Part shown: positions 1 to 64,000 of the stretch, piece after piece
How the letters are laid out: the number at the start of each line of letters is the position of its first letter
How positions within the stretch are numbered: position 1 is the stretch's first letter
IMG/VR virus record: IMGVR_UViG_3300048438_000153
Coordinates: 62,001-126,000 of that record
Reading direction: 5' to 3' (one strand)
Length of the DNA stretch: 64,000 nt
Notes under the pieces: generated by a model
What the model was told of the DNA's origin: nothing
The model's input: the letters and a program-made list of their open reading frames with translations, nothing else
Database searches by the model: none
Position numbers and translations under genes: made by a program

Positions 1-2357
1 TAGAAAGTTCTTTCTGTGTCGCCTACATGACCCCCTGTTAAGAGTCTTCTCCCTTGAGGGTTGCTCATGAGAGCTTCTACAGAGGGCGTCTCTATACTCA
101 GTTTAGGGTCGAAGTTATAGGTCTTAGGCTCAATGAAAGGCACTTGTCCTTCACTCAGAGTTTCCCCACCTCTGTTCCAATCTTGGTTGGCTGTCAGAGG
201 ACGGTTTGAGATCGCCTCTAAGCGCACCATTTCTCCATCAAGACCGTCTATGTATAAGACACCGCTATCGACTCTGTAATCAGCGATCTCGGAGCTGTCT
301 GACAAGAGCGTGAGGGTGATGATGTAGCTAGGGATGAAACCGAAGGCGTGGAGTGGTACTGAACCATTGATGACCTTTGCGTTCCCTCTCGCTAAGTCTG
401 ATATTCTTTCTTTCTCAATCCCTTGAAAGAGATCCGATTGATTGAGCTTCAGCGCGCCCAAAATCAAGTTCGCGTTGTTAAGCCCGTGAGTCCTCTTCAC
501 AGAGGTTTTGACGCTAAAAAGCTCTTTCGTGAGCGGTGTCTCAGGAGATGCCGGAAATAAGCCTAGAGCGGGTAGGCTCGAAGTGCCTAATACCCTTAGA
601 CTTTTCTCCTGATATAAGCCCCGGTTCGCGTCTGAATCAGGTGTCGTGACTCGCCTTCCGTTGTTGAGTACAAAAGAAGGGCTGTTGAGGTCTGTGTACG
701 AGAACACATCACCTTCTCCATAGGGAACTCTGAAAGAAAGAACTGTACCTTCGGCCTCAAGTGTTGAAAGGGTCAGTCTATTAGTGATCGCGTCGTAACT
801 CTCAATAACGAGCCCATCTATGCTCGTAAGGTCACTCGCGATGATAGGCATCCCCTTGAATGTCTTTCTCAGGGGGAGACTCAGCTCAACAGTGGTCTGT
901 GTGTCAGTAGGGTCATTCTGAACTGTGACTTGAGTTGATCTGTACCTTAAAGGTGCGCTCTTCCAAGAGTAGTCTCGGAAAGTAACCTCTGAAAAGCCGT
1001 CTGTGGTAGCGATGTTGTCTGAGATGACCTCAAGCGCCCTAACATAGAAAGTGTTTCTCGCGCGCACCTCGATGAAGAAAGCAGACCCATCTAACAGAAG
1101 AAGCTCTCCCTCCCCTAAGAAAGAGAGGAGGCTGTTCCCTAAGTCGTTCGTAAAGTACCCATTGGTAATCGAGCTTGTTCCTGACTGAGACAGACGTGGT
1201 GCTTCCCAAGAATAAACTCCATCTTCAGGTCTAATCTCCTCTATAGAGACAGCGCGCCTGACTTGATGCTTGACTCCAACTCCGATTGCTCCTGTGTAGC
1301 CCACAGCTCTCGTTAGAAGACCTCCCGATTCCTCCACAAGACTCTTAAAGACTCGGATGCTTTTCCCTACTCCATACCCATAGACCACGCTCTCATAAGT
1401 ACCAGCTCTTGCTTTCCTCATGTTCTGTTGGAAAGAAGAGGCGTAAGTGAGACACAAGGGGCTCAAATCTCCCCACTCGACAAGACCATCTTCTGAAGAA
1501 ACCTCGTCATACTCGGGGGTAGCCTCAGTCGGATTATTTCTCAGGAAAGTAACCGTCTTGAACGAGGGGTGCGTGATGCTCTCACCTAGTAGAGAACTCA
1601 CCTCTCCTATCTTGACGTGGGCGGGCTTAGTGACGTTTAAGAGTTTTCTGATGTTCGCTTGGAGCTCAAGCACTTGCTGAGGTAGTCCGAAGTCTATTTC
1701 GTGTGTGTGCTCCGCGCCCTCTGAGTTAGTGTAGGGTTGAACCTCTCCGTTGATGACATCATGTTGGTGGAGATCATCTCCCCAAGAGTAGCCGATAGGA
1801 GAAAGGGTTGACCCGAGCCCCTGATCAGGAGCGAATACGAAGTGTCTATGCCCATCAGCCACCTTTGTGTAACTTAAGATAGACGTAAGGACGCTTATCA
1901 GGTGATTGTCAACCTGAGTGATCTCGACCCTAGAGCCACCCGAAGAGGTTGAGAGCAAGTCGAGGATCGCGCTCTCTTTCGACCCCTCAATCAACGCCAC
2001 TACAGTCGCTAAGATTATTTCTTTCAGGGTGAGATCATCGCTCGCGGTCGGTTCTTGATCTTCCTCGAAGATGAGAGAGGTGAGCTTAGTTGTCAGGAAC
2101 TCCACTCTTAAGTCCGAGTAATCAAGGTCATCACTCAAGTCAGCGATGTCTAAGACCATGTTGGCGAATATCTCAGAAACGCCGTCATAGATGATCTTAT
2201 GGTTCGCGCCGTACTGTGTAGACTTGTAGTTCGACGCAGTACCTGAAGCAATCGAGGTGCTGATTTTCTGAGTGAGGGTTTTGACGAGCTTTCTTGTAGG
2301 TGTGGATTGCTCTCCTAGAGGGTCTTTCACACTACGGTTGTCGTAATAGACTTTCAT
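1..2357 (-). CDS. baseplate wedge protein (P2 gpI/gp7-like N-terminus), partial; runs off the left edge
   Basis: Not in the ORF track, apparently because it has no stop in the window. Its ATG at 2357 overlaps the upstream stop (TGATG). Manual translation gives MKVYYDNRSVKDPLGEQ... and includes LLNVTKPAHVKI, a KPAH motif typical of gpI-like wedge proteins. It lies directly after the J-like gene. Confidence 0.7.
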   Translation of the reverse strand, partial: MKVYYDNRSVKDPLGEQSTPTRKLVKTLTQKISTSIASGTASNYKSTQYGANHKIIYDGVSEIFANMVLDIADLSDDLDYSDLRVEFLTTKLTSLIFEEDQEPTASDDLTLKEIILATVVALIEGSKESAILDLLSTSSGGSRVEITQVDNHLISVLTSILSYTKVADGHRHFVFAPDQGLGSTLSPIGYSWGDDLHQHDVINGEVQPYTNSEGAEHTHEIDFGLPQQVLELQANIRKLLNVTKPAHVKIGEVSSLLGESITHPSFKTVTFLRNNPTEATPEYDEVSSEDGLVEWGDLSPLCLTYASSFQQNMRKARAGTYESVVYGYGVGKSIRVFKSLVEESGGLLTRAVGYTGAIGVGVKHQVRRAVSIEEIRPEDGVYSWEAPRLSQSGTSSITNGYFTNDLGNSLLSFLGEGELLLLDGSAFFIEVRARNTFYVRALEVISDNIATTDGFSEVTFRDYSWKSAPLRYRSTQVTVQNDPTDTQTTVELSLPLRKTFKGMPIIASDLTSIDGLVIESYDAITNRLTLSTLEAEGTVLSFRVPYGEGDVFSYTDLNSPSFVLNNGRRVTTPDSDANRGLYQEKSLRVLGTSSLPALGLFPASPETPLTKELFSVKTSVKRTHGLNNANLILGALKLNQSDLFQGIEKERISDLARGNAKVINGSVPLHAFGFIPSYIITLTLLSDSSEIADYRVDSGVLYIDGLDGEMVRLEAISNRPLTANQDWNRGGETLSEGQVPFIEPKTYNFDPKLSIETPSVEALMSNPQGRRLLTGGHVGDTERTF

Positions 2358-5300
2358 CAGGACTCCTCCTCAAAAGTGAAGCTCAGCTCCCCCACAGAGA
2401 AAGAAGAAAACTCGTTCAGGCGAGCTTCAGAAATAACCTCAATCTTATCCGCGACTGTGTAATCGACGTAGAAAACATAGCTGTAAGGGTCATCTCCTAC
2501 CTCTAAGCCTACGGCAATCTTGCTCGCGCTATCTTCAAGACCGACTATCCCTGAGTCTCCTAAGATTGTTGCGGTGTTCGACTTCCAATTTGCCGAGTTA
2601 TTTCTTTCAATGTCACTCAATACAGAGAGCTCAGTCTCTACTCCTGTAGATAGGCTTTTCTTAAAGACCCGAGCGTTCAAACCACCTGAGTCTATGGGCG
2701 TGTTCAACAGCCTTGTGTCTATGACCCACACGCGAGAAAGACCGTTAGAAAGAGAGCCGTTCTCTCGGTACTCGCTTAAAGCAACCTTAACCTTTTCCCT
2801 GATGATCGAAGTACCCTCTGCAAAAGAGAGCTTAACAAGGGGAAGGCTCACATGGCTCACTCCCTCTGTTGAGTTGATCTCTCTGATTATTTCTGAAGGT
2901 CTAATCACGCCTCCGATGTTCGTAGAGACAATGAAGCTCGACAAGTTGTACTGTAGGAGCGAGTTCACATCCGAAGATGAGAATCCCCTTTCAAGAACAA
3001 TCGAAGCGTTGATGTTCAGAGGTGCTTCTCTAATTTCTTTCACGAGAACATCCGCGCCTAAGTTTTTCTGAGTATCTAACAAGTCCTGTGCGTTCTTGAC
3101 TACTAGGTTTGTCGAGTACGTCACGACAATGTTCTCAAGATAGTTGTAGGAAATGAGAATCGTCTCTCCATCTGTGATCCTAGATCCCTCTGTTCTCTTG
3201 ATTGAGAGTTGACCCACGCCGTCGCTCAAGATCGAGTAGTCAGGGTCAACTGTGTAAGGACTGTCGTAAGTCACGTTAGAAAGATTCTTAACTACGATAG
3301 AAAGAGGATCAGCGCCAAGCTTCAATAGCCTCTCCTCATAGAATCCAGTGATGACATGGTTCTCATCAGAAACGGTTCTGATCTTGTCCTCTGACGTGTT
3401 AGAAAGAACAACACTCGCTGTGTCTCTTGAAGACCTCCCCAAGAAGAGAGGGTCATTGTTATTCTTGACTGAATAATTGGCGATCTCCGCGCCATCCTCA
3501 TCGACCACAGAAAGAACCTCTCTGACAGGCTGTCTAGAAAGAACTAGCTCTGAAGAGAAGTCGCTCCTCCAATCCCCTGTGAAGATGTCCCCTAAGTTGT
3601 AAGAGGGCTGACTGATAGAGGAGTCGAGTCGGATTGTCCGATAGTCCTCCACAACGTACCCTGTAAGGTCGAAGTAAGTCTTTGTAGTGGCGTTGTATAG
3701 TCCAAATCTTACTGAGGAGAAAGTACGGTCAATCAGCTCAAAGATAGGAGTCTCTACAGTAGCGTCTAAAGACCTAAAACGATAAGCCCCGATGCCACCT
3801 ATGGGAATGAACCGAGAGCCAAATATAGACTGATATGAGGGGGCAAATACGTCTGTCACGTTGGCTAAAGATTCCCCCTTAACCCACACGTCTACTTTGC
3901 CCCCTCTCCCATCATCTCTTTTCATGTATTCGCTACTCGCGTCTACCACAAAAGAGTCTAAGACTCCCGCCACAGACCTACTCAGCCTCTCATACCCTCC
4001 CTTAGTCCCTCCGTCTACAGAGTCGAGAGAGCTGAGAGCCCTGATCGCTAGCTCAATGTTATTCTCAACATCGTCTCCTCCAAAGGTTGGGGAGGGGTTC
4101 ATCACAGAAAGACCTAGAGGCGCGCCTCGATTGATCATCCCTGTAGTGAGGTTGCCTCTAACACCGCCAATTTCAGCGACGATAGGCACTCTTATTGAGT
4201 ACCTCTTTGTCACAGGGTTGTAGAAACGCGATGCGTCCTCTAGTGGAATAGACGCTGACGTGGTGGTTATGAAGTTCTGACCGCCTCCTGTCACTCTCGT
4301 ACTACTAGGGATCGAGAAAGAGAAAGTAGGGGGCGTAGTGGTGAAAAACTCGACCACTCCACTCGCCTGAGAAGAAAGTCGTCTCTGAACGCCGAAGTTA
4401 GAGGCGAGCTTCTCAAAGGCGCTGTCGATTAAGATCTGCACTTGATCAGGAGACTCTAGAAAGAGTGATGACTGAAGCGCAGACTTGTACTGACTGTCCT
4501 CCACAGCAATAGATGTTCCCTCGTTAAGTGGGTCGTCAATCTGAAGAAGCCCTAGAAAGCTTGAGCTCCTGTATGAGAAATCGAGCAAGAACCTTGCTCT
4601 TTCCATTTCTGACGCGATTGGGTCAATGATCACATCCCTCACTACAGATCCCGCCACAACCGACACATCAGGTTGCGCCAAGTAAATAGTCTGAACCATG
4701 TCAGCAACGAGCTGATCTCTCGTCACCACAGGGATCGAAGAGTTTGAGCTTGAGATTTGAACGGGCTTGCCAGCCACCTCAGAAGAATAAGAGGACTCCA
4801 CCTCTACACCGTTAACGACTTTTGTTGCGCTCACGATGTAATAAAGAGGCTCAGAAGAAGGGAGACTAGTGAAAAGCCCTACCTGAACTGTCTTTGGAGT
4901 TGAGAACTCTGTGGCGGAGCGGTTGTGCAAGAAAGAAATACTAGTTTTAAGGTACACGTTATTGATTGCGCTAGACACCCTCAGCCTATTCGCGTACTCA
5001 GGGATTTCTTTCTCCCCTAAAGAGGTGGTAGAGAGCGCGGTATCCCCATCTTTTTGGTTGACTAGAATCTCGGCGAATAAAGGGTCAGCAGACTCAAGAA
5101 CGACATCAGTCTGAAGCTGTCCGATCTCTTCAACTACCTCTGTCCGTGAGCCATACTTAACAGGGTCAAGAGGCTCAAAGTTAACTTGCTGATAACCCTC
5201 CGCACCACCCCCTGAGATGGTACTCGCATACAGCGCGTAGTAAGACACCTCTGAGTCAGTGTGGGAGAAAGAAATCTCAACTGCATTACTCCTCCTCTTT

Positions 5301-5647
5301 ACTACGAGCCCTGTAGGTGGTTCAGGCAAGCCGACCGCCTCATCTGAGAGAATCACATTAACTACAAAACCATCTCGGTTTGAGTCTTCTTTCAGAGTAA
5401 AGGTATTGACCCCTGAAGAGAGGTCAAAGCCTTCGGGAAAGACAGAAGGGTTAGGGAACGTGAAAGCGCCGTCTACATCAAGCAAGACATCACCACTAGC
5501 GGAGGTGAATGTCTCTCCCTTGTATTGAACGTCTACGCTCGACGTACCTGAAGAGAAGCCCCTAAGAAATAGACTCTCTTTCGCGGTAGAGAAAGTAGAA
5601 GGAAGAGGCGCTCTCTTGCCTTCGGGTGTAACTATATATTCAATCAT
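2357..5647 (-). CDS. baseplate J-like wedge protein (1096 aa) with N-terminal FN3/Ig-like extension
   Basis: Motifs GSVVRDVIIDP, ASGVVEF, GGVRGNL, NPSPTFGGDDVENN.ELAIR, GGKVDVWV and INSTEGVSHV match the baseplate J layout. PEPPTGLVV resembles an FN3 start. Confidence 0.85.
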   Translation of the reverse strand: MIEYIVTPEGKRAPLPSTFSTAKESLFLRGFSSGTSSVDVQYKGETFTSASGDVLLDVDGAFTFPNPSVFPEGFDLSSGVNTFTLKEDSNRDGFVVNVILSDEAVGLPEPPTGLVVKRRSNAVEISFSHTDSEVSYYALYASTISGGGAEGYQQVNFEPLDPVKYGSRTEVVEEIGQLQTDVVLESADPLFAEILVNQKDGDTALSTTSLGEKEIPEYANRLRVSSAINNVYLKTSISFLHNRSATEFSTPKTVQVGLFTSLPSSEPLYYIVSATKVVNGVEVESSYSSEVAGKPVQISSSNSSIPVVTRDQLVADMVQTIYLAQPDVSVVAGSVVRDVIIDPIASEMERARFLLDFSYRSSSFLGLLQIDDPLNEGTSIAVEDSQYKSALQSSLFLESPDQVQILIDSAFEKLASNFGVQRRLSSQASGVVEFFTTTPPTFSFSIPSSTRVTGGGQNFITTTSASIPLEDASRFYNPVTKRYSIRVPIVAEIGGVRGNLTTGMINRGAPLGLSVMNPSPTFGGDDVENNIELAIRALSSLDSVDGGTKGGYERLSRSVAGVLDSFVVDASSEYMKRDDGRGGKVDVWVKGESLANVTDVFAPSYQSIFGSRFIPIGGIGAYRFRSLDATVETPIFELIDRTFSSVRFGLYNATTKTYFDLTGYVVEDYRTIRLDSSISQPSYNLGDIFTGDWRSDFSSELVLSRQPVREVLSVVDEDGAEIANYSVKNNNDPLFLGRSSRDTASVVLSNTSEDKIRTVSDENHVITGFYEERLLKLGADPLSIVVKNLSNVTYDSPYTVDPDYSILSDGVGQLSIKRTEGSRITDGETILISYNYLENIVVTYSTNLVVKNAQDLLDTQKNLGADVLVKEIREAPLNINASIVLERGFSSSDVNSLLQYNLSSFIVSTNIGGVIRPSEIIREINSTEGVSHVSLPLVKLSFAEGTSIIREKVKVALSEYRENGSLSNGLSRVWVIDTRLLNTPIDSGGLNARVFKKSLSTGVETELSVLSDIERNNSANWKSNTATILGDSGIVGLEDSASKIAVGLEVGDDPYSYVFYVDYTVADKIEVISEARLNEFSSFSVGELSFTFEEES

Positions 5648-6690
5648 GATAAATCTCCATCAAGAGGGATCGAGCCGGGTACTGCGAAGATGATGTTTAT
5701 ACTGACGGGCTGAGCAGAAAAGCTCTCGACAATCACTCTCACTAAGTAAGCTGTCTCATCATCCCCAATCGTAGACACCTCGACGCCCAAGACTTTCTTA
5801 ATTCTTTCCTCATAACTCATGGTCTGTACTCTCGCCTGTTGCGTCTGTACGTCGATGAGGTTATCGAGCGCGTCTCTCACAGAGGACTTGAGGGCTTGAA
5901 CCACGCCCGCGCTCACTTTCTGACCAATCAAGCTAGGGGCAGTAGAACCATAGAAAGTTTGATAGGGGTTCGACCCTCTCGTTGTGAGCAGAGCTTTGGC
6001 GACTCTTTGATAGAGAAGATCATATCCCTCGATTACCTTGAGCCCACCATAATCGTCAAATCTGAAGTCATTCTCTACACCCGTACCCGAGCACCGCCTA
6101 CAGTAACTCTTTTCTGCTGTGTATGAGACATCAAGAACACCCTCAGAGTAATACGGCTTAGAAAGAAGAATCTTGTAGCCCACGAAGTTCCTCTGCTTGA
6201 CGATTTTCCATGAGGGGAAGACCTCTTTCCCTTTGGCTCTGTAGGAGTTCGCACTGAAGCCTAGTTTCTTAACTACTGACCCACTGATCTTGAACCCGTC
6301 AGAAAGAAGCGAGTCTGTGATCTTTACGGAGGTCTTGTGAGCCTCTGCTGAAAGAGGGTATGGGAGAGCCTCATTCAGCACCCTGACCATCTCTGCTTGA
6401 GAAATAATCTTAGAGGGTAACTTGATCTCTTTTCTAGAGATACCTGACCCTTCTATGACGAGCACGTCTTCCCCTGATTTTACGCGATAGGGAGATGCGC
6501 TTGGAAAGACTGTTTCAGAGCTCTTTCTTAGCCCTTCAGGTGGGATGCTTACGCCGTCTCTTCGGAGGTCGAGCAAGCCCTGTCCCGAAATAGGAGAGAG
6601 GGTCACGATCTCTCGACCGCCTAAGATGGTAACGTCCTCGAACCTGATGTAATGAGGACACGCATGGGCTATCTGAGCGTCTTTGCTCAT
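5644..6690 (-). CDS. baseplate wedge/sheath initiator (gp25/gpW-like C-terminal domain)
   Basis: The C-terminal LYQRVAKALLTTRGSNPYQTFYGS...LIG matches the gp25/GPW pattern. It is preceded by a CxxCxGxG motif and lies directly upstream of J-like. Confidence 0.7.
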   Translation of the reverse strand: MSKDAQIAHACPHYIRFEDVTILGGREIVTLSPISGQGLLDLRRDGVSIPPEGLRKSSETVFPSASPYRVKSGEDVLVIEGSGISRKEIKLPSKIISQAEMVRVLNEALPYPLSAEAHKTSVKITDSLLSDGFKISGSVVKKLGFSANSYRAKGKEVFPSWKIVKQRNFVGYKILLSKPYYSEGVLDVSYTAEKSYCRRCSGTGVENDFRFDDYGGLKVIEGYDLLYQRVAKALLTTRGSNPYQTFYGSTAPSLIGQKVSAGVVQALKSSVRDALDNLIDVQTQQARVQTMSYEERIKKVLGVEVSTIGDDETAYLVRVIVESFSAQPVSINIIFAVPGSIPLDGDLS

Positions 6691-6740
6691 ATCTCACACT
6701 CTCTTTCTGAATAATGACTCACGAAAGAGAGTGTGAGATA
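6690..6740 (-). promoter_or_regulatory. perfect 18-bp inverted repeat covering the RBS and start of the gp25-like gene
   Basis: tatctcacactctctttc (6690-6707) is the reverse complement of gaaagagagtgtgagata (6723-6740). Confidence 0.8.
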
Positions 6741-6754
6741 AAGCATTTATTCTC

Positions 6755-9700
6755 TTAGATATCCTCTACTTCTTTTTCAAAGTCAGCGCGAACCATTGCT
6801 TCGATCTGCTCTTCGCTCATCTTATATATCTCAGCCAAGCTCTCAACCGTGTTAGGGTTAATACCCACTTCAACAATCTCACTATCGCCAACCACATCGG
6901 AGGCGAGGAACATAAGAAGGTTCAGGTCTGCGAGCAGACCCTTGAAGTTATTCAGAGTGTTTTTGTAAAGGGAGAAGGTAATCGAGTTAGTGCCTCCGAG
7001 AAGACCTTGCCATTGTTTACCATCTTCAATCTTCTCTACAAGCGTATCGAGATTTCCTGAAAGATAGTTCATACCCTTGCCTAGAGCTTGAGTAAGGACT
7101 AAAGAAGATTCTTCTTCATTTAAAATAGCCAGACCTTGAGGTGTAGAGTCATACCCCTTTCGGAAATCTTTGTATTCATCGTCAGATTTGATTTCAGGAT
7201 GCACCGCTCCGACAAGGTTTCTGAAGAAACTCTGAAGGTGTACTGAAAAGCCGACATCTGAGAACACATTGGGCTTAGGATAAGAATAAGCTCTACCCTC
7301 TGTATCTACTAGAACAACGCTGTTAGTGTCAGGGTAAGGGGTCTTTAAGAAAGCAAAAAGAAGCCCTCTCTCAAGCTCGTCCTGACTCACAGAAGGGAAA
7401 GACGTAGGGTCTTTCTGAATCAAGTCGGTGATCTTATCAACTTGAGCTTCTCTCGTGTTCTCATACACAGGCAAGAAAGTACGGCTCTCGAAAGGGTACT
7501 TGTTTCTGAGGGCGTTAATCTTACGAATAGCGTTCGCCCTGTTCGCAACTGAAAGATCCTTAACATTAGTTAGGATGTTGGAGTTCTCTCCAAAGAACTC
7601 ACCCACGCCAGTTGCTTCAAGATTAACGACAGCAGAGATACCCGCTTGAACAACCTTGTTGTATGATTCTAAAATGGCTTCTTCTTGCTCTTCAACTGCG
7701 GGCGCATAACGGTAGTTCTTAGAAACACCGCGATCTTGTCGGGCTAGTCTGAGAGCATCTCGAACGTCCTCTTGATACTTCTTTCTAGCCTGACCGCGCT
7801 TTCTTTGAATCTCATGAGTACCTGACTCAATGTCGTCGAGCTCTTCCCTCGCCTCTGCGGTATCTTGACCCTCAAGAGACTCTATACGAGTCTCAAGCTC
7901 TTTTGAGATGCTCTCAAGGTTCGCCTCATGCTCCTCTTTCAACTCTTTCTTAACGCGATCTTCAAAAGTCACGATATTAGAGTGAATGTAAGCGGTACGA
8001 AGCTCCGTGACTTTCTTGAGAAGTTCTTCGCCCTCAACAATCTCAGTAAGCTTACTCTGTGCTTCGGTGGCTTTCTGAACATAGCCATTAGCCATATTCC
8101 TTGAGAAAGAGTCGAAAGCTCTGATCGCGTCAAGATTACCACTGAGGAAATCCCTGATCTCCTTCGACCCTATAGAGATCTCTTCCTCAATCTGCTTTTC
8201 AGACTTAGACATAGCTTCGTCAAAGAAGCTGTTAGAAACCCTCAACTCTTTTGACGCCCCTGTCATGATCGACTTGGCGTTGCGGTTGGTGAGCTTCTTG
8301 CCTTTCTTGTTATCACCCGGAGTCACTTTACCCTTAGCATCAACAGTCACCTCAAAGCCCTTCTTCTTACACACCTTGTCAAAGGTTTCGGCGGAACCTG
8401 AATGCTTGATGATCTCATTTCTGATTGAAGTAAGAATCTTTGAAGTTGTCGGATCAGAGCTCTTTTCTGCGAAAGAAAGAGTTTTCTGCGCGACAAACGT
8501 GTCCCAACCGAGAGATTTAAGAACCTGACGGCTCGTTCGGTCGGCAACTGCTTCGTGTGGGAAGTAGTGAGACCCGATCCTTCTAGCGGGGTCGCCCACG
8601 TTCTCTTTAATTGAGTCTCTGAGAAGTGAGCTGACTGTGCTTCCGAGAGACTCCTTGTAGGTTTCACTGAGGATTTCTTTCTGAGCATCAACCTCAACCA
8701 CAATCTTAGTGAGTAATTTCTTGGCTTCTTTGCCCGCTTGCTTGTCTCCCTCGTCGAACAAGTCGAGGATACTATACGCTTCCTCAATCAACTCCTGATC
8801 TGTTGAACTCACTTGCCCAAGAGTCTCAAAGGCGTAATCGACATCTTCCTGTTTTTTCTTGCCTTTAGAAGTAAGGGTAGAGATCGCTTGCTGAACTCTC
8901 ACAAGATCCCTCAGCTCACTTGTAGACTGATCTACTGCTTGCTTAGCCTCTGTGGTGAGGTTTCTCTGAATGGCGTTTGCAACGCTCAAGTCTCTCGCAC
9001 TTAAGCCTTTCAAACCTGATCCTGTCGCCATACCCGCAATAGCTGTGACAGCATCCACACTCTTAGACCCCTGAACAGGAGTGTAGTCTGAGACACTATA
9101 GCGAGAAAGCGGGTGTCCTGAACTTTCCCCTACAGGTAGGAGAGTCAGCTCACTTCTGCGCTGATTGATCTTATCAATATAAGAGAGCTGACTCTCTATA
9201 TGATCCCTTAGCCCTCCCATATCGCTATCTTCATCAATATCGCCTGAAAAGTCGTACTTGTCAGCGACCTCTTTGATGGCATCTTTAAAGGCTTTGACTA
9301 AACGCTTAGAAGACACATAAAAAGACGCATCTCTTAAGCTGTAAATCTCTGTAGGAGCTGTGTTTAAAACTAGGTACAACTCACCCACAACAGACTCAAT
9401 ATTTTCGAGCTTATCGTAATCACCGTCAATATCATCTTCTACAGGGGCGTTAATCTGAGCACTACGACTCTTGATCAAGCTACGAGACTCTCTCTTAAGG
9501 GTGGCTTCATCATAACCACCGTCAAGGAAAACGAGCTCTCTTGGCTCAAGCTGACCGCGCCTGAAGAGCTTGTCATAGACGATTCCCCTGAGCTTCTTCT
9601 GATTACTCTCTGAGTCAGAAATGAGAGAGAGATTATCAAGTAAGAAACGCAGATCCTCTTTAGTGACCCTATCCGTAGTCACAAGGTCAAGAATAGCGTG

Positions 9701-10750
9701 TGCATAGTCCGACTTCTCTTCCTCAGAAGGACTGCCTTTCTTATAGGTAGCCCTCGCATCCGAAAGAGACTCACGCGCCTCACCTGTGTCTGACTGCGTT
9801 CTTTCTTTATTGACGACATCCACGAGATCAGAGTAAGCCTGACTCACGTTCTCAAGAACAACGTCGAAAGCTTCCTGATTACCGAAGCTCGCAGACTTGT
9901 CTTCTTTAACCGCTCGGTCAATGATGTCGAGCATCGTGTGGTTAACGCGAGAGACTTGGCTAAAAATGAATCGTGACCTGTTTTTCCATGAGAACACGCC
10001 TTTACCAATCTTAGGGTCGTTCTCACCGAGTGCTTCGATCTTCTTCTTTCGGAGAGTAGCTGACCTAAAGAGCTTATAGAAGAGAGTCCCACTCTTTGGG
10101 CCTTTCTTAAGAGATGACCGAGAAAGAAAATCCTCTTCTGAACCAACGTCCTCTGACCGCCCGATTAGCGCCTCTAGAATCTTCTCGACGACGTACTCTC
10201 CGAGAGGGTAACCACCGATGTACTGAGCTTGCTCGTAAAGCATACCGCCCTTACCGACTCTCTGTTTAACGATGCTCGCGACAACCCACTCAATGCTGTA
10301 AGTGACCTCAATCGACCGATCAATAATCTTTCTTAAAAGCTGATCTTTCTGAGCGTCTGCCACACCTGTACCTTGAAAAACCACCTCAGCGAATGAAACA
10401 CCCTCGGGAGTCTTGAGCTTCTTGAGTGCTCGGACAAGTTGAGAGGGCTCAGAAAGAGTCCTGAACCTTCTGAATGCCTGTTGAGAAGGGAAATCCTCAA
10501 CATCAAGACCAAGAGCGTAAATGAGCGCGGTGTTGTGAATCATGAAGCGGAAAGAACCGAGTAACTCGCGCACCGCGAGTCTGTCCTCGCGAGTTACGGC
10601 AATCTTAGAGAAAGAAGAGGCGATCTTCTTTCTGAGTGCCACACCAACTTTAGCATTGATTGATGCCGTCTTGATGTCTGAAGCGGGTCGAGTGCCAATC
10701 TCCTCTAAGGAAAGTATTGAAGGCACGATCTCGTGTGCAGAAAGAAGCAT
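6755..10750 (-). CDS. large hypothetical helical/coiled-coil protein (~1330 aa), probable internal virion protein
   Basis: Long ORF. I placed the start at Met 10750 (GGAGA RBS) rather than 10771. It carries an N-terminal IKTAS...KKIASSF motif. No family recognised. Confidence 0.6.
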   Translation of the reverse strand: MLLSAHEIVPSILSLEEIGTRPASDIKTASINAKVGVALRKKIASSFSKIAVTREDRLAVRELLGSFRFMIHNTALIYALGLDVEDFPSQQAFRRFRTLSEPSQLVRALKKLKTPEGVSFAEVVFQGTGVADAQKDQLLRKIIDRSIEVTYSIEWVVASIVKQRVGKGGMLYEQAQYIGGYPLGEYVVEKILEALIGRSEDVGSEEDFLSRSSLKKGPKSGTLFYKLFRSATLRKKKIEALGENDPKIGKGVFSWKNRSRFIFSQVSRVNHTMLDIIDRAVKEDKSASFGNQEAFDVVLENVSQAYSDLVDVVNKERTQSDTGEARESLSDARATYKKGSPSEEEKSDYAHAILDLVTTDRVTKEDLRFLLDNLSLISDSESNQKKLRGIVYDKLFRRGQLEPRELVFLDGGYDEATLKRESRSLIKSRSAQINAPVEDDIDGDYDKLENIESVVGELYLVLNTAPTEIYSLRDASFYVSSKRLVKAFKDAIKEVADKYDFSGDIDEDSDMGGLRDHIESQLSYIDKINQRRSELTLLPVGESSGHPLSRYSVSDYTPVQGSKSVDAVTAIAGMATGSGLKGLSARDLSVANAIQRNLTTEAKQAVDQSTSELRDLVRVQQAISTLTSKGKKKQEDVDYAFETLGQVSSTDQELIEEAYSILDLFDEGDKQAGKEAKKLLTKIVVEVDAQKEILSETYKESLGSTVSSLLRDSIKENVGDPARRIGSHYFPHEAVADRTSRQVLKSLGWDTFVAQKTLSFAEKSSDPTTSKILTSIRNEIIKHSGSAETFDKVCKKKGFEVTVDAKGKVTPGDNKKGKKLTNRNAKSIMTGASKELRVSNSFFDEAMSKSEKQIEEEISIGSKEIRDFLSGNLDAIRAFDSFSRNMANGYVQKATEAQSKLTEIVEGEELLKKVTELRTAYIHSNIVTFEDRVKKELKEEHEANLESISKELETRIESLEGQDTAEAREELDDIESGTHEIQRKRGQARKKYQEDVRDALRLARQDRGVSKNYRYAPAVEEQEEAILESYNKVVQAGISAVVNLEATGVGEFFGENSNILTNVKDLSVANRANAIRKINALRNKYPFESRTFLPVYENTREAQVDKITDLIQKDPTSFPSVSQDELERGLLFAFLKTPYPDTNSVVLVDTEGRAYSYPKPNVFSDVGFSVHLQSFFRNLVGAVHPEIKSDDEYKDFRKGYDSTPQGLAILNEEESSLVLTQALGKGMNYLSGNLDTLVEKIEDGKQWQGLLGGTNSITFSLYKNTLNNFKGLLADLNLLMFLASDVVGDSEIVEVGINPNTVESLAEIYKMSEEQIEAMVRADFEKEVEDI

Positions 10751-10797
10751 AGTCATCTCCATTAAGGTCATATTTTATATCCTACCCACGTATCAAG

Positions 10798-10809
10798 ATA
10801 AATAATCTA
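10798..10809 (-). promoter_or_regulatory. putative late-promoter element TAGATTATTTAT (representative of a family, consensus about TWNWTNNTYTAT)
   Basis: Similar 12-mers occur 38-57 nt upstream of about 14 starts; see findings. Confidence 0.6.
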
Positions 10810-10919
10810 TTATGGCTTGATCTGTGTCGGATAGTGTAGTACAAGATGGGTGGCTTTGGAGCTGAGGCAATCTCATCACCGCTCCGCTAACATCCCTCCC
10901 TTATGAGGCGTACATATAC

Positions 10920-11885
10920 ATGACAAACACAGTAATGACGACAGTTTGTCGTTCATTCGGCGCTACTTTCTCTGAGCTTGAGAAAGAACTAATGCCCGAA
11001 GTGAGCGAATCTTTTGAGGCTACTTTCATCCAAATTGAGAAAGAACTAATGCCCGAAGTGAGTGGGTCTTTTGAGGCTACTTTTTCTGAGCTTGAGAAAG
11101 AGCTAATACCCAAGTCACCGAAGACCTCTCTTAAGCTCTTGAATACGAGTAGGAGAGAGAGAAAGAGAACCTCTCGTAGAGAAGAGTCAGTAAGCTCTCC
11201 CAACGAGACTGCAAAATACCTCTACGATGTGAAGCACAATCGCTTCATAGAATGGCAAGAAAGAATCGCTAAATACGCGCTACGCAAGCGCCTCGCTTAC
11301 AATGAGCACGACGCAGACGACCTAGCGTCTAGCTTCATGGTGTGGCTCGTTAAGAAAGACAAGTTTCAGGGGCGAACATCTGACCCTATCATGTACCATT
11401 GGGTACGGGGTCAGATGTTCGTTCAGTGGGTGTCTCGACTACGAGAGAAGCAAGGTAAAGATGGTCTCTCTAGACACCGCGATAAGAAAAACCGCACCCA
11501 ACAAGAGAAGAAGGTCGGGGAGTTTAAGATTACATCTCCAAACTACGCATCCACCGCGATCAGCTCGACCGACGAAAGTGGGCGCGTATCGAGTGAAGAT
11601 TGGTACTACGATTCGGATACAGACCCGACCTCTGAGGAGCTTGAGAAGAAAGATATAGACTCTCACATCTGCGAGGCTTTCGCGTCTGTAGCGAACGAGG
11701 AGGCTGACGTAGAGACTCTCTACAATGTGATGCAAGAGATGATGGACAAGAGCTATCGCTCAGACCTAGAATGGGCTGATGCTTGGTCTGTCTCAAAGCA
11801 GAAGGTCAAGTACCTCAAGTCCATCGTCAGGGACAGCCTACGGTCGAACCGCGCTCTCAGAGAGATCGTGTCTCTCAGCATCTAA
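10920..11885 (+). CDS. phage sigma-70/ECF-like sigma factor with N-terminal tandem repeats
   Basis: Region-2-like HDADDLASSFMVWL resembles the DAEDL motif. C-terminal region-4.2-like HTH: DLEWADAWSVSKQKVKYLKSIVRDSLR. Confidence 0.6.
   Translation: MTNTVMTTVCRSFGATFSELEKELMPEVSESFEATFIQIEKELMPEVSGSFEATFSELEKELIPKSPKTSLKLLNTSRRERKRTSRREESVSSPNETAKYLYDVKHNRFIEWQERIAKYALRKRLAYNEHDADDLASSFMVWLVKKDKFQGRTSDPIMYHWVRGQMFVQWVSRLREKQGKDGLSRHRDKKNRTQQEKKVGEFKITSPNYASTAISSTDESGRVSSEDWYYDSDTDPTSEELEKKDIDSHICEAFASVANEEADVETLYNVMQEMMDKSYRSDLEWADAWSVSKQKVKYLKSIVRDSLRSNRALREIVSLSI
10956..11114 (+). repeat. about 3 x 57-bp coding tandem repeat (19 aa: F(E/G)ATF..(L/I)EKEL(M/I)PEVS.S)
   Basis: Units start at 10956, 11013 and 11070. 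Units 1 and 2 share gagaaagaactaatgcccgaagtgag. Confidence 0.9.
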
Positions 11886-12454
11886 GACTTGTTGATCACG
11901 ACCACATCATCTTTAGATGGGTATCTCCTTGCAAGCGAGCGCCACACACGCAGAGCGTGATCTGAAGTGGGGTTCGAGTTACAGTAGTTGGGAATGAACA
12001 AGAAAGGGACTCTCTTAGTGCGTCTCTCAAAGACGTAGTGGGCGAGTCTTAAGTAGCCCTCAAGACCACACTTACGCCCCCTGAAGCCCTCTTCTAAGTA
12101 GGAGTTAATCACTTCCACGACGTATACCTTACCATCAGGATTGAGGAGAGCTGAATGGTCAGAGACAAGCTCAGCCATTTCCTCATAGCAGACGTACTCA
12201 TCTAGCTCATCCATATGGACTAGAGAAACCGTAGCCTCAAAATCGCCTATTAACTTGTCTTCAGAGTATGCCTGTATGACACTCGTCAACGAGTCGGAGT
12301 CTATGTCCCAACCGCTCTCTCTGTGGAAAGAGACTTGAGACTTAGCGACGAGACGGCGCTCTCTCGACATCCTCTCAGGCGTAAGTGAGTAATCTTCAGG
12401 TAGAGTGCCTTTTGCCATCATGTGTCGGCTCGCGACTCGGATCGACATACTCAC
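11882..12454 (-). CDS. GNAT-like fold protein with RVASRH leader
   Basis: FRGRKCG resembles an acetyl-CoA loop. C-terminal TSDHALRVWRSLARRYPS. Paralogue of 15121-15630. Confidence 0.5.
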   Translation of the reverse strand: MSMSIRVASRHMMAKGTLPEDYSLTPERMSRERRLVAKSQVSFHRESGWDIDSDSLTSVIQAYSEDKLIGDFEATVSLVHMDELDEYVCYEEMAELVSDHSALLNPDGKVYVVEVINSYLEEGFRGRKCGLEGYLRLAHYVFERRTKRVPFLFIPNYCNSNPTSDHALRVWRSLARRYPSKDDVVVINKS

Positions 12455-12819
12455 CGCTTGCCTCCGTCGTAGGCAACTGCGTGACCCTCTTGGATCATGA
12501 GGTCATTAAGGGATTGACCTAGCTCAGTCATGTCCTCTTCATAGAGCCACAGGACACCGAGCCACCTCCCGAACTTACCCTTCTTAACAGTGTGGACGAT
12601 GACAGTCTTTCCCTCGATCAATTCCTTAAGAAAGTTTTTTGCCGAGTAGCCTCTTTCTTTCTCTTCGAGGTCTGTTGTTCTGATCTCAGGGGTGTTGATC
12701 CCAACAAGCCTGACTTTGACGCGCGCGAAGTGCTTCATGCCCTGATCAATCATCAAGGTCACAGTGTCTCCGTCATAGACAGAAATGACCTCTGCTTTGT
12801 AGTGATATAAGCTCTTCAT
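12451..12819 (-). CDS. thermonuclease (SNase-like)
   Basis: Motifs VYDGDT, VRLVGINTPE, GKFGRWLG and LNDLMIQEGHA. Start moved to MKSLYHY at 12819. Confidence 0.9.
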   Translation of the reverse strand: MKSLYHYKAEVISVYDGDTVTLMIDQGMKHFARVKVRLVGINTPEIRTTDLEEKERGYSAKNFLKELIEGKTVIVHTVKKGKFGRWLGVLWLYEEDMTELGQSLNDLMIQEGHAVAYDGGKR

Positions 12820-12820
12820 T

Positions 12821-13573
12821 TTATTTCCTTTCGGTATTGTTTCTTGAGTCAAACACACTCGCCATAGCAGAACCTAATATGCCTGTTAGGACGAGTAGCA
12901 CTCGCTCAATCATAGCGAGTGAGTCTTTAGCTTCGTTATTACCTGTAATCCAAGAAGTTATAATGAGGACGCCTAGCATTGTTATCAAGCCTACTGTGCC
13001 AGTGAATATTTGTCTTAAGAGTGTGATCTGACCTGTTATCTTCTTTTCCTGTAGCAAGGACTCTTCCGCTTTCATCTTTGCTTCATCAGACTCTTTTTTT
13101 AATTTCTCAAGCTCTTCAATAACCTTATGGTTCTCCTCGATACTCGACTGTAGTTGCTTCTCTCTTTCGACTTCCGAACTACGATCAACAAATAAAGCTA
13201 CAAAGTATCGTTCTTCAGAGTTCTTGATGTCTGCAACATTTGCAGACAATGAAACCAAAGAGCCGTCTTTTCGGACTGCCTCTAGCTTTCTCCAACTACC
13301 CATAATCCCACTACTACGCACAGACCTACCCGAATCTGAACCTTCCTTATAGGAGTTCACATAAGACCTGTGGTTTGAAGAGATACTTTCGGGCATTAAC
13401 TTGCGTACATCTAAGCCCACCATTTCTAAATGTTGATAGCCGAATAAGTGTGAAGCGGGTGTGTTCGCAAATCTTATTTCAAGATCACCTGATTTATCTT
13501 TAGGGTAATCACAGACTACAATAGCGATTTGTAGTCTGTTCCCCATCATTTCAAGAGTCTCTATAACCTTCAT
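12821..13573 (-). CDS. PAS domain (FixL-like) + coiled coil + two C-terminal TM helices
   Basis: IRFANTPASHLFGYQHLEMVGLDVRKLMPE...NHRSYV...RKDGS is a PAS signature. Two hydrophobic segments lie at the C-terminus. Confidence 0.8.
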   Translation of the reverse strand: MKVIETLEMMGNRLQIAIVVCDYPKDKSGDLEIRFANTPASHLFGYQHLEMVGLDVRKLMPESISSNHRSYVNSYKEGSDSGRSVRSSGIMGSWRKLEAVRKDGSLVSLSANVADIKNSEERYFVALFVDRSSEVEREKQLQSSIEENHKVIEELEKLKKESDEAKMKAEESLLQEKKITGQITLLRQIFTGTVGLITMLGVLIITSWITGNNEAKDSLAMIERVLLVLTGILGSAMASVFDSRNNTERK

Positions 13574-13585
13574 TTCTTACATCCC

Positions 13586-14845
13586 TTAACTAGCGATGAT
13601 GTAAGAGATGTAATAGTCTTGAGCTTGGACTGCATTATTGGTGATGTCCAATACCACAGCAAACTGATTATTAGGTGCGTCTATCTCAGCAACAAGAGGA
13701 AGAGTCGTAATCAAAGTCGTGGCAAGCTGTAGAGCATTATCAAGCTGTAGAGAAACCACGATAGATGAAGTGGCGGTTAAGACTCCGACTACTGGTGGTG
13801 TGATCGTTAGGGTAGTTCCTTGAGCACCGTTAGCTAAGTTGAGAGTCTCTCGACCTTGATAGTTGCGAGTACCTACAACGCCATCTGCGTCTACGGAAAG
13901 AACACCCTCTGCTAGATGTGGGATGATTAGATTACCTCCATCTGCACCATTCGCCCCATTAGGTATCTCAAGAGTAATGTCTCCACTCTGATTCCCGACA
14001 CTATCACCTTGACCTGTGGTTAAATAAAAGTCTCCACCATCACTGTCATTTTCGCTGTCCCCACATTGGATCTCTACTCGACCACCACTCTCTTGATGAC
14101 CTGTACCAAGACGAATGTTGAAGTCTCCACCCTCCCCACCAAACAGACCTCCATTACCTGTGTTGAAATGTACACTCCCCCCTTTCGATCCTTCCTCATC
14201 TTGAGGGTTTGAGTCATACCCCTTACCTGTATAAACTCTGAACTCTCCGCCACTGCCAACATCTGAGTCCACATCACCTATGAGCTTGTACCCCTCTGAG
14301 GTGTAGAAGTACATATCGGCATCATCAGCATCGGGTTCACCCGGTGCAAATTCTTGATTTGTAGGTGCGTGAGAAACAACCCGCAAGGCAGAAGTAGAGT
14401 CATCATAAAAGATGTCAACAAACCCATTATTGATACCACTCTTCCCTTTCAATCTTAACCCTTGGTCATTAGCGTCACCTACCTCATCCTGTCCATCATG
14501 TGGGTCACGATTAAAGAGTTCAGTGCCTTCGACTAAATCTAAAGCCCCCCCTAGCTCACCCTCGTAGGTTACTGCCACATAGCCATTAGCGAGGTAGTAA
14601 GCGATTGACCCACTCTCGATAGATTGTTCCACTCTATCTGTGAGAGCCATAGAGACTGTATTATTTCCACCTGTAGTGAAAGTCAAACTTGAGGGAGGTG
14701 CGAGTGATCTTGTGTACTGACTCTGATCGAGATTATCAGCAAGGTCGTTGAAGTAAAGAGTGTACCCTTCACCTGTAAGTTCGGTGTTTGTACGAGGGTC
14801 GATAGGCCCTCTACCTGTATGTGTTAGTGTGATCTTCCTAGACAT
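13586..14845 (-). CDS. glycine-rich beta-repeat structural protein (fibre/decoration-like)
   Basis: Repeated GG.(F/V).h.TG.G units and acidic composition; preceded by the late-type motif. Confidence 0.5.
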   Translation of the reverse strand: MSRKITLTHTGRGPIDPRTNTELTGEGYTLYFNDLADNLDQSQYTRSLAPPSSLTFTTGGNNTVSMALTDRVEQSIESGSIAYYLANGYVAVTYEGELGGALDLVEGTELFNRDPHDGQDEVGDANDQGLRLKGKSGINNGFVDIFYDDSTSALRVVSHAPTNQEFAPGEPDADDADMYFYTSEGYKLIGDVDSDVGSGGEFRVYTGKGYDSNPQDEEGSKGGSVHFNTGNGGLFGGEGGDFNIRLGTGHQESGGRVEIQCGDSENDSDGGDFYLTTGQGDSVGNQSGDITLEIPNGANGADGGNLIIPHLAEGVLSVDADGVVGTRNYQGRETLNLANGAQGTTLTITPPVVGVLTATSSIVVSLQLDNALQLATTLITTLPLVAEIDAPNNQFAVVLDITNNAVQAQDYYISYIIAS

Positions 14846-15120
14846 CAGTTAAGTCCTATCTTGGGCATGGGATTTCTATAGAAGCTATTGCATAAACGAT
14901 CCATCAATCTTAGACGTTTTATGCCTCCTTGTAAGGTGTTAAGACACTAATAGATAGGAGGCACAAATGGGAGCTAGGGTCATAACTCTAGCAAAGTGCT
15001 CCGCGCCCTGATCAATGCTGATCGCCTCTGCTATTCTCACGAGTATCTTGGAGATGAGTCAAGGATTCTAAAAGAACAAGAAGACAAACTTAAGACTCGT
15101 GCTCTTTCTCCTCTTCTTGA

Positions 15121-15630
15121 TTAGGGGGCTTCAAGTACTGCGATACAATCGCCCGATGAAGGATACCTTCTTGCTAAGGATGTCCAGACCCGCCTTGCCT
15201 CGTTTGAGGTCACGCCATCCATGCAATAGTGGGGTACAAAGAGGAATGGCTTGCGCCCATTGTCTTTCCAACCCTCTCCCATACACTTCAGATATAGGCT
15301 CTTGCCTATTCCTTGATTTTGATATTCTGAGTTAAGTTCGCTTTCGTTCATGATAAGCACTGTCACCTCACCTCCCCTACCACGAAGAGAGGGAAACTCT
15401 TGGAGTAGGATTCTCACATCACGAATGCAAGGTGAGTTTGTCAGATCATTAGAACTAGTGAGGTCAAAGGTTGCTAGACTGGCATTGATGAGCCCCACTA
15501 CCTTTGACCTCTCACCCGTAGTTCTTTTATAAAGAACTATGTAGAAGTGGTCTCCATCTGTTTCTCTGACATAAACAAGAGAAGAAGACGCTGACAGGTA
15601 CATAGAGGCTACTCTCTCGCAAGGCTTCAC
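15121..15630 (-). CDS. GNAT-like fold protein with RVASMYL leader
   Basis: EYQNQGIGKSLY matches the Q/RxxGxG motif A. Also TSNEARRVWTSLARRYPS. Confidence 0.6.
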   Translation of the reverse strand: MKPCERVASMYLSASSSLVYVRETDGDHFYIVLYKRTTGERSKVVGLINASLATFDLTSSNDLTNSPCIRDVRILLQEFPSLRGRGGEVTVLIMNESELNSEYQNQGIGKSLYLKCMGEGWKDNGRKPFLFVPHYCMDGVTSNEARRVWTSLARRYPSSGDCIAVLEAP

Positions 15631-15641
15631 TTTTTATGTCC

Positions 15642-17252
15642 TTACCTTCTGAGGCCGAGCTCAGAGAACACCTCAAAGATGAAATCTTGCGCCTCTTTAG
15701 GTTCGCCCACCCTCTTAGGAACACCATCCACGACGACTCTTATATTCTTATAGTTAGACCCTGGTCCATCTTGGTTGACGAAGAAGCCCTTTACCTCGAC
15801 CGTAACGCCCTTAGCGGAGAGCCTGATGATGTGGAAAGTGTTTGTCCTGTCAACGTGGTGTACTACGTCTAGCTGACCTTTTCTGAACATCCACCTCAGT
15901 TGGTCTACAAACCTCTTCATCTCAAAGTTAGACATCGGTGTGCTGAGAAGCCCAAAGAAGCGCGCTGTCCTAATTTGATCGCGAGTAACCTCTTGACCGA
16001 GAGGGTCGATCACCTGATGACCATCATCTAAGAGAATATCAAGACACTCCTTCAAAACCCTGTTAATCTTCCTCTGATTTGAAAGCTCTGAAGAAGCCCC
16101 CGCGCTGATGTCAGAAAGAACAAGCTCTGCTTCTATGGTATTAGGAGAGCCATACATAGTGTCTGCTGAAAAGTACACTCTGTTGAAGCCTCTGAAAGAT
16201 CCTCTTAAGGGTTTGAATCCACGACTAGGGCTGAGAGTGTAAGAGACGCCTTCCGAGTCAGTGATGGTAAATCCATTTTTGTAGAAGGCTTCCGCGTTCC
16301 TGACATATTCAGGGTCATCACTCTGCGCTTTATCTCTCAAGTTCAACCTAACCCAAGTTTGGAGAGCTAAAGTGAATGGCTTGAGAGATCTTCTCAAGTT
16401 CCCTCCCTTGATGTCCCCAATCTCTCGTTCTTTCCCGTTCAGATTGACAGAAATAGAAAGGGTTTTAACCTGCCCTCTAGCTCGGGGCAACCAATCTCCC
16501 ATACTTGGGACAACTACAGTGTAAGGACCTCCGAAAGAAGCTCTTCTTTGGTTAGATGGGGTGTTAACTATGAAGTTAAGATCCTCTAACTTATTAATAC
16601 ACTTCTTAACCTTGATCTCCCCTCTAGTTAAGCGCCCCGCAGAACCTTTTCCTGACGTATTAACAAGACTAGGGACTTTTAAAGTTATTGATTGAGCAGG
16701 TAGTTTATAGCCTTCGTATGATACCACCCCGCCTCCCACCACAGGTAGTCTGAACTCCATTCTTTCTTCTCTTTCACTTCGGTAAAAAATACCATCATTT
16801 TTTGCTCGCGAACCCTCTAGAAAGTGCCTCGCTCTCTCCTTGTATTCGCTCTTATCACCTGAGTTCCAAAGTTCGGCGAGGCCGTCAAGGTAATTCTGAA
16901 TAGCTTTTATAAGCTCTTCTTTTGGAACACAGCGTGAATCCATTCGGGCTTGAGAGTGCGACGTCAACTCAAGAGTAATCTCTACCGTATCCCCCTCATA
17001 GGGATGGTTGTCTAATCTATGGAAATAGCGGTGGGTCAAATTCTGATTGGCGTATACAAGGTTTTCGTACTTTCTTTGAAGATCATAGTTTCTTGAGTGA
17101 ACAACAAACATACCGTCTATTTCAGACTCTGTAATCTCAGGTCCGTAGACTGTTCTGATCCTTTCCCTGATTAAATCAGGCCCGTCACACCTTGTTCTGT
17201 CTCCAAGATTATTAAAAAGTAGGGGCGGTTTTATAGGTCTTCGAGATGTCAT
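15642..17252 (-). CDS. hypothetical multidomain protein with a DUF4258/RelE-like motif
   Basis: LTSHSQARMDSRCVPKEELIKAI resembles HAxxRMxxRxI. Internal RRAS and IRTA motifs. Confidence 0.5.
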   Translation of the reverse strand: MTSRRPIKPPLLFNNLGDRTRCDGPDLIRERIRTVYGPEITESEIDGMFVVHSRNYDLQRKYENLVYANQNLTHRYFHRLDNHPYEGDTVEITLELTSHSQARMDSRCVPKEELIKAIQNYLDGLAELWNSGDKSEYKERARHFLEGSRAKNDGIFYRSEREERMEFRLPVVGGGVVSYEGYKLPAQSITLKVPSLVNTSGKGSAGRLTRGEIKVKKCINKLEDLNFIVNTPSNQRRASFGGPYTVVVPSMGDWLPRARGQVKTLSISVNLNGKEREIGDIKGGNLRRSLKPFTLALQTWVRLNLRDKAQSDDPEYVRNAEAFYKNGFTITDSEGVSYTLSPSRGFKPLRGSFRGFNRVYFSADTMYGSPNTIEAELVLSDISAGASSELSNQRKINRVLKECLDILLDDGHQVIDPLGQEVTRDQIRTARFFGLLSTPMSNFEMKRFVDQLRWMFRKGQLDVVHHVDRTNTFHIIRLSAKGVTVEVKGFFVNQDGPGSNYKNIRVVVDGVPKRVGEPKEAQDFIFEVFSELGLRR

Positions 17253-17314
17253 CCTCTGAACTCCTTATATGGTAGTCTTTACAGTGCAGTCGAACACATA
17301 AAAGGAGTACAGAT

Positions 17315-17716
17315 ATGGGCGCAGGAGTCTTATTACAGAAAGATGGGAGGGTTCTCCTCCTCAAGAGAAATAGAAGAAACGACCAATGGGGAGGATATTG
17401 GAACTGTCCTGGCGGAAGCTCAGAGATGGGAGAGTCTCGCTATCAGACCGCTCTCAGAGAAATGAATGAAGAGATAGGAGAGACGCCCCCTTTTAGGGTC
17501 TATGACCACATAGACACAAGAGGCTACACGCTCTTTCTAGCTGACGTGGACTACTTTTTCGCACCCACGCTCAACGAAGAACACTCTGAATGGAGGTGGT
17601 TCGAGAAATCAAGTGTTCTCTCTCTGCCTCTACACCCTAAAGATAGGAAGCCGATCAACCACCTGTTCAGGAAAGAAATAAAGCCCCCTCAGCCCATCGC
17701 GCCACCTAAGACTTAG
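17315..17716 (+). CDS. Nudix hydrolase
   Basis: Nudix box GGSSEMGESRYQTALREMNEEIG; also LNEEHSEWRWF. Confidence 0.92.
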   Translation: MGAGVLLQKDGRVLLLKRNRRNDQWGGYWNCPGGSSEMGESRYQTALREMNEEIGETPPFRVYDHIDTRGYTLFLADVDYFFAPTLNEEHSEWRWFEKSSVLSLPLHPKDRKPINHLFRKEIKPPQPIAPPKT

Positions 17717-20010
17717 TAGGCGTAAGAGGCATTCTTTCCGAACACGTTATCATCTAGAACCTCTTCGATCTCACCGTAGTTCTCCTCATACCAATCGAGG
17801 TGACCTGGCTCATCGACCACATCGTCTTTCGCGCCCTTGAAGTACGCGATAATGATAGGTGTGATGATCTCAAGAAGAGGGATAGAAGCAGTCGCCCAAA
17901 GCGCCTCAATGCCTGTCAGCTTAACTAAGACATAAGGCAAGAGGTAGTGCTCAAGAACCTCCACAAACGCCACCGCGATTGCCATGAGAACAACCTTGAA
18001 TACGCGCATAGGCCACTTGATATACCACTGTTTATCTGCATCTGCATCCCAACCGTATTTCTTAATGATCTCAAAGGCGTGTTTGATGATCTCGATGGGG
18101 TTGATCGTATGCCATGCTTTCTTGAGGGCTCTCTCAATAACTTTCTTACTGTGCTCCTGAGCAGCCTCCTCAACCAACTTCTTCTTAACTGATGGAGGTA
18201 CAGGGAGTTGGTTAGTGTCTCCCCACACATAACCCTCAATAAACTCAGGGCTCTTATCGCTAGGAGGATCGAGCTCATCTACATAGCCTCCGCGAGACAT
18301 GGCGCGCTCTTGGTTACGGAGCTTTGCACCCTGTTCAAACTCTTCAAAGTCTGCGTCAACCTCTGCCTCAAGCATCTTCTCCGCGACTTCAGGGGCAATC
18401 GCCTCAATCACGTCATCCATGAGGTCATCTACAGGCATCGTGAAAAGGTCGAGATGTCTGCGGAACTTGTCGATAGGGTTCACGACATACTTAAGAAGCA
18501 TCGCCTTAAGTGAGTCTTTCGCGCCCGCCTGATAGTACATAGCAGCGGTTCTGATCTGACCCTCGTAAGAGTTCTGACTCGCTCTTCTCTGCATAACCTG
18601 ACGGACAACCTGTCTCTTCAAATGTCTTTGATCCATTTCTAGCTCTCTTTCTGAATGGGGGATCGTTTTCTTATATGGCTTCATTAACGACTTATCGAGA
18701 ACCCTACTTGCTGAAGAGGTCTTTGAGCTTTTCTTACTTAAGCTAAGGGCATCTACTAGCTCTTGGTCTATTTCTTTCTCTCCGCTTAAGTAAGACCTCA
18801 TCTCATTACCTATCCCCACAGGGTCTTTCTCTAACTCTTCTAAAATCATGTCTTGAACGTCATAGAAGTGTTTCATCCGCGCCAACATTACGAAAGTAGG
18901 TAACTTATCTTCTGAACCGAGCTTCAGGGAGTTAAAGAAACTCTGAAACTTCTTCATCGGAGTATACGCCTCTGAGTGACCCTCATAACCTAACTGTTTT
19001 AGACCCTTATCTATCGAGGGTCTTGCGTTTTCTTGAAAGTCAGAATAAAGCCCACATATCTTTTCTCTCGCGTCTTTTGGAGAAAGAGATTTGTCTTCTA
19101 AGACAGACTGTAGCTTTTTACTGTACTCAGCCTCCACCCCTTCGGGAGTTTGATAGCCTGAGTATATATCTGAAGCTAGGCTGTCGAAGTTAGAGGCACT
19201 TTCTCTCCTTTTGCTTGAGAGCTGATGTAGTGCTTTCTTGTAGAAAACCATCCCCGCCCCAAAAGCAACTGCGGTAGACCCCACTGTAGCAACCACACCT
19301 GTAGCACCTAAAGCAGTTAAGATATTGGTGGTCGCTAACCCCGCAACCGCATTAACAGAAGCAACCCCCCCTTGAGCTCCAGCGCCCCAACCTAACAGGG
19401 GGAGAACCGTAGTCATAGTCCAATTAAGAGAGCAATTTCTAACCATCTGCCTGACTTCAGGATTCTCATCTTTTTTCTTTGACTTCAAGACCTTAAGAGA
19501 CAGAATATCTCCGAGCATCTTCGGAGTTCTTCTTAGAAACTCGTCGCCGATAGATGCGTCCCAAAACTGCTTCAACGCACCCCTCTGAAAACCATCAGTC
19601 TTAAAGCTACGACTAACCTCACTCGCTAAAGCTTTTAAGGACTCTTCAGAAGTCTCTTGGAGAGTCAGGTTGAGCTTGTTATCAGAAAAGACGTCTTCAG
19701 GTAGCCCGAGATTAGGCTTAGATAAGTTCTCAACAACCTGCTTGGAGATGTCTTTCTGAACCGCTTCGTTGAAGCCCTCAAATAACTTGAGAGCGAAATC
19801 ATATCTAGCTTTGTTTAGAGGATCAGCTCTTTCTTTCTCTGAAAGGTAAGACCATCCCTTCACTGTGGTGTACTGAACAATGTTTCCTGTAGGCTTGAAA
19901 CAGTCCTCCCAATCTTTAAACTTTTTGTCGATAAGGTCAAAGACTGTCTCGCTCTCTGATTTTTTAAGTGCTTTCAGGTATCTTGAAGCGACTCTTCTTG
20001 ATGCGCTCAT
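17713..20010 (-). CDS. hypothetical 765-aa protein with two hydrophobic (TM-like) regions and an RVASRYL leader
   Basis: A Gly/Ala-rich hydrophobic stretch at about aa 200-255 and a C-terminal hydrophobic cluster. Several RxA motifs. Confidence 0.6.
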   Translation of the reverse strand: MSASRRVASRYLKALKKSESETVFDLIDKKFKDWEDCFKPTGNIVQYTTVKGWSYLSEKERADPLNKARYDFALKLFEGFNEAVQKDISKQVVENLSKPNLGLPEDVFSDNKLNLTLQETSEESLKALASEVSRSFKTDGFQRGALKQFWDASIGDEFLRRTPKMLGDILSLKVLKSKKKDENPEVRQMVRNCSLNWTMTTVLPLLGWGAGAQGGVASVNAVAGLATTNILTALGATGVVATVGSTAVAFGAGMVFYKKALHQLSSKRRESASNFDSLASDIYSGYQTPEGVEAEYSKKLQSVLEDKSLSPKDAREKICGLYSDFQENARPSIDKGLKQLGYEGHSEAYTPMKKFQSFFNSLKLGSEDKLPTFVMLARMKHFYDVQDMILEELEKDPVGIGNEMRSYLSGEKEIDQELVDALSLSKKSSKTSSASRVLDKSLMKPYKKTIPHSERELEMDQRHLKRQVVRQVMQRRASQNSYEGQIRTAAMYYQAGAKDSLKAMLLKYVVNPIDKFRRHLDLFTMPVDDLMDDVIEAIAPEVAEKMLEAEVDADFEEFEQGAKLRNQERAMSRGGYVDELDPPSDKSPEFIEGYVWGDTNQLPVPPSVKKKLVEEAAQEHSKKVIERALKKAWHTINPIEIIKHAFEIIKKYGWDADADKQWYIKWPMRVFKVVLMAIAVAFVEVLEHYLLPYVLVKLTGIEALWATASIPLLEIITPIIIAYFKGAKDDVVDEPGHLDWYEENYGEIEEVLDDNVFGKNASYAY

Positions 20011-20080
20011 CTAACACCCCCCCCCTAAAGAAATGTCTTTTCTGATATAGTTAAAAACAGTTAAGTATAAAGGATCTAAC

Positions 20081-20401
20081 ATGAACGAATGGGTCGTATA
20101 TGTCATTCAGAGTCAGCAACCTCGAAAGACAGCAAGTGGAAAGCCTACTGAGGGATTCTTCTACGTTGGGTGTACTACAGATGTTAGCCGTAGACTGAGA
20201 CAACACAACGGAGAAATAAGAGGTGGGGGTAAATATACATCAAAGCATAGACCTTGGAAGCTCATGTGTACCTATGGCACATACGCTAACAGATCTGAAG
20301 CTATGAAAGCAGAGTTAGCTCTTAAGAAGAAGCGAGGTAAGGCTAGGTTATACTGGACAGAGGAACAGTCTAAATGGTGCAGAGGCAAGAACCTCATTTA
20401 A
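20081..20401 (+). CDS. GIY-YIG nuclease, SLX1-like
   Basis: VVYVI...FYVGCTTDVSRRLRQHNGEIRGGGKYTSKHRPW...AMKAE. Confidence 0.88.
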   Translation: MNEWVVYVIQSQQPRKTASGKPTEGFFYVGCTTDVSRRLRQHNGEIRGGGKYTSKHRPWKLMCTYGTYANRSEAMKAELALKKKRGKARLYWTEEQSKWCRGKNLI

Positions 20402-21233
20402 GCTCTCTCACTTTGCCTTTCTTAAAAGAGGGCTCTATATCCCGTGTTTCGTATCGACCCTCTTCATTCCAACTTAGCTCTGTATAAAAGTATCTACCAT
20501 CAGCCTCAAAAGTAAGCTCTAAACCATCGGGATCTCTGTACAGGTCGAGATCTACCTTCTCAAATTTAGTCTGTATAGGTAAGCCATGTAGAGAAAGATA
20601 GTCTTTTAAAGCGGTTTCCAACTCTTCTGAGGTGACGTAAATATCATCTTCTCTATCTAACTCTCTCTGCATAAGAATGAGCATAGAGAAGAAACCAATA
20701 CCTCCCCCCGCTCTCTTCTCAAGAGACCCTGAATTCTTAGAGAGTAGCGCCTTGAGCTTCTCGTAGATCTCGTTGTTATTCTTACGATAGATCTCTCCTG
20801 AATCTGTGTGGAGAGAAAAGCGAGTGTCGCCATGTTGGAAACTATATATATTCCCAATGCCTCCCATACGTCTCCCACCACCTAAACTTGGGGATCTTCC
20901 CGTAGACCTTGCTCTCTGCATTAAGAACAGCGAAGGGTTCGCGCTTTTGTAATATCCGTCGTAGACCCTCTCTAAGTCTTGTATACACTTCCCTACGAAA
21001 TGGAAATGAACTCCATGAAATCTTACGTCCATCGTTATCTTCTTCTTGTCAGATAAGTCGATAGAAACATCAGAAACACCTCTTGTCGCTTTGACGTGGC
21101 TCTCTAGAAGTTTTTGCTCGCTCTCAAGAGTTACCTCTTCTCGACCCTTAAAAAGACCGAAGATCGCCTGCTTTTCGAGGCTTGCTACTCTCATCTCAAG
21201 GTAGTTGACTATTTCTGAAGCTGTTCTTCTCAT
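20394..21233 (-). CDS. hypothetical protein with MRRTASEI leader
   Basis: Leader MRRTASEIVNYLEMRVASLEKQA. The first domain is similar to that of 36865-37959. Confidence 0.7.
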   Translation of the reverse strand: MRRTASEIVNYLEMRVASLEKQAIFGLFKGREEVTLESEQKLLESHVKATRGVSDVSIDLSDKKKITMDVRFHGVHFHFVGKCIQDLERVYDGYYKSANPSLFLMQRARSTGRSPSLGGGRRMGGIGNIYSFQHGDTRFSLHTDSGEIYRKNNNEIYEKLKALLSKNSGSLEKRAGGGIGFFSMLILMQRELDREDDIYVTSEELETALKDYLSLHGLPIQTKFEKVDLDLYRDPDGLELTFEADGRYFYTELSWNEEGRYETRDIEPSFKKGKVRELK

Positions 21234-21288
21234 GTTCTTTCTCCGTTCAAGGGGCCGTCAATAAAGAAAGATGACTATAAAAGATTAA

Positions 21289-21555
21289 TCACTTAATCTC
21301 ATACATCTCAGGGAGAAACTCATCAAGTATTAACCGATGAGAGAAACCATCCCCTCGAACAATAAGTAAAGAGCTTGATAGGTAGTCCACACTATACTCA
21401 GGGTACATATTCTTGAGCATCCTATAAGCATCGTAAGGATAACCTAGAAAGAACAAAGATTTACCGTCAAGAGAGACTCGATCCTTATCGTGTCTACTCA
21501 TCTGAATAAAGATGTCCATCTTTGAGGGGTTTCTCTTCATAGAAAACCTCCCCAA
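21289..21555 (-). CDS. hypothetical protein
   Basis: ORF packed tightly between co-oriented genes. Confidence 0.5.
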   Translation of the reverse strand: MGRFSMKRNPSKMDIFIQMSRHDKDRVSLDGKSLFFLGYPYDAYRMLKNMYPEYSVDYLSSSLLIVRGDGFSHRLILDEFLPEMYEIK

Positions 21556-21556
21556 C

Positions 21557-21955
21557 CTAGCGATCCTGATCTTTCTCTGAAGAGTCTAACCCACCAAGAG
21601 GGTAACTCATCCAAGAATACCTCTTTCTCGTGTCTAGGTAGTTGATGAACTTGTCACATTCCCAAGCCTCTTGCTCAAACCTGATGGCAAGGTAAGAGTC
21701 GCGGGTGAAACCCTTCTTTCTGACGATCGCGCTCCACAGATAGTCGAACAAGTAAATCAGTAGGAAGCCAACTACGAAAGTCTCAAGATACTGCTGAAAG
21801 TGAATCGTCTCATGCCTCTTGGTTTCCTCACTGAGCGTGCCCCTAGAAAACACGAAACAGAAGAGAGTGATCGCGCTGATTTCAATAGGGGCAAACTTTG
21901 ATAGCCATACGGGAATCTTAGAATTCTCGAAGAAAAACGGTTTTAAGCACTTCAT
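21557..21955 (-). CDS. HExxH zincin-like protein
   Basis: RHETIHFQQ...IRFEQEA. Confidence 0.65.
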   Translation of the reverse strand: MKCLKPFFFENSKIPVWLSKFAPIEISAITLFCFVFSRGTLSEETKRHETIHFQQYLETFVVGFLLIYLFDYLWSAIVRKKGFTRDSYLAIRFEQEAWECDKFINYLDTRKRYSWMSYPLGGLDSSEKDQDR

Positions 21956-22029
21956 AAAGTCACTTTCCTTTCTCTGATAGGTTTTCTATCTATCCCCATA
22001 AGAAAATAACCGACTAAGGGGCAGAGATC

Positions 22030-22518
22030 ATGAGCACACGAAGTAGAGAGTTTAGAGACACACACGCGACGATGGCTAAGCTATGTCAAGTCGCCATCCG
22101 AGAAGTCGTGAAAATTCTGAGTAAGACCCAAGACCCTCTCGTCAGAACCATCGCGATGAGAAAGTTTAAGAACGGCTACAGGCTTCCTAGAGATACCCGA
22201 AGAATCTCTTTAGAGTTTATTACTCTTGGGAGGATATACGCGGAGAAAGAACGGACTTATGGAGGAAGCCGAGTGCCTTTCAGCCGGGATAAGGTTCAAC
22301 TCACTCTTGGTCAGTCAGTGGAGGTCAACACTCTTCTCAGAAACGCGATTCTGTGGGTCTACAGGTTTTGGTCACCGACAGCAATGGCGAAGCTACTCTT
22401 AAGAGGCGGTGGCTTAGAGTTCGTGGATCTCCACATCAGAGAATACGCGCTCCTCAGAAACATCGGATTGATCCACCGCATGAGGTACAGAGAGCTGTTG
22501 AGGCTATTCTTCACCTGA
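22030..22518 (+). CDS. hypothetical basic protein
   Basis: ORF with an RBS and the late-type motif TAGGTTTTCTAT at 21978-21989. Confidence 0.6.
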   Translation: MSTRSREFRDTHATMAKLCQVAIREVVKILSKTQDPLVRTIAMRKFKNGYRLPRDTRRISLEFITLGRIYAEKERTYGGSRVPFSRDKVQLTLGQSVEVNTLLRNAILWVYRFWSPTAMAKLLLRGGGLEFVDLHIREYALLRNIGLIHRMRYRELLRLFFT

Positions 22519-22582
22519 ACACCATCTTTTTTCTGATATATAATGCGCGTAACCACAACCACGCGCAGAGAAAGGACAGACG

Positions 22583-24175
22583 ATGGAAAGTGAAAAGCTA
22601 CTCTCCACCATCGAGAAACTAAGAAAGATCAGGACGAAAGAAGATCTCAAAGCACCCCCCTCAACGATTCTCAAGACTACCCTTGATAACGGCGCTCCAC
22701 TCACTTTGAGGCAGTATCAGATACAGGGGATTCTCCATCTCCTCGCCATGCCCCGATTCGTTCTCGGTGATGATACAGGTCTAGGCAAGACCTTGCAGAC
22801 GATATCAGCTCTTTCTTACTTGTGGGAGAAGAAGCCCGAAATCCCCGCCCTCATCTGCACCACCAAGAGTGCCGTGGGGCAGTGGGAATCAGAGTTTGCT
22901 CGATTCACTAATGGTGTGAAGATATTCAAGTGTCTCGGCACAAAGAAAAAGAGAGCTAAGATTCACGAGGAGTTTCAGAGCTACTCAGACGGACCGAAAG
23001 CTCTTGTGATGGGCTACCGTACCGCTGTCATGGACTTCCAACACCTACAGCACATGAACGGTCATGTGATGATCTTTGATGAGGCTACCGCTTTTAAGAA
23101 TGACTCATCTCAAGTCCATCAGGTATGTAAGCACCTAGCGGGATCTGCGGAGCGCGTTTGGAGTCTTTCTGCGACTATCATCAAGAACAGGCTCATGGAG
23201 GCGTGGGCGATCTATAAGGTCACTGTCCCTCACCTCTTCACGACTAAGACTCACTTTATGAGAGAATACTGCATCACCCGCGATCAGACCCTCCCTGGCG
23301 GTAGGCGACGCATTAAGATCGTCGTAGGCCACAGAAAGAGAGACATCGAGGCTTTTCGAGAGGTCATCGACCCCTATTTCATTGGGCGTCCCAAGCACGA
23401 AGTGGCTCAGGAGCTACCCCCTCTCACGACTAAGACAATCCCATGCCCCCTCTCGAAAGCTCAGAAAGCGAAATATGAGGAGGCGCTACAGGGACTCTTA
23501 GAGGTCATCGACCCCGAAACAGGTGAGGTGATAGAAAGAGAAGTGACGAAGCTCACAGCAGTCACCATCTGTCAGCAAATAGTCAATCACCCCTCTCTCG
23601 TTAACTGTGATGGAGACAGTGGGAAGCTCGACACTCTGATCGACCTCCTAGAGAATGAGTTGGACGGCGAGAAAGTAATCGTGTTCTCGCGCTTCAGGTC
23701 GATGGTTGATATTCTTGAAGCTGAGCTAGAGGGCAGAAAGATCAAGACCTGTCGAATCACAGGGGCGGAGAACGGCGATCAGCGCGTGGCGAGTCAGAAA
23801 GCATTTCAAGACCCTGAGAATGAGACGAGAGTGTGTCTCATCACAATGGCCGCCGCTGAGGGTGTCAACTTACAGCTTGCAAAGGCTGTTGTGTTCTACG
23901 ACACCCCTTGGAGCGCGGGTGACTACCTTCAGATTATTGGTCGCATGATCCGTATCGGGTCTATCCACGATAGGGTCTTTTCCTACCACATCTGCGCCCC
24001 CAAGACGATTGATGATCGCGTGATGAAAACACTAGGGGTCAAGATGAACCTCATCGAGTCTGTGCTCGGAAAGAGACTTAAGTCTGAGACAGATGGAGAG
24101 TCCGTTGTAGAGATGGGACAATCGGAGGTAGCCGACCTCTTTGATGGTCTTTTGGAGGACGCTAGAAGCCTGTAG
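22583..24175 (+). CDS. SNF2-family SF2 helicase/ATPase
   Basis: Motifs LGDDTGLGKT (I), IFDEA (II), SAT (III), EGVNLQ and QIIGRMIRIG (VI). Confidence 0.93.
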   Translation: MESEKLLSTIEKLRKIRTKEDLKAPPSTILKTTLDNGAPLTLRQYQIQGILHLLAMPRFVLGDDTGLGKTLQTISALSYLWEKKPEIPALICTTKSAVGQWESEFARFTNGVKIFKCLGTKKKRAKIHEEFQSYSDGPKALVMGYRTAVMDFQHLQHMNGHVMIFDEATAFKNDSSQVHQVCKHLAGSAERVWSLSATIIKNRLMEAWAIYKVTVPHLFTTKTHFMREYCITRDQTLPGGRRRIKIVVGHRKRDIEAFREVIDPYFIGRPKHEVAQELPPLTTKTIPCPLSKAQKAKYEEALQGLLEVIDPETGEVIEREVTKLTAVTICQQIVNHPSLVNCDGDSGKLDTLIDLLENELDGEKVIVFSRFRSMVDILEAELEGRKIKTCRITGAENGDQRVASQKAFQDPENETRVCLITMAAAEGVNLQLAKAVVFYDTPWSAGDYLQIIGRMIRIGSIHDRVFSYHICAPKTIDDRVMKTLGVKMNLIESVLGKRLKSETDGESVVEMGQSEVADLFDGLLEDARSL

Positions 24176-24247
24176 AAAAACTGCTCTGACCTCCGCTTAT
24201 TCTGATATGGGTAAGACATACTTACCACAGAGATGAAAGGAGAGGTC

Positions 24248-24985
24248 ATGGCGGTCTGCAAGAAGTGTCACGGACACGGTTATGTCCAAGTGGACGAGGG
24301 GCATTATGGGATGCCTCAAGCCGTCCCTTGTTCATGCGTGCTTAAGAGAGCCCTGAGCGTCCAAGCGAGAAAGGCTTGGGGAGGGCTCGAAATCGTACCT
24401 GTTAAGAGAAGCAGTTTACTCAAAGGAAAGATTCGCGAGAACATCGTAGTCACGGCGAACAAGGCTGATCTGATGATCCACCTCAGATCAGCTCTCGCAC
24501 ACCACGCCCGACCTGAAGAGTTCGTAAAAGTAGTTTCTGACGCAACTCTTATTTCTGCTTGGCTCTCAAACCTCGCGCGCTCTGACAAGGATGTGATCGA
24601 CCCCGACTACATCCGTGAGCTGAGAGTGGCGAGCTTAGAAGACTTGGCTGAGTCACCTACTCTCCTCATCATTCGACTTGGCGTTAAGACAGCTAGAAAT
24701 AGCGCGATGCCTGAAGTACTCGCTGAGACGATTGAGCTGAGACAACACTTAGGTAAGCCAACTTGGGTTGTGGAAGAAACAGATAAGCCCTTAGAAGAAG
24801 GTCATATTTCATGGTCTAGGGCTGTGGATGACGCGCTTGATGGTTGGGAGCAAGTACCTCTCATGGGTACAGCTAAAGCAACAAAGCCTATTCAGAGAAA
24901 GGGTGGAGGACTTACTGTTCAGGACGTAAGCTCCAACACCGCTCAAGGACTCCCTCAAGCCCGACATAAGACGATGAAACTATGA
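24248..24985 (+). CDS. DnaC/IstB-like helicase-loader homologue (Zn finger + degenerate ATPase)
   Basis: CKKCHGHG...PCSC Zn finger, LLIIRLG at the Walker-B-like position, IELRQHLGKPTWV. Directly upstream of DnaB. No canonical Walker A seen. Confidence 0.55.
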   Translation: MAVCKKCHGHGYVQVDEGHYGMPQAVPCSCVLKRALSVQARKAWGGLEIVPVKRSSLLKGKIRENIVVTANKADLMIHLRSALAHHARPEEFVKVVSDATLISAWLSNLARSDKDVIDPDYIRELRVASLEDLAESPTLLIIRLGVKTARNSAMPEVLAETIELRQHLGKPTWVVEETDKPLEEGHISWSRAVDDALDGWEQVPLMGTAKATKPIQRKGGGLTVQDVSSNTAQGLPQARHKTMKL

Positions 24986-26493
24986 AGATTCTTAGAAGCA
25001 TATTACCTGACCCCCGCATTGGCGACGACGCTAAAGCGATGCTCCAAAACTACTCTGCGCTCAGGGAGTCTATCTTAAGGTTCGATCTCCCAACTGACGT
25101 GACGATCTATGAGTACATCAAAGACTTCGTTTCTCAGCACTCTCACCTACCTGTGCAGAACACCGCCATTCAGTTTTTCGACTCAAATAATCAATACGAT
25201 GAAGCTGACCGAATCCGTTCCCTCGCCTCTGTCGATCCCGCTTATCGTGGAGACTTCATCTTCTTAATTGAGAAGCAAGTAGAGGACGCGAGGGTTATTT
25301 CCCTGAGTGAGACAATGGCTCAGGTGAAAGAAATCACTCGAAATGGGATCGAGATCAAAGAGGGAAAGAAAAAGCGTATTCTTAAGGGAGCGCGTGACGC
25401 GGGGAAGTACATATTTCAGCAACTACATGGAGTGATGACACCTACGTTCGGATCGCGCATTGGAGGCGAGGCGCTCGGTGATGGAGATGAGTTTTGGGAG
25501 GAGTATCAGAAAGTAAAGGACACTAAAGTAGAAGTCTTACCAAAAACAGGACTTGAAGTAATCGACAACGCTCTCGGAGGCTTTAAGAGGAAAGAACTTT
25601 ACATCATCGCGGGCTTCACAGGACACATGAAGTCTAGGTCAGCACTTAATTGGGTCTACAATCAGAGCGTCTATGGAGGCACGAGCACGATCTATTTCTC
25701 TCTTGAAATGCACTACTCCCAATGTCGTAGGATGATCTATTGCTTTCACAGTATGCACCCTAAGTTCCGCGCTAAGAGAATGGCTCTCGACATCCAAAAG
25801 CACGCTAACCCTGATGTGGGACTCGACCCTATCAAGATGCGTGAAGCGAAGCTCAGTCAAGATGAAGAGGCTTTTCTGAAAGAGGTCGTTCAAGACCTGA
25901 AAGAGAACATGGAGAATGGCACTTACGGCTCGATCTTCTTTGAGGTCGCTGATCCTGACAGCCTCGATTTCACTGTCGAGGACATGAGGACTAAGGCAGA
26001 AGCCATCTCTCAGAAACACCCCATCAAATTGGTCGTAGTAGACCACGCTCTCTTAATGTCGAGTAGGCGGTGGGTCAACTCTACTACAGAGCGACTCAAT
26101 GAGGTGATACGCGACCTCAAGAAAACCGCTATGGGCTTTAATCGTGGTCAGGGTGTCCCTATCCTGTGCCTCTTTCAGATTAACCGCGAGGGCTTCAAAG
26201 CGGCTGAAAAGAACAACGGCACTTACAACCTCACTCACCTTTCCTACGCTAACGAAGCTGAACGCTCTGCTGACGTGGTAATCGCGGGTTGGTTCGGTGA
26301 TGATATGCGTGAGAAGAGCATGATTAAGTATCAGTGTCTGAAGTCTCGCGACCAAGCTCCTTTCGAGGCTTTCGAGGCTCAGGTGTCTTGGCCTGTTGGT
26401 CGTATTCTGAACACACCTCTAAACTTTAATATGGGGTCGTCTTCCAAGTCAGGCGGTAAAGCTAAAGCAGACCCTTTAGATGACGTCGTGTAA
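24982..26493 (+). CDS. dnaB: DnaB-like replicative helicase
   Basis: TGLEVIDNALGGF, IIAGFTGHMKS (Walker A), FSLEM, VVVDH, QINREG, ERSAD, KSR. Confidence 0.9.
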   Translation: MKILRSILPDPRIGDDAKAMLQNYSALRESILRFDLPTDVTIYEYIKDFVSQHSHLPVQNTAIQFFDSNNQYDEADRIRSLASVDPAYRGDFIFLIEKQVEDARVISLSETMAQVKEITRNGIEIKEGKKKRILKGARDAGKYIFQQLHGVMTPTFGSRIGGEALGDGDEFWEEYQKVKDTKVEVLPKTGLEVIDNALGGFKRKELYIIAGFTGHMKSRSALNWVYNQSVYGGTSTIYFSLEMHYSQCRRMIYCFHSMHPKFRAKRMALDIQKHANPDVGLDPIKMREAKLSQDEEAFLKEVVQDLKENMENGTYGSIFFEVADPDSLDFTVEDMRTKAEAISQKHPIKLVVVDHALLMSSRRWVNSTTERLNEVIRDLKKTAMGFNRGQGVPILCLFQINREGFKAAEKNNGTYNLTHLSYANEAERSADVVIAGWFGDDMREKSMIKYQCLKSRDQAPFEAFEAQVSWPVGRILNTPLNFNMGSSSKSGGKAKADPLDDVV

Positions 26494-26503
26494 TGGAAAG
26501 AAA

Positions 26504-26857
26504 ATGGACTCTGATCAGATCTACAAAAAAATCTTAGAATTGCAAAGAAAGAGCAAGTTGGAAAGAAAAGGAGACTGCCTTTACTTTGTGCAGGCGAGAG
26601 GAACAGGTCGCATTAAGATCGGCCGGTCAAAAAACCCTAAAAGACGACTACAGTCTTTACAGACAGGGAACGCGAAAGAGCTCAGACTCATCGCCTCTCT
26701 CGAAGGGTTAGGGTGGCGAGAAAGAAATATCCACGAGAGACTCAGAGAATGGAGAGTTTCAGGGGAGTGGTTCGACTACGATTGTGTAGGAAACATCCCC
26801 GATGAAATCTATGATCTTATCCCCTATGGGGGGCTAGATGATTGGTGGATTGAATGA
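26504..26857 (+). CDS. T5orf172/MUG113-type GIY-YIG domain protein
   Basis: LYFVQ...IKIGRSKNPKRRLQSLQTGN...E..IH...RVSGEWF. Confidence 0.85.
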   Translation: MDSDQIYKKILELQRKSKLERKGDCLYFVQARGTGRIKIGRSKNPKRRLQSLQTGNAKELRLIASLEGLGWRERNIHERLREWRVSGEWFDYDCVGNIPDEIYDLIPYGGLDDWWIE

Positions 26858-27012
26858 ACCCTGAAGAGTGTATGCTCGTCGCTTCTTTCTTAACAATCAT
26901 CGCGACACAACCCAAACGCCCCACTGAGTATGACCCACTCAAGAAAGTGGGTGTGTTCTGTCTTTATGCGCTTATTTTGTTCTACCTCAATCAAATACTA
27001 TATGGAGTGTAA
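26854..27012 (+). CDS. small membrane protein (52 aa, below the track cutoff)
   Basis: MNPEECMLVASFLTIIATQPKRPTEYDPLKKVGVFCLYALILFYLNQILYGV*, with ATGA overlap with the upstream stop. Confidence 0.5.
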   Translation: MNPEECMLVASFLTIIATQPKRPTEYDPLKKVGVFCLYALILFYLNQILYGV

Positions 27013-27042
27013 GTCTTACTTTAACACACACTCAAAAAAGAG

Positions 27043-27393
27043 GTGAACATGACATTTGAAGAGCTGAGAAAGACCACAAGGACTCCCATTGACTGTATCT
27101 GTGGCGGTAATGGAGTTATACTCTCGACAAAGAAGCCTTGTGCAGAACACTTCCTCTACTCAACAGACGAGGAGTTCAGACTTGAATCTCTTCGTCTTGT
27201 ATACGCTAACTTCCGCGCCTACGTCGTGGCTCAGGCTAAGGCACTTAAGGATACCGCCCCACACCTCCCTAAGAACTCAAAGCAAGTCGATGAGGTGGTC
27301 AAGGCGATCTTCAACCCAACCACGCCTGAAGAGTGGGTCACAGCGATCCGTAACTACATCCTCTCTGCCCTCTTCTATTTCATCTGCGATTAA
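27043..27393 (+). CDS. hypothetical protein (CxC...CxxH)
   Basis: ORF within the replication operon. Confidence 0.6.
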   Translation: MNMTFEELRKTTRTPIDCICGGNGVILSTKKPCAEHFLYSTDEEFRLESLRLVYANFRAYVVAQAKALKDTAPHLPKNSKQVDEVVKAIFNPTTPEEWVTAIRNYILSALFYFICD

Positions 27394-27405
27394 GGATAGA
27401 GAACA

Positions 27406-27951
27406 GTGAGCAAGCGAGCCGAGCGCATCAAGGAAGAAATCTCAATCTTAAAGGTTCTTTCCGACTACGGCTACGATGTCTATGAGGGAGGGGGAGAACA
27501 GCAGTTCCGCTGTGATCTTCATGGAGACGGATCAGATAATGCTCCGAGCGCGAGAGCCTACCCTGAGTCTAACTCTTTCTTCTGCTTCGCCTGTGGTAGA
27601 CCTAGAGACAGCATCGCTCTCGTCATGGAGAAAGAGGGCGCGGAGTTCTCAAAAGCCTGTTCTCTAATAGAAAAAAAATACGGCCTTTCTGAATGGGTCT
27701 ACAAGAAGAAAGAAGACCCATTCGAGCGAGCTGAGAGAGAGGCTGAAGCGCCCTTAGACAATCGCGCTGAGATGGAGAGGAGAGTTGGGTCTAAACTCTT
27801 TTTTCTCACTAGAGAACGAACCCTCGATTTAAGTACCATGCTAAGACTTTGGGAAGGGTATGATTTGATCTGTTCGCTAGATCATCAATCACCCGATCAT
27901 TGGAGGAAACTCCTCCGACAAATACCCCAAAGGCAAGACGATGAGTGCTGA
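27406..27951 (+). CDS. CHC2 zinc-finger protein (primase N-terminal domain, no TOPRIM)
   Basis: FRCDLHGDGSDNAPS...FFCFACG...DSIALVMEKEGAEF. Confidence 0.85.
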   Translation: MSKRAERIKEEISILKVLSDYGYDVYEGGGEQQFRCDLHGDGSDNAPSARAYPESNSFFCFACGRPRDSIALVMEKEGAEFSKACSLIEKKYGLSEWVYKKKEDPFERAEREAEAPLDNRAEMERRVGSKLFFLTRERTLDLSTMLRLWEGYDLICSLDHQSPDHWRKLLRQIPQRQDDEC

Positions 27952-28261
27952 CGAAAATGACCTAGACATAGCCGAAATCTTTTACGCATCCTTAACCCTA
28001 GTTGCAGAGCAAGCGCAGTCCCCTTCTGATCTCCTTAAAGTGTGGATCAGCTTAGGGAAACGCATCGGGATAGATGAGATCATACCCCACCTCAAAGTCG
28101 TTCTTTATGAGAGCGAAGAGGGGGACAGAAATATCGTGGGGATCGTGGGCGCTCCCTCTGAAGATGTAGTAACTCATATTAGCTCAGAAAGAGTCTTTAA
28201 CGAGATGCTCTGTCAAGCCTCAGTGAGAGCACTAGAGGAAATGAAAGAGACGTATCACTAA
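27941..28261 (+). CDS. hypothetical protein
   Basis: Overlapping operon ORF. Confidence 0.6.
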   Translation: MSADENDLDIAEIFYASLTLVAEQAQSPSDLLKVWISLGKRIGIDEIIPHLKVVLYESEEGDRNIVGIVGAPSEDVVTHISSERVFNEMLCQASVRALEEMKETYH

Positions 28262-28698
28262 TGATCTACAGGCGAGACGGACTCATCTTCACGAAGTTCA
28301 CAGACCCTCATTGGGCGAATCCTAAAGTAGCTCGGATTATGCCCACCCATGAAGGGGGTTCTTGGGGATCTTTCTTAGAGCTGAAAGACACCGAGTGGGC
28401 TCGATTCATTGATGAGGTGTCTCCCGAGTCAATAGAGAGAGCACTACAGGGCGACTCTACGCCCCTAATGAAAGAGGGTCTGCGCGACCCTAGAGGATGC
28501 CTGAAGAGATCCCCTCTTGAGAGAGAGTGCGCCGACGCGAAAGGGTGTACCTCATTTAAGAAATCAGTGTGTTCGTCTGCCTCGAAAAAGACACCTGAGT
28601 GCTTCGCTATTTCTAGGGAGTTACCCCCCTCAGTTCGAGTCCTTCTTTCTGCGTGGAAAGAAGGCTATTATGTAGTCAGAGAAAGGATCAAGACATGA
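28261..28698 (+). CDS. hypothetical Cys-containing protein
   Basis: Operon ORF with coupled stop/start and 5 Cys. Confidence 0.6.
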   Translation: MIYRRDGLIFTKFTDPHWANPKVARIMPTHEGGSWGSFLELKDTEWARFIDEVSPESIERALQGDSTPLMKEGLRDPRGCLKRSPLERECADAKGCTSFKKSVCSSASKKTPECFAISRELPPSVRVLLSAWKEGYYVVRERIKT

Positions 28699-29336
28699 GA
28701 GCTTTAAGCCCGTCTAATCGTAGGGTCTACCCTAACCAACCACAAAACAGCTCAGGCAAGTTGAGCAATAACTCTGAGTACTACGGAGACTTGACGGTCG
28801 CAGATAACAACATCTACCTCTACCAAGACATCACTCCGAAAGCGATGATGGAGCTTGGTATTGCGATCAAGAGCCTGAACAATCAGATTATCTCTCTCAT
28901 CAGTGAGCTAGAGATGTCGAGCGCGCCCACTATCCACCTCCACATCAACTCAGGTGGAGGGTGCGCTTTCAGTGGTCTCGCAGGAGCGAGCCATATCCTT
29001 AACTCTCAAATTCCTGTATCCACCTACGTCGAGGGAAGAGCGGCTTCAGCCGCTACTATTCTTTCTAGCGTGGGCGCGCACAGGTACATCACCGAACACA
29101 GCTTCATGCTAATCCATCAAGTCTCGACAGGTGTGTGGGGGACTTACGAAAACTTGAATGACGAGAAAGAAAGCATGGACTCTCTCATGGAGATGCTTGA
29201 ATCTATTTACCTCAAGCACACCAAGATGAAGAAGAAACAGCTCAAGCAACTCTTAAAGAGGGATCTTTGGATGAACCCTGAGAAATGCTTGGAGCTCGGG
29301 CTTGTTGACGAGATCATCAAGTACGAGCGCACTTGA
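28695..29336 (+). CDS. clpP: ClpP-family serine protease
   Basis: LHINSGGG, AASAAT (catalytic Ser), MLIHQ (His), RDLWM...ELGLVDEI. Start at the ATGA overlap, 28695. Confidence 0.9.
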   Translation: MRALSPSNRRVYPNQPQNSSGKLSNNSEYYGDLTVADNNIYLYQDITPKAMMELGIAIKSLNNQIISLISELEMSSAPTIHLHINSGGGCAFSGLAGASHILNSQIPVSTYVEGRAASAATILSSVGAHRYITEHSFMLIHQVSTGVWGTYENLNDEKESMDSLMEMLESIYLKHTKMKKKQLKQLLKRDLWMNPEKCLELGLVDEIIKYERT

Positions 29337-29385
29337 GTTTTCTTTCTACATCCTTATCTATGTCAACAGCTATGGGAGAAAGAAC

Positions 29386-29736
29386 ATGAAAAGAACAGCA
29401 TCCGAAATTCTCAGTGACCTCGACAGGCGACTCGCACGTTTAGAAAGGACAGCATCAAGAGGTATAAGTGACGGCACTACAGAAGAGCTTCTTGACCGCA
29501 TCAACGACGAATACACCGAGTGGGTTGGGTGGCAATACCCGACGACTCTTAACCAAAGAAAAGACGGCGTTACCCTCGTTTCAGTCGAGGACTACTACGC
29601 AGTAATATGGGTCGGCTTCGGTGAGGGCGAAGACGAGATCATTGACATCACAAAGAATATGAGCAGAGCGAAGAGAATCTATCAGTCATTGAAGTTTGAC
29701 CCTATTCGCTACCCCCACTATCGCTTTAACACCTGA
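29386..29736 (+). CDS. hypothetical protein with MKRTASEI leader
   Basis: RBS ggagaaagaacATG; leader MKRTASEILSDLDRRLARLERTAS. Confidence 0.7.
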   Translation: MKRTASEILSDLDRRLARLERTASRGISDGTTEELLDRINDEYTEWVGWQYPTTLNQRKDGVTLVSVEDYYAVIWVGFGEGEDEIIDITKNMSRAKRIYQSLKFDPIRYPHYRFNT

Positions 29737-29740
29737 ATCA

Positions 29741-30757
29741 TTAGCTCTGAGCATCAATCGCGTGACTAAGAATCGTCCCGTGATATAAGATATCTTTCAG
29801 GGTTTCCACGTCACTGACCTGTTTCGAGGTCACTCTGATGTGTGCCTCTTGATATGACCTCCCTGACACACTAGGGAAATCATATCGAAAGAACAGGATG
29901 TTCCCATCTTCCCCGATGAGAGTGAACCGTTCTTCAGACGCCTTCATAAACAGTGGCGAGTATTTTCTGATGAAAGTATTGATCTCCCGATCAAGAGCCC
30001 TCTCGTCTTTCACGGAAACGACCTTCTCAGAATACTGTCTTTTAGAAGGTGGCTTGAGAGGGTTCTTGTCTAAGAAAGACATCTCTAAGGTGTAAAAATC
30101 AGAGCTAGAGATCAAGTACATATTCGCGACTCTAATCGCGCTCGCTCTCTTCGTAGAGCCTATATGCTCTATCACAGACCTGTTGTTGTCGATAAGAACA
30201 ACATCCCCACTCTCTACAGCTTCATAGAGAGCTCCATCGACACGAGGATGGATAGACAAAATATCCTCTCCTAACATCGGAACACCGTCTAAAGAAAACA
30301 GAGTTCTCATAAGAACACTCGCGCTATCTACAATGGCTTCGGCGATATCTTCCACATAAGGCTTCAGACTGTATTGAAGATCAACGGTCGTAAAGCTGTA
30401 ACCTCTTGGATTGAGCGCGTCTACTTTGTTATGTGGCTGTCCCATAACTTTCTTAAAGATCGTCTTGAACTCCCCTACCTCCATCACAGTAAGAACAGGT
30501 TTGATACCCCCCTTTTTCATCTTTACCGCGCCCATTGTCTCGTCAAGAGAAAGGATCATATGCCACACTCCTCTTTCGCATTTAATGACCCAAGTGTCGT
30601 CTACAACAACCTGACCATTTTTGCGGTAGGGGATCTTTTTCTTAGCACTCCATGTACTTTTAGGGACGTGAGTCACAGACCAATCAAGAGAGGGGGTCTT
30701 TCTATTCAAAACGCCCACTACAGGATCAGCCCATTTCTCGTCTGCATACTCCATCAC
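29741..30757 (-). CDS. two-domain hypothetical protein with an internal KRAS-RVANMYL junction
   Basis: The C-terminal domain is paralogous to 30754-31188. Confidence 0.65.
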   Translation of the reverse strand: MMEYADEKWADPVVGVLNRKTPSLDWSVTHVPKSTWSAKKKIPYRKNGQVVVDDTWVIKCERGVWHMILSLDETMGAVKMKKGGIKPVLTVMEVGEFKTIFKKVMGQPHNKVDALNPRGYSFTTVDLQYSLKPYVEDIAEAIVDSASVLMRTLFSLDGVPMLGEDILSIHPRVDGALYEAVESGDVVLIDNNRSVIEHIGSTKRASAIRVANMYLISSSDFYTLEMSFLDKNPLKPPSKRQYSEKVVSVKDERALDREINTFIRKYSPLFMKASEERFTLIGEDGNILFFRYDFPSVSGRSYQEAHIRVTSKQVSDVETLKDILYHGTILSHAIDAQS

Positions 30758-31188
30758 CGAACTTCTCTCAAGGCATGACTAAAAACAGTGCCATATTGCA
30801 AAATCTGAAGAAGATCCTCGTCGCTAAAGTCCTCTGAATCTATACCTATCAAAACGTACCTACCCTCACCGTTAAACTCACTGAGAGTGTACTTAAAGTT
30901 GGCTTGGTAAGAATCTCTAGTACGAAAAACTTCAAGGTAGGAGATGCGCTTTTCGTCAACCTCATTGAGATCCCACTCCACATCTTTCACATATTCTCTT
31001 AATGCCTTCTCGAATTCATCTTCGTTTCTTATATCAGTAATGGATGATCCGAGTGACCTTGGTTTATTTGCCCAAGGCTTATTTCGATAGTCTGTCCTAT
31101 CTTCATAGGTGAGTTGCATCTTAAAAGGGGCTCGTCCAGCAACCTTCATCCTTACGATGCGTTCTATCATTTCTTCCCTAGCCATCAC
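30754..31188 (-). CDS. hypothetical protein, paralogue of the C-terminal domain of 29741-30757
   Basis: LLQILQYGTVFSHAL versus LKDILYHGTILSHAI. Confidence 0.65.
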   Translation of the reverse strand: MMAREEMIERIVRMKVAGRAPFKMQLTYEDRTDYRNKPWANKPRSLGSSITDIRNEDEFEKALREYVKDVEWDLNEVDEKRISYLEVFRTRDSYQANFKYTLSEFNGEGRYVLIGIDSEDFSDEDLLQILQYGTVFSHALREVR

Positions 31189-31235
31189 ATCTCCTGTCTG
31201 TGTTAATATAGTAAGATACAGGGGATATAGACGAC

Positions 31236-31811
31236 TTATTTAATCTTCTTCTTAGACCGCCACTCTTCCCTCATCTTGGCTTCGATGAGGGGTAGATTCT
31301 GCTCGGCGCGGTGGAGGTCGTGAGCTTTCTTTCTCGCGTTTTGATCAAGTTTCATGTTCCCTAGCACTGTAATCTCACCCGTAGTCTTATCTTGAAGCCT
31401 AGAGGTGAGTCCTGTGGTTTGGGGCATGAGTTGCTTGATCAGGTTAGGGTCGATATTCTTGATGGCGATATCCCACACAAGGTCGATCTCAAGACCCTGC
31501 ATCACCATGAGAGGGTTGCCTCCATACTCGGTGTTCATCTTCTGACGAAAAAGACTGATTCCTGAGCGGGTCTTAAGCTCAAGGTCAAAGAAGTGAACAG
31601 CCATAGGAAAGTTGGGGCGGTCAAAGAACATCTTGAAAGCCACATGGAGATTCTTATCTCCGAAAGAAACGACAGGGTTGTCTACATGACCCCAATCATG
31701 AATCAGAACGTGGATCTCTTTACTCTCAACGAGTCTCGAAATGAACTCCTGTTCTATTTCTGACATAGGCACATAGAGCGCCTTACCTTTACCTCCGAAG
31801 ATGTTGCTCAT
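31236..31811 (-). CDS. hypothetical protein
   Basis: Clean ORF with a GAGGAGAG RBS. Confidence 0.65.
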   Translation of the reverse strand: MSNIFGGKGKALYVPMSEIEQEFISRLVESKEIHVLIHDWGHVDNPVVSFGDKNLHVAFKMFFDRPNFPMAVHFFDLELKTRSGISLFRQKMNTEYGGNPLMVMQGLEIDLVWDIAIKNIDPNLIKQLMPQTTGLTSRLQDKTTGEITVLGNMKLDQNARKKAHDLHRAEQNLPLIEAKMREEWRSKKKIK

Positions 31812-31834
31812 ACTCTCCTCCTCTTCTCTGTAGT

Positions 31835-33346
31835 TTAGTTAATACTACCAAGAGAAGAGTCCATCATATCCATCAGTTCGAGCAAGTTTTCACCTGATGT
31901 TCTTTCTCCGAGAGAGTCATCTAGTTGACTCATAAGAGAAAGAAGATTCTCACCCGCTGTGCGCCCTAGTGGGTAGCTCGGAGTCCCTATTGTGTTAGCG
32001 ACCTCAATGAACTTATCCACGTCGAAGCTGATCGTGTCGAAGCCTTGCAAGATCGCTTTCTCGATGTTTCTTTCTACATACCCCTGTGAGATGAAGTTTA
32101 AGACAATCATCGGACTCACATAGTAGTCAATCGTGTTTTGGCGTTCCATATGACTCAGACCTTGAGAAGCCCTCTCAAGAGCGTCATTAAAGAACTCTGA
32201 GACCTCATCAGCTACGAGTTTCTTAAGATCCGCTGTGCCTCTCTGCACGAGCGCCTTAATCGCTGTGTGGAGATCCTCTTGCTCCTCCTCAAAGTGATCA
32301 TAAAACTTGCGAGTGGCTTTCAGCATACGGAAGTCTCTTGGCTCAAGACCACAACTACCGACCTTCGATTTGACATATCTTCTTAAATAGTTGTAGTCGT
32401 ATTGAAAGCCACTTAAGCCTCTAAAGATGGGGAGCTGTGACTCAGGATCTCCACTACCTAAACCTACCTCTTCTGAGGCTTTCTCTATGTAGGGTGTAAG
32501 AGCCTCTATGATTTCTGTGTTAGAGAGCTCCGCTATGTTATCGACACCACTCTTACCGACGAACTTGATTTGAACAAAGTCCTCTCGAAACTCAGTGATG
32601 TGGGAGGGGCGAAGAGAAGAAGCGCCAAACGTAGAGATCTCTTCAACTACATTACCCCCACTGTCTTTTCTGACTGTCTTTCCGATTTTCTGAGATCCCG
32701 GCCTAATACCCGTCTCCATCATAATCGCAGTCAAGATCGCGCTAAGTCTGAGGTCTTCATGAGGGCTCTTCATATCAGTTAAGACTTCATCAACAAGATC
32801 GTTATAGTTGGATATCATATTAGCGAGGAGATCATGCTTATGGAGAAGATCTCTACCTTGGTTACCTACCCTATCACGCACCTGAGAAATATTACCCGCA
32901 TCGTCGAGTTTAAAAACGATGTTTCTCGGGAGATACTTTCGGATTGCCTGTGGGATTCTTTCTCTTACAGACGCCTGCTCGACGAAGAGGAGCTTATACT
33001 CGAACCCTTGATCTGCGTATCTCTTAACCCTTCCCTCCTCAATAGGAGTGACAGGCTCACCCTCAAAGAGAAGAGTCACTAGGAGGTTGAGCGCGCCGTT
33101 TCTGACGCGGTTAGATCCCTCAGCTTCTTCGAGAGTACCCATGTAAGTGTCTAGGTACTTCTCGACTTCAGAGAAAGCAGAAATGTACTTCTTGAATCTA
33201 GGCTTCTTATCGAAAGAAGCCACGTTTACTTTCTTATTGATTTTAGCGTGGAGCTTAATGAACTCCCTAACAGCCTTACGAGCGTGCTTGATCTGATTCT
33301 TTGCGTCTCGGACGTTGAGCGCGTCAGCTTGTATTTGAAATCCCAT
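31835..33346 (-). CDS. DNA topoisomerase IB (poxvirus/bacterial type)
   Basis: Catalytic pentad context: TGIRPG (R), FVGKSG (K), PRDFRMLKAT (R), LSH (H), TIDYYV (Y). Also STFGASSL. Confidence 0.88.
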   Translation of the reverse strand: MGFQIQADALNVRDAKNQIKHARKAVREFIKLHAKINKKVNVASFDKKPRFKKYISAFSEVEKYLDTYMGTLEEAEGSNRVRNGALNLLVTLLFEGEPVTPIEEGRVKRYADQGFEYKLLFVEQASVRERIPQAIRKYLPRNIVFKLDDAGNISQVRDRVGNQGRDLLHKHDLLANMISNYNDLVDEVLTDMKSPHEDLRLSAILTAIMMETGIRPGSQKIGKTVRKDSGGNVVEEISTFGASSLRPSHITEFREDFVQIKFVGKSGVDNIAELSNTEIIEALTPYIEKASEEVGLGSGDPESQLPIFRGLSGFQYDYNYLRRYVKSKVGSCGLEPRDFRMLKATRKFYDHFEEEQEDLHTAIKALVQRGTADLKKLVADEVSEFFNDALERASQGLSHMERQNTIDYYVSPMIVLNFISQGYVERNIEKAILQGFDTISFDVDKFIEVANTIGTPSYPLGRTAGENLLSLMSQLDDSLGERTSGENLLELMDMMDSSLGSIN

Positions 33347-33362
33347 TTCTTTCTCCTATCTT

Positions 33363-33689
33363 TTAAAGAGTGCCGTCGAACTTCTCGTCATCAGTAATTG
33401 CACCTAGAGGCTCTGATGGAGAAATGGGTTTCTTAGGGGGAGGTGTGGGCGCTTCCTTGTCGATAGCAGAGACAGCGATGTGTGTGTACTTGTCGAGTGC
33501 AGCCTGACCCAAAATGTAGCCTATCTGAATGAACCCACTAGTCACGATCATAGAAACGAGCACCATGAAAGCATAGTGCTCGATCTTAGTCTGATACTCC
33601 CAAATCACATAGAACATGAGAATCTTCCACCCGAGATCGGCGATGAGGTAGGCGAGGAACTTCTTACTCTTTAAAGGCAACTTGTCCAT
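33363..33689 (-). CDS. small two-TM membrane protein, holin-like candidate
   Basis: KSKKFLAYLIA start followed by two hydrophobic helices and a charged/Pro-rich tail. Confidence 0.45.
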   Translation of the reverse strand: MDKLPLKSKKFLAYLIADLGWKILMFYVIWEYQTKIEHYAFMVLVSMIVTSGFIQIGYILGQAALDKYTHIAVSAIDKEAPTPPPKKPISPSEPLGAITDDEKFDGTL

Positions 33690-33749
33690 GATAGTGGTTC
33701 TCTTTCTTATCGAGGTATTCTAGCTCTCTTTGAGGATAAAGAAAGTATC

Positions 33750-34124
33750 TCAGCGCGCGAGGGGCTTGATGTTGACTGTCAAACCACTCTTCGCCCCCGA
33801 TGGCTTCGCTTTCCCCCTAAGCTGACCTAGCATGGGGTCATTTATTCTGAGGTTGTTCATTCCTGTCTGAAAGTCATCCTCCTCCTGTTGCTGATACTTG
33901 TTCGTTTTCAGCACAGAGGGGTGTTCCTCAATCAGCGTCTCAAGCCTGTACTGCTCTTCAGGGAGGAGCGTTGGGAGGAGCTGAAAGAAATCCTTTCTCG
34001 CTGACGGGTATATCTTAAGGAACTCCAAGATGACCTCATCATCAAGTACAGGTGGGTTCTGTGGGTTCGTGTTGCTTCCCTTGAGGGACACTCCACCCTG
34101 AGCGTTGATCCAAAAGTTGCCCAT
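33750..34124 (-). CDS. hypothetical protein
   Basis: ORF with an AAGGAG RBS. Confidence 0.6.
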   Translation of the reverse strand: MGNFWINAQGGVSLKGSNTNPQNPPVLDDEVILEFLKIYPSARKDFFQLLPTLLPEEQYRLETLIEEHPSVLKTNKYQQQEEDDFQTGMNNLRINDPMLGQLRGKAKPSGAKSGLTVNIKPLAR

Positions 34125-34127
34125 GAT

Positions 34128-34186
34128 CTCTCCTTATTCTGATATGTATCTCCACCTATCACCCTCCCATAAAAGAATAAGGAGAG
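34128..34186. promoter_or_regulatory. 13-bp inverted repeat formed by the RBSs of two divergent genes
   Basis: ctctccttattct (34128-34140) and agaataaggagag (34174-34186). Confidence 0.65.
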
Positions 34187-34189
34187 CGA

Positions 34190-36868
34190 ATGTTTGACGA
34201 CTTTCTCGCAGACATAAGACGACCTGTCATAGAGTCCTACGAATGGATGAAAGAATGTGACCTAATCTTAGGCACGAAAGAGAACATAACTCAAGCCATT
34301 GACGAGTGCATGGCGGTTGAAGTCTACGGTTGCGACATCGAGACTACAGGACTTGACAACCGCGTCTTTGAAGGGCGCACGATGGACTCTATCGTGGGTA
34401 TCGGGATCGCGCCATCTCACGACAAGGCTTATTACTTTCCTATCGGACACAAGTCAGGCTCAGAGTATAACATTCCTTGGTCAATCATCGGACGAGAGTT
34501 TGGGCGTCTGTTCGACCCTTCCACGAAAGCCCGACCTGTCTTCCACAACATCTCTTTCGACGCGCCTTTCTTAGAGTACAACGGCTTCTTCTCGCTCGGG
34601 AAAGATCGGTGGGATGACCACAAGAAATGGGAAGACTCTCTCATCATCAAGTACCTCCTCAACCCACGTCAAAAAGGAGGGCGTGGGCTTAAGGCTCTGT
34701 CAGACAAGCTCTGTGACATGAAGATGATTGAGCTCAATGAGCTATTCCCCCCTGAAGAGGAACAGCGAGACTACTCGACCATTGACCCTTCATGGCAACC
34801 TTGTGTACTCTACGCGGCGGCTGATCCTCTCTGTACTCTCAGAATATGGGATATCATGAGAAAGGAATACGAAGATGCGCCTGAGCACTCTGACTCGATG
34901 TATAACCTCGAAAAGATGTGCTGTATCGCCACCTCATGGATGCACCGATGCCGAGTGTATATTGACCCTGAGAAAGCGATGGAGTCAGCGATTGAAGGTC
35001 AGCGCCTATGGTGGGAGAGTCTACTAGAGGTATATAAGGGCGCGTCTAAGATTCTAGAGAGAGACATCACACCCTCTTTCGTCAAGATCATGCGCGATGG
35101 ATCAAGAGGTCTGATCGAGCCCTTCGACCCCCGAGCCATCTCTGAGGGAGGGAGCGCCAACTACAAAGTGATCGTACAGGAAGCTCGAAGATACGCGCAA
35201 AACACCGCACCTGATCCAACTCAAAAGATCAGTAAGAGTGTGGCTCTGCTCGGTAAGTCTGCTGGTACTGAGAAAGTGGAGTTTCCCTATACGTATGACG
35301 TTCTCTCTCCTCAACAGCTAGGTTTGCTCTTGAGAGAGTTGGGAGTAGATGGTCTGCTCGCCTCTGAGAAGTCAGGCCAAGTAGTCACTAAGGGAGAAGT
35401 TCTCGATGAGGTCATCGAGAAAAACTCTGAGAAACTCCCTTTCATGAAGAAAGTGAAGAACCTCCGTGTTCTCGTCAAGGCGCTCAGCCAATACCTCATC
35501 CCTTTCATAGAGGACATTGGATCTGACGGTACGCTGAAGCCGAAGTTCGATCAGTTCAGTGCTGACACAGGGCGTTTTTCGTGTAAGACTAACAGTAAGC
35601 CCCATATCGTGAGAGACGGCGGTTGTCGCGTACCTTTTCAGGGCATCCCCGCCTATGGAAAAGACAAAGACAAGAAGCCCGCGATCATTTCTTACATGAG
35701 AGATTGTATAGTCGCGCGCGAAGAAGGGTGGTGGCTGACCGCGATTGACTACGCAGGTGTAGAGCTAAGACTCGTAACTAACCTCTCGAAAGAGCCCCTG
35801 TGGATTAAAGCTTTCTTCGAGTGTTCAGACTGTGGGCAACAGTACCCTAGAGAGATGGGGGAAGATGAGATTCCCACACCGACTCCAACCTATTGTGTGT
35901 GTGGGTCGGATCGCATAGGTGATCTGCACACTGTAACTGCGGTTGCTTTCTACGGCGAGGGCGCTAAGGGAAAACCTGATTGGAAAGACAAGCGAGGGAA
36001 CGGAAAGGGATGTAACTTCGCCCTTTCTTACGGAGGCACAGGGAAAGCTGTTCAGCGCACTATCAAGTGCTCTGCTAAGGAAGGGGACGAAAAGTATAAG
36101 ACTTTCACGAGCACTTACAAGACACTCGCCTCTTGGTGGGGGAAACAGAACAAGTTCGCCCATAAACATGGCTATGTTAAGACGGCTTTCGGACGAGTTC
36201 AGCCCCTCCCTGATATCCACGACGAGGATTACAGAAAGTCCTCGAAAGAGGAGAGAAAGGCGGTGAATGGACCTGTTCAGGGAACGAGCGCGGATATCAC
36301 GAAGCTCGCGATGAGTCTCATCTACAGAGAGGTTAAGAAACGAGGGTGGTTCGATAAGCTCAAGATGATCCTTACAGTCCACGACGAGATTGTCTTTGAG
36401 ATCCATGAAGACGTGATCGGAGAGGCTATCCCTGTACTGACTCAGATTATGGCGAGAAACAAAGCAATCGCCAATCAGGGATGGGAAGTCCCTCTCCTTG
36501 TAGACGTAGAGATCGGAAAGACGTGGGGAGTGCCATACGACCTCAAAGACTTAAGGCGAGGGTACAAGGAAAAGCTCGTACCTGACGGCGTTGATGAAAA
36601 GGGGGAGAAGAAGTACAGAGAGGAGCGCGTTCCTGTGCCTGAATCACTCGCTAAGATTTTCTATGTGGGGAGTGAGGCTGATGAGCCTTCTTCAAGCTCG
36701 CCTGAGAAAGAAGAAGGCTCAGGTTCTTCATCCGAAAGCCCCTCTAAGACTTATGTGCTTAAAGAGCTTTCTCAGGACTCCGCGTTCGATTTGGGTATGT
36801 GGCTCTCCCATAATACGGACGGTGTTGTAACGTATGAGGGGAGAGACATCACGGCGCTGTTTTCTTAG
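34190..36868 (+). CDS. polA: DNA polymerase family A with 3'-5' exonuclease
   Basis: ExoI CDIETTGL, ExoII FHNISFD, ExoIII YAAAD; DTGRFSC; motif A IDYAGVELR, motif B RGNGKGCNFALSYG, NGPVQGTSADI, motif C VHDEIV. Confidence 0.95.
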   Translation: MFDDFLADIRRPVIESYEWMKECDLILGTKENITQAIDECMAVEVYGCDIETTGLDNRVFEGRTMDSIVGIGIAPSHDKAYYFPIGHKSGSEYNIPWSIIGREFGRLFDPSTKARPVFHNISFDAPFLEYNGFFSLGKDRWDDHKKWEDSLIIKYLLNPRQKGGRGLKALSDKLCDMKMIELNELFPPEEEQRDYSTIDPSWQPCVLYAAADPLCTLRIWDIMRKEYEDAPEHSDSMYNLEKMCCIATSWMHRCRVYIDPEKAMESAIEGQRLWWESLLEVYKGASKILERDITPSFVKIMRDGSRGLIEPFDPRAISEGGSANYKVIVQEARRYAQNTAPDPTQKISKSVALLGKSAGTEKVEFPYTYDVLSPQQLGLLLRELGVDGLLASEKSGQVVTKGEVLDEVIEKNSEKLPFMKKVKNLRVLVKALSQYLIPFIEDIGSDGTLKPKFDQFSADTGRFSCKTNSKPHIVRDGGCRVPFQGIPAYGKDKDKKPAIISYMRDCIVAREEGWWLTAIDYAGVELRLVTNLSKEPLWIKAFFECSDCGQQYPREMGEDEIPTPTPTYCVCGSDRIGDLHTVTAVAFYGEGAKGKPDWKDKRGNGKGCNFALSYGGTGKAVQRTIKCSAKEGDEKYKTFTSTYKTLASWWGKQNKFAHKHGYVKTAFGRVQPLPDIHDEDYRKSSKEERKAVNGPVQGTSADITKLAMSLIYREVKKRGWFDKLKMILTVHDEIVFEIHEDVIGEAIPVLTQIMARNKAIANQGWEVPLLVDVEIGKTWGVPYDLKDLRRGYKEKLVPDGVDEKGEKKYREERVPVPESLAKIFYVGSEADEPSSSSPEKEEGSGSSSESPSKTYVLKELSQDSAFDLGMWLSHNTDGVVTYEGRDITALFS

Positions 36869-37959
36869 ATGCTCCAACCTATAGGGACGTATTTATCTTC
36901 AAGCCTCACGCCGTTGTAGGAGTACTGTTTCTTCTGAGGACCTATATACCTATCTCTTGTAAACTCTCTGTCAGAGTCTTCTATATACTCCTTAAGTTTA
37001 CGTCTCTCATGATCAGTCATCTTTCTTTTCTTCGGCTTATTGTCAACGTAGATGAGCTTCTTTTTGAGGACTTGCCTTAAGAAAGAGTAAGCGAGGTCAC
37101 TGTGGAGTGTGTTCCTTGCCTTCCTACCGTATGTCTCCTCTATAATGTCCGTCACCTCGTCAGCGTCAACAGCGAGGTGGGCGCTATCCGCCCAATCGTA
37201 AAGGTCTGAAGCGCCTTTTAAGAATGTCTTAATTTCAGACGAGTCAGAAAGACTAGCGAGCTTGAAATACACTTCGACCCCTCTGTACTGAAAGCAAATC
37301 GTATGGCTCTTTTCTTTTAAGAAAGAAAAGCCATGCCTCTTGAGGAGTTCATTTGATCTAAGGGTGTCTTGATACTCGGGCTTACTTTGATACATAGACT
37401 CAGAGTTCCATCTCTGATAGTATTCAGGAAACTCAGGGTACGCGCTCATCTTGTCGAGCCGAGCGATTCTCCCTCTAGAGCTATTCCTTTCTCCCCCTTC
37501 TAAATCGAGTAACTCCGTGAGCCCAATAACAGTAGAAAGAACAGAATAAAGCCCCTTTGTGGTGGAGATCACGACTGATTTCTCAAGTCCTCTTCTGTCA
37601 ATCTCATACCTAGTGATGGGGATCTGCCCCGACCTCAAGCCTGTGGGTCTAATTTTCGAGTCATAAACTCCGAATCTCTCTGTTTCGTCGTGAGTAACCT
37701 TTCCGTTAAAAACGAAAATCTCCCCCCGAAAGATAAGATTGATTCTGAGACCCCCTTTTTTTGAGATAGAGACATCGACTCGATCAACGTCGTCAAGGTT
37801 CGCTTTTATCGCGCCCTCAATCGACTCTTCTTCTTCTCTAGTGTAGCTTTTAAAGAGGTTAAGAAACCCTGACTCTGTTTCTGAAGCAAAGTGATCACCC
37901 TCAAGTCGGGCGACCCTGATCTCTAGGTCGGAAAGGATTTCTGAAGCTGTTCTTCTCAT
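36865..37959 (-). CDS. hypothetical protein with MRRTASEI leader
   Basis: Leader MRRTASEILSDLEIRVARLE, plus an internal RIARLDK. Confidence 0.7.
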   Translation of the reverse strand: MRRTASEILSDLEIRVARLEGDHFASETESGFLNLFKSYTREEEESIEGAIKANLDDVDRVDVSISKKGGLRINLIFRGEIFVFNGKVTHDETERFGVYDSKIRPTGLRSGQIPITRYEIDRRGLEKSVVISTTKGLYSVLSTVIGLTELLDLEGGERNSSRGRIARLDKMSAYPEFPEYYQRWNSESMYQSKPEYQDTLRSNELLKRHGFSFLKEKSHTICFQYRGVEVYFKLASLSDSSEIKTFLKGASDLYDWADSAHLAVDADEVTDIIEETYGRKARNTLHSDLAYSFLRQVLKKKLIYVDNKPKKRKMTDHERRKLKEYIEDSDREFTRDRYIGPQKKQYSYNGVRLEDKYVPIGWSI

Positions 37960-38027
37960 GGTCTGAGCTCCCTTTCTTTGATATGGTTAAGCACACATTA
38001 AAGCCAAGATAAAGAGGATACAGAAAC

Positions 38028-38606
38028 ATGAAGAAAGACCTGTTAGGAGATTGTAACGACCAAAAGATATCTGAGGTCGAGTTCACTTCCATTTTTTGCA
38101 AGAGATGTAAGAATAAAACCTGTGATCGAGCGGGTTGGGCATCTTCTTCTTGGGAAGAAAGAATGTCTACTCAAGCTGTCCGATTTCTCAAACACCCTAA
38201 TATCGTCTCTCAGTCTGAATCCTCTAGGTGGGATGGGTTAGTCAACCTAGAGTCGCTAGAGGTGACAGGATCAATCGAAGTGTGGGGAGTGCCTCAGAAA
38301 GCCCCTCCTGTAGCCTTTGAAGAAGTGAAACCTCAGCCTATCTTTGAGTCTGATTCTACTCCTCCTCTAGTACAGATAGAGACGCCTAAGTCTGAAGAGA
38401 AAGAAGAGTCAGATACCCAACAAAAAGCTGTAGAGAAAGAGCCACTTGAACCTCCTCCCCAACAGGTGAGAAGAGTAGTAAACACACCGCCTCAACAGAT
38501 CATGGTGAGCGGTATAGATAATACACCTAAGAGGAAGTCTTTCGATGAGTGGGCTGTCCCGACTAACAAGCTCAACATCGGCGGTACGTTTAAGATGGGA
38601 GGCTAA
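38028..38606 (+). CDS. hypothetical protein (N-terminal Cys cluster, Pro/Glu-rich linker)
   Basis: C..FCKRCKNKTC motif. Confidence 0.6.
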   Translation: MKKDLLGDCNDQKISEVEFTSIFCKRCKNKTCDRAGWASSSWEERMSTQAVRFLKHPNIVSQSESSRWDGLVNLESLEVTGSIEVWGVPQKAPPVAFEEVKPQPIFESDSTPPLVQIETPKSEEKEESDTQQKAVEKEPLEPPPQQVRRVVNTPPQQIMVSGIDNTPKRKSFDEWAVPTNKLNIGGTFKMGG

Positions 38607-38608
38607 AT

Positions 38609-38839
38609 ATGAGCGAAGAAATGGTCATAGCAAGTTTAGTTAGGAGCGGTGAGATTGTGGTCTGTGGGTACAATTACAAACAGAAACTCAGGATCGACCC
38701 TGAGTGCTACAGGCTCATCGTGACTAAGCCAAATCAAATTAAAGACGAGAGCAAGAAGATCCACTTCATTGGGAGTCTTTCAGATGAAGAAAGAAGAATT
38801 TGGAGATCTTACATGGAGGCGCGTAAGTCCTCTAGGTAA
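38609..38839 (+). CDS. hypothetical protein
   Basis: GGAGG RBS; operon position. Confidence 0.55.
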   Translation: MSEEMVIASLVRSGEIVVCGYNYKQKLRIDPECYRLIVTKPNQIKDESKKIHFIGSLSDEERRIWRSYMEARKSSR

Positions 38840-39161
38840 GATCCCCCGCAAGCATATTAGAAAGTTCCTCAACAAAGACCCTGAAACCATTGATATTATT
38901 AAGAAATGGCTCGACAAGAATGGGCTGATCATTCTCTTTACTCAAAGAAAAGCAAAGGGGTGGGAAAAAGTTTGGGCCACAGATGGGGGCAATATCTATA
39001 TGAATGATGAGGATCACAACCCTACTTCAGAAGAACTCGACATAAGGATCAGGAAAGTATCTGTGAAAGAGCAAGAGCCATTGCGCGAGGATCTGCTAGG
39101 GAAAGACGTGTCTTTGAGAGACAAACTAGAATACTTAAAAGAGATGGAAAGACCCCTGTAA
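38784..39161 (+). CDS. hypothetical protein
   Basis: Its stop overlaps the next start (TAATG). Exact start uncertain. Confidence 0.5.
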   Translation: MKKEEFGDLTWRRVSPLGKIPRKHIRKFLNKDPETIDIIKKWLDKNGLIILFTQRKAKGWEKVWATDGGNIYMNDEDHNPTSEELDIRIRKVSVKEQEPLREDLLGKDVSLRDKLEYLKEMERPL

Positions 39162-40354
39162 TGTTTTTTGAATATGATAAAGAAAAACCAAAGCTCCTAG
39201 ATGAGACAACAATAAATGGCCCGTCAGGAAACCTTTATATCCCCAAAGGGCTTTGGCAAGACATGATCAAATCTTATGAGAAAGAAGATGTCTTGAACCG
39301 CCTCCGAGACTTAATCAACAAGGGAGTGATTTCTTTCCCTTATCAACACTACAGTAAAGAGGAGGTGCTTGACGAGTTTCAGCGACTCAGGAACTCAGTA
39401 GCTTCTTTCTCTGAAAGCGAGTGGGAGTGCAACCGATTGGTGACTGAAGCCCCTCTCTCATTTAGGAGAGGTAGCTACTACACTCCCAAGTCAGCTCGGG
39501 TTGGGAGTAAGGTGTCTGATTTGTTCACACAGAGAATAAGAATGGAGGTTGGACATCAGAGGTTTCTTTCTCCTATAAGAGCGTGGGAGAGTGAAAGAAA
39601 GTCCTTTCTCAACTATCTCTTCAACCCTGATATGTTTGAAGGAGACATCAACGAAAGATGTCTCAGAGTTTCGCTGAGTATGAGGTCATACATTGCGAGT
39701 CAGTTCAAACCTGAGTCAGCTAAGGTCATTTATGATACCTTTCAAGCCAAGAGAGTCCTAGACTTCAGCGCGGGATGGGGAGATAGACTCGTCGGGTTCC
39801 TCGCAAGTAATGCTGAGAGTTATATAGGGATTGACCCTAACTCTAAACTCCACGAACCCTATCAGAAGATTGTCGATTTCTGTGACGTAGGGAAAGAAAC
39901 AAGGTTCATCTGCGCTCCCGCAGAGGAAGCAGATTTAACGGGTGTTGAGGTGGACTTTATATTCACCTCTCCTCCCTATTTCACTCTCGAAAGGTACAGT
40001 CAGGAAGACACTCAGAGTTGGAAGCGATACCCTAAAATCAACGCTTGGCTAGATGGATTTCTATTTCCTACTTTATCTAAGTGTTGGAATTGCCTTGAAG
40101 AAGGGGGGAGAGTACTCGTCAATATCGCCGACGCTTATACGAATGGAGAGCGAGAGGAAATATGTCAGCCGATGTTAAGACATATGGAATCTCTTGGGGC
40201 TACTTACGAGGGAGTCATAGGTTACGAAATGGGAGCGAGACCAGGTAAAAACATGGATAATATCGGCAAGACTTTCTGTGAGCCGATATGGGTTTGGAGC
40301 AAAGGGGAAGCTCCCGAACCTAAGTGGAAATCAGATACGTTTTTGGGAGTCTAA
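39161..40354 (+). CDS. DNA amino-methyltransferase (N4-C/N6-A type), paralogue 1
   Basis: Motif I VLDFSAGWGDR, IGIDPN, motif IV FTSPPYF. Confidence 0.85.
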   Translation: MFFEYDKEKPKLLDETTINGPSGNLYIPKGLWQDMIKSYEKEDVLNRLRDLINKGVISFPYQHYSKEEVLDEFQRLRNSVASFSESEWECNRLVTEAPLSFRRGSYYTPKSARVGSKVSDLFTQRIRMEVGHQRFLSPIRAWESERKSFLNYLFNPDMFEGDINERCLRVSLSMRSYIASQFKPESAKVIYDTFQAKRVLDFSAGWGDRLVGFLASNAESYIGIDPNSKLHEPYQKIVDFCDVGKETRFICAPAEEADLTGVEVDFIFTSPPYFTLERYSQEDTQSWKRYPKINAWLDGFLFPTLSKCWNCLEEGGRVLVNIADAYTNGEREEICQPMLRHMESLGATYEGVIGYEMGARPGKNMDNIGKTFCEPIWVWSKGEAPEPKWKSDTFLGV

Positions 40355-40355
40355 T

Positions 40356-41066
40356 ATGTGGGGTTATTATGGGTCAAAAGCAAAGATTGTTAGTCAATAC
40401 CCGAAGCCGACCAAAGATAAGATTATAGAGCCATTTGCAGGAACTGCTCAATATGCTCTTAAATACTTTGATAGAGACATAGAACTCTATGATAAATATG
40501 AGCTGATCGTAAATCTTTGGAAGTGGTTACAGAAATGTAGCCCAAAAGACATCACATCACTACCTCACTTAAAGGCAGGCGAGAGCGTAGATGATTACGA
40601 ATGGGATTGTGATGAAGCAAAACACTTAATAGGCTTCATCATTTCAGGCGGTGCTACTCAGCCAAAAAAATCAGTGACTAAGTGGAAAGCGGTGATCAGG
40701 CCGAACACTCAAAACTACAAGAAAACTCTCATTTCTTCTAACCTATACAAGATCAGGCATTGGAACATCGAGTGTAAGTCTTATGAAGAAATAGATAACC
40801 AAGAAGCTACTTGGTTCATTGACCCTCCTTATGAAGAGGGGGGGGTATATTACAGACACAGCTCAAAAAACATAGATTTCAGCCACCTTTCAGAATGGTG
40901 TCAGGAACGTGAGGGAGAAGTGATTGTCTGTGAGAAACAAGGTGCGTCTTGGCTTCCCTTTGAACCGCTTACAGAAGTGAAAGGCTTGAAGGCACAGAGC
41001 TTCCAAGAAGCAGTCTGGTTGAAGAACATGAGTTTACCTAAGCAATTAGACTTGTTTGGACTTTAA
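40356..41066 (+). CDS. Dam/D12-like N6-adenine methyltransferase (short form)
   Basis: YYGSK, IEPFAGTA, FIDPPY. True start MWGYY at 40356. Ends KQLDLFGL. Confidence 0.85.
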   Translation: MWGYYGSKAKIVSQYPKPTKDKIIEPFAGTAQYALKYFDRDIELYDKYELIVNLWKWLQKCSPKDITSLPHLKAGESVDDYEWDCDEAKHLIGFIISGGATQPKKSVTKWKAVIRPNTQNYKKTLISSNLYKIRHWNIECKSYEEIDNQEATWFIDPPYEEGGVYYRHSSKNIDFSHLSEWCQEREGEVIVCEKQGASWLPFEPLTEVKGLKAQSFQEAVWLKNMSLPKQLDLFGL

Positions 41067-41069
41067 GAA

Positions 41070-41246
41070 ATGAAGAACCAAATATTTAACGAGGTCTGCT
41101 TAGAAACCATGTCTCGAATGAGCGATAGCTCAATAGACAAAAACATGAATAACATCGGCAAGACCTTCTGTGAGCCGATATGGGTTTGGAGTAAGGGCGA
41201 AGCCCCTGAGCCCAAGTGGAACCAAGACACTTATTTCGGAGTATGA
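41070..41246 (+). pseudogene. 58-aa chimeric relic: beta-class MTase-like N-terminus fused to an SPPY-paralogue C-terminus
   Basis: MKNQIFNEVCLETMSRMSDSSID|KNMNNIGKTFCEPIWVWSKGEAPEPKWNQDTYFGV*. The second half nearly duplicates the end of 39161-40354. Confidence 0.75.
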
Positions 41247-41249
41247 AGC

Positions 41250-42401
41250 ATGAGTCTTACTAGAAAGAGCTTTCTCAACTCTAAAGGTGAGATATACCTC
41301 ACACAGAAAGAGATTAGAACCCTTGCGAAAGAACATGACATAGAAGAGATTATAGAGGTACTCGGTAAGATCGTAGACGAGTTGCCTTTCCCACTCACTG
41401 AGTACACAGATCAAGAGGTCATAACCGATTTTAATAGGTTAAAAAACACACACCTTGAAGTTATACGGGGCGGTTGGGTGAGCCACAGGATAGATGAGGC
41501 GATCTCTCCTTTATACAGAGGGGAGTCAATAAGATTCCCTAAGACAAGAAACATAGGGGGCAAAGTCTCTAATCAATACACAGAGGCGTTAAGGTTATCT
41601 ACGCCTCATGCGAGATACAAAAGCCACAAAGATCTTTGGTATGCTAAGAGAAAGTATTGGTTAAAGTATTTCTTCAACATCAAGATGCACACAGGAAATC
41701 TCGAACAGGGTAAGCTGAGGCAAGGTTTGTCAGGTCAATATTACTGCTCTCAGTTTAAACCTCTCATCGCTAAGTCAATGTACGATACTTTCCAAGCTAA
41801 GAGAGTCTTAGACTTCAGCGCGGGATGGGGAGACAGACTCGTGGGCTTCCTCGCGAGCGGAGCTGAGAGTTATGTCGGGATAGACCCTAACTCTAAGCTA
41901 CATGAACCCTATCAGAAGATCGCTGATTCTATTTCTGATAGGGTAGCTTCGACTTTCGTCAGCCCTGCGGAAGATTTTGATTATAACTCTGTTGAGTACG
42001 ACTTTGTGTTTACTAGCCCTCCCTATTTCGACCTAGAGAGATACAGCAACGAAGGCACTCAAAGTTGGAAAAGGTACTCAGAATTTGAAGAGTGGGTTCA
42101 AAACTTCCTGTTTAAAACGCTAACCGCCTGTTGGAGAAACCTCTCAGACAACGGTCGGATGATAATTAACATATCTGACATATATTCAAAGGGAGCAAAG
42201 AGAGAGATCTGTAGCCCCATGTTAAGACATATGGAGTCTCTAGGCGCTACCTATGAAGGTGTTATAGGGTATGAGATGGCCCATAAGACTAGCAAATCGG
42301 TTAAGCGACACGATCTGCCTTTCTGCGAGCCTATGTTCGTGTGGTCAAAAGGAAACCCACCTGAGCCTCAGTGGAACTCCCAACTCTTTTTTGAGATCTA
42401 A
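41250..42401 (+). CDS. DNA amino-methyltransferase, paralogue 2
   Basis: VLDFSAGWGDR and FTSPPYF. Confidence 0.85.
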   Translation: MSLTRKSFLNSKGEIYLTQKEIRTLAKEHDIEEIIEVLGKIVDELPFPLTEYTDQEVITDFNRLKNTHLEVIRGGWVSHRIDEAISPLYRGESIRFPKTRNIGGKVSNQYTEALRLSTPHARYKSHKDLWYAKRKYWLKYFFNIKMHTGNLEQGKLRQGLSGQYYCSQFKPLIAKSMYDTFQAKRVLDFSAGWGDRLVGFLASGAESYVGIDPNSKLHEPYQKIADSISDRVASTFVSPAEDFDYNSVEYDFVFTSPPYFDLERYSNEGTQSWKRYSEFEEWVQNFLFKTLTACWRNLSDNGRMIINISDIYSKGAKREICSPMLRHMESLGATYEGVIGYEMAHKTSKSVKRHDLPFCEPMFVWSKGNPPEPQWNSQLFFEI

Positions 42402-42537
42402 GACTCCTGACCCTGAGCCTAAGTGGACACAAGACAACTTCTTCGGAGTTTAAGAAATGCAGAACCAAATCTTCAATGAGGAGTACTTCAAGATGTCGAA
42501 AGTAAGACTAGAAAACACTCAGGAGTATCTTTTCTAA
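42402..42537 (+). pseudogene. two relics: an orphan MTase tail (PDPEPKWTQDNFFGV*) and an internally deleted MTase mini-ORF at 42457-42537
   Basis: The mini-ORF MQNQIFNEEYFKMSKVRLENTQEYLF* joins an N-terminus like that at 41070 to a beta-MTase-type C-terminal EEY..S..RL helix. Confidence 0.65.
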
Positions 42538-43238
42538 TGCACCACATACAAGAAAGAAACTGCGCTGAAGCGTGGATTAAAGCCACTCAAGACATCCTCT
42601 CTAAAGGAGAGAATATGGGTGGCCTATACGAGATCCTCAATATGGGGATAGAAATCACTTCCTCTGAGGTATGTCCTGTCTTTGACAGCCATTTCAGAGA
42701 CGTCTTCGGAGACGAGAGAATAGACTATGCTAAGTCTGTCACTTTCATCGAGCCTAAGCCCAACCCTCTCTTTCCCGATTTAAGAGAATACGAGCAGAAC
42801 AAGACGGGGAAATGGACAAATAGCTATTGGGGTCGGATGTTCTCTTGGAACGGCGGATTCAACCAAGTCGAACAGACGATTAAGAGACTGAAAGAGAACA
42901 AGCAAGCCAAGACCATCGTAATCGGAGTCTACGACCCTCAGACTGACGGAAAGAAAGTCATGGGAGGGATGCCCTGTCTGCTCACCATAGACCTCAAGCC
43001 TAGAGGCGGTAAACTTAACCTCACAGCTAACTTTAGGAGTCAGGCTGTCTCCAAGTCAGGGTATGCGGATTACATGGCTCTCGTAGAGTTCTGTGACTTC
43101 CTCTGCAAAGAGAGCGGGTGTCTCGACTTTGGGTTAGTGACTTCTTTCGCTCACTCATGTCATGTGAGGACTCAAAACGGAGAACTTAAGAAATCCAAGG
43201 AGCTGATGAGGAGATATCATGAAGAAATGGGTAGCTGA
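42537..43238 (+). CDS. thymidylate-synthase-fold pyrimidine-modifying enzyme (dCMP hydroxymethylase-like)
   Basis: YWGR, NQVEQTIKRL, MPC (catalytic Cys), FRSQAVSKSGYAD, HSCH. Confidence 0.8.
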   Translation: MHHIQERNCAEAWIKATQDILSKGENMGGLYEILNMGIEITSSEVCPVFDSHFRDVFGDERIDYAKSVTFIEPKPNPLFPDLREYEQNKTGKWTNSYWGRMFSWNGGFNQVEQTIKRLKENKQAKTIVIGVYDPQTDGKKVMGGMPCLLTIDLKPRGGKLNLTANFRSQAVSKSGYADYMALVEFCDFLCKESGCLDFGLVTSFAHSCHVRTQNGELKKSKELMRRYHEEMGS

Positions 43239-44130
43239 TTTTAAGAGTATTCTTTACTCCACTATAGAGGCTCTCCCCCCTGAAGTGAGTCTTTCTTTCT
43301 CGGGTGGCGTTGACTCCTCTATGCTTTTATTCGCTATGATTGATTTAGGCAGACCCCCTACAGAGCTCATCACATTCAAGATTGTAGGGGAATACTCTAA
43401 GGACTTAGATTTCGCTAGAAAGACCGCCCATCATTACGGCATCCCTTTGAGGGTTGCTCAGATCCCAAGTAACCCTCAAAAGAAAGACCTCGAAAGAGAG
43501 ATTAAAGAGATTCTTAGAGAAACGAGAGTTTCTCGGAGCATAGACACTCAGGTGTCCTATGCCTACTCCTACATGACCTCAATCACCTCAACTGACCATC
43601 TTGTTCTCGGGTTCTACGAGGACTTGTACTGCCTCAACAATAAGAAAAACTCTGTCATGTATAGCAATATGCTAAAGGGAAATCTCTCTGAGAAAGAGTT
43701 CGTTTCTTGGATCAATCAAGAAAGAGTCGAAATATATCAAGGCAAGGTTGCAGGGCGCAAAGCTCAGATTGACCACAACTATGTCGTGATCTCTAACTAC
43801 ATTGAGTCTAAGGGTATTCAGACTATCTGTCCCCTCAGAAATCAGGAGATGTTGGATCATTGTCTTAAGAAAGGGTTTGAAGATCTGACGTTCGATCTGA
43901 ATGGAAAGAGAAGGTCTAAGTGGTTCATCAAAGACATGATCTTTAAGAAGTATTTCGACCAACACAAAACCAACATATCTAACTTTCATACATCGGGAAA
44001 AGAAGGTGGGCTGAAAGGTCTGCATCAGAGGGTGCTTCTAACAGGATCACCATACAAAGACACAAGAGCAATTTACAATCAAATACTTAAAGACATTGAG
44101 TTTGAAGAGAGCGCGCATTTCCTATGCTAA
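43219..44130 (+). CDS. asparagine-synthetase-like PP-loop ATP pyrophosphatase/amidoligase (no glutaminase domain)
   Basis: SLSFSGGVDSS, DLDFARKTAHHYGI, CPLRN, SKWFIK. Confidence 0.8.
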   Translation: MKKWVADFKSILYSTIEALPPEVSLSFSGGVDSSMLLFAMIDLGRPPTELITFKIVGEYSKDLDFARKTAHHYGIPLRVAQIPSNPQKKDLEREIKEILRETRVSRSIDTQVSYAYSYMTSITSTDHLVLGFYEDLYCLNNKKNSVMYSNMLKGNLSEKEFVSWINQERVEIYQGKVAGRKAQIDHNYVVISNYIESKGIQTICPLRNQEMLDHCLKKGFEDLTFDLNGKRRSKWFIKDMIFKKYFDQHKTNISNFHTSGKEGGLKGLHQRVLLTGSPYKDTRAIYNQILKDIEFEESAHFLC

Positions 44131-44957
44131 ACCTACACACACCTGTCGAAACTTACCGCATAGAAAGCACTGAGGTAGACGTTAAGAGAGATGACCTTCA
44201 TAATGGAGATCTCGACCTCCCTCCTTGGGCAAAGCTAGAGGGGGTGCGCCAACTACTCCTCTCAGACTGCTTCGATAAAAGAAAGCCCATCGTACACCTA
44301 ACTATCAGAGGTTCATACACAGGGTGGGCTCTTTCTTATTTCGGGAGAGAATACGGGTACGACATCAAGATCGCCTATCCGAAAACCAAGTCTTACCCTC
44401 AAGAAATGCTCGATAAGATCACTCAATATGGAGGGGAACTTGTGCCTCTCCGACATAATATGGTGGCGGTTCTCTCAGCTCAGGTTAAGAAGATGGCTAA
44501 AGAGCGCGGGTGGCAAATGAGCCCCGACGCTTTCAACCACCCTGTCTATGTAAAGTCTTGGAAAGAAAGATCTGCTTCTTTCTTTCAAGAGAACGACTAT
44601 CAGACCCTCGTCATTCAAGGGGGGAGTGGAGTTACGAGTGTTGGACTCATTCAGAGTTTTCTCGGTGTAGATTACATTGCGGGTCAGATGTTTGAGCCCA
44701 CATACGAGGGAAAGAAAGTAATCATCATCTCCACCTCAAGTGTAAAGACCGTGAAGTCTGCGCTCGTATCAAATATGGGGAGTGTGCCTTCGTGTGTAGA
44801 AATCTACAAATCTGAACATGACTTCTATGACGAGATTCCTACTCATGCGACACCGTTCCCCTGTAACCGTCTGTGGGACAAGAAAGCGTGGGTTTGGATG
44901 ACTCAGAATGTGGGTGAGTTGAAGGATAGAACTCTCTTTTGGAACTTGGGGGCATAA
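44124..44957 (+). CDS. PLP-dependent fold-type II enzyme (D-cysteine desulfhydrase/ACC deaminase-like)
   Basis: TPVE...VKRDDL...WAK (PLP Lys), GGSGVT phosphate loop, WDKKAW, LFWNLG. Confidence 0.8.
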   Translation: MLNLHTPVETYRIESTEVDVKRDDLHNGDLDLPPWAKLEGVRQLLLSDCFDKRKPIVHLTIRGSYTGWALSYFGREYGYDIKIAYPKTKSYPQEMLDKITQYGGELVPLRHNMVAVLSAQVKKMAKERGWQMSPDAFNHPVYVKSWKERSASFFQENDYQTLVIQGGSGVTSVGLIQSFLGVDYIAGQMFEPTYEGKKVIIISTSSVKTVKSALVSNMGSVPSCVEIYKSEHDFYDEIPTHATPFPCNRLWDKKAWVWMTQNVGELKDRTLFWNLGA

Positions 44958-44960
44958 GCT

Positions 44961-46184
44961 GTGTTTTTTGAGTACGAGAAAGAACTGCCTAAAACAGATC
45001 TCTCTGACTATAGTCTCCTCAAGAATGGGCAAATCTCTATACCTTCCTATGTATGGCGCGAGATTAAAAACAGCTTCGATAAGAAAGAGGTGATCGAGCA
45101 CATCTCTCAACTTATACAAGATCACAACCTCCCCTACCCGAGTAGGACATACACAAAAGCTGTACTCGACAGGGACTTCAGAAAGCTCAAGAGCGAGTCA
45201 TGTGGTGTGAAAGAGGGATCTTGGGAGTGCTTGAGGACGATCCCTAATGTCACTCTTAAATACCTTAATCGTCAGTGCTACATACAGGCTAGTCAACATG
45301 GTCTAAAAGTCTCGGATCAGCAGACGCATCTCTCTCGCATGAAATGCGCTCACTTCGAGCACAAGAGTCCGTACAGAGAATGGACTCGGCAAGGGTGCAA
45401 GTCGAAGGTCAGATACGTTCTAAGAGTGTTGTGGAGTCTATCAGAAGGAGACGCCCTTAAGAACGGTGTGTGCGAGAAGCAACTGAGAGACTGCTTGAGG
45501 TTGGGCAACTACATGGCGAGTCAGTTCAAGCCCTCATGCGCTAAGACCCTGTATGATTTCTTTCAGGCTAAGAGAGTCTTAGACCTAAGCTCAGGGTGGG
45601 GTGACAGGCTCGTAGGTTTTCTTGCGAGTGGGGCTGAGAGCTATGTCGGGATAGACCCTAACTCTGAACTCCACGAACCCTATCAGAAGATCGCTGACTT
45701 CTGTGACACAGGGAAGGAAACACGATTCATCTGTGATCCCGCAGAGGACGCAGACTTAACGGGTGTTGAGGTGGACTTCGTATTTACGAGCCCCCCTTAC
45801 TTTGACGTTGAAAAGTACAGTGAAGAAGACACTCAGAGTTGGAAACGATATAAGTCGAAAGACCTATGGCTGAATAACTTCTTTCTCCCATCGCTCACTA
45901 AGGCTTGGGAGGCTCTTTCTGAGGGAGGGAGGATAGCCATCAACATCGCAGACAAGGGTCACTCAAGAGAAGATGTGGGCGAGGACATCTGTAGCCCCAT
46001 GTTAAGACATATGGAGTCTCTAGGCGCTACCTATGAGGGGATTATCGGGTATAGGATGAACAAGAGGCCGGGTGACAGAATGGGCGCGGTTGGAGGCGCG
46101 GTTTTCTGTGAGCCGATATGGGTTTGGAGTAAGGGTGAAGCCCCTGATCCCAAGTGGACTCAAGACACCTATTTCGGAGTTTAA
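44961..46184 (+). CDS. DNA amino-methyltransferase, paralogue 3
   Basis: VLDLSSGWGDR and FTSPPYF; GTG start. Confidence 0.85.
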   Translation: MFFEYEKELPKTDLSDYSLLKNGQISIPSYVWREIKNSFDKKEVIEHISQLIQDHNLPYPSRTYTKAVLDRDFRKLKSESCGVKEGSWECLRTIPNVTLKYLNRQCYIQASQHGLKVSDQQTHLSRMKCAHFEHKSPYREWTRQGCKSKVRYVLRVLWSLSEGDALKNGVCEKQLRDCLRLGNYMASQFKPSCAKTLYDFFQAKRVLDLSSGWGDRLVGFLASGAESYVGIDPNSELHEPYQKIADFCDTGKETRFICDPAEDADLTGVEVDFVFTSPPYFDVEKYSEEDTQSWKRYKSKDLWLNNFFLPSLTKAWEALSEGGRIAINIADKGHSREDVGEDICSPMLRHMESLGATYEGIIGYRMNKRPGDRMGAVGGAVFCEPIWVWSKGEAPDPKWTQDTYFGV

Positions 46185-46185
46185 G

Positions 46186-47364
46186 ATGTTTTTCGATTAC
46201 GAAAAAGAGATCACATCTCTCGATGAGATCAAGTATATTAAGAACGGTTATTTCCACATCCTCCCTAGTGAGTGGGAGATGCTTAGAAAGTCTTTTACCA
46301 AGGAAGAAATAAAAGACCATATCGCGCCCATCCTGAGTTCATTACCGTACCCCTATTTCGAGTATTCAGAGAAAGAGCTGAGGAGAGATTTCTCTAAGCT
46401 GAAATCACTCTCGAATAAACTCAAGCAAGGGGAATGGGTAGCTACAAGACAAGCAGCAGAAAGAGACACACTCTTTCTCGGTCAGAGTATCTATATGGAC
46501 TGCTACTACACAGGGAAAGGAATATCTGATCAGTACACTCAAGAGGCGCGCTTTAAATGCTCTTATAGAGCTGTCGGTAACTCCCCTTACGACGAGTGGG
46601 TCAGTGCGGACAAGAAGAACTCTTTCTTAAGATGTTTCTTCGGCATCTCAGAGAGGGACATCTACGAAAGAGGAGGAGTCAACAAGCAGACACTCAGGCG
46701 CGCTCTAAAGATGCACACATACACAGCGAGTCAGTTCAAGGCTGAAGCCTCTAAAACCCTGTATGATTTCTTTCAGGCTAAGAGAGTCTTAGACTTCAGT
46801 GCAGGATGGGGTGACAGGCTCGTGGGTTTCCTCGCTAGCGGAGCAGATAGTTATGTCGGGATAGACCCTAACTCTAAGCTACATGAACCCTATCAGAAGA
46901 TCGTCGATTTCTGTAACACAGGGAAGGAAACACGATTCATCTGTGCTCCCGCAGAGGACGCAGACTTAACAGGTGTTGAGGTGGACTTCGTGTTTACAAG
47001 TCCTCCCTATTTTGACATAGAGAGATACAGTGACGAAGACACTCAGAGTTGGAAACGATACCCTGAAATAGACTCTTGGGTCGAGGGCTTCTTCCTCCCC
47101 ACTCTAAGCAAGTGTTGGAGTGTTCTTTCTGAGGGCGGGAGAATACTTGTCAACATCGCCGATAAGAAGGGCAACGACATCTGTAGCCCCATGTTAAGAC
47201 ATATGGAGTCTCTAGGCGCTACCTATGAGGGTGTTATAGGCTACCGTATGTCAGAAAGAGGAGGGCAAAAGACCACCGTACCGAGCTGTGAGCCGATATG
47301 GGTTTGGTCTAAAGGCGACGCGCCCGAACCTAAGTGGACTCAAGACACCTATTTCGGAGTTTAA
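46186..47364 (+). CDS. DNA amino-methyltransferase, paralogue 4
   Basis: True start MFFDYEKE at 46186; VLDFSAGWGDR and FTSPPYF. Confidence 0.85.
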   Translation: MFFDYEKEITSLDEIKYIKNGYFHILPSEWEMLRKSFTKEEIKDHIAPILSSLPYPYFEYSEKELRRDFSKLKSLSNKLKQGEWVATRQAAERDTLFLGQSIYMDCYYTGKGISDQYTQEARFKCSYRAVGNSPYDEWVSADKKNSFLRCFFGISERDIYERGGVNKQTLRRALKMHTYTASQFKAEASKTLYDFFQAKRVLDFSAGWGDRLVGFLASGADSYVGIDPNSKLHEPYQKIVDFCNTGKETRFICAPAEDADLTGVEVDFVFTSPPYFDIERYSDEDTQSWKRYPEIDSWVEGFFLPTLSKCWSVLSEGGRILVNIADKKGNDICSPMLRHMESLGATYEGVIGYRMSERGGQKTTVPSCEPIWVWSKGDAPEPKWTQDTYFGV

Positions 47365-47367
47365 AGC

Positions 47368-47562
47368 TCAGTCCTCTTTATAAGCCTCAAGAATCTCACC
47401 CCGAAGCGCCTTGAGCTGATCCATAGCTACCTTGAGTTGCTTACGGACGCGAGTTCCTGCTGAGCGGTTCTTCTTAGTGTCGATCTTCTGTGCGTCAGAG
47501 ACGACTTCTTCAGCAGTAAGAATAGTAGTGATTTCCTGTAGGCGATTAGAGATGTTACTCAT
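47368..47562 (-). CDS. Hc1/histone-H1-like small nucleoid-associated protein
   Basis: KKNRSAGTRVRKQL...LKALRGEI resembles the KGNKAAGTRARK family. Start MSNIS at 47562. Confidence 0.7.
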   Translation of the reverse strand: MSNISNRLQEITTILTAEEVVSDAQKIDTKKNRSAGTRVRKQLKVAMDQLKALRGEILEAYKED

Positions 47563-47682
47563 ATCTTTTCTCCGATATAGGTGTTGGTGTGTGGGAATGA
47601 GTCGGAACTGACTCATGAACATTTATACCGATCAGTTTTACTTTTATACCTAGTTAAGAGAAAAGTAGAAAGAGGGACACTC

Positions 47683-48354
47683 ATGAGAACAATCACAGCA
47701 AGAGTCGCCACAAAGTTCTTAAAGAAAGCAGCGGAAAGTCTTGAGATACACATCTATGACTTCGATGGAACTCTGTTCCGTAGTCCTGAAGCTCCTGAGT
47801 GGTGGAGTAAAAGAAGATATGGTCAGTGGCACTCCAACCAATCTTCATTGGGTCAGCCCTTTGTGCCTAACAACCCTTCTTCAGACTATTGGATTAACGG
47901 CGTAGTAGAGGAAGCAAAGAAGTCCATAGCAGACTTGAATACTTGGGCAGTCATGTGTACAGGACGCATCGACACAGGAGCTCTCAGATACAGAGTGGCT
48001 GAGTTACTGAGGCAAGAGGGTCTTGATTTCGATCAGAACTTTCTTAACGACACAGGTAGGCTGACAAGACCCTACAAGAAAGTGACTCTAATCGAACTCC
48101 TGAAGCAGTTCCCACAGGTCAAGAAAGTCGTTGTGTGGGAGGACACTCAGAAAAACCTCGACGCGCTCGAAAGCATCTGCGACAGGATCGGGATCGAGTT
48201 TGAAGGGAAGCTCATTTCTGAGAGGCTTCTCTCTTCAAACCACATCTCAGAGGATGAATACATAGACTTTCTTAGAGGAGAGCTCTCCGCTAAAGAGTTC
48301 ACTCAGATCTATAAGGCTCTACAGAAGAGTAGAAAGAGAAAGCAAGAATTATGA
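47683..48354 (+). CDS. HAD-superfamily phosphatase (Swiss-Army-Knife RNA-repair type) with RVATKFL leader
   Basis: IYDFDGTLFRSP, MCTGR, YKK, WED. Confidence 0.8.
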   Translation: MRTITARVATKFLKKAAESLEIHIYDFDGTLFRSPEAPEWWSKRRYGQWHSNQSSLGQPFVPNNPSSDYWINGVVEEAKKSIADLNTWAVMCTGRIDTGALRYRVAELLRQEGLDFDQNFLNDTGRLTRPYKKVTLIELLKQFPQVKKVVVWEDTQKNLDALESICDRIGIEFEGKLISERLLSSNHISEDEYIDFLRGELSAKEFTQIYKALQKSRKRKQEL

Positions 48355-48671
48355 GAAAGACAGCCTCTTCAAAGAGAGTCGCAAAGATGTACTTCTTAGC
48401 GAGCACAAACTTGCCTCTCTTAGAGGAAGCCTTACCAAACACCTTCTCAGAAATCGAGCCCTTTAACCGAGTCTCTTGTAGTCACGACATTATGGAGAGC
48501 CTCAAGGCTGAGAAAGAGTTCAACCAAGAGACTCTCTTAAGGGTCTTGTCTGAGTACACTCAAGTAGATACCAACCTTGTCATGGCTGATGTCTCTCACT
48601 TATTCTCAGACGTGGGAGTAGCTCAGAAAGAAAAGCTCTTATCAGCTCTCACCACAGATAGAGAGCTGTAG
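48351..48671 (+). CDS. hypothetical protein with MRKTAS-RVAKMYF leader
   Basis: Leader motif; ATGA overlap. Confidence 0.6.
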   Translation: MRKTASSKRVAKMYFLASTNLPLLEEALPNTFSEIEPFNRVSCSHDIMESLKAEKEFNQETLLRVLSEYTQVDTNLVMADVSHLFSDVGVAQKEKLLSALTTDREL

Positions 48672-49451
48672 AGTGAGGTAGGTAGAAAGAGAGTTAAGCT
48701 CTTTCACTACCTTGAAGGGGTCGAACTTAAGACGACGATTATCACCTTTAAGTCTAGAAAGAGGCTTTCGGAGTTTTTTCTGAACCTCTTGAGCCATTGA
48801 CTCTTCAAGCTTTGACGTAAGCGCGAAGGCTGACTCAAGATCCTCGATCAAGTCTTGACCAACTTGACCTTGCTCTGCGTCAAGAACAGCCTCTTCAAGT
48901 GCTCTCTTAAGCTTCATAAGAACAGGCTTGCAAGAGATGACTGATTGGTTCGCCCACGAGCCTGCGTGAGACTCTAGACCCACAGGATACTGACCGAGAG
49001 GGAGCTTCCTGTTGTTTGGAGCGCGGTGGTAGTCTCCAAAGGCAGAAATATAACCCTTCTTAACCTTACTTAGCTCAAGGCGTTGAAGCTCGTACTTTGC
49101 ACCCGCGAGGTTCTTGAAGGTATCGCGTCTCTCTTGGAAACGAGGCCCAAGACGACCATACCTCTTGATGAGTGTGTAGCCCCCGACATTCTGAGGGTTC
49201 TGAACGATCAGCATCTCGTAATACTTAGACTGATTCTTCTCGCTATCAATCTTGTAAAGCATGGAGGCTTCCCCCTCCCTTGCTTTCTGACGTGTAAGAC
49301 CCTCAGATTTGAGGTAGGGCTTACCCGCAGCAGTCTTATTGATTTGTTGAGAGGCGCGCTTCGCCATAGCCTGACGAACATAAGCTCTTTTCTCTAGATA
49401 CTCGATGCGGTCTTCAAGGGCTGTCAGATTTTCTGAAGATAACCTATACAT
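48642..49451 (-). CDS. WGR-domain protein
   Basis: KIDSEKNQSKYYEM...LIKRYGRLG...A..EL..L..SKVKKGY. Confidence 0.75.
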   Translation of the reverse strand: MYRLSSENLTALEDRIEYLEKRAYVRQAMAKRASQQINKTAAGKPYLKSEGLTRQKAREGEASMLYKIDSEKNQSKYYEMLIVQNPQNVGGYTLIKRYGRLGPRFQERRDTFKNLAGAKYELQRLELSKVKKGYISAFGDYHRAPNNRKLPLGQYPVGLESHAGSWANQSVISCKPVLMKLKRALEEAVLDAEQGQVGQDLIEDLESAFALTSKLEESMAQEVQKKLRKPLSRLKGDNRRLKFDPFKVVKELNSLSTYLTLQLSICGES

Positions 49452-49508
49452 AGTGTCCTCCTCTTTGGTAAGGAAAATAGATAAACCAAGGAGGAGATAA
49501 AAAACCTA

Positions 49509-49841
49509 TTAAGAGCTGTAGCTGTAAGAGACTACCGCGAACTCTTTCTTGCCGATGATTTCTTTCGGAGAGAGATCGGTTCTCTTAATAGCCCACTCTA
49601 CATAGTAAGTACGTGGGATAAACTCTGTGCTTAGAGTCTCTCCCACATAGTAGACGCCTTCAGACTCTCTGACAGGAGAGCGATCTCCTAGACCGACGCG
49701 ATAGACTCCTCTTGTTTGAGTCTCACCGTAGAAAGTATACGTGATCTCGTAAGGGTCAAAAGGAAACCCGTTCTCGTCTGCTATAGATACTCTTAAGTCA
49801 TTCGGACCGAGTAGTTGGAGTTGTTTGAACAAAACAGCCAT
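49509..49841 (-). CDS. hypothetical beta-rich (Ig-like) structural protein
   Basis: DPYEITY...GVYY...YYVEW pattern. Confidence 0.5.
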   Translation of the reverse strand: MAVLFKQLQLLGPNDLRVSIADENGFPFDPYEITYTFYGETQTRGVYRVGLGDRSPVRESEGVYYVGETLSTEFIPRTYYVEWAIKRTDLSPKEIIGKKEFAVVSYSYSS

Positions 49842-50044
49842 CAGGTAGCACCCGCATATAAACCGAGAAAGAGATCTTCAAGCAGTGAGTGATCGAACAC
49901 ATCGTATATCACGTCTACAGTTTGAGAGTCAGGAAATAGCCAAACGGATCTCCCTACGTTAACCTCAATTAAGGATACCTGAAGAGTGCTACCCTTTAGG
50001 CATCTCCTGAAGAGAGCAACAGGGTTTGAAAAATCAATCAGCAT
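49841..50044 (-). CDS. hypothetical protein
   Basis: Coupled TGATG overlap. Confidence 0.45.
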   Translation of the reverse strand: MLIDFSNPVALFRRCLKGSTLQVSLIEVNVGRSVWLFPDSQTVDVIYDVFDHSLLEDLFLGLYAGAT

Positions 50045-50055
50045 AAGGTGTTCCT

Positions 50056-50394
50056 TCAGAAAGTAGCCAAGAGCTTCTGAGCGGTGACAGGCTTTTCAAC
50101 TTGTATAACTAGGTCGCGGATCAGCTCAGACCCATCAGCCACAAGTTCAGACTTGCATTCTACAAATACAGTATAACCCGCAAGCCCTTCGGGGATTTGA
50201 TACTGAGCTATGAAACGATAAGCCTGATCAGTAGCTCCCATAGGGAGGTCTGCGTCCGTCAAGGCTGTCCTCACAGCGCCTACAAAGTAAAACACTTGAT
50301 AGACGACATTCTGAACGGTCAGCGGTTTACCTAGCTCATCAAGCCAAGACACTTGTAGTGGGTGCGTATCGCCTTCTCTAGCTCTAGTAGTCAT
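50056..50394 (-). CDS. hypothetical beta-rich structural protein
   Basis: REGDTHPLQV start; late operon context. Confidence 0.5.
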   Translation of the reverse strand: MTTRAREGDTHPLQVSWLDELGKPLTVQNVVYQVFYFVGAVRTALTDADLPMGATDQAYRFIAQYQIPEGLAGYTVFVECKSELVADGSELIRDLVIQVEKPVTAQKLLATF

Positions 50395-50396
50395 GA

Positions 50397-51095
50397 TCAG
50401 TCCTCGTGAGTGTGGTAGCCCTCTCCGAAGAGAAAGTAACGGTGGAGGTCAGAGAGCAGAGCGTGGGCGTGTGAAATCTTATCCTCAACCCAATCTTCTA
50501 GCTCCTCACCCTCATGTACTTGACCTTCAAGGGTGCGGAGAAAGTCATCCATCTCTCGGATATTCTGAAGGCTCATGTAAGAGCCTCTGTGATGCCCCCC
50601 TCCTTGCTTCACAAATCGGGAATCGAGATCTCTTTCTAGCTCGTCTTCTTCCTCAATCATATCTACGAGCTGATCCGCGAGGTCATCAATCAAGCCCTCC
50701 TCTTCAGCGATCTCATAGAGATCATAATCTGACGCGGTGCGCTTGTAGAACTCACCCTCAGAAATGAAGCCGTCATCGTCGTCATCGAGAAGATCAAAGC
50801 CCTCTTCCCACTCGCGCTCAGAAATCAAACCGTCGCCATCAATGTCGAGGTCGTCGAAGTGAGGGTTATCCCACTCTTCTTCTGAAATAAAACCAGAGTT
50901 ATCTGTGTCGATCTGATCGAAAGCGTACTCCCACTCTTCGGGAGAAAGGCGTCCGTCATCGTCTTCGTCCATGTCTCGGAAAGAAGATGATGAAGTCTTA
51001 GTCTCACCGTAGTCGTGCCTCATGCGTAGAGGCTGTGTAAGAAAGGGGCTTCTCTCGCGAGAGAAATCAGGTGAGAATTTATGTTTGTAGCTCAT
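50397..51095 (-). CDS. four-EF-hand (calmodulin-like) protein with an extra C-terminal domain
   Basis: Loops DEDDDGRLSPEE, DTDNSGFISEEE, DIDGDGLISERE and DDDDDGFISEGE. Confidence 0.85.
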   Translation of the reverse strand: MSYKHKFSPDFSRERSPFLTQPLRMRHDYGETKTSSSSFRDMDEDDDGRLSPEEWEYAFDQIDTDNSGFISEEEWDNPHFDDLDIDGDGLISEREWEEGFDLLDDDDDGFISEGEFYKRTASDYDLYEIAEEEGLIDDLADQLVDMIEEEDELERDLDSRFVKQGGGHHRGSYMSLQNIREMDDFLRTLEGQVHEGEELEDWVEDKISHAHALLSDLHRYFLFGEGYHTHED

Positions 51096-51112
51096 AGCTT
51101 TAGTTGTCTTTC

Positions 51113-51880
51113 TTAGTGGTTGTTGATGTAGGCAGATGCAACGCGCTCAATCATTGCATACCTCTCTCCGCTTGGGCTCTTCTTATGTTTGGGCTTACGC
51201 GATCTACCCTTTGCCACATCTTTACTTCTGTTGTGGTGCTTACCCTTACCTGATGACCCCACGCCCCCATCAAACATACCCTGAGTGCTCGGGTCGCGGA
51301 ACTTAGGTATGGTGTTAGGGTCTTTTTTCTTTTTCTTCTTAGAAGCCGTCTTAAGACTCGCCATCACCTGACGTCCGTCTTCGGTGATCTCACGATCAAG
51401 CATGACCGCAGGCCGACGAACAAGGTAGTTAGGCCATTTCTCAAACCACTTAGAATAAAACTCGTCTTCCCCTACCTCTCTAACAGTCTTATCCGGGTTC
51501 GGGATGTTCGGGTCAGCGACGTGAACGATGTAGTTACCGCGCTCTCCTGTGACATCAAAGATCAGGCTCGCGTGACTCCAATCACGACCCTCGGGATTCC
51601 ACGCAATTAAGACAGGCTTTCCCTGATCAGTCCATGCTTTCACCTGAGAAAGAGTAGCAGGTGTGGTGAGCGTAGCCCGACACCCAAAGTACTGAGCGCA
51701 AGCTAAGACTTCTTCCCATCGAGCACCCTTCATAGGTTGCGCGCCGATGACCTTGTTTACCTGATCTTCGTTGCAGTCAACACCGAGCGCGTTGAGAGCC
51801 ATACACGTCGAGGTAGAGACACAGCTAAACTGAGATCTCTGTCTGATGGGCTTTACGTTAGCCTTCGCTGTTCTTCTCAT
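51113..51880 (-). CDS. C39-like cysteine peptidase with MRRTA leader
   Basis: RQRSQFSC (Q..C), WSHASL (H), VADPN (D). Start placed at 51880 from the RBS and the TAGATCGTCTAT motif at 51918-51929. Confidence 0.8.
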   Translation of the reverse strand: MRRTAKANVKPIRQRSQFSCVSTSTCMALNALGVDCNEDQVNKVIGAQPMKGARWEEVLACAQYFGCRATLTTPATLSQVKAWTDQGKPVLIAWNPEGRDWSHASLIFDVTGERGNYIVHVADPNIPNPDKTVREVGEDEFYSKWFEKWPNYLVRRPAVMLDREITEDGRQVMASLKTASKKKKKKDPNTIPKFRDPSTQGMFDGGVGSSGKGKHHNRSKDVAKGRSRKPKHKKSPSGERYAMIERVASAYINNH

Positions 51881-51954
51881 GGGAAGCACCTTTCTTAGTC
51901 TTTCCTCTAACCCTCTTATAGACGATCTACCAAGGGACGACATTCTCCGCATAT

Positions 51955-51987
51955 TGTGCGGAGAATAGACCTCTTAATCTCCGCACA
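51955..51987. promoter_or_regulatory. 10-bp inverted repeat in a divergent intergenic region
   Basis: tgtgcggaga ... tctccgcaca. Confidence 0.5.
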
Positions 51988-52047
51988 CTCGAAAAGCATC
52001 TTGCCTCTCCCTAAATACGATATGTACCCCTCACAAGGAGGTAAGTC

Positions 52048-52395
52048 ATGATCGCAGTCTTACATGACAAAGACATACTCAGCGTGAGAACAGACAAGCT
52101 GTATGGGGGCGTTATCATCTGCCCTATGAGAAAGAAGAACGCAGAGCAGTTCAGGATATTTATCTTAAACGGAAAGAGATCCTACGCGCTCTCATTTGAT
52201 CAGAGTAGAGGGGAAGTCCTGAAGCACCAATCCGCAAAGACATCTGAAGCCCTTCTCTTAAGGGATCTCATCAAGTCCCTCAATCAAGAAGAATACGTCT
52301 CGATGCACCCCCCTGTTATGTGGGAGTGGGGAGAGAAAGAGCTCGATTATCGAATACTCAAAATGACCCCACACGATTACTTAAACTCATGGTGA
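52048..52395 (+). CDS. hypothetical protein
   Basis: Strong AAGGAGGT RBS. Confidence 0.65.
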   Translation: MIAVLHDKDILSVRTDKLYGGVIICPMRKKNAEQFRIFILNGKRSYALSFDQSRGEVLKHQSAKTSEALLLRDLIKSLNQEEYVSMHPPVMWEWGEKELDYRILKMTPHDYLNSW

Positions 52396-52405
52396 AAGAA
52401 AGAAC

Positions 52406-53182
52406 ATGAACGAGCAGAAAGCTGGATGTGAAGCCATCGTGGAAGCGATGAAGGAAGACGCTAAGAAAAAAGGCTCTAGGGCAAAAAATATCGACCATTG
52501 GAAGTCCTTTGCCTGCCAAGCCATCGGAATCTCCAAGATGGGGTCAGCGCGGTGGCTGATGGTCATCAACTACGGCGTGAGAGAAGGCTATTTTAAGATT
52601 GTAAACGTCAAGGAAAAAGAAACCCTCTCCTTAGACACAGAGACACCCCCCCAAGTCTCTCTCATCGAAGAAGATCCCGAAGTCGAGACTCCTGAGCCTC
52701 CCGAAACGCCAAAGCGCGACAAGAGAGGATTCATGCCCTCTGACTACATCAAGGGTACAGGGATGCTTAAAGCAGAAACACCTAGAGCCAAGTCAATTCG
52801 AGAGAACGCGCACCGCTCAGACCTCATCCCTCAAAAGGGAGATCTCCTATGGGCGATCCGACCCGATAACTCCGTCTTCCATTCTGAAGTAGAAGAGGTC
52901 AGCATCGGAGTCCACGTCACGCCCCTCAATAAGAAAGATGGGCATTGGAGCTACGTCTCCTCTAATGACGTGTATGAAGATCAGAAAGAAGCTAAGAAAG
53001 AAGCGGATCGCAGAAGGTCAGAGAAAGAGAAAAGGTCAGCTAAGACTTATTGGTCTGCCGAGCTCGTGAATCGCGACGAATACGCTCTCTTCAAAGAATA
53101 CCTTGATAACAGAGAAGCCTTCTTCGCCTACTTGAAAAAGTTCTCCGAGGACACTGAGCTTGAGGGCAATCTCTTAAGCTAA
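52406..53182 (+). CDS. hypothetical protein
   Basis: Long ORF co-oriented with the preceding gene. Confidence 0.65.
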   Translation: MNEQKAGCEAIVEAMKEDAKKKGSRAKNIDHWKSFACQAIGISKMGSARWLMVINYGVREGYFKIVNVKEKETLSLDTETPPQVSLIEEDPEVETPEPPETPKRDKRGFMPSDYIKGTGMLKAETPRAKSIRENAHRSDLIPQKGDLLWAIRPDNSVFHSEVEEVSIGVHVTPLNKKDGHWSYVSSNDVYEDQKEAKKEADRRRSEKEKRSAKTYWSAELVNRDEYALFKEYLDNREAFFAYLKKFSEDTELEGNLLS

Positions 53183-55528
53183 TATCTGACCTCTAGGGAT
53201 GAGCCCGAGTGCTTGATACGTCTTACCCACCAAAGGGTGGAGATCAGAGGCGCAGAGGATAGCGCCTGATACCCCCGTTGCGGTAGACCCCGCATTTAAG
53301 ACTACAGAAGGTGCTTCTAAAGACACTTTACCCACTGACCTAATGCCTACCCCTAGTGAACCTGTAATCGCCACGTTACCTACCGCAGACTGAACACTCG
53401 CGTCTCCCAAGATCGCCTTGACCGTCACGCTCTCAGGAGAGGTGTCAACTGAGTTGCCCGCAGACCTCAGAGTAACACTCCCCACAGTAGATGACTGACT
53501 AATGCTTCCTAAGTTAACGCTCGTTGATCTGTCCCCTACTGTGAGGCTCGTCTGTTCCACATCTCCAAAGGCGACTGTTTCTTTCCTGACAGTACCGCCC
53601 ACCGATCCTGTCGCGGGCGACGACCCAAACGTCTCCTCAAGACCCTGACTCTTAATTGGCAATCCGTCTGTAGGACCTCCGTAGACTACTCTCTTGTTAC
53701 CTGTCACTGTCTCAGTCATGTCCGACGTCTCTAAAGTGAGCGATTTACCGCTCGCCAATGAGAAAGAGTCCTGACTTGAGAATCTGAAAGACTTAACGTC
53801 TGTGAAATCCACGATAGGAGCTGAGAGCTTAACCACACTAGAAGACTGTATTGAGATGCCTCGGCGCGCCTCAATGTTAACGCCCATCTGAGCTTCTTTC
53901 GCATCTTGGTTAGACGCGCCCTCATTAGGTGTTATGTAGCCCCCCGCAGAGATATTGACCGCGCCCTTTGGAGAAGTGACGTTGACACCTAGTGAGTTAC
54001 CGCTGTCTGACCCACCCACTAGGTTAATCTGAGCAGATTTCACCCTTAAATCGCCATCGAGAGTCACCTCTCCCCCACCGTTTACTTTCGCCTGTAGAGC
54101 TTCAGTAGAAAGACTAGAAATCTGCGCCTTCAAAGCTCCATTCTTAGTGAAAGAAACGAATGAGTCAGAGAGCTCTTCACTCAGAGGGTTCACCTTGATA
54201 AGTGTCGCGCACTGACTCCCGACCTCTCCCGTAACAGAGGGGACGAGAACTCCCTGACCGCTCGCGAAAGAAACACCGAGAGGGATGCCGTAGCTCTGAC
54301 GACCTACCCCAAAAGGATCATTACCTACAACACTCCCTAAGACAAACTCTACAAGAGGCAGACCACTCGCTAGGCGCTCAGCGTCGAAGCCGTCTGTTTG
54401 CTCCGTCACAGGGAGCGTGCCGTTAGACGTGTGAGATACCTCTACCCTATACTCTGAAAGAGCAGAGGATATCGGTTTCCCTGACTTGGCTTTCCTGTCT
54501 CTCCCTCTCTCGTCCATGCGGAGAATCGACTTGCCCCCATAGATTAGTTTACCTGAGTTAGCTCCCGTGACCTGACCTGACTCGTTAATAAGATTGGCTT
54601 CAAAGAAGAAAGAGAAAGGATTGAGATGGGGGTCAAGAGTGCCTCCCTCCTTCTCGAACTCTGTCTTGCCCTCTGAGTCCTTAAGAAAGATCTTATTTGG
54701 AAGGAACTTTCCGAGTGGGTCTGTGCTCGGCTCTGAAGGGTTCAACGTCGGGCTCGATTGAGGAGATCCGATTGAATCCTCCCCGAGATAAACCTGCATA
54801 CCCCCATCCCAATTGAAGCCGTCAGAAATCATCTCTTGAGGGATATGCTGTGCGTCTCTCTGAACCATCCCCGAATAGACTCGCGCTCCCGCCATCGAGT
54901 GGAACTGCTGAAGCGACCTCATCACAATCGCTTGGTCTTGATCTCTTAGTCTGATCTCGTTGGCTCTCCTGTTCGTGAGCAAAACACTCTCGTCAAGAAA
55001 GAGATCCGCACCCTGAGCTGACGAGGCGAGGATGTTCCCCTGATCCATGTGGCGCATCTTAAATCTTATTCTCTGCGCCACCTGAGAAACAGCCTGTCTG
55101 TCTTTCAGGTTGTTAAGAACCTGTTCCTCTGTAGTGAAGTCCTGAACAGGAAGCCAATCATGGCCGTAGAAAGGAGTTCTAGGCATCCAAGTCAGAATAA
55201 TAGGCTGTTTCCTACCTGCCTTATCCCCACTGTTGGCGACCCAACCTACCATACAGTAGTCGCCGACCTGTGGGATCGCCCCTAAGAAATGCCTAGACCC
55301 CGCTGAGGCCGCTGAAATCTCAACGCCCGTATACTTGGGTCTTTGATGCTCTCCGTGAACCACCTCAATGTTACACCTGAGCTCAGGGTGATAGACATCC
55401 GTGACTCGCGCCAAGCACAGAGAAAGAGCTGACCACCCATAACTAGGGTTGCTTTGCTTAAGCGCACTATTTCTGAGCCTCTCACTATCTCCCGCAGGGA
55501 AGTGAGTCATCTTACTGTACTTATCCAT
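53174..55528 (-). CDS. baseplate central spike (gp5/VgrG/gpV-like)
   Basis: N-terminal OB-fold-like LARVTDV...GAIPQVGDYCMVGW; C-terminal Ser/Gly/Val-rich beta-helix repeats; downstream of the hub. Confidence 0.7.
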   Translation of the reverse strand: MDKYSKMTHFPAGDSERLRNSALKQSNPSYGWSALSLCLARVTDVYHPELRCNIEVVHGEHQRPKYTGVEISAASAGSRHFLGAIPQVGDYCMVGWVANSGDKAGRKQPIILTWMPRTPFYGHDWLPVQDFTTEEQVLNNLKDRQAVSQVAQRIRFKMRHMDQGNILASSAQGADLFLDESVLLTNRRANEIRLRDQDQAIVMRSLQQFHSMAGARVYSGMVQRDAQHIPQEMISDGFNWDGGMQVYLGEDSIGSPQSSPTLNPSEPSTDPLGKFLPNKIFLKDSEGKTEFEKEGGTLDPHLNPFSFFFEANLINESGQVTGANSGKLIYGGKSILRMDERGRDRKAKSGKPISSALSEYRVEVSHTSNGTLPVTEQTDGFDAERLASGLPLVEFVLGSVVGNDPFGVGRQSYGIPLGVSFASGQGVLVPSVTGEVGSQCATLIKVNPLSEELSDSFVSFTKNGALKAQISSLSTEALQAKVNGGGEVTLDGDLRVKSAQINLVGGSDSGNSLGVNVTSPKGAVNISAGGYITPNEGASNQDAKEAQMGVNIEARRGISIQSSSVVKLSAPIVDFTDVKSFRFSSQDSFSLASGKSLTLETSDMTETVTGNKRVVYGGPTDGLPIKSQGLEETFGSSPATGSVGGTVRKETVAFGDVEQTSLTVGDRSTSVNLGSISQSSTVGSVTLRSAGNSVDTSPESVTVKAILGDASVQSAVGNVAITGSLGVGIRSVGKVSLEAPSVVLNAGSTATGVSGAILCASDLHPLVGKTYQALGLIPRGQILA

Positions 55529-58500
55529 CAGCTACCCCCTTTTAATTTTTCCTGTCGGACAACCCAATCAAGAGCCTTTTCTTCAATCTCTTTCTTATAC
55601 TGATTGACGATGTAGTTATCGTCTAGGTCATTAGAGGCCACAGTGAGGAAGTTACCCTCATCAGCTAAGAAAATCTCAATGTCACTTGTGTCTCCTCGAC
55701 ACTCACATGACGCACCACCCCGCGACTGTGGCCTTATGTCAGAAATACGTCTCGGCGTGTTCGCAATCACCAGATCATTCTTCTGATCCATGAAACCGTT
55801 AGCTAGAGCTGATTTCAGACTCTCAGCCTTGTTCTCTCCCTGTAAAACATTTCCTGTGAGGCGCTGATACGCATCAGCGACCTTACCCTCTCCACCGCTC
55901 GCCTCAATTCTCTTAACGACCGTCGAGGCGAGGTCTTGAAAGATCTTCTTTCTGTCCTTACCCTGTACTTTGTTGTGAAGTGCTCTGAGAAACTGATCAA
56001 CCTCTTCTTCTACGAGAAGTCTCGTCACATCGCTTCTTAAGAGACGGTCAAAACCCCCTCCCTGATCTATGTCCAGACCTCTCCCGTACTGATACGCTCC
56101 AAATAGCTCATAACCCTTCTCGTCAGAAACAGGGAAGATAGGGCTCTTCCAAGTATCTTCATAGTAAGTGATAGGCTTTTTAACATAGGATATGTTGCCC
56201 TTGGAACTCACGCGCACTCTTAGCTTGAGGTACACATCGTTCAATAGCTTTCTAACCTCGTTGGGGTTCATCACCTCATTCTTTCCGAAGGCGACACCAC
56301 CCCAATCATTCTTAAGGTTATTTACGAGTAGAAGCGCGGTGTTCTCCGCAACCTCATACTCAAGTAATGCGTCGATGATCTCACCATCTCCCACAACAAC
56401 CCTCTCTTTTTTAACTACCTTTGTCACCCTCTTGAAATCACCTGATTTCTTAGCCTTACCCTTGTAGAAAGAAGCCGAAGCTTTCTTCCCTGTGAGGTTC
56501 TTTCCTTTAAGTACTTTTCTGAAGTGAACTACGAGCTGTGAGAGAATGAGCCCATACAAAGTCGCGCCGTTTATCTTGCCATTGATTTTTGTGATACGTC
56601 TCGTGCCTTTTCTCTTGATCCCATGCTCTTGGAAAGAAAGGAACAGAATATCTTTAGTCGGCACTGTAACTGCCTGATTGTCTGAATACCTCGTCCTCGT
56701 GTAAAGACCCCTCACCACAGCACCCTCTCCAAAGCGCACTCGGTTTCCACCTCCAACTTCAGTCTCTTTGAGCACCATGTTTGTCTCTGTAGAATCTATT
56801 CTTTCTTCTTCAAGATAAGCCTGTTCGTCCTCAGTCTGTCTGAACACTCTTGGACCTTGATCTTCAGGGTTTGGTGACGAAGACGAATAGTACCTGTAAT
56901 AGCCGGGTTGGTTCGGGTTGAAGCTAGCCTTTTTGTTAGAAAGAAGAGTAAGAATAGAAGCCGTACTCCCTGGCTTTTGGATCGACCCATCCGTCTGCGC
57001 TTTGTTCTCCACCGCCTCAATCAAGTCTACAATCGTAGCAAGACCCACTGTCGAAGCCCTTGTATCAGTCTTAGCTTGATCCCCCCTTAGCTTCTCTCTC
57101 GCTTCAAGGTATGCTTTCTCAATCTTCTCGTTCACTTGACGAGCATCCTTACGCCCCCTCTTCCTCACCTTAGAAGCACTTCTACGAGCATTATTAAGCT
57201 CCCCTAAAGCCCCTGAAAGACTGACCTCTCCGGGAAGTAGCCCTGTGTATGTCCTACTATATGCCTTTCTTGTCACCTTCCCTGTGGCTTTGTCTTTCAG
57301 CTCTTTCTTAGAAACTGTGTGCTTTGTGAATTTAAGTTTCAGCTCTCTTCCATCACTTGTTGTAAGCACCCAAGGACCTTTGTAAAGAGTGACATCATCT
57401 ACCTCTCTCGTCTCCCCCGACCCTATAGTTTTAGAGTCGTTTGAAGCGAGCTTAAGTACGCCGAGCCTCAGCCCATACTTAATCAGCATATTCCGATACA
57501 TCTTGCGCGTATTAGAACCTAGACCTGAAGTCGCGCCCTTCAGCATATCAAGCCCGAAAGCAATCGCTGAGGGGTCAGGATGTTCAGGGTCAAGTGCCAT
57601 CACCACATTAGGGAAACCGACTGTCTTGTAAAAGCCCTCGTCGTCCTTTGCGATCAAACTCTTAGGTGGGAAGAGAGGGTTCGCGAGATTGATCGAGTCT
57701 ATGCCGTCTTTAGCGGGATCTCCAGGGGGTAGGAACTTCTTTCTGCGCGCAGTAAGGGTTAAGCCTGTCGTACAGTCTCCGCCGAAAGAGAAAGAATGAG
57801 AAACAGAGGTCACATAATAAAAACAGTCTATATGCTCAACATAGACAGGGTATCCAGGTTTAAGCTCAGGGCGCATAGGGATACTTAAAGAACACCCATT
57901 CACGTTGGTGTTCGATTTCTCTAGCTCCACCACAGAGGCAAAGAAAGCACTCCGCGCTGTGTTGAAGAAAGTAGTGTCCATTTCTAAGGGCTTCCAACCA
58001 TACTTAGCCACGAGCCTGTAGTCCACATAAGTACCCTTCACTCCCCACGTTCCCTCCATAGGTAAGCCCGCTGTATTTCTGAACATACCGCCTTTCGTGA
58101 TCGCATAGGTGTACTCAGGCTCTTGATGCTCGAAAGAAATGTCGAGGATGTCTTCTCTCTTAATACGGTAGACTCGGCTTGAACTCGTGTCCATGTTGTA
58201 GAAAGGAGGCTTGAAAACCAAGTCTCCGTCCACGTCCTGATAAAACTCGTAACCCACTTTCTCAGCCACTGTGTCTGCGATGGATTGTTTAGTCTCAAAC
58301 TGACTAGAGAAAAGCTCGACATTTCCGAGCGCGCCTATATCGGTGATGAAAGCCTTGAGCTCTGTAGAGAGCATCCCCAAACCGCCTCTGCCTGTGTCGT
58401 CAAGCTCCACCGCGAAGAGAAGGTCTGCTGCTCTTAAGAGTCTAGCGTTCTCATCACTCTCGAAAAGGCCGAGTGCCTGAGCCACCCCGAGCTCCCCACC

Positions 58501-59457
58501 CTTCGTTACTTTCCCATTGTAATGGATGTTGTGCTGACCCTTGATGATCTTTCTTAAGTCAGACCCCTTTCTCTTTCCCCTAGAGGGATCGCCTAGAAAA
58601 GCCGTCTGTAAGCTAGAGAACATACTCCCTGAAGCCCCATACATTCTTAGACCATAAAGCCCCTGTGAGAAACGGTTCTCCCAATAGCGGAGTGTCTGAG
58701 AAAAGAGACTCCTACCTCCCGCGTTCTTGCTCTTTTGATTGCTCGATTTACTGAACACCCACTCAGCATCCCCTGCGGAACCCCCTGAGTCTCTGTAGAG
58801 GTCATAGATAATCTGATGAGGAGTCATGTTCGTGTAGACGTGTCCGTCGAGCCTCATCGAACCTCTAGACTCAGCAGGCGTAGAAGCGAGGTAGGCCGCG
58901 TTGGTGTTGATCTTTTGATTCTGCCAAAAGTGAAGCAACCCACTACAGCTAAGACTTGCAGAATAAAAGCCCCCACTGAAGTTGTAAGAAACACTCGTCA
59001 CTACACCGTGAAAGACAGGGTAGTAAGGGCGCATCCCCACCTTAGAAAGATCATATTCTTCACTACTTGCTCCGTTGACATAGGTGTCGCCTTTAGGACT
59101 CAAGCCCTCTACCTCAAAGAAGCCCCTGTAGTAGACGTTGATTTCCACTCCTGTAGAGAAAAGAAACTCACCATCCTTAAATATCGAGTCTCCGTAGTGA
59201 GAAGGGATCGACATCTCGATGCTCGAAGAAGAGTCGCCTGACGAGACGCCCGCGTTCACAGAAACAGATGTGATGAAAGCCTGAAAGTCGATCTTATTCC
59301 TACACTCTAGACAGCCCGCGATTGTTGTGTCTCCGTTCAAGAGCACGATGCAGTCGGGAGTCCAAGAAATGATCTTCCTATGCTTGTTGAGAATATCTTG
59401 TGACCAATTGCCCGCTGAGGGCCTACCCTCTAAGATGTTGTTCGCCATATTGTCCAT
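55528..59457 (-). CDS. baseplate hub protein (gp27/gpD-like, 1309 aa)
   Basis: VFHGVVTSVS, YEFYQDVDGDLVFKPPFYN, MRPELKPGYPV, YVTSVSHSFSFGG. Confidence 0.75.
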   Translation of the reverse strand: MDNMANNILEGRPSAGNWSQDILNKHRKIISWTPDCIVLLNGDTTIAGCLECRNKIDFQAFITSVSVNAGVSSGDSSSSIEMSIPSHYGDSIFKDGEFLFSTGVEINVYYRGFFEVEGLSPKGDTYVNGASSEEYDLSKVGMRPYYPVFHGVVTSVSYNFSGGFYSASLSCSGLLHFWQNQKINTNAAYLASTPAESRGSMRLDGHVYTNMTPHQIIYDLYRDSGGSAGDAEWVFSKSSNQKSKNAGGRSLFSQTLRYWENRFSQGLYGLRMYGASGSMFSSLQTAFLGDPSRGKRKGSDLRKIIKGQHNIHYNGKVTKGGELGVAQALGLFESDENARLLRAADLLFAVELDDTGRGGLGMLSTELKAFITDIGALGNVELFSSQFETKQSIADTVAEKVGYEFYQDVDGDLVFKPPFYNMDTSSSRVYRIKREDILDISFEHQEPEYTYAITKGGMFRNTAGLPMEGTWGVKGTYVDYRLVAKYGWKPLEMDTTFFNTARSAFFASVVELEKSNTNVNGCSLSIPMRPELKPGYPVYVEHIDCFYYVTSVSHSFSFGGDCTTGLTLTARRKKFLPPGDPAKDGIDSINLANPLFPPKSLIAKDDEGFYKTVGFPNVVMALDPEHPDPSAIAFGLDMLKGATSGLGSNTRKMYRNMLIKYGLRLGVLKLASNDSKTIGSGETREVDDVTLYKGPWVLTTSDGRELKLKFTKHTVSKKELKDKATGKVTRKAYSRTYTGLLPGEVSLSGALGELNNARRSASKVRKRGRKDARQVNEKIEKAYLEAREKLRGDQAKTDTRASTVGLATIVDLIEAVENKAQTDGSIQKPGSTASILTLLSNKKASFNPNQPGYYRYYSSSSPNPEDQGPRVFRQTEDEQAYLEEERIDSTETNMVLKETEVGGGNRVRFGEGAVVRGLYTRTRYSDNQAVTVPTKDILFLSFQEHGIKRKGTRRITKINGKINGATLYGLILSQLVVHFRKVLKGKNLTGKKASASFYKGKAKKSGDFKRVTKVVKKERVVVGDGEIIDALLEYEVAENTALLLVNNLKNDWGGVAFGKNEVMNPNEVRKLLNDVYLKLRVRVSSKGNISYVKKPITYYEDTWKSPIFPVSDEKGYELFGAYQYGRGLDIDQGGGFDRLLRSDVTRLLVEEEVDQFLRALHNKVQGKDRKKIFQDLASTVVKRIEASGGEGKVADAYQRLTGNVLQGENKAESLKSALANGFMDQKNDLVIANTPRRISDIRPQSRGGASCECRGDTSDIEIFLADEGNFLTVASNDLDDNYIVNQYKKEIEEKALDWVVRQEKLKGGS

Positions 59458-59464
59458 CCCATTT

Positions 59465-60421
59465 TTAATTGGAAGAGTTGAGGTTTCTTAATCTTTCAAC
59501 CACCTGTGTCTCGAATGGGTCATTGAACTTGTGGTTGTAAACTACGAAAGAAAGGTCGAAAGAGATACCACCGTTTTGCCTCGTTTCTTCGAGAGTATAG
59601 CTCATACTCTCAATACGCCCCTCCCATGTCTGTCCGTCATAGTGGATCGCTTGCCTACCTATTGCGTGGTAAGCCCTTGAGCGCCCTATTCGATCTGCAA
59701 TGGCTGTGTTATTTCTGTAGAGAGAAAAGATCGCCATGAGGTGTCGGAAAGAGGCGCTGTCTTTGCGTGCTGTATGCGTTAAGCCGTTGGGACCAGTTTC
59801 TGAGGTGTTACCCGCCACGAACGCGCCAATAGAGCATGAAATACTGATCGTAGGAAGCTCTTCTCCCCACCTCTGAAAGACGAACCCATATCTCGTCTGA
59901 TCTTGGTAACTCTGAATAGAGTTGTAGGACACTTCAAAGCTCGAAGGGTTGATCATAAACACAATGGGTGGGAGTGTATCTAACGCCCTGTGCTGAATGG
60001 CAAAGTCAATCAGACCCTCTCTGTCTGTGAACGCGGGCGCGACTGCCCCTATCGTCTCACTGAGTCTAGACCTCGCCTGTACGCTAGAGCTAGGGTTGAT
60101 AGGAGGTCCAGCTAGGGAGGAGAGGCGAGGGGAGAAAGAGTTACTCCCACCTAAGTCTTGCCTACTTCTCGGCAAGAAAGAAGCTCTCGGATTGAGGGGG
60201 CTAGAGAAAGGAGTGGAACTAGAAAAACTTCTTACGAGGTATCCGCTCTTCGTGGGCGGAGGGACTGCCTCTAGAATGAAAGGGGAATACTGCCTAAGAT
60301 TTTGGTTAGAGAAATCAATCGGGTAGTGACTCTCGCTATCTTCAGGAAAGAGAATCAAGTCTTCTCCCATAGGTAGGTCTACATAAGGGACGGTGCTTGT
60401 CGTGCCTCTCATCTGAACCAC
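59465..60421 (-). CDS. tail tube initiator/gpU-like protein
   Basis: FMINPSSFEV...TRYGFVFQRWGEELPTISISC...G.IESMSY. Paralogous layout to 60409-61059. Confidence 0.55.
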   Translation of the reverse strand: MVQMRGTTSTVPYVDLPMGEDLILFPEDSESHYPIDFSNQNLRQYSPFILEAVPPPTKSGYLVRSFSSSTPFSSPLNPRASFLPRSRQDLGGSNSFSPRLSSLAGPPINPSSSVQARSRLSETIGAVAPAFTDREGLIDFAIQHRALDTLPPIVFMINPSSFEVSYNSIQSYQDQTRYGFVFQRWGEELPTISISCSIGAFVAGNTSETGPNGLTHTARKDSASFRHLMAIFSLYRNNTAIADRIGRSRAYHAIGRQAIHYDGQTWEGRIESMSYTLEETRQNGGISFDLSFVVYNHKFNDPFETQVVERLRNLNSSN

Positions 60422-61059
60422 CCTCCCTGAGTCCTCACGCCGTGTACTTCTCTTTCTACCTGAAAGACGGTGTTGAGCTTGAAAGTGAAGGGTGAGTCAG
60501 CCGTCTCAGAAACGGAGAAACTCTGAAACCATCCGTACCACTGACCACCGTCAAAATTCATCTGTATACGCCCCTGTAGAGCGATGTAGCCTCTTGAGTC
60601 ATAGATCGAGCCGTTGTTGTGAAAGAGCGCGAGCATATCTAGGTATTTGTCGTAGGCGAGCGTCTCTCTTCGATTGCCCCCTAGATCAATGCCATAGGTG
60701 CGATTCTGAGTCGGTGTGTTCGGTCTATTCGCTTGAAGAGAGGTGACTGCCCCTGTGGTATTAGAAAGACCCGAGTAGAGCCGTATAAAGCCACCTGTGC
60801 TCATATCAAGAGTAATGGTATAGGGCTCATCTCCCCAATAGTATTCGACCCAACCTCCGATGGTCGGAGTTCGACTTACTTTCTTCTGATAAGAGAAAGC
60901 GAGTTGAGTGGGGTTGACGTGACATACGAGCTTAATCCCATCGGGGAGCATGGAGTCTCTTCCGTTGGGGTGTATGATGTCGAAGTAGACAGGTCGCTTA
61001 TTGAGCGCGGGGTTAGACTCATCTAAATGAGAATTGAAATAGGGTTTAATAACAGACAT
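60409..61059 (-). CDS. tail tube initiator/gpU-like protein
   Basis: HVNPTQL...RTPTIGGWVEYYWGDE...YGWFQSFSVSETADSPF. Follows the tape measure gene. Confidence 0.6.
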   Translation of the reverse strand: MSVIKPYFNSHLDESNPALNKRPVYFDIIHPNGRDSMLPDGIKLVCHVNPTQLAFSYQKKVSRTPTIGGWVEYYWGDEPYTITLDMSTGGFIRLYSGLSNTTGAVTSLQANRPNTPTQNRTYGIDLGGNRRETLAYDKYLDMLALFHNNGSIYDSRGYIALQGRIQMNFDGGQWYGWFQSFSVSETADSPFTFKLNTVFQVEREVHGVRTQGGWFR

Positions 61060-61073
61060 GAATCACCTCTTTC

Positions 61074-64000
61074 TTAGCCCATCAACATACCCTGAGACTG
61101 ATTAGCTCTCTTAAGGGTTTCTAGCATCGCAGAAGGGTTGTTTCCGTTGATGTTATAGTTGTTGATGATAGTAGCTCCACCCATTCCTCCTCCCCCCGCG
61201 TTGGGGGCATTAGGATTGTAGAAAGCAACCGAATCATCGCTTCGACCTTCCATTAAGTATCCGTTATGGAACAGCATGGGCTTTGTCATCCCTGTAGCGG
61301 AGACGGCATCTTCGGCGTAGTATCTCTTAAATTGCTGTCTGAGATCGGTCAATCTCTCAAGATCCATGCTCTCTTGAGAAGTCAAATCACCCTCTTTCCC
61401 ATAAATTTTAGTTATCTCGCTGTCGAGTTTATTAATGTATGATTTACGACCACTTTCTGTAGAAAAGTCCCCCCCTGGACCCAGCTCTCCCGTAACTTGC
61501 CTTTTTAACTGATCGCGATCATGCTTAAGAAGAGCGTCAAGTTGAGCTTCTGAATACATATCTTTAAGCTTTTTACTCTTAAGCTTTATGTCAAGATCGA
61601 CTTGGGCTCTCTGTTCATTGGCACGTTTAGCTTCAGCCGGGGTCATATTGCCATTCTCTACGAGCTTTTGGATGTCCTCTGCTGAGAGCATTTCCTTTCT
61701 ATAATCTTTCAGATTACCAAGTTCCTCTTGCTCTGCAAGGAATCTACTAGAGACACCTTCAACTCTCCCACTTGAGAGCTTTATGTCTCCTGTACTGCTA
61801 TAGTTTCTGCGGGAGAAAAAGCTATCTGCATGAGTGGCTTGTACGTTACCGTCATAGTAGTTCTGAGAGAACTTCGCGCCCTCGTCTGAAGCTCCAAAGC
61901 TAACGCCTCTAGTGGTTTTGATATCCTCCATAACCAGCTCACCCAGACTCCCCCTTTGTTCTGCTATTCTCTGAATATCTCCTCCTGAAGCTTTCATGCC
62001 ATAAGACTTTATCAGCTTTTCGAGGAACTCCTGATGATCACTATCTCCCGCTTTACCTCCCTTTAGGACTGCCAAGAAGTCTGCGTTAGAAACACCCTTA
62101 CGCTTGAGCTGTTGCCTTAAGAACTCACCACCACCTTCATGCTTTTGAAGTAGACCTGCGAGCTCTTGATCAGCGCCCTCGTCAGTTAATCTATGAATAG
62201 CTTCGCCCCTTGCGCTCCCTGTGTCTATATTCGACGCATATACCTTAGCTTCCTCTTTCTTTATTTTAAGCTCAAGCTCTCTTCTCTTAAACCCGTCCTC
62301 GGCCAATTTCCTCTTTTTCTCCTCTTCCTTGATAGCCTTTTCCTTAATTTCAGGGTTTTTCATTTTATCTATCTCAAGTCTTCTCTTAGATGCCCTTTCT
62401 CTTTCCTTTTTTCTTTCTTGAAATAGCGTTTTCCTCCCAACCCGAACCTCCTGTCTAGTCTTTTGAGCCTTCTCAAGATTTCCCTGACGGCCTGTATCAA
62501 ATCTTAAAAACCAAGAAGCAAGCGACAGTATCGGGTCTAAGATGCTTTGCAATAACGACCCTAAGTGGTTGTTGATAACATCTGCGGAGGTCATTGTCGC
62601 ATTAACAACTTCTTGAAGGAGATCCATTTGAGTGAGAGAGTCGAGTTTCTGAGCGTCGAGATCTGCGCCCTGTGCGTGAACATAGTCTTGGATGTTGTCT
62701 ATGACGCGCCCTTGCTTATCGACGATTTTTCCATTTTGAACACTAACCTTATCAGAAAGACCAGCCTCTTCAATGGCTTTCTTCATATTCGCTTCGTCAA
62801 AACCACCTATACCGTCACTTGCGTTGTCTCTAATCTCCTCCAACACTCTGAAGTCATCCCTCATAGCCATATCGAGCAACCTCATCTGCTCTAGCTCATC
62901 GAGGCTCTTTCCAGTCATCTGAGATATCTTCTCCATCTCAATCGCAGTAACATCTCTGAAGCCCTTACCCCCCGTGACATTGTAGAGTTGCTTAAACTGA
63001 GCTGAGAGCGCACCCGACATATCAAGATCACCGAGCGCGAGGGCTTGATTACTCAGACCACCCTTACCTGCTCTAGATAATCTTACTGACTGCATAAGTT
63101 TTCTAGCAGCACCCTCACCTTCTGCACCACCCTTTCTGCGAAGCTCCCCCATTTTTTTTTCTAAGTCAGCGTCGCTCATCTTAGAGAAATCAGTGGCTCG
63201 ATCTATGCCGATTTCTGCCATGATTTTCTTAGTTCTCTTGCTCCTAAAAAGAGCAAAAAAGTCTTTCTTAGTCTGATCTGCTGTCCTCTTGAAAGCTCCC
63301 TTCATGCCTCCCGTCAAGATAATCCTCTTAAACCTTTCTTGGATGCCCTCGCCTTTGAAACCGCCCGCCAAGCCCTTGGTGAAAGCTTGGGCCGCTTCAG
63401 GCCCTAAGACCTTAGAGAGATTGACGAAAAGATTAGCGGCTTCACCTATTCTTATGTTCATCGACCCGATGCCCTGAGACAAGTCCTGAACAACACTGAA
63501 GAAATCCTTTGTGTTAAGAGTGGACTGCTTAGAGAGGTCACGGATGCGCCCGAACTCCTGAGACATCCTCTCCATATAAACTCCGCTTTTGACCGAGATA
63601 CCAAGCTCTTTCCGAAACTCGCTTGAAAATGCAACGAGAGTGCCGAAATCGACACCCAAAGACTTAGCTGAGGCTTGGAAAGTAATTGTAAGGTCTTTAA
63701 TGGTTTCGAGGCTCTTTTTAAGACTCATCCCATCATCTTGAAGAGAGCCGAAGTTAATACCTACCTCATTGAAAGTATAAGCGAGTTGCCTAGCTTCTTC
63801 TAGGGTGACTCCAAGGGCGTTCGCGAAGCCTGCATCAGAAAGACCTTTTCTTATCGTATGGACTGTATCACTAACATTGGTCATCCCATCTGCGAGAAGA
63901 TCCGTCGCACCATAAGAGTCAATGAGCTCTTTGTGTATGCCTTTCATGTTCTCTTCGAGAGCCTGTAAGCCCTTAAAGATCGCAAAAGCCCCCGCTAGCG
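61074..64000 (-). CDS. tape measure protein, partial; the frame stays open past the right edge
   Basis: Long helical Ala/Gly/Lys-rich ORF with a C-terminal GGGMGGATIINNYNING. It heads the tail module, and there is no stop between 63947 and 64000. Confidence 0.8.
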   Translation of the reverse strand, partial: LAGAFAIFKGLQALEENMKGIHKELIDSYGATDLLADGMTNVSDTVHTIRKGLSDAGFANALGVTLEEARQLAYTFNEVGINFGSLQDDGMSLKKSLETIKDLTITFQASAKSLGVDFGTLVAFSSEFRKELGISVKSGVYMERMSQEFGRIRDLSKQSTLNTKDFFSVVQDLSQGIGSMNIRIGEAANLFVNLSKVLGPEAAQAFTKGLAGGFKGEGIQERFKRIILTGGMKGAFKRTADQTKKDFFALFRSKRTKKIMAEIGIDRATDFSKMSDADLEKKMGELRRKGGAEGEGAARKLMQSVRLSRAGKGGLSNQALALGDLDMSGALSAQFKQLYNVTGGKGFRDVTAIEMEKISQMTGKSLDELEQMRLLDMAMRDDFRVLEEIRDNASDGIGGFDEANMKKAIEEAGLSDKVSVQNGKIVDKQGRVIDNIQDYVHAQGADLDAQKLDSLTQMDLLQEVVNATMTSADVINNHLGSLLQSILDPILSLASWFLRFDTGRQGNLEKAQKTRQEVRVGRKTLFQERKKERERASKRRLEIDKMKNPEIKEKAIKEEEKKRKLAEDGFKRRELELKIKKEEAKVYASNIDTGSARGEAIHRLTDEGADQELAGLLQKHEGGGEFLRQQLKRKGVSNADFLAVLKGGKAGDSDHQEFLEKLIKSYGMKASGGDIQRIAEQRGSLGELVMEDIKTTRGVSFGASDEGAKFSQNYYDGNVQATHADSFFSRRNYSSTGDIKLSSGRVEGVSSRFLAEQEELGNLKDYRKEMLSAEDIQKLVENGNMTPAEAKRANEQRAQVDLDIKLKSKKLKDMYSEAQLDALLKHDRDQLKRQVTGELGPGGDFSTESGRKSYINKLDSEITKIYGKEGDLTSQESMDLERLTDLRQQFKRYYAEDAVSATGMTKPMLFHNGYLMEGRSDDSVAFYNPNAPNAGGGGMGGATIINNYNINGNNPSAMLETLKRANQSQGMLMG

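Follow-up and report, generated by a model that had tools for sequence, protein, structure and literature searches.

A thymidylate synthase-like gene of a marine jumbo phage lacks the folate-contacting aspartate and lies in an operon that hints at an undescribed cytosine modification

We found that an uncultured marine jumbo phage encodes a thymidylate synthase (TS) homologue with the catalytic cysteine and a cytosine-type specificity residue, but without the aspartate that contacts folate. In about 80 divergent phage contigs this gene sits in a tight operon, mostly followed by an asparagine-synthetase-type amide synthetase and a homologue of the phage M6 gp52 PLP decarboxylase. Our best reading, held as somewhat more likely than not, is that it encodes the first enzyme of an undescribed phage pathway that hypermodifies cytosine, predicted to act on dCMP at C5.

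The stretch analysed here (the window, 64,000 nucleotides) comprises bases 62001-126000 of a 275,102-bp IMG/VR virus record, classed as linear and about 88% complete. Its family A DNA polymerase (34190-36868) is most like that of an uncultured 485-kb “huge phage”, at 42% identity, and no cultured phage is close. The region under study occurs in at least 20 seawater or marine metagenome runs, nine of them with 74-98% of the sampled words. An independent 149-kb IMG/VR contig carries an identical copy of the gene. The sequence is therefore real and the phage is widespread. The relevant features, in window coordinates, are the following.

42537..43238 (+), TS-superfamily gene (233 aa), member of the A/R170-D178 clade, predicted dCMP C5-modifying enzyme
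42975..42977 (+), codon of Cys147, the catalytic nucleophile (E. coli Cys146), in the invariant Pro-Cys motif
43035..43040 (+), codons of Arg167-Ser168, the 5'-phosphate binders (E. coli Arg166-Ser167), invariant in the family
43044..43046 (+), codon of Ala170, at the position of E. coli Asp169 (folate pterin contact)
43068..43070 (+), codon of Asp178, at the position of E. coli Asn177 (base-specificity residue, Asp being the cytosine type; role of N177D from PMC13326640 and PMC8670742), invariant
43219..44130 (+), stand-alone asparagine-synthetase-type synthetase domain (PP-loop SGGVDS), 303 aa, overlapping the end of the TS-like gene by 20 nt
44124..44957 (+), fold-type II PLP enzyme (277 aa), full-length homologue of the M6 gp52-type decarboxylase of base-amino-acid conjugates, overlapping the preceding gene by 7 nt
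39161..40354 (+), SPPY-motif DNA methyltransferase-like paralogue 1 (397 aa)
41250..42401 (+), SPPY-motif DNA methyltransferase-like paralogue 2 (383 aa), immediately upstream of the TS-like gene
44961..46184 (+), SPPY-motif DNA methyltransferase-like paralogue 3 (407 aa), immediately downstream of the PLP enzyme gene
46186..47364 (+), SPPY-motif DNA methyltransferase-like paralogue 4 (about 392 aa counted from the conserved MFFDYEKE start)
47581..48354 (+), HAD-family phosphatase-like gene downstream of the cluster (Pfam HAD_SAK_1, E 1.3e-13, with a weak phrog_415 match), a possible nucleotidase whose link to the module is conjecture

We first examined the TS assignment. The 233-aa protein scores 26.2 bits against Pfam PF00303 (Thymidylat_synt), just above the cut-off of 24.3 bits, and matches the methanogen TS model TIGR03283 over its full length (E 4.5e-19). 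An AlphaFold model built on 24 relatives is confident (pLDDT 92.9), and Foldseek matches it at probability 1.0 to the CMP hydroxymethylase MilA, then to the phage HY126 dCMP hydroxylase AfhB (PDB 9iqc/9iqu), then to many TS structures. In Swiss-Prot, the nearest folds are the methanogen “putative thymidylate synthases”. The TS fold is thus confirmed.

The sequence-only reading, made for positions 42960-43170, had placed Asp at the Asn177 position and Ala at Asp169, with the catalytic Cys of an MPC motif intact. This observation holds. The span lies inside the ORF and covers M145-P146-C147 (42969-42977, within GGMPC) and residues 166-178, FRSQAVSKSGYAD (43032-43070). Four independent alignments agree, comprising phmmer to MilA, a family profile against PDB chains of MilA, AfhB and S. 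aureus TS, and a profile-profile hhalign comparison with an alignment holding E. coli ThyA, T4 gp42 and RB69 gp48 (probability 99.7%). The family stretch RSq[r/a]vsksGYaD is placed without gaps on MilA RANDAFRGAVSD, AfhB RSQNCAVVMQLD and S. aureus TS RSADIFLGVPFN, with the same 20-residue Cys-to-Arg spacing as in E. coli. One single-sequence phmmer alignment to T4 TS (1tis, E 0.45) inserted a gap and is outvoted. In terms of E. coli ThyA residues, E58 corresponds to E60, Y94 to Y97, R126 and R127 to K125 and T126, L143 to G144, C146 to C147, R166 and S167 to R167 and S168, D169 to A170, N177 to D178, H207 to H209 and Y209 to R211.

This pattern is a family trait and not chance. A word-indexed search found 181 relatives, all from metagenomes (Tara, JGI, ENA, Logan), some on contigs of 220-290 kb. 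An exhaustive HMMER search of 1.84 billion cluster representatives found only 13 clusters below E 1e-30, followed by a gap to distant, short TS-like proteins at about 1e-19. In 24 aligned relatives, down to 45% identity, P146, C147, R167, S168, S174, G175, Y176 and D178 are invariant. Across 78 IMG/VR relatives position 170 is Arg in 69 and Ala in 9, never Asp or Asn. One correction to the sequence-only reading follows, as Ala is particular to the sub-clade of the window protein and most of the family has Arg there. Related short TS-like proteins with Asp169 also carry Lys and Tyr in the 170-176 loop, so only position 170 is clade-specific. In a tree of 118 TS-domain sequences the A/R170-D178 proteins form one clade, inside the short TS-like radiation and beside clades that keep Asp169 with either Asp or Asn at position 177. 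Other clades without Asp169 also exist, with His/Phe/Tyr and Asn177, and with Asn169.

The clade was found only in uncultured aquatic phages. A megablast of the region against 50,697 phage records gave nothing, and tblastn of the TS-like protein gave only hits of 21-28% identity to TS genes of Enterococcus, Gordonia and Salmonella phages. No cultured phage is known to carry this clade.

As for dTMP synthesis, the phage genome has a ThyX (E 1.4e-46; 204698-205327 in genome coordinates) and a dCMP deaminase (247085-247417), with no second PF00303 gene. This is indirect evidence that the TS-like gene is not the dTMP source of the phage. The genome also has a MazG-type pyrophosphatase and a dNK-family kinase (130406-130963 in genome coordinates), while no dUTPase-family match was found in it.

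Next, we looked at the gene neighbourhood. A total of 79 loci were fetched from IMG/VR with the family profile, plus locus L010 and JGI, Tara and ENA contigs, and their ORFs were clustered. The order TS-like, AsnB-type, PLP enzyme holds in 62 of 79 loci, with spacings of +1 nt or overlaps, and most exceptions are contig ends. The same holds on JGI and Tara contigs. In the window, the four SPPY-motif paralogues and a Dam-like gene flank the module, and homologues of its methyltransferase-like genes lie within 7 kb in 61 of 80 loci. Promoter and terminator scans gave counts at chance level. One locus (L089) carries an in-frame TS::AsnB fusion, the only natural one found. It looked like Rosetta-stone evidence, but its junction removes the TS C-terminal helix and the glutaminase Cys, so it may be a deletion or an assembly artefact, and we give it little weight.

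In 58 loci the AsnB-type partner is a protein of about 500 aa (501 aa in most other phages) that starts with MCGI, the Ntn glutaminase nucleophile. The example tested (locus L004) aligns to E. coli AsnB at E 1e-39 and passes the TIGR01536 cut-off. In 16 loci, including the window, only the synthetase domain is present. The window protein has the Pfam Asn_synthase domain and a SFSGGVDSS motif but no N-terminal Cys glutaminase domain. Its model (pLDDT 91.8) best matches beta-lactam synthetase, carbapenam synthetase and AsnB (TM by query 0.64). These enzymes adenylate a carboxylate and form an amide. We asked whether Ala or Arg at position 170 tracks the short or the glutaminase-containing form, and it does not (R/full 55, R/short 9, A/short 6, A/full 3). 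A complex prediction of the TS-like dimer with the PP-loop protein scored 0.03, which is evidence neither for nor against binding.

The third gene encodes a PALP-fold protein with an invariant Lys37 in a PxWxK motif and a conserved GSGVT phosphate loop. It is a full-length homologue of phrog_7093 and of proteins in 63 cultured phages found by tblastn, mostly Pseudomonas Yuavirus-type phages. It aligns end to end with Pseudomonas phage LKO4 gp13 (25% identity, E 7e-19), the counterpart of M6 gp52. In LKO4 that gene sits beside the SPL-like radical SAM gene and near a thymidylate synthase gene, as in M6. In M6, gp52 (predicted PLP lysine K36) decarboxylates C-alpha-glycinyl-thymidine in DNA to 5-(2-aminoethyl)uridine (PMC8989533). 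Besides gp52, the M6 pathway uses a uracil-type (Asn177) dUMP hydroxymethylase, a 5-hmdU DNA kinase, an aGPT-Pplase amino-acid:DNA transferase and a radical SAM isomerase. We found none of these here, with tblastn of the LKO4 neighbours against the 275-kb genome and blastp against the 80 loci, although BLAST sensitivity is limited and the genome is estimated 88% complete. A radical SAM domain fused to one family member (P0128) is of the B12-binding methylase type, not the M6 gp53 isomerase type. The M6 pathway shares with the one predicted here a TS homologue making a modified pyrimidine nucleotide and a homologous PLP enzyme that removes the carboxylate of a base-linked amino acid, while here an AsnB-type synthetase stands in place of the other enzymes and the base is predicted to be cytosine.

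Furthermore, the context points to the nucleotide pool. Ribonucleotide reductase, thioredoxin, helicase and DNA polymerase genes flank the module in many phages. In six loci a PRA-PH/MazG-type NTP pyrophosphatase lies just upstream, and in four a dUTPase-family gene lies just downstream. Distant relatives that keep Asp169 and have Asp at position 177 are fused to NUDIX or Ham1 domains. This resembles the T4 logic of dCTPase, dCMP hydroxymethylase and kinase.

Among characterised proteins, the folate-dependent (d)CMP hydroxymethylases T4 gp42 and Streptomyces MilA share the TS fold, the Cys nucleophile and Asp at the Asn177 position, and MilA is the best PDB match by sequence profile and by fold. 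Both keep Asp169 (RSND in T4 gp42, RAND in MilA) and an acidic residue at position 143 (PMC13326640), this clade has neither, and identity is only 16-17%. The flavin-dependent 5-hydroxy-dCMP synthases RB69 gp48, DLP3 gp80 and HY126 AfhB (PMC13326640) are likewise small phage TS homologues (about 235 aa) with the catalytic Cys, N177D, no Asp169 and no C-terminal TS tail, and they perform the first, mononucleotide-level step of a cytosine hypermodification. AfhB is the second-best PDB match. These enzymes have the diagnostic Asn at position 169 and Glu at 143, where this clade has Ala/Arg and Gly/Ser/Lys, they belong to a different branch of the tree, and their partners are arabinosyl or glycosyl transferases. 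Lastly, the methanogen “putative thymidylate synthase” family (TIGR03283; MJ0757 and relatives) shares the compact 200-230 aa architecture, a full-length alignment at 20-22% identity and the Lys/Tyr-containing 170-176 loop. It is the closest curated family, but the archaeal-type proteins have Asp169 and Asn177 (RSHDFGRKAYGN type), and the window protein scores 68.8 bits, well below the 174.55-bit cut-off.

Taken together, what the analysis establishes is a TS-fold protein with the covalent-catalysis Cys, the 5'-phosphate clamp (R167/S168, K125) and the Glu58 and Tyr94 equivalents, an invariant cytosine-type Asp and no Asp at the folate-contacting position, encoded in a conserved, translationally coupled operon with AsnB-type and gp52-type genes, usually beside SPPY methyltransferase-like genes and near replication and nucleotide-metabolism genes. 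The activity itself, its substrate and its cofactor are inferred from sequence, structure prediction and gene context alone. In this view the enzyme would bind dCMP, add Cys147 to C6, and use the resulting C5 nucleophile to install a group. The next two enzymes, a carboxylate-adenylating amide former and an alpha-amino-acid decarboxylase, could work on that group directly, which implies a carboxylate- or amino-acid-bearing side chain rather than a plain hydroxymethyl. The final base would then carry an amide and/or aminoalkyl group at C5 of cytosine. A difficulty is that the Gln-dependent AsnB form would make a simple carboxamide, which is hard to reconcile with a single side chain that is also decarboxylated, unless that side chain has two carboxylates, as in an aspartate-like moiety. 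Alternatively, the enzymes may act on different intermediates, or on DNA, as the PLP homologue in M6 does, and the three enzymes need not act on one small molecule.

The interpretation given in the sequence-only reading, a dCMP substrate with non-standard and possibly folate-independent chemistry at C5, is partly supported. The cytosine-type Asp, the intact nucleophile and the family-wide lack of Asp169 stand, and non-standard chemistry is now more credible than that reading could know, but folate independence is not shown. That reading also missed the strongest evidence, which is the conserved operon. We consider it slightly more likely than not, though unproven, that the electrophile is not methylene-tetrahydrofolate. 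Asp169 is kept in the sequences of characterised folate- or pterin-type members examined here, namely E. coli ThyA, T4 gp42, MilA and the archaeal-type relatives (RSHD). The only characterised TS clade without it, D169N, has swapped folate for a flavin and makes 5-hydroxy-dCMP (PMC13326640; 9iqc carries FAD), although the clade described here has A/R rather than N, and the E58 and Y94 equivalents are retained in both folate and flavin enzymes, so they do not discriminate. In addition, the position mostly shows a charge reversal to Arg, and the kinase and transferase needed to activate and displace a hydroxymethyl group were not found, while the enzymes that are present need a carboxylate. Mutagenesis of the equivalent L. 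casei Asp221 reportedly showed it to be needed for folate binding and catalysis.

The most serious rival, which we consider possible but less likely, is a conventional folate-dependent dCMP hydroxymethylase (or dCMP methylase) with a diverged folate site, whose 5-hydroxymethylcytosine is elaborated by the neighbouring enzymes. The fold, Cys, E58 and Y94 equivalents and N177D are as in T4 gp42 and MilA, and most known phage pyrimidine hypermodifications start from a hydroxymethyl group (PMC8989533, PMC13326640). Against this stand the missing Asp169, the G/S/K at the Leu143 position instead of the Asp/Glu typical of hydroxymethylases (PMC13326640), and the lack of any detected 5-hm pyrimidine DNA kinase or aGPT-Pplase-type transferase. 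A divergent folate site cannot be excluded.

A flavin- and O2-dependent 5-hydroxy-dCMP synthase is very unlikely. AfhB is similar in length, and both have N177D and lack Asp169, but the diagnostic Asn is never found here (AfhB has RSQN) and RB69 gp48 groups with T4 gp42, far from this clade. No glycosyltransferase or NDP-sugar genes accompany the module, and an AsnB-type synthetase and a PLP decarboxylase have no obvious use for a 5-hydroxyl.

Also very unlikely is the use of the Cys-C6 adduct for chemistry at C4/N4, for example exchange of the exocyclic amine as in bisulfite-type transamination, with the AsnB-type and PLP enzymes processing an N4-linked amino acid and the SPPY transferases belonging to the same scheme. 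The support is only indirect, namely that the SPPY motif IV is typical of N4-cytosine methyltransferases, that these genes flank the module in most loci and that the folate-contact residue is absent. No TS-family enzyme is known to do this, Y97 and E60, which serve C5 chemistry, are conserved, and the methyltransferase-like genes vary in copy number and have variable N-terminal domains, as ordinary sequence-specific methyltransferases do. Finally, a genuine archaeal-type thymidylate synthase supplying dTMP, suggested by the TIGR03283 match and the Swiss-Prot fold neighbours, is the least likely, given the sub-threshold score, Asp instead of Asn177, the missing Asp169, the phage's own ThyX and dCMP deaminase, and the strict operon that it leaves unexplained.

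A bolder possibility, which we regard as doubtful, is that the enzyme has given up folate and uses the Cys-activated C5 of dCMP in a Mannich- or aldol-type attack on a carboxylate-bearing, amino-acid-derived electrophile, such as an imino or keto acid or an acyl-adenylate made by its AsnB-type partner. The Arg at the former Asp169 position would hold that carboxylate. This would create a C-linked amino-acid-nucleotide conjugate in one step, then amidated (AsnB-type) and decarboxylated (gp52-type). The result would be a previously unseen amide- or amine-bearing cytosine in the DNA of widespread marine jumbo phages, and a third cofactor regime for the TS superfamily after folate and flavin.

TS-superfamily enzymes are already known as the entry point of most known phage pyrimidine hypermodifications, and their active-site signatures are used to predict which base a phage makes. 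What is new here is the active-site signature and its pathway context, as full-text literature searches found no paper describing this clade or a module of TS, asparagine synthetase and PLP enzyme. This third signature, alongside Asp169 (folate) and Asn169 (flavin), is tied to a conserved operon with no described counterpart, and is common in seawater and other aquatic viromes. It gives a concrete, cloneable target for finding a new DNA base and may also reveal new C-C or C-N bond-forming chemistry on a nucleotide. Such bases matter for phage resistance to restriction and CRISPR, for reading metagenomic DNA, and as enzyme tools for nucleic-acid chemistry.

We first observed four paralogous SPPY-motif (N6/N4-type) methyltransferase-like genes across window 39161-47364, with C-terminal catalytic halves that are nearly identical and N-terminal regions of roughly 190 residues that are divergent. 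Two C-terminal remnants ending in ...EPKW.QD..FGV lie at 41070-41246 and 42271-42453, and short "M(K/Q)NQIFNE" ORF starts follow two of the copies. This looks like repeated duplication and recombination that diversifies target recognition. A Dam-like gene is wedged between methyltransferase-like paralogues 1 and 2, and further genes were seen elsewhere in the window. An unusual run for a phage is found on the minus strand at 48642-51952, composed of a WGR-domain protein, an EF-hand calcium-binding protein and a Peptidase_C39-like protein. Two other minus-strand stretches contain several very large ORFs, of 1096, 1338, 784, 1309 and 957 aa.

40278-41066 (likely start 40356), D12-class Dam-like adenine methyltransferase gene (Pfam MethyltransfD12, E 6e-7)
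48642-49451, minus strand, WGR-domain protein
50397-51095, minus strand, EF-hand calcium-binding protein
51113-51952, minus strand, Peptidase_C39-like protein
2357-10771 and 53174-63947, minus strand, the very large ORFs

Next, lineage-specific genes lie next to the module in some of the other phage loci (L048-L050, e.g. L004 6766-7938; L049 7293-8780; L039 10613-11239). These are a P-loop ATPase + GNAT fusion (phrog_11143), a GmrSD_N + HNH nuclease, and an S-adenosylmethionine lyase, all of which are plausible players in modification or anti-restriction.

Some variations of the TS-like gene itself were found, as fusions. At locus L089, positions 7001-9133, there is an in-frame 710-aa TS-like::AsnB-like fusion, with a junction that deletes the TS C-terminal helix and the glutaminase N-terminal Cys. 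It could be a natural variant, a deletion or an assembly artefact. At locus L010, positions 7088-9118, a family member with Ala at position 170 (protein P0128) is fused to a B12-binding-type radical SAM domain. Its operon has an ATP-grasp-like protein and a short AsnB-type synthetase but no PALP-like gene, which suggests a variant end product. Among distant relatives, TS-like domains that keep Asp169 and Asn177 (proteins P0162, P0167, P0171 and P0153) are fused to MtrA and a PterinBD-DUF4346 domain. These proteins look archaeal in type and may deliver a methanopterin-type one-carbon unit to a TS domain.

Finally, other uncharacterised TS-like clades also lack Asp169 (proteins P0169, P0178, P0183, P0197, P0201, P0211 and others; P0172, P0199, P0250). 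One is a uracil-type clade with His/Phe/Tyr at that position (RNQ[HFY]...YGN), while another has Asn169 but no Asp at position 177 (RSQN...NF). Each of these clades may mark further non-folate chemistry.

What the first reader, a model, noticed from the sequence alone, without database searches (positions are those of the whole stretch)
51113..51880. C39-like cysteine peptidase bracketed by the same RTA/KTA motifs: candidate processing enzyme
The Q-C-H-D catalytic domain begins just after MRRTA and ends just before LKTAS, followed by a basic tail and a terminal IERVASAY. C39 peptidases are established leader-peptide removers. It may be the leader protease (self-maturing) or simply another cargo. 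ClpP at 28695 or an out-of-window prohead protease are the alternatives.
Basis: partly seen in the sequence, partly recalled or inferred. Interest (0 to 1): 0.65.

Follow-up and report, generated by a model that had tools for sequence, protein, structure and literature searches.

The report
Tagged C39-like peptidase, huge phage
This gene encodes an intact C39-like cysteine peptidase that is one of the best-conserved core genes of a widespread group of 275-620 kb phages. It carries the same short address tag as about 25 other proteins of this phage, so it looks more like a tagged passenger than the enzyme that removes the tags.

Summary
Window 51113-51880 (-) encodes a 255-aa protein with a C39-like papain fold and conserved Gln/Cys/His/Asp. 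It is followed by KTAS, a basic tail and a terminal ERVASAY.

The processing-enzyme reading is not supported.
- The N-terminal [KR]-x-A-[KR]-A is a near-invariant part of the domain (46 of 47 homologues). It is also present in phages that lack the leader.
- KTAS plus ERVASAY form a split copy of a portable tag, [KR]TAS + R[IV]Axx[YF]. This tag is strongly enriched in the proteome, lies mostly at protein ends, and swaps ends between orthologues. That is how a docking peptide behaves, not a cut site.
- In the 11 long leaders (MRRTASEILxDLExRIARLE), RTA lies at the start, so cutting there would not remove the leader.
- Five complete or partial genomes keep the peptidase at 50-62% identity with no detectable leader.
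- A head-maturation protease candidate sits in the head module outside the window. A ClpP-like protease lies at 28653-29336.

My best reading is a tagged, probably virion-sorted peptidase that works with the adjacent EF-hand protein, which is fused to it in one relative. Its substrate is unknown, and a tag-processing role is not excluded.

The parts
51113..51880 (-). C39-like cysteine peptidase gene, 255 aa, starting at Met25 of the longer frame
   Evidence: All homologues start here. The Shine-Dalgarno-like site is shown.
51356..51868 (-). Peptidase domain (residues 29-199 of the long frame): Gln38 at 51839-51841, Cys44 at 51821-51823, His127 at 51572-51574, Asp147 at 51512-51514
   Evidence: AF2 pLDDT is above 90 here. 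Fold matches reach Z 17-19 to PeiR, PCAT1, LahT150 and ComA. Cys44 aligns with PeiR Cys90.
51341..51352 (-). KTAS, the first half of the bipartite tag, directly after the domain
   Evidence: [KR]TAS occurs 28 times against 3.0 expected. In relatives it sits next to RVASKY as KTASMVERVASKY.
51179..51340 (-). Basic, low-confidence tail: a K6 run, then the block PKFRDP...GxHxNRxxDVAKGRSRKPKHKK, which is specific to this protein family
   Evidence: No other protein of G000, G002 or G010 carries the block.
51128..51145 (-). RVASAY, the second half of the tag, in a C-terminal helix
   Evidence: The helix has pLDDT about 82. A tag lies next to the domain or at the C-end in 18 of 47 homologues.
51881..51952 (-). 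In-frame upstream extension of 24 codons, probably untranslated 5' leader; a 10-bp hairpin lies just upstream of it at about 51956-51988
   Evidence: There is no Shine-Dalgarno-like site before 51952. No homologue can be extended this way. The leader profile does not match it. The hairpin is shown.
50397..51095 (-). EF-hand protein with four Ca-binding loops followed by RTAS; it starts 17 nt after the peptidase stop codon, so it is probably co-transcribed
   Evidence: Pfam EF-hand families. The gene lies downstream of the peptidase in 21 of 80 loci. EF-hands are fused to the peptidase in L083.
28653..29336 (+). ClpP-like protease, a rival candidate for any processing
   Evidence: PHROG head maturation protease, E 6e-43. 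Pfam CLP_protease. NCBIfam ClpP-related head maturation protease scores 106 bits, below its cut-off of 120.
29386..29736 (+). Leader-bearing gene overlapping the end of the ClpP-like gene; RTAS occurs on both sides of the leader helix
36865..37959 (-). Leader-bearing gene (MRRTASEILSDLEIRVARLE...)
20394..21233 (-). Leader-bearing gene
53174..59457 (-). Two large genes upstream on the same strand, probably tail or baseplate genes. A homologue of the 784-aa one lies near the peptidase gene in 9 of 80 loci.
   Evidence: Weak PHROG baseplate hub hit for the 1309-aa protein. Synteny is shown. Baseplate_J and sheath-initiator genes lie at 2357-6690.

Best explanation
The gene makes a catalytically intact C39-like (papain-fold) cysteine peptidase. 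It belongs to the core gene set of a large clade of 275-620 kb phages. Its C-terminal KTAS...ERVASAY is a split copy of a portable bipartite tag, [KR]TAS followed by R[IV]Axx[YF]. The same tag sits at the N- or C-end, or at a domain junction, of roughly 25-30 other proteins of this phage. The 11 long leaders are that tag with a helix inserted between its two halves. So the peptidase is a client of the tag system.

I infer that the tag is a docking peptide that sorts proteins into the assembling head or virion. On that reading the peptidase travels with them and acts there or after ejection, together with the EF-hand calcium-binding protein encoded 17 nt downstream.

What is shown: the fold, the catalytic residues, the conservation, the tag statistics, the end-swapping of tags and the EF-hand linkage. 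What is inferred: sorting into the virion, calcium control and the substrate. The substrate could be cell-envelope peptide or isopeptide bonds, as for PeiW/PeiR, or tagged phage proteins.
For: Fold and active site:
- establish the C39-like fold and the catalytic residues.

Core-gene status:
- The word search gave 488 relatives. More than 80 IMG/VR contigs of up to 618 kb carry the gene.
- The domain is 80% identical in G002 and 61% in G010. That matches the portal (66% in G010) and exceeds the terminase (58%) and the prohead-protease candidate (56%). By my own division of the bit score (238) by a 176-residue domain, about 1.35 bits per residue, it is second only to the major capsid protein in the ranking.

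The tag is real:
- R[IV]Axx[YF] against shuffles: 17 vs 2.3 in G000, 8 vs 2.4 in G002, 9 vs 1.4 in G005, 29 vs 6.2 in G009, 15 vs 4.0 in G010.
- 22 of 29 strict tags in G000 lie at protein ends, where about 21% would be expected.

The tag is portable:
- Orthologues keep a tag but swap the end that carries it.

The tag marks head-module proteins:
- It occurs in large proteins encoded between the protease candidate and the portal.
- An RVAS near the N-end is conserved in the prohead-protease family, with R25 and A27 invariant.

The peptidase carries the tag:
- A tag lies next to the domain or at the C-end in 18 of 47 homologues, for example KTASMVERVASKY.

EF-hand link:
- The EF-hand gene is downstream in 21 of 80 loci and fused in L083.
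- The nearest solved sequence relatives, the phage endoisopeptidases of the Pei family, need Ca2+ (PMC4592898).
Against: - No proteomic or biochemical data exist, so virion sorting is inferred only.
- About half of the homologues show no recognisable tag.
- The EF-hand neighbour is confined to the closer subclade plus one fusion.
- Conservation this strong is unusual for an ejected effector or lysin. It would fit a morphogenetic enzyme with conserved phage substrates, which favours the rival reading.
- Fold and sequence cannot separate a leader peptidase from an isopeptidase. Z is 18-19 for both.
Confidence: 0.42

Rival explanations
1. Dedicated tag or leader-processing protease. The peptidase recognises the [KR]TAS / R[IV]Axx[YF] tag on client proteins and trims it, and also trims its own tail. 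This would be analogous to C39 peptidases removing double-glycine leaders.
For: - The fold equals that of leader peptidases: LahT150 Z 18.1, PCAT1 Z 18.4.
- The active site is intact.
- The gene co-occurs with tag enrichment in 5 of the 6 genomes tested, with weak enrichment in the sixth.
- Its conservation rivals that of the portal, as expected for an enzyme with conserved phage substrates.
- It carries the tag itself, which could serve self-processing or co-localisation.
Against: - RTA is at the start of the leader, so a cut there leaves the helix attached.
- No shared motif, and no Gly-Gly, follows the leaders.
- Tags lie a few residues from either protein end and swap ends between orthologues. 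That suits binding, not cleavage.
- The N-terminal [KR]-x-A-[KR]-A of the enzyme is a near-invariant domain element, also present in leader-less genomes.
- [KR]TAS is not enriched in G010 although the peptidase is 61% identical there.
- A dedicated head protease candidate exists.
Confidence: 0.2
2. Any processing of tagged proteins is done by another protease: the head-module protease candidate (genome 186675-188093, outside the window) or the ClpP-like protease (window 28653-29336). The C39-like enzyme would be only a substrate or passenger. This reading is compatible with the best explanation.
For: - P0122 hits PHROG head maturation protease at E 1.6e-15. It lies between the portal and the scaffold-like and major capsid genes.
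- P0122 is conserved in all five other genomes examined: G002, G005, G008, G009 and G010.
- The ClpP-like gene best matches ClpP-related head maturation proteases.
- The ClpP-like gene is present in all 6 leader-bearing genomes but in only 1 of 6 leader-less ones.
- It overlaps a leader gene that has RTAS on both sides of the helix.
Against: - The P0122 fold could not be verified: AF2 pLDDT was 49, and there was no Pfam, NCBIfam or PDB match.
- The ClpP-like gene sits among replication genes and scores below the NCBIfam cut-off.
- The ClpP-leader co-distribution is confounded by common descent.
- [KR]TAS enrichment does not track ClpP cleanly: G008 8 vs 3.4 and G009 11 vs 4.8.
- It is not known that the tags are cut at all.
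Confidence: 0.3
3. Cell-wall endopeptidase or isopeptidase used as the lysis enzyme (a soluble endolysin), unrelated to the tags.
For: - The best sequence-profile hit in the PDB is the phage endoisopeptidase PeiR, E 0.0035, with the catalytic Cys aligned. It is also the top structural match, Z 19.1.
- The tail is cationic.
Against: - The genome already encodes an Amidase_2 protein above the Pfam cut-off and a weak SLT-like protein.
- There is no cell-wall-binding domain.
- Endolysins are usually variable and often exchanged between phages, whereas this domain is among the most conserved core segments.
- C-terminal extensions of up to 971 aa and the tags do not fit a soluble lysin.
Confidence: 0.06

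Closest known systems
C39 double-glycine leader peptidases of PCAT/AMS exporters (PCAT1, LahT150, ComA)
   Same: Same papain-like C39 fold, with Z 17-18 and rmsd about 2 A over about 135 residues. Same order of Gln, Cys, His and Asp. Pfam Peptidase_C39_2 is above its cut-off, and four homologues also pass PF03412.
   Different: It is a free-standing phage protein, not the N-domain of an ABC exporter. No Gly-Gly motif follows the candidate leaders. In the candidate substrates the conserved helix lies after, not before, the proposed cut. PF03412 is below its cut-off for this protein, 13.2 against 22.
Phage pseudomurein endoisopeptidases PeiW/PeiP/PeiR (MEROPS C71)
   Same: Best sequence-profile match among solved structures (E 0.0035), with the catalytic Cys aligned. 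Also the top structural match, Z 19.1. Both are phage-encoded. The Pei enzymes need Ca2+ (PMC4592898), and this peptidase is linked or fused to EF-hand modules.
   Different: Identity is only about 20%. There are no N-terminal pseudomurein-binding repeats. The host is unknown. This protein carries tags and variable long tails, and it is a core gene rather than a lysis accessory.
Capsid targeting sequence with the gp21 protease of T4, and propeptides with gp175/gp245 of phiKZ/SPN3US (PMC5694885, PMC7411985, found; not read)
   Same: Many unrelated proteins of one phage share a short terminal peptide. A head-module protease candidate is encoded near the portal.
   Different: Here the tag is bipartite, works at either end and swaps ends between orthologues. 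No cleavage motif ending in Glu was found. Cleavage is not shown. An extra cysteine peptidase carries the tag.
Encapsulin cargo-loading peptides (from general knowledge, not tested here)
   Same: Short, portable terminal peptides on diverse proteins that are encoded alongside an HK97-fold shell protein.
   Different: There is no sequence similarity. Binding of this tag to the capsid protein is untested. This is a tailed phage with portal, terminase and contractile-tail genes.

Membership tests
Pfam PF13529 Peptidase_C39_2 (C39-like, clan CA) | Profile score above the curated gathering cut-off | tested here: met
   28.6 bits against a cut-off of 24. Nine of the ten homologues scanned score 25-43 bits and the tenth 22.7, below the cut-off. 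PF13529 is precomputed for most relatives.
Pfam PF13529 Peptidase_C39_2 (C39-like, clan CA) | Papain-like fold with Gln (oxyanion), Cys, His and Asp/Asn in order | tested here: met
   AF2 domain pLDDT is above 90. Z is 17-19 to C39 and C71 structures. H127 and D147 are invariant and Q38 and C44 nearly so. Cys44 aligns with PeiR Cys90.
Bacteriocin-processing C39 peptidases (PF03412, PCAT type) | Profile score above the cut-off | tested here: inconclusive
   13.2 bits against 22 for this protein. Four of ten homologues score 22.3-29.4.
Bacteriocin-processing C39 peptidases (PF03412, PCAT type) | N-terminal domain of an ABC exporter | tested here: not met
   The protein is 255 aa and free-standing. 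No ABC or transmembrane domain was found in it or in ten homologues.
Bacteriocin-processing C39 peptidases (PF03412, PCAT type) | Substrates with an amphipathic leader ending in Gly-Gly (or Gly-Ala/Ser) before the cut | tested here: not met
   The 11 leaders are followed by unrelated residues with no shared Gly-Gly.
Pseudomurein endoisopeptidases (C71, PeiW/PeiP/PeiR) | Sequence relationship of the catalytic domain | tested here: inconclusive
   Profile E 0.0035 over 83 residues with about 20% identity. Single-sequence E 0.76.
Pseudomurein endoisopeptidases (C71, PeiW/PeiP/PeiR) | N-terminal cell-wall-binding repeats, and cleavage of the Ala-epsilon-Lys bond | not testable with these tools
   The peptidase domain starts at about residue 5, so there is no room for N-terminal repeats. 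Bond specificity needs an assay.
Phage prohead (head maturation) proteases | Membership of a known prohead protease family, and position in the head module | tested here: not met
   No PHROG match at all. The fold is that of a cysteine peptidase. The gene lies about 70 kb from the portal and major capsid genes, next to probable tail genes.
Tag-bearing clients of this phage clade (defined here) | R[IV]Axx[YF], often preceded by [KR]TA[SA], at a protein end or a domain junction | tested here: met
   KTAS at residues 201-204 and RVASAY at 270-275 of 279. The same arrangement appears in compact form in relatives. 18 of 47 homologues have a tag next to the domain or at the C-end.

The most novel reading that the evidence does not exclude
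This clade of huge phages may run its own protein-sorting system. A portable bipartite tag would mark about a tenth of the proteome for delivery to the head or virion. The C39-like peptidase, which is almost as conserved as the capsid and portal proteins, would be the system's dedicated recognition and trimming enzyme, regulated by calcium through its EF-hand partner. That would be a viral counterpart of leader-peptidase or sortase-type sorting systems.
Probability: 0.15. Interest if true: 0.85.

Novelty: new variant of a known kind. Interest (0 to 1): 0.55.

Why it matters
How huge phages choose which of their many proteins go into the particle is largely unknown outside T4 and the phiKZ-like phages.

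This locus points to a simple, portable tag that is used across a very widespread environmental clade. The capsid protein stays at least 90% identical across genomes of 31-60% G+C. The locus also points to a highly conserved cysteine peptidase that carries the tag.

Two outcomes are possible:
- If the peptidase reads or trims the tag, this would be a new kind of viral sorting machinery and a compact tool for loading cargo into capsids.
- If it is only cargo, it is still a conserved enzyme that these phages probably deliver into their hosts, and its target is worth finding.

Tried and rejected
- **Complex prediction.** I folded the peptidase domain with the first 40 residues of a leader protein. 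The result was no verdict (score 0.01), which counts neither for nor against binding.
- **Head-protease candidate P0122.** AF2 with 33 sequences gave pLDDT 49, so I ran no fold search on it. It had no Pfam, NCBIfam or PDB sequence match.
- **Database searches with the peptidase.** PHROGs gave no family. Megablast of 13 kb against GenBank phages gave nothing. tblastn found only LR745208.1.
- **Upstream ATG at 51952 as the start of a leader-bearing form.** Rejected. It has no Shine-Dalgarno-like site, homologues cannot be extended, and the leader profile does not match it.
- **[KR]TAS as the ClpP-like protease's motif.** The co-distribution is not clean and is confounded by descent.
- **Sole endolysin.** Unlikely, because an Amidase_2 gene is present.
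- **Function of tagged proteins.** Pfam scans of ten leader or tag proteins gave nothing.
- **Relatives lacking the peptidase.** A capsid-protein search returned only relatives at least 91% identical, so no control lacking the peptidase was found.
- **Literature.** Searches found no description of this family or tag.

Full report
**Setting**

The window is bases 62001-126000 of a single 275,102-bp IMG/VR virus record, with a CheckV completeness estimate of 88%.
- It is a contractile-tailed huge phage. Baseplate_J and sheath-initiator genes lie at window 2357-6690.
- Outside the window there is a head module with terminase, portal, a head-maturation-protease candidate (P0122, genome 186675-188093), a scaffold-like protein and a 292-aa major capsid protein.

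**The gene**

- The longest frame is 51113..51952 (-), 279 aa.
- Every homologue starts at the position of Met25.
- A GAAAGG site precedes that ATG at a spacing typical for this genome. The upstream ATG has no such site.
- A 10-bp hairpin lies just upstream of that ATG.

**The domain**

- Pfam Peptidase_C39_2 is above its cut-off, 28.6 against 24 bits. PF03412 is below its cut-off. PHROGs and NCBIfam give nothing.
- An AF2 model built on 50 sequences has pLDDT above 90 through the domain and 50-60 in the tail. The last helix, which holds ERVASAY, is at about 82.
- Structural matches tie between the phage endoisopeptidase PeiR (Z 19.1), the PCAT1 peptidase domain (18.4), LahT150 (18.1) and ComA (17.1).
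- A family profile finds PeiR as the only solved sequence relative, at E 0.0035. The family's conserved Cys aligns with PeiR Cys90, and the score drops for the C90A mutant chain.
- His127 and Asp147 are invariant. Gln38 and Cys44 are conserved in at least 90% of sequences.
- The enzyme looks active. The fold alone cannot say whether it removes leaders or cuts isopeptide or cell-wall bonds.

**The family**

- The word search found 488 relatives, nearly all unnamed.
- More than 80 IMG/VR contigs carry the gene, many of them 290-620 kb.
- I compared three genomes: this one, G002 (312 kb) and G010 (436 kb). The domain is 80% and 61% identical in the other two.
- In G010 that compares with portal 66%, terminase 58%, P0122 56% and major capsid protein 90%.
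- Dividing the bit score for G010 (238) by a 176-residue domain gives about 1.35 bits per residue, my own estimate. That would place it second only to the capsid protein in the ranking. This is a core gene, not an accessory.
- The tails after the domain vary from 6 to 971 residues.

**The motifs**

- Eleven genes of this phage begin with the 20-residue leader MRRTASEILxDLExRIARLE.
- A second, shorter motif, R[IV]Axx[YF] (typically RVASRYL), occurs 17 times against 2.3 expected. [KR]TAS occurs 28 times against 3.0, or 18 against 2.6 without the leader paralogues.
- Of 29 strict copies of the short motif, 19 lie within 45 residues of the N-end and 3 within 25 residues of the C-end. Those regions hold 14% and 8% of all residues.
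- The two motifs are halves of one module. In relatives of the peptidase they are adjacent, as in KTASMVERVASKY. In G010 the peptidase ends in KTAADRIAARYL.
- The long leader is the same module with a helix inserted between its halves. In this peptidase the halves are separated by a 65-residue basic insert that no other protein carries.
- Orthologues keep a tag but move it between ends. Examples are g_79713 (N-end) against G002_12477 (C-end), g_200591 (C-end) against G002_259539 (N-end), and g_109581 (N-end) against G010_83979 (C-end).
- The short motif is enriched in five of the six genomes tested, which range from 31% to 60% G+C. It is weak in G008.
- It marks head-module proteins in particular. 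A conserved RVAS also lies near the N-end of the P0122 family.
- A position-independent terminal peptide is what a docking or sorting tag looks like. A cleavage site would not need to sit five residues from a protein end.

**Test of the leader-protease idea**

- RTA lies at residues 3-5 of the leader, so a cut after it would leave the conserved helix on the protein. Nothing conserved, and no Gly-Gly, follows the leader.
- The enzyme's own N-terminal motif is [KR]-x-A-[KR]-A in 46 of 47 distinct homologues, with Thr in 17. It continues straight into the P-x-R-Q...C segment of the domain, so it is a structural element. KTAS directly after the domain occurs in only 4 of 47.
- The leader profile finds 17-33 copies in four close relatives (peptidase 79-85% identical) and only partial matches in G005 (70%).
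- It finds no significant match in G006-G010 or in LR745208.1 (50-62%). G006 gives only two chance-level matches at E 0.04-0.07. Two of these genomes are rated 100% complete.
- [KR]TAS is not enriched in G010, at 6 against 4.1.
- Two other proteases are available: P0122 in the head module and the ClpP-like protein at 28653-29336.
- The ClpP-like gene is present in all six leader-bearing genomes and in one of six leader-less ones. It also overlaps a leader gene that has RTAS on both sides of the helix. This lead is confounded by common descent and is not matched cleanly by [KR]TAS enrichment.

**What speaks for the leader-protease idea**

- The fold is that of leader peptidases.
- The active site is intact.
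- The gene co-occurs with the short tag in the genomes examined.
- Its degree of conservation suits an enzyme with conserved phage partners.
- I therefore keep a widened form of the idea, a tag-processing enzyme, at about 0.2.

**Context**

- The next gene, 17 nt downstream on the same strand, encodes a protein with four EF-hand loops followed by RTAS.
- An EF-hand homologue lies downstream of the peptidase in 21 of 80 loci. In L083, EF-hands are fused to the C-terminal part of a 1147-aa peptidase homologue.
- The Pei endoisopeptidases require Ca2+ (PMC4592898).
- Upstream lie two large genes. One weakly matches baseplate hub. A homologue of the other, the 784-aa gene, lies near the peptidase gene in 9 of 80 loci.
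- The genome also has an Amidase_2 gene and a weak SLT-like gene, so the peptidase is not needed as the endolysin.

**Verdict**

The best-supported reading is that it is a tagged client of a clade-wide sorting tag, probably carried in the particle and working with a calcium-binding partner. I put this at 0.42. Its substrate is unknown. The [KR]-x-A self-maturing leader-protease model is not supported. A broader tag-processing role remains possible and would be the most interesting outcome.

**What failed**

The complex prediction gave no verdict. The P0122 model was too poor to use. No literature on this family or tag was found.

Noticed in passing
window 20394-21233 (-), 29386-29736 (+), 36865-37959 (-); genome 24935-27843, 132300-142307, 215107-215940 (L002, L005, L010): Eleven otherwise unrelated small proteins start with the same 20-residue leader, MRRTASEILxDLExRIARLE. 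Four close relatives have 17-33 copies each. None was detected in more distant relatives.
   Followed up: yes
window 15121-15630, 17713-20010, 11882-12454 (all -), 48351-48671 (+); many genes elsewhere in the genome: A short portable tag, R[IV]Axx[YF] (RVASRYL-like), sits at protein ends. It is enriched 4- to 7-fold over shuffles in five of six genomes of the clade. It swaps between the N- and C-end in orthologues.
   Followed up: yes
window 48642-49451 (-): A WGR-domain protein starts with a diverged copy of the leader (MYRLSSENLTALEDRIEYLE), by my count 11 of 20 residues identical to the leader consensus. The leader profile search did not pick it up.
   Followed up: partly
window about 51956-51988 (-): A 10-bp GC-rich hairpin lies in the 5' region of the peptidase mRNA, just upstream of the unused ATG at 51952 (z -2.4 against shuffles). 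The in-frame 24 codons between that ATG and the real start look faintly leader-like and are unique to this genome.
   Followed up: partly
window 31835-33346 (-): A eukaryotic-type DNA topoisomerase IB (Pfam Topoisom_I above its cut-off) lies in the replication module, beside SNF2-type and DnaB-type helicases.
   Followed up: no
genome 182994-183872 (L008:11994-12872, -): The 292-aa major capsid protein is 90-97% identical across genomes whose G+C ranges from 31% to 60%, while other core genes are 40-60% identical. It contains an internal RVAR[VI][FY] + MNARDYAD segment, seen in all four capsid proteins printed, that resembles the tag.
   Followed up: partly
genome 136369-137364 (L005:10369-11364, -): An actin/ParM-like protein is 96% identical in G002 and 61% in G010, which places it among the most conserved core genes. 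A relative's locus (L016) carries a gene annotated with Pfam Volactin.
   Followed up: no
window 28653-29736 (+): The ClpP-like protease gene overlaps the start of a leader-bearing gene whose leader helix has RTAS on both sides. The ClpP-like gene is present in all 6 leader-bearing genomes and in 1 of 6 leader-less ones.
   Followed up: partly
protein P0209 (homologue of the head protease candidate): One homologue of the head-protease candidate carries Hint/intein domains (PF07591, PF14890).
   Followed up: no
window 12821-13573 (-): There is a weak PAS-domain match, below the Pfam cut-off, in a 250-aa protein among structural-looking genes.
   Followed up: no
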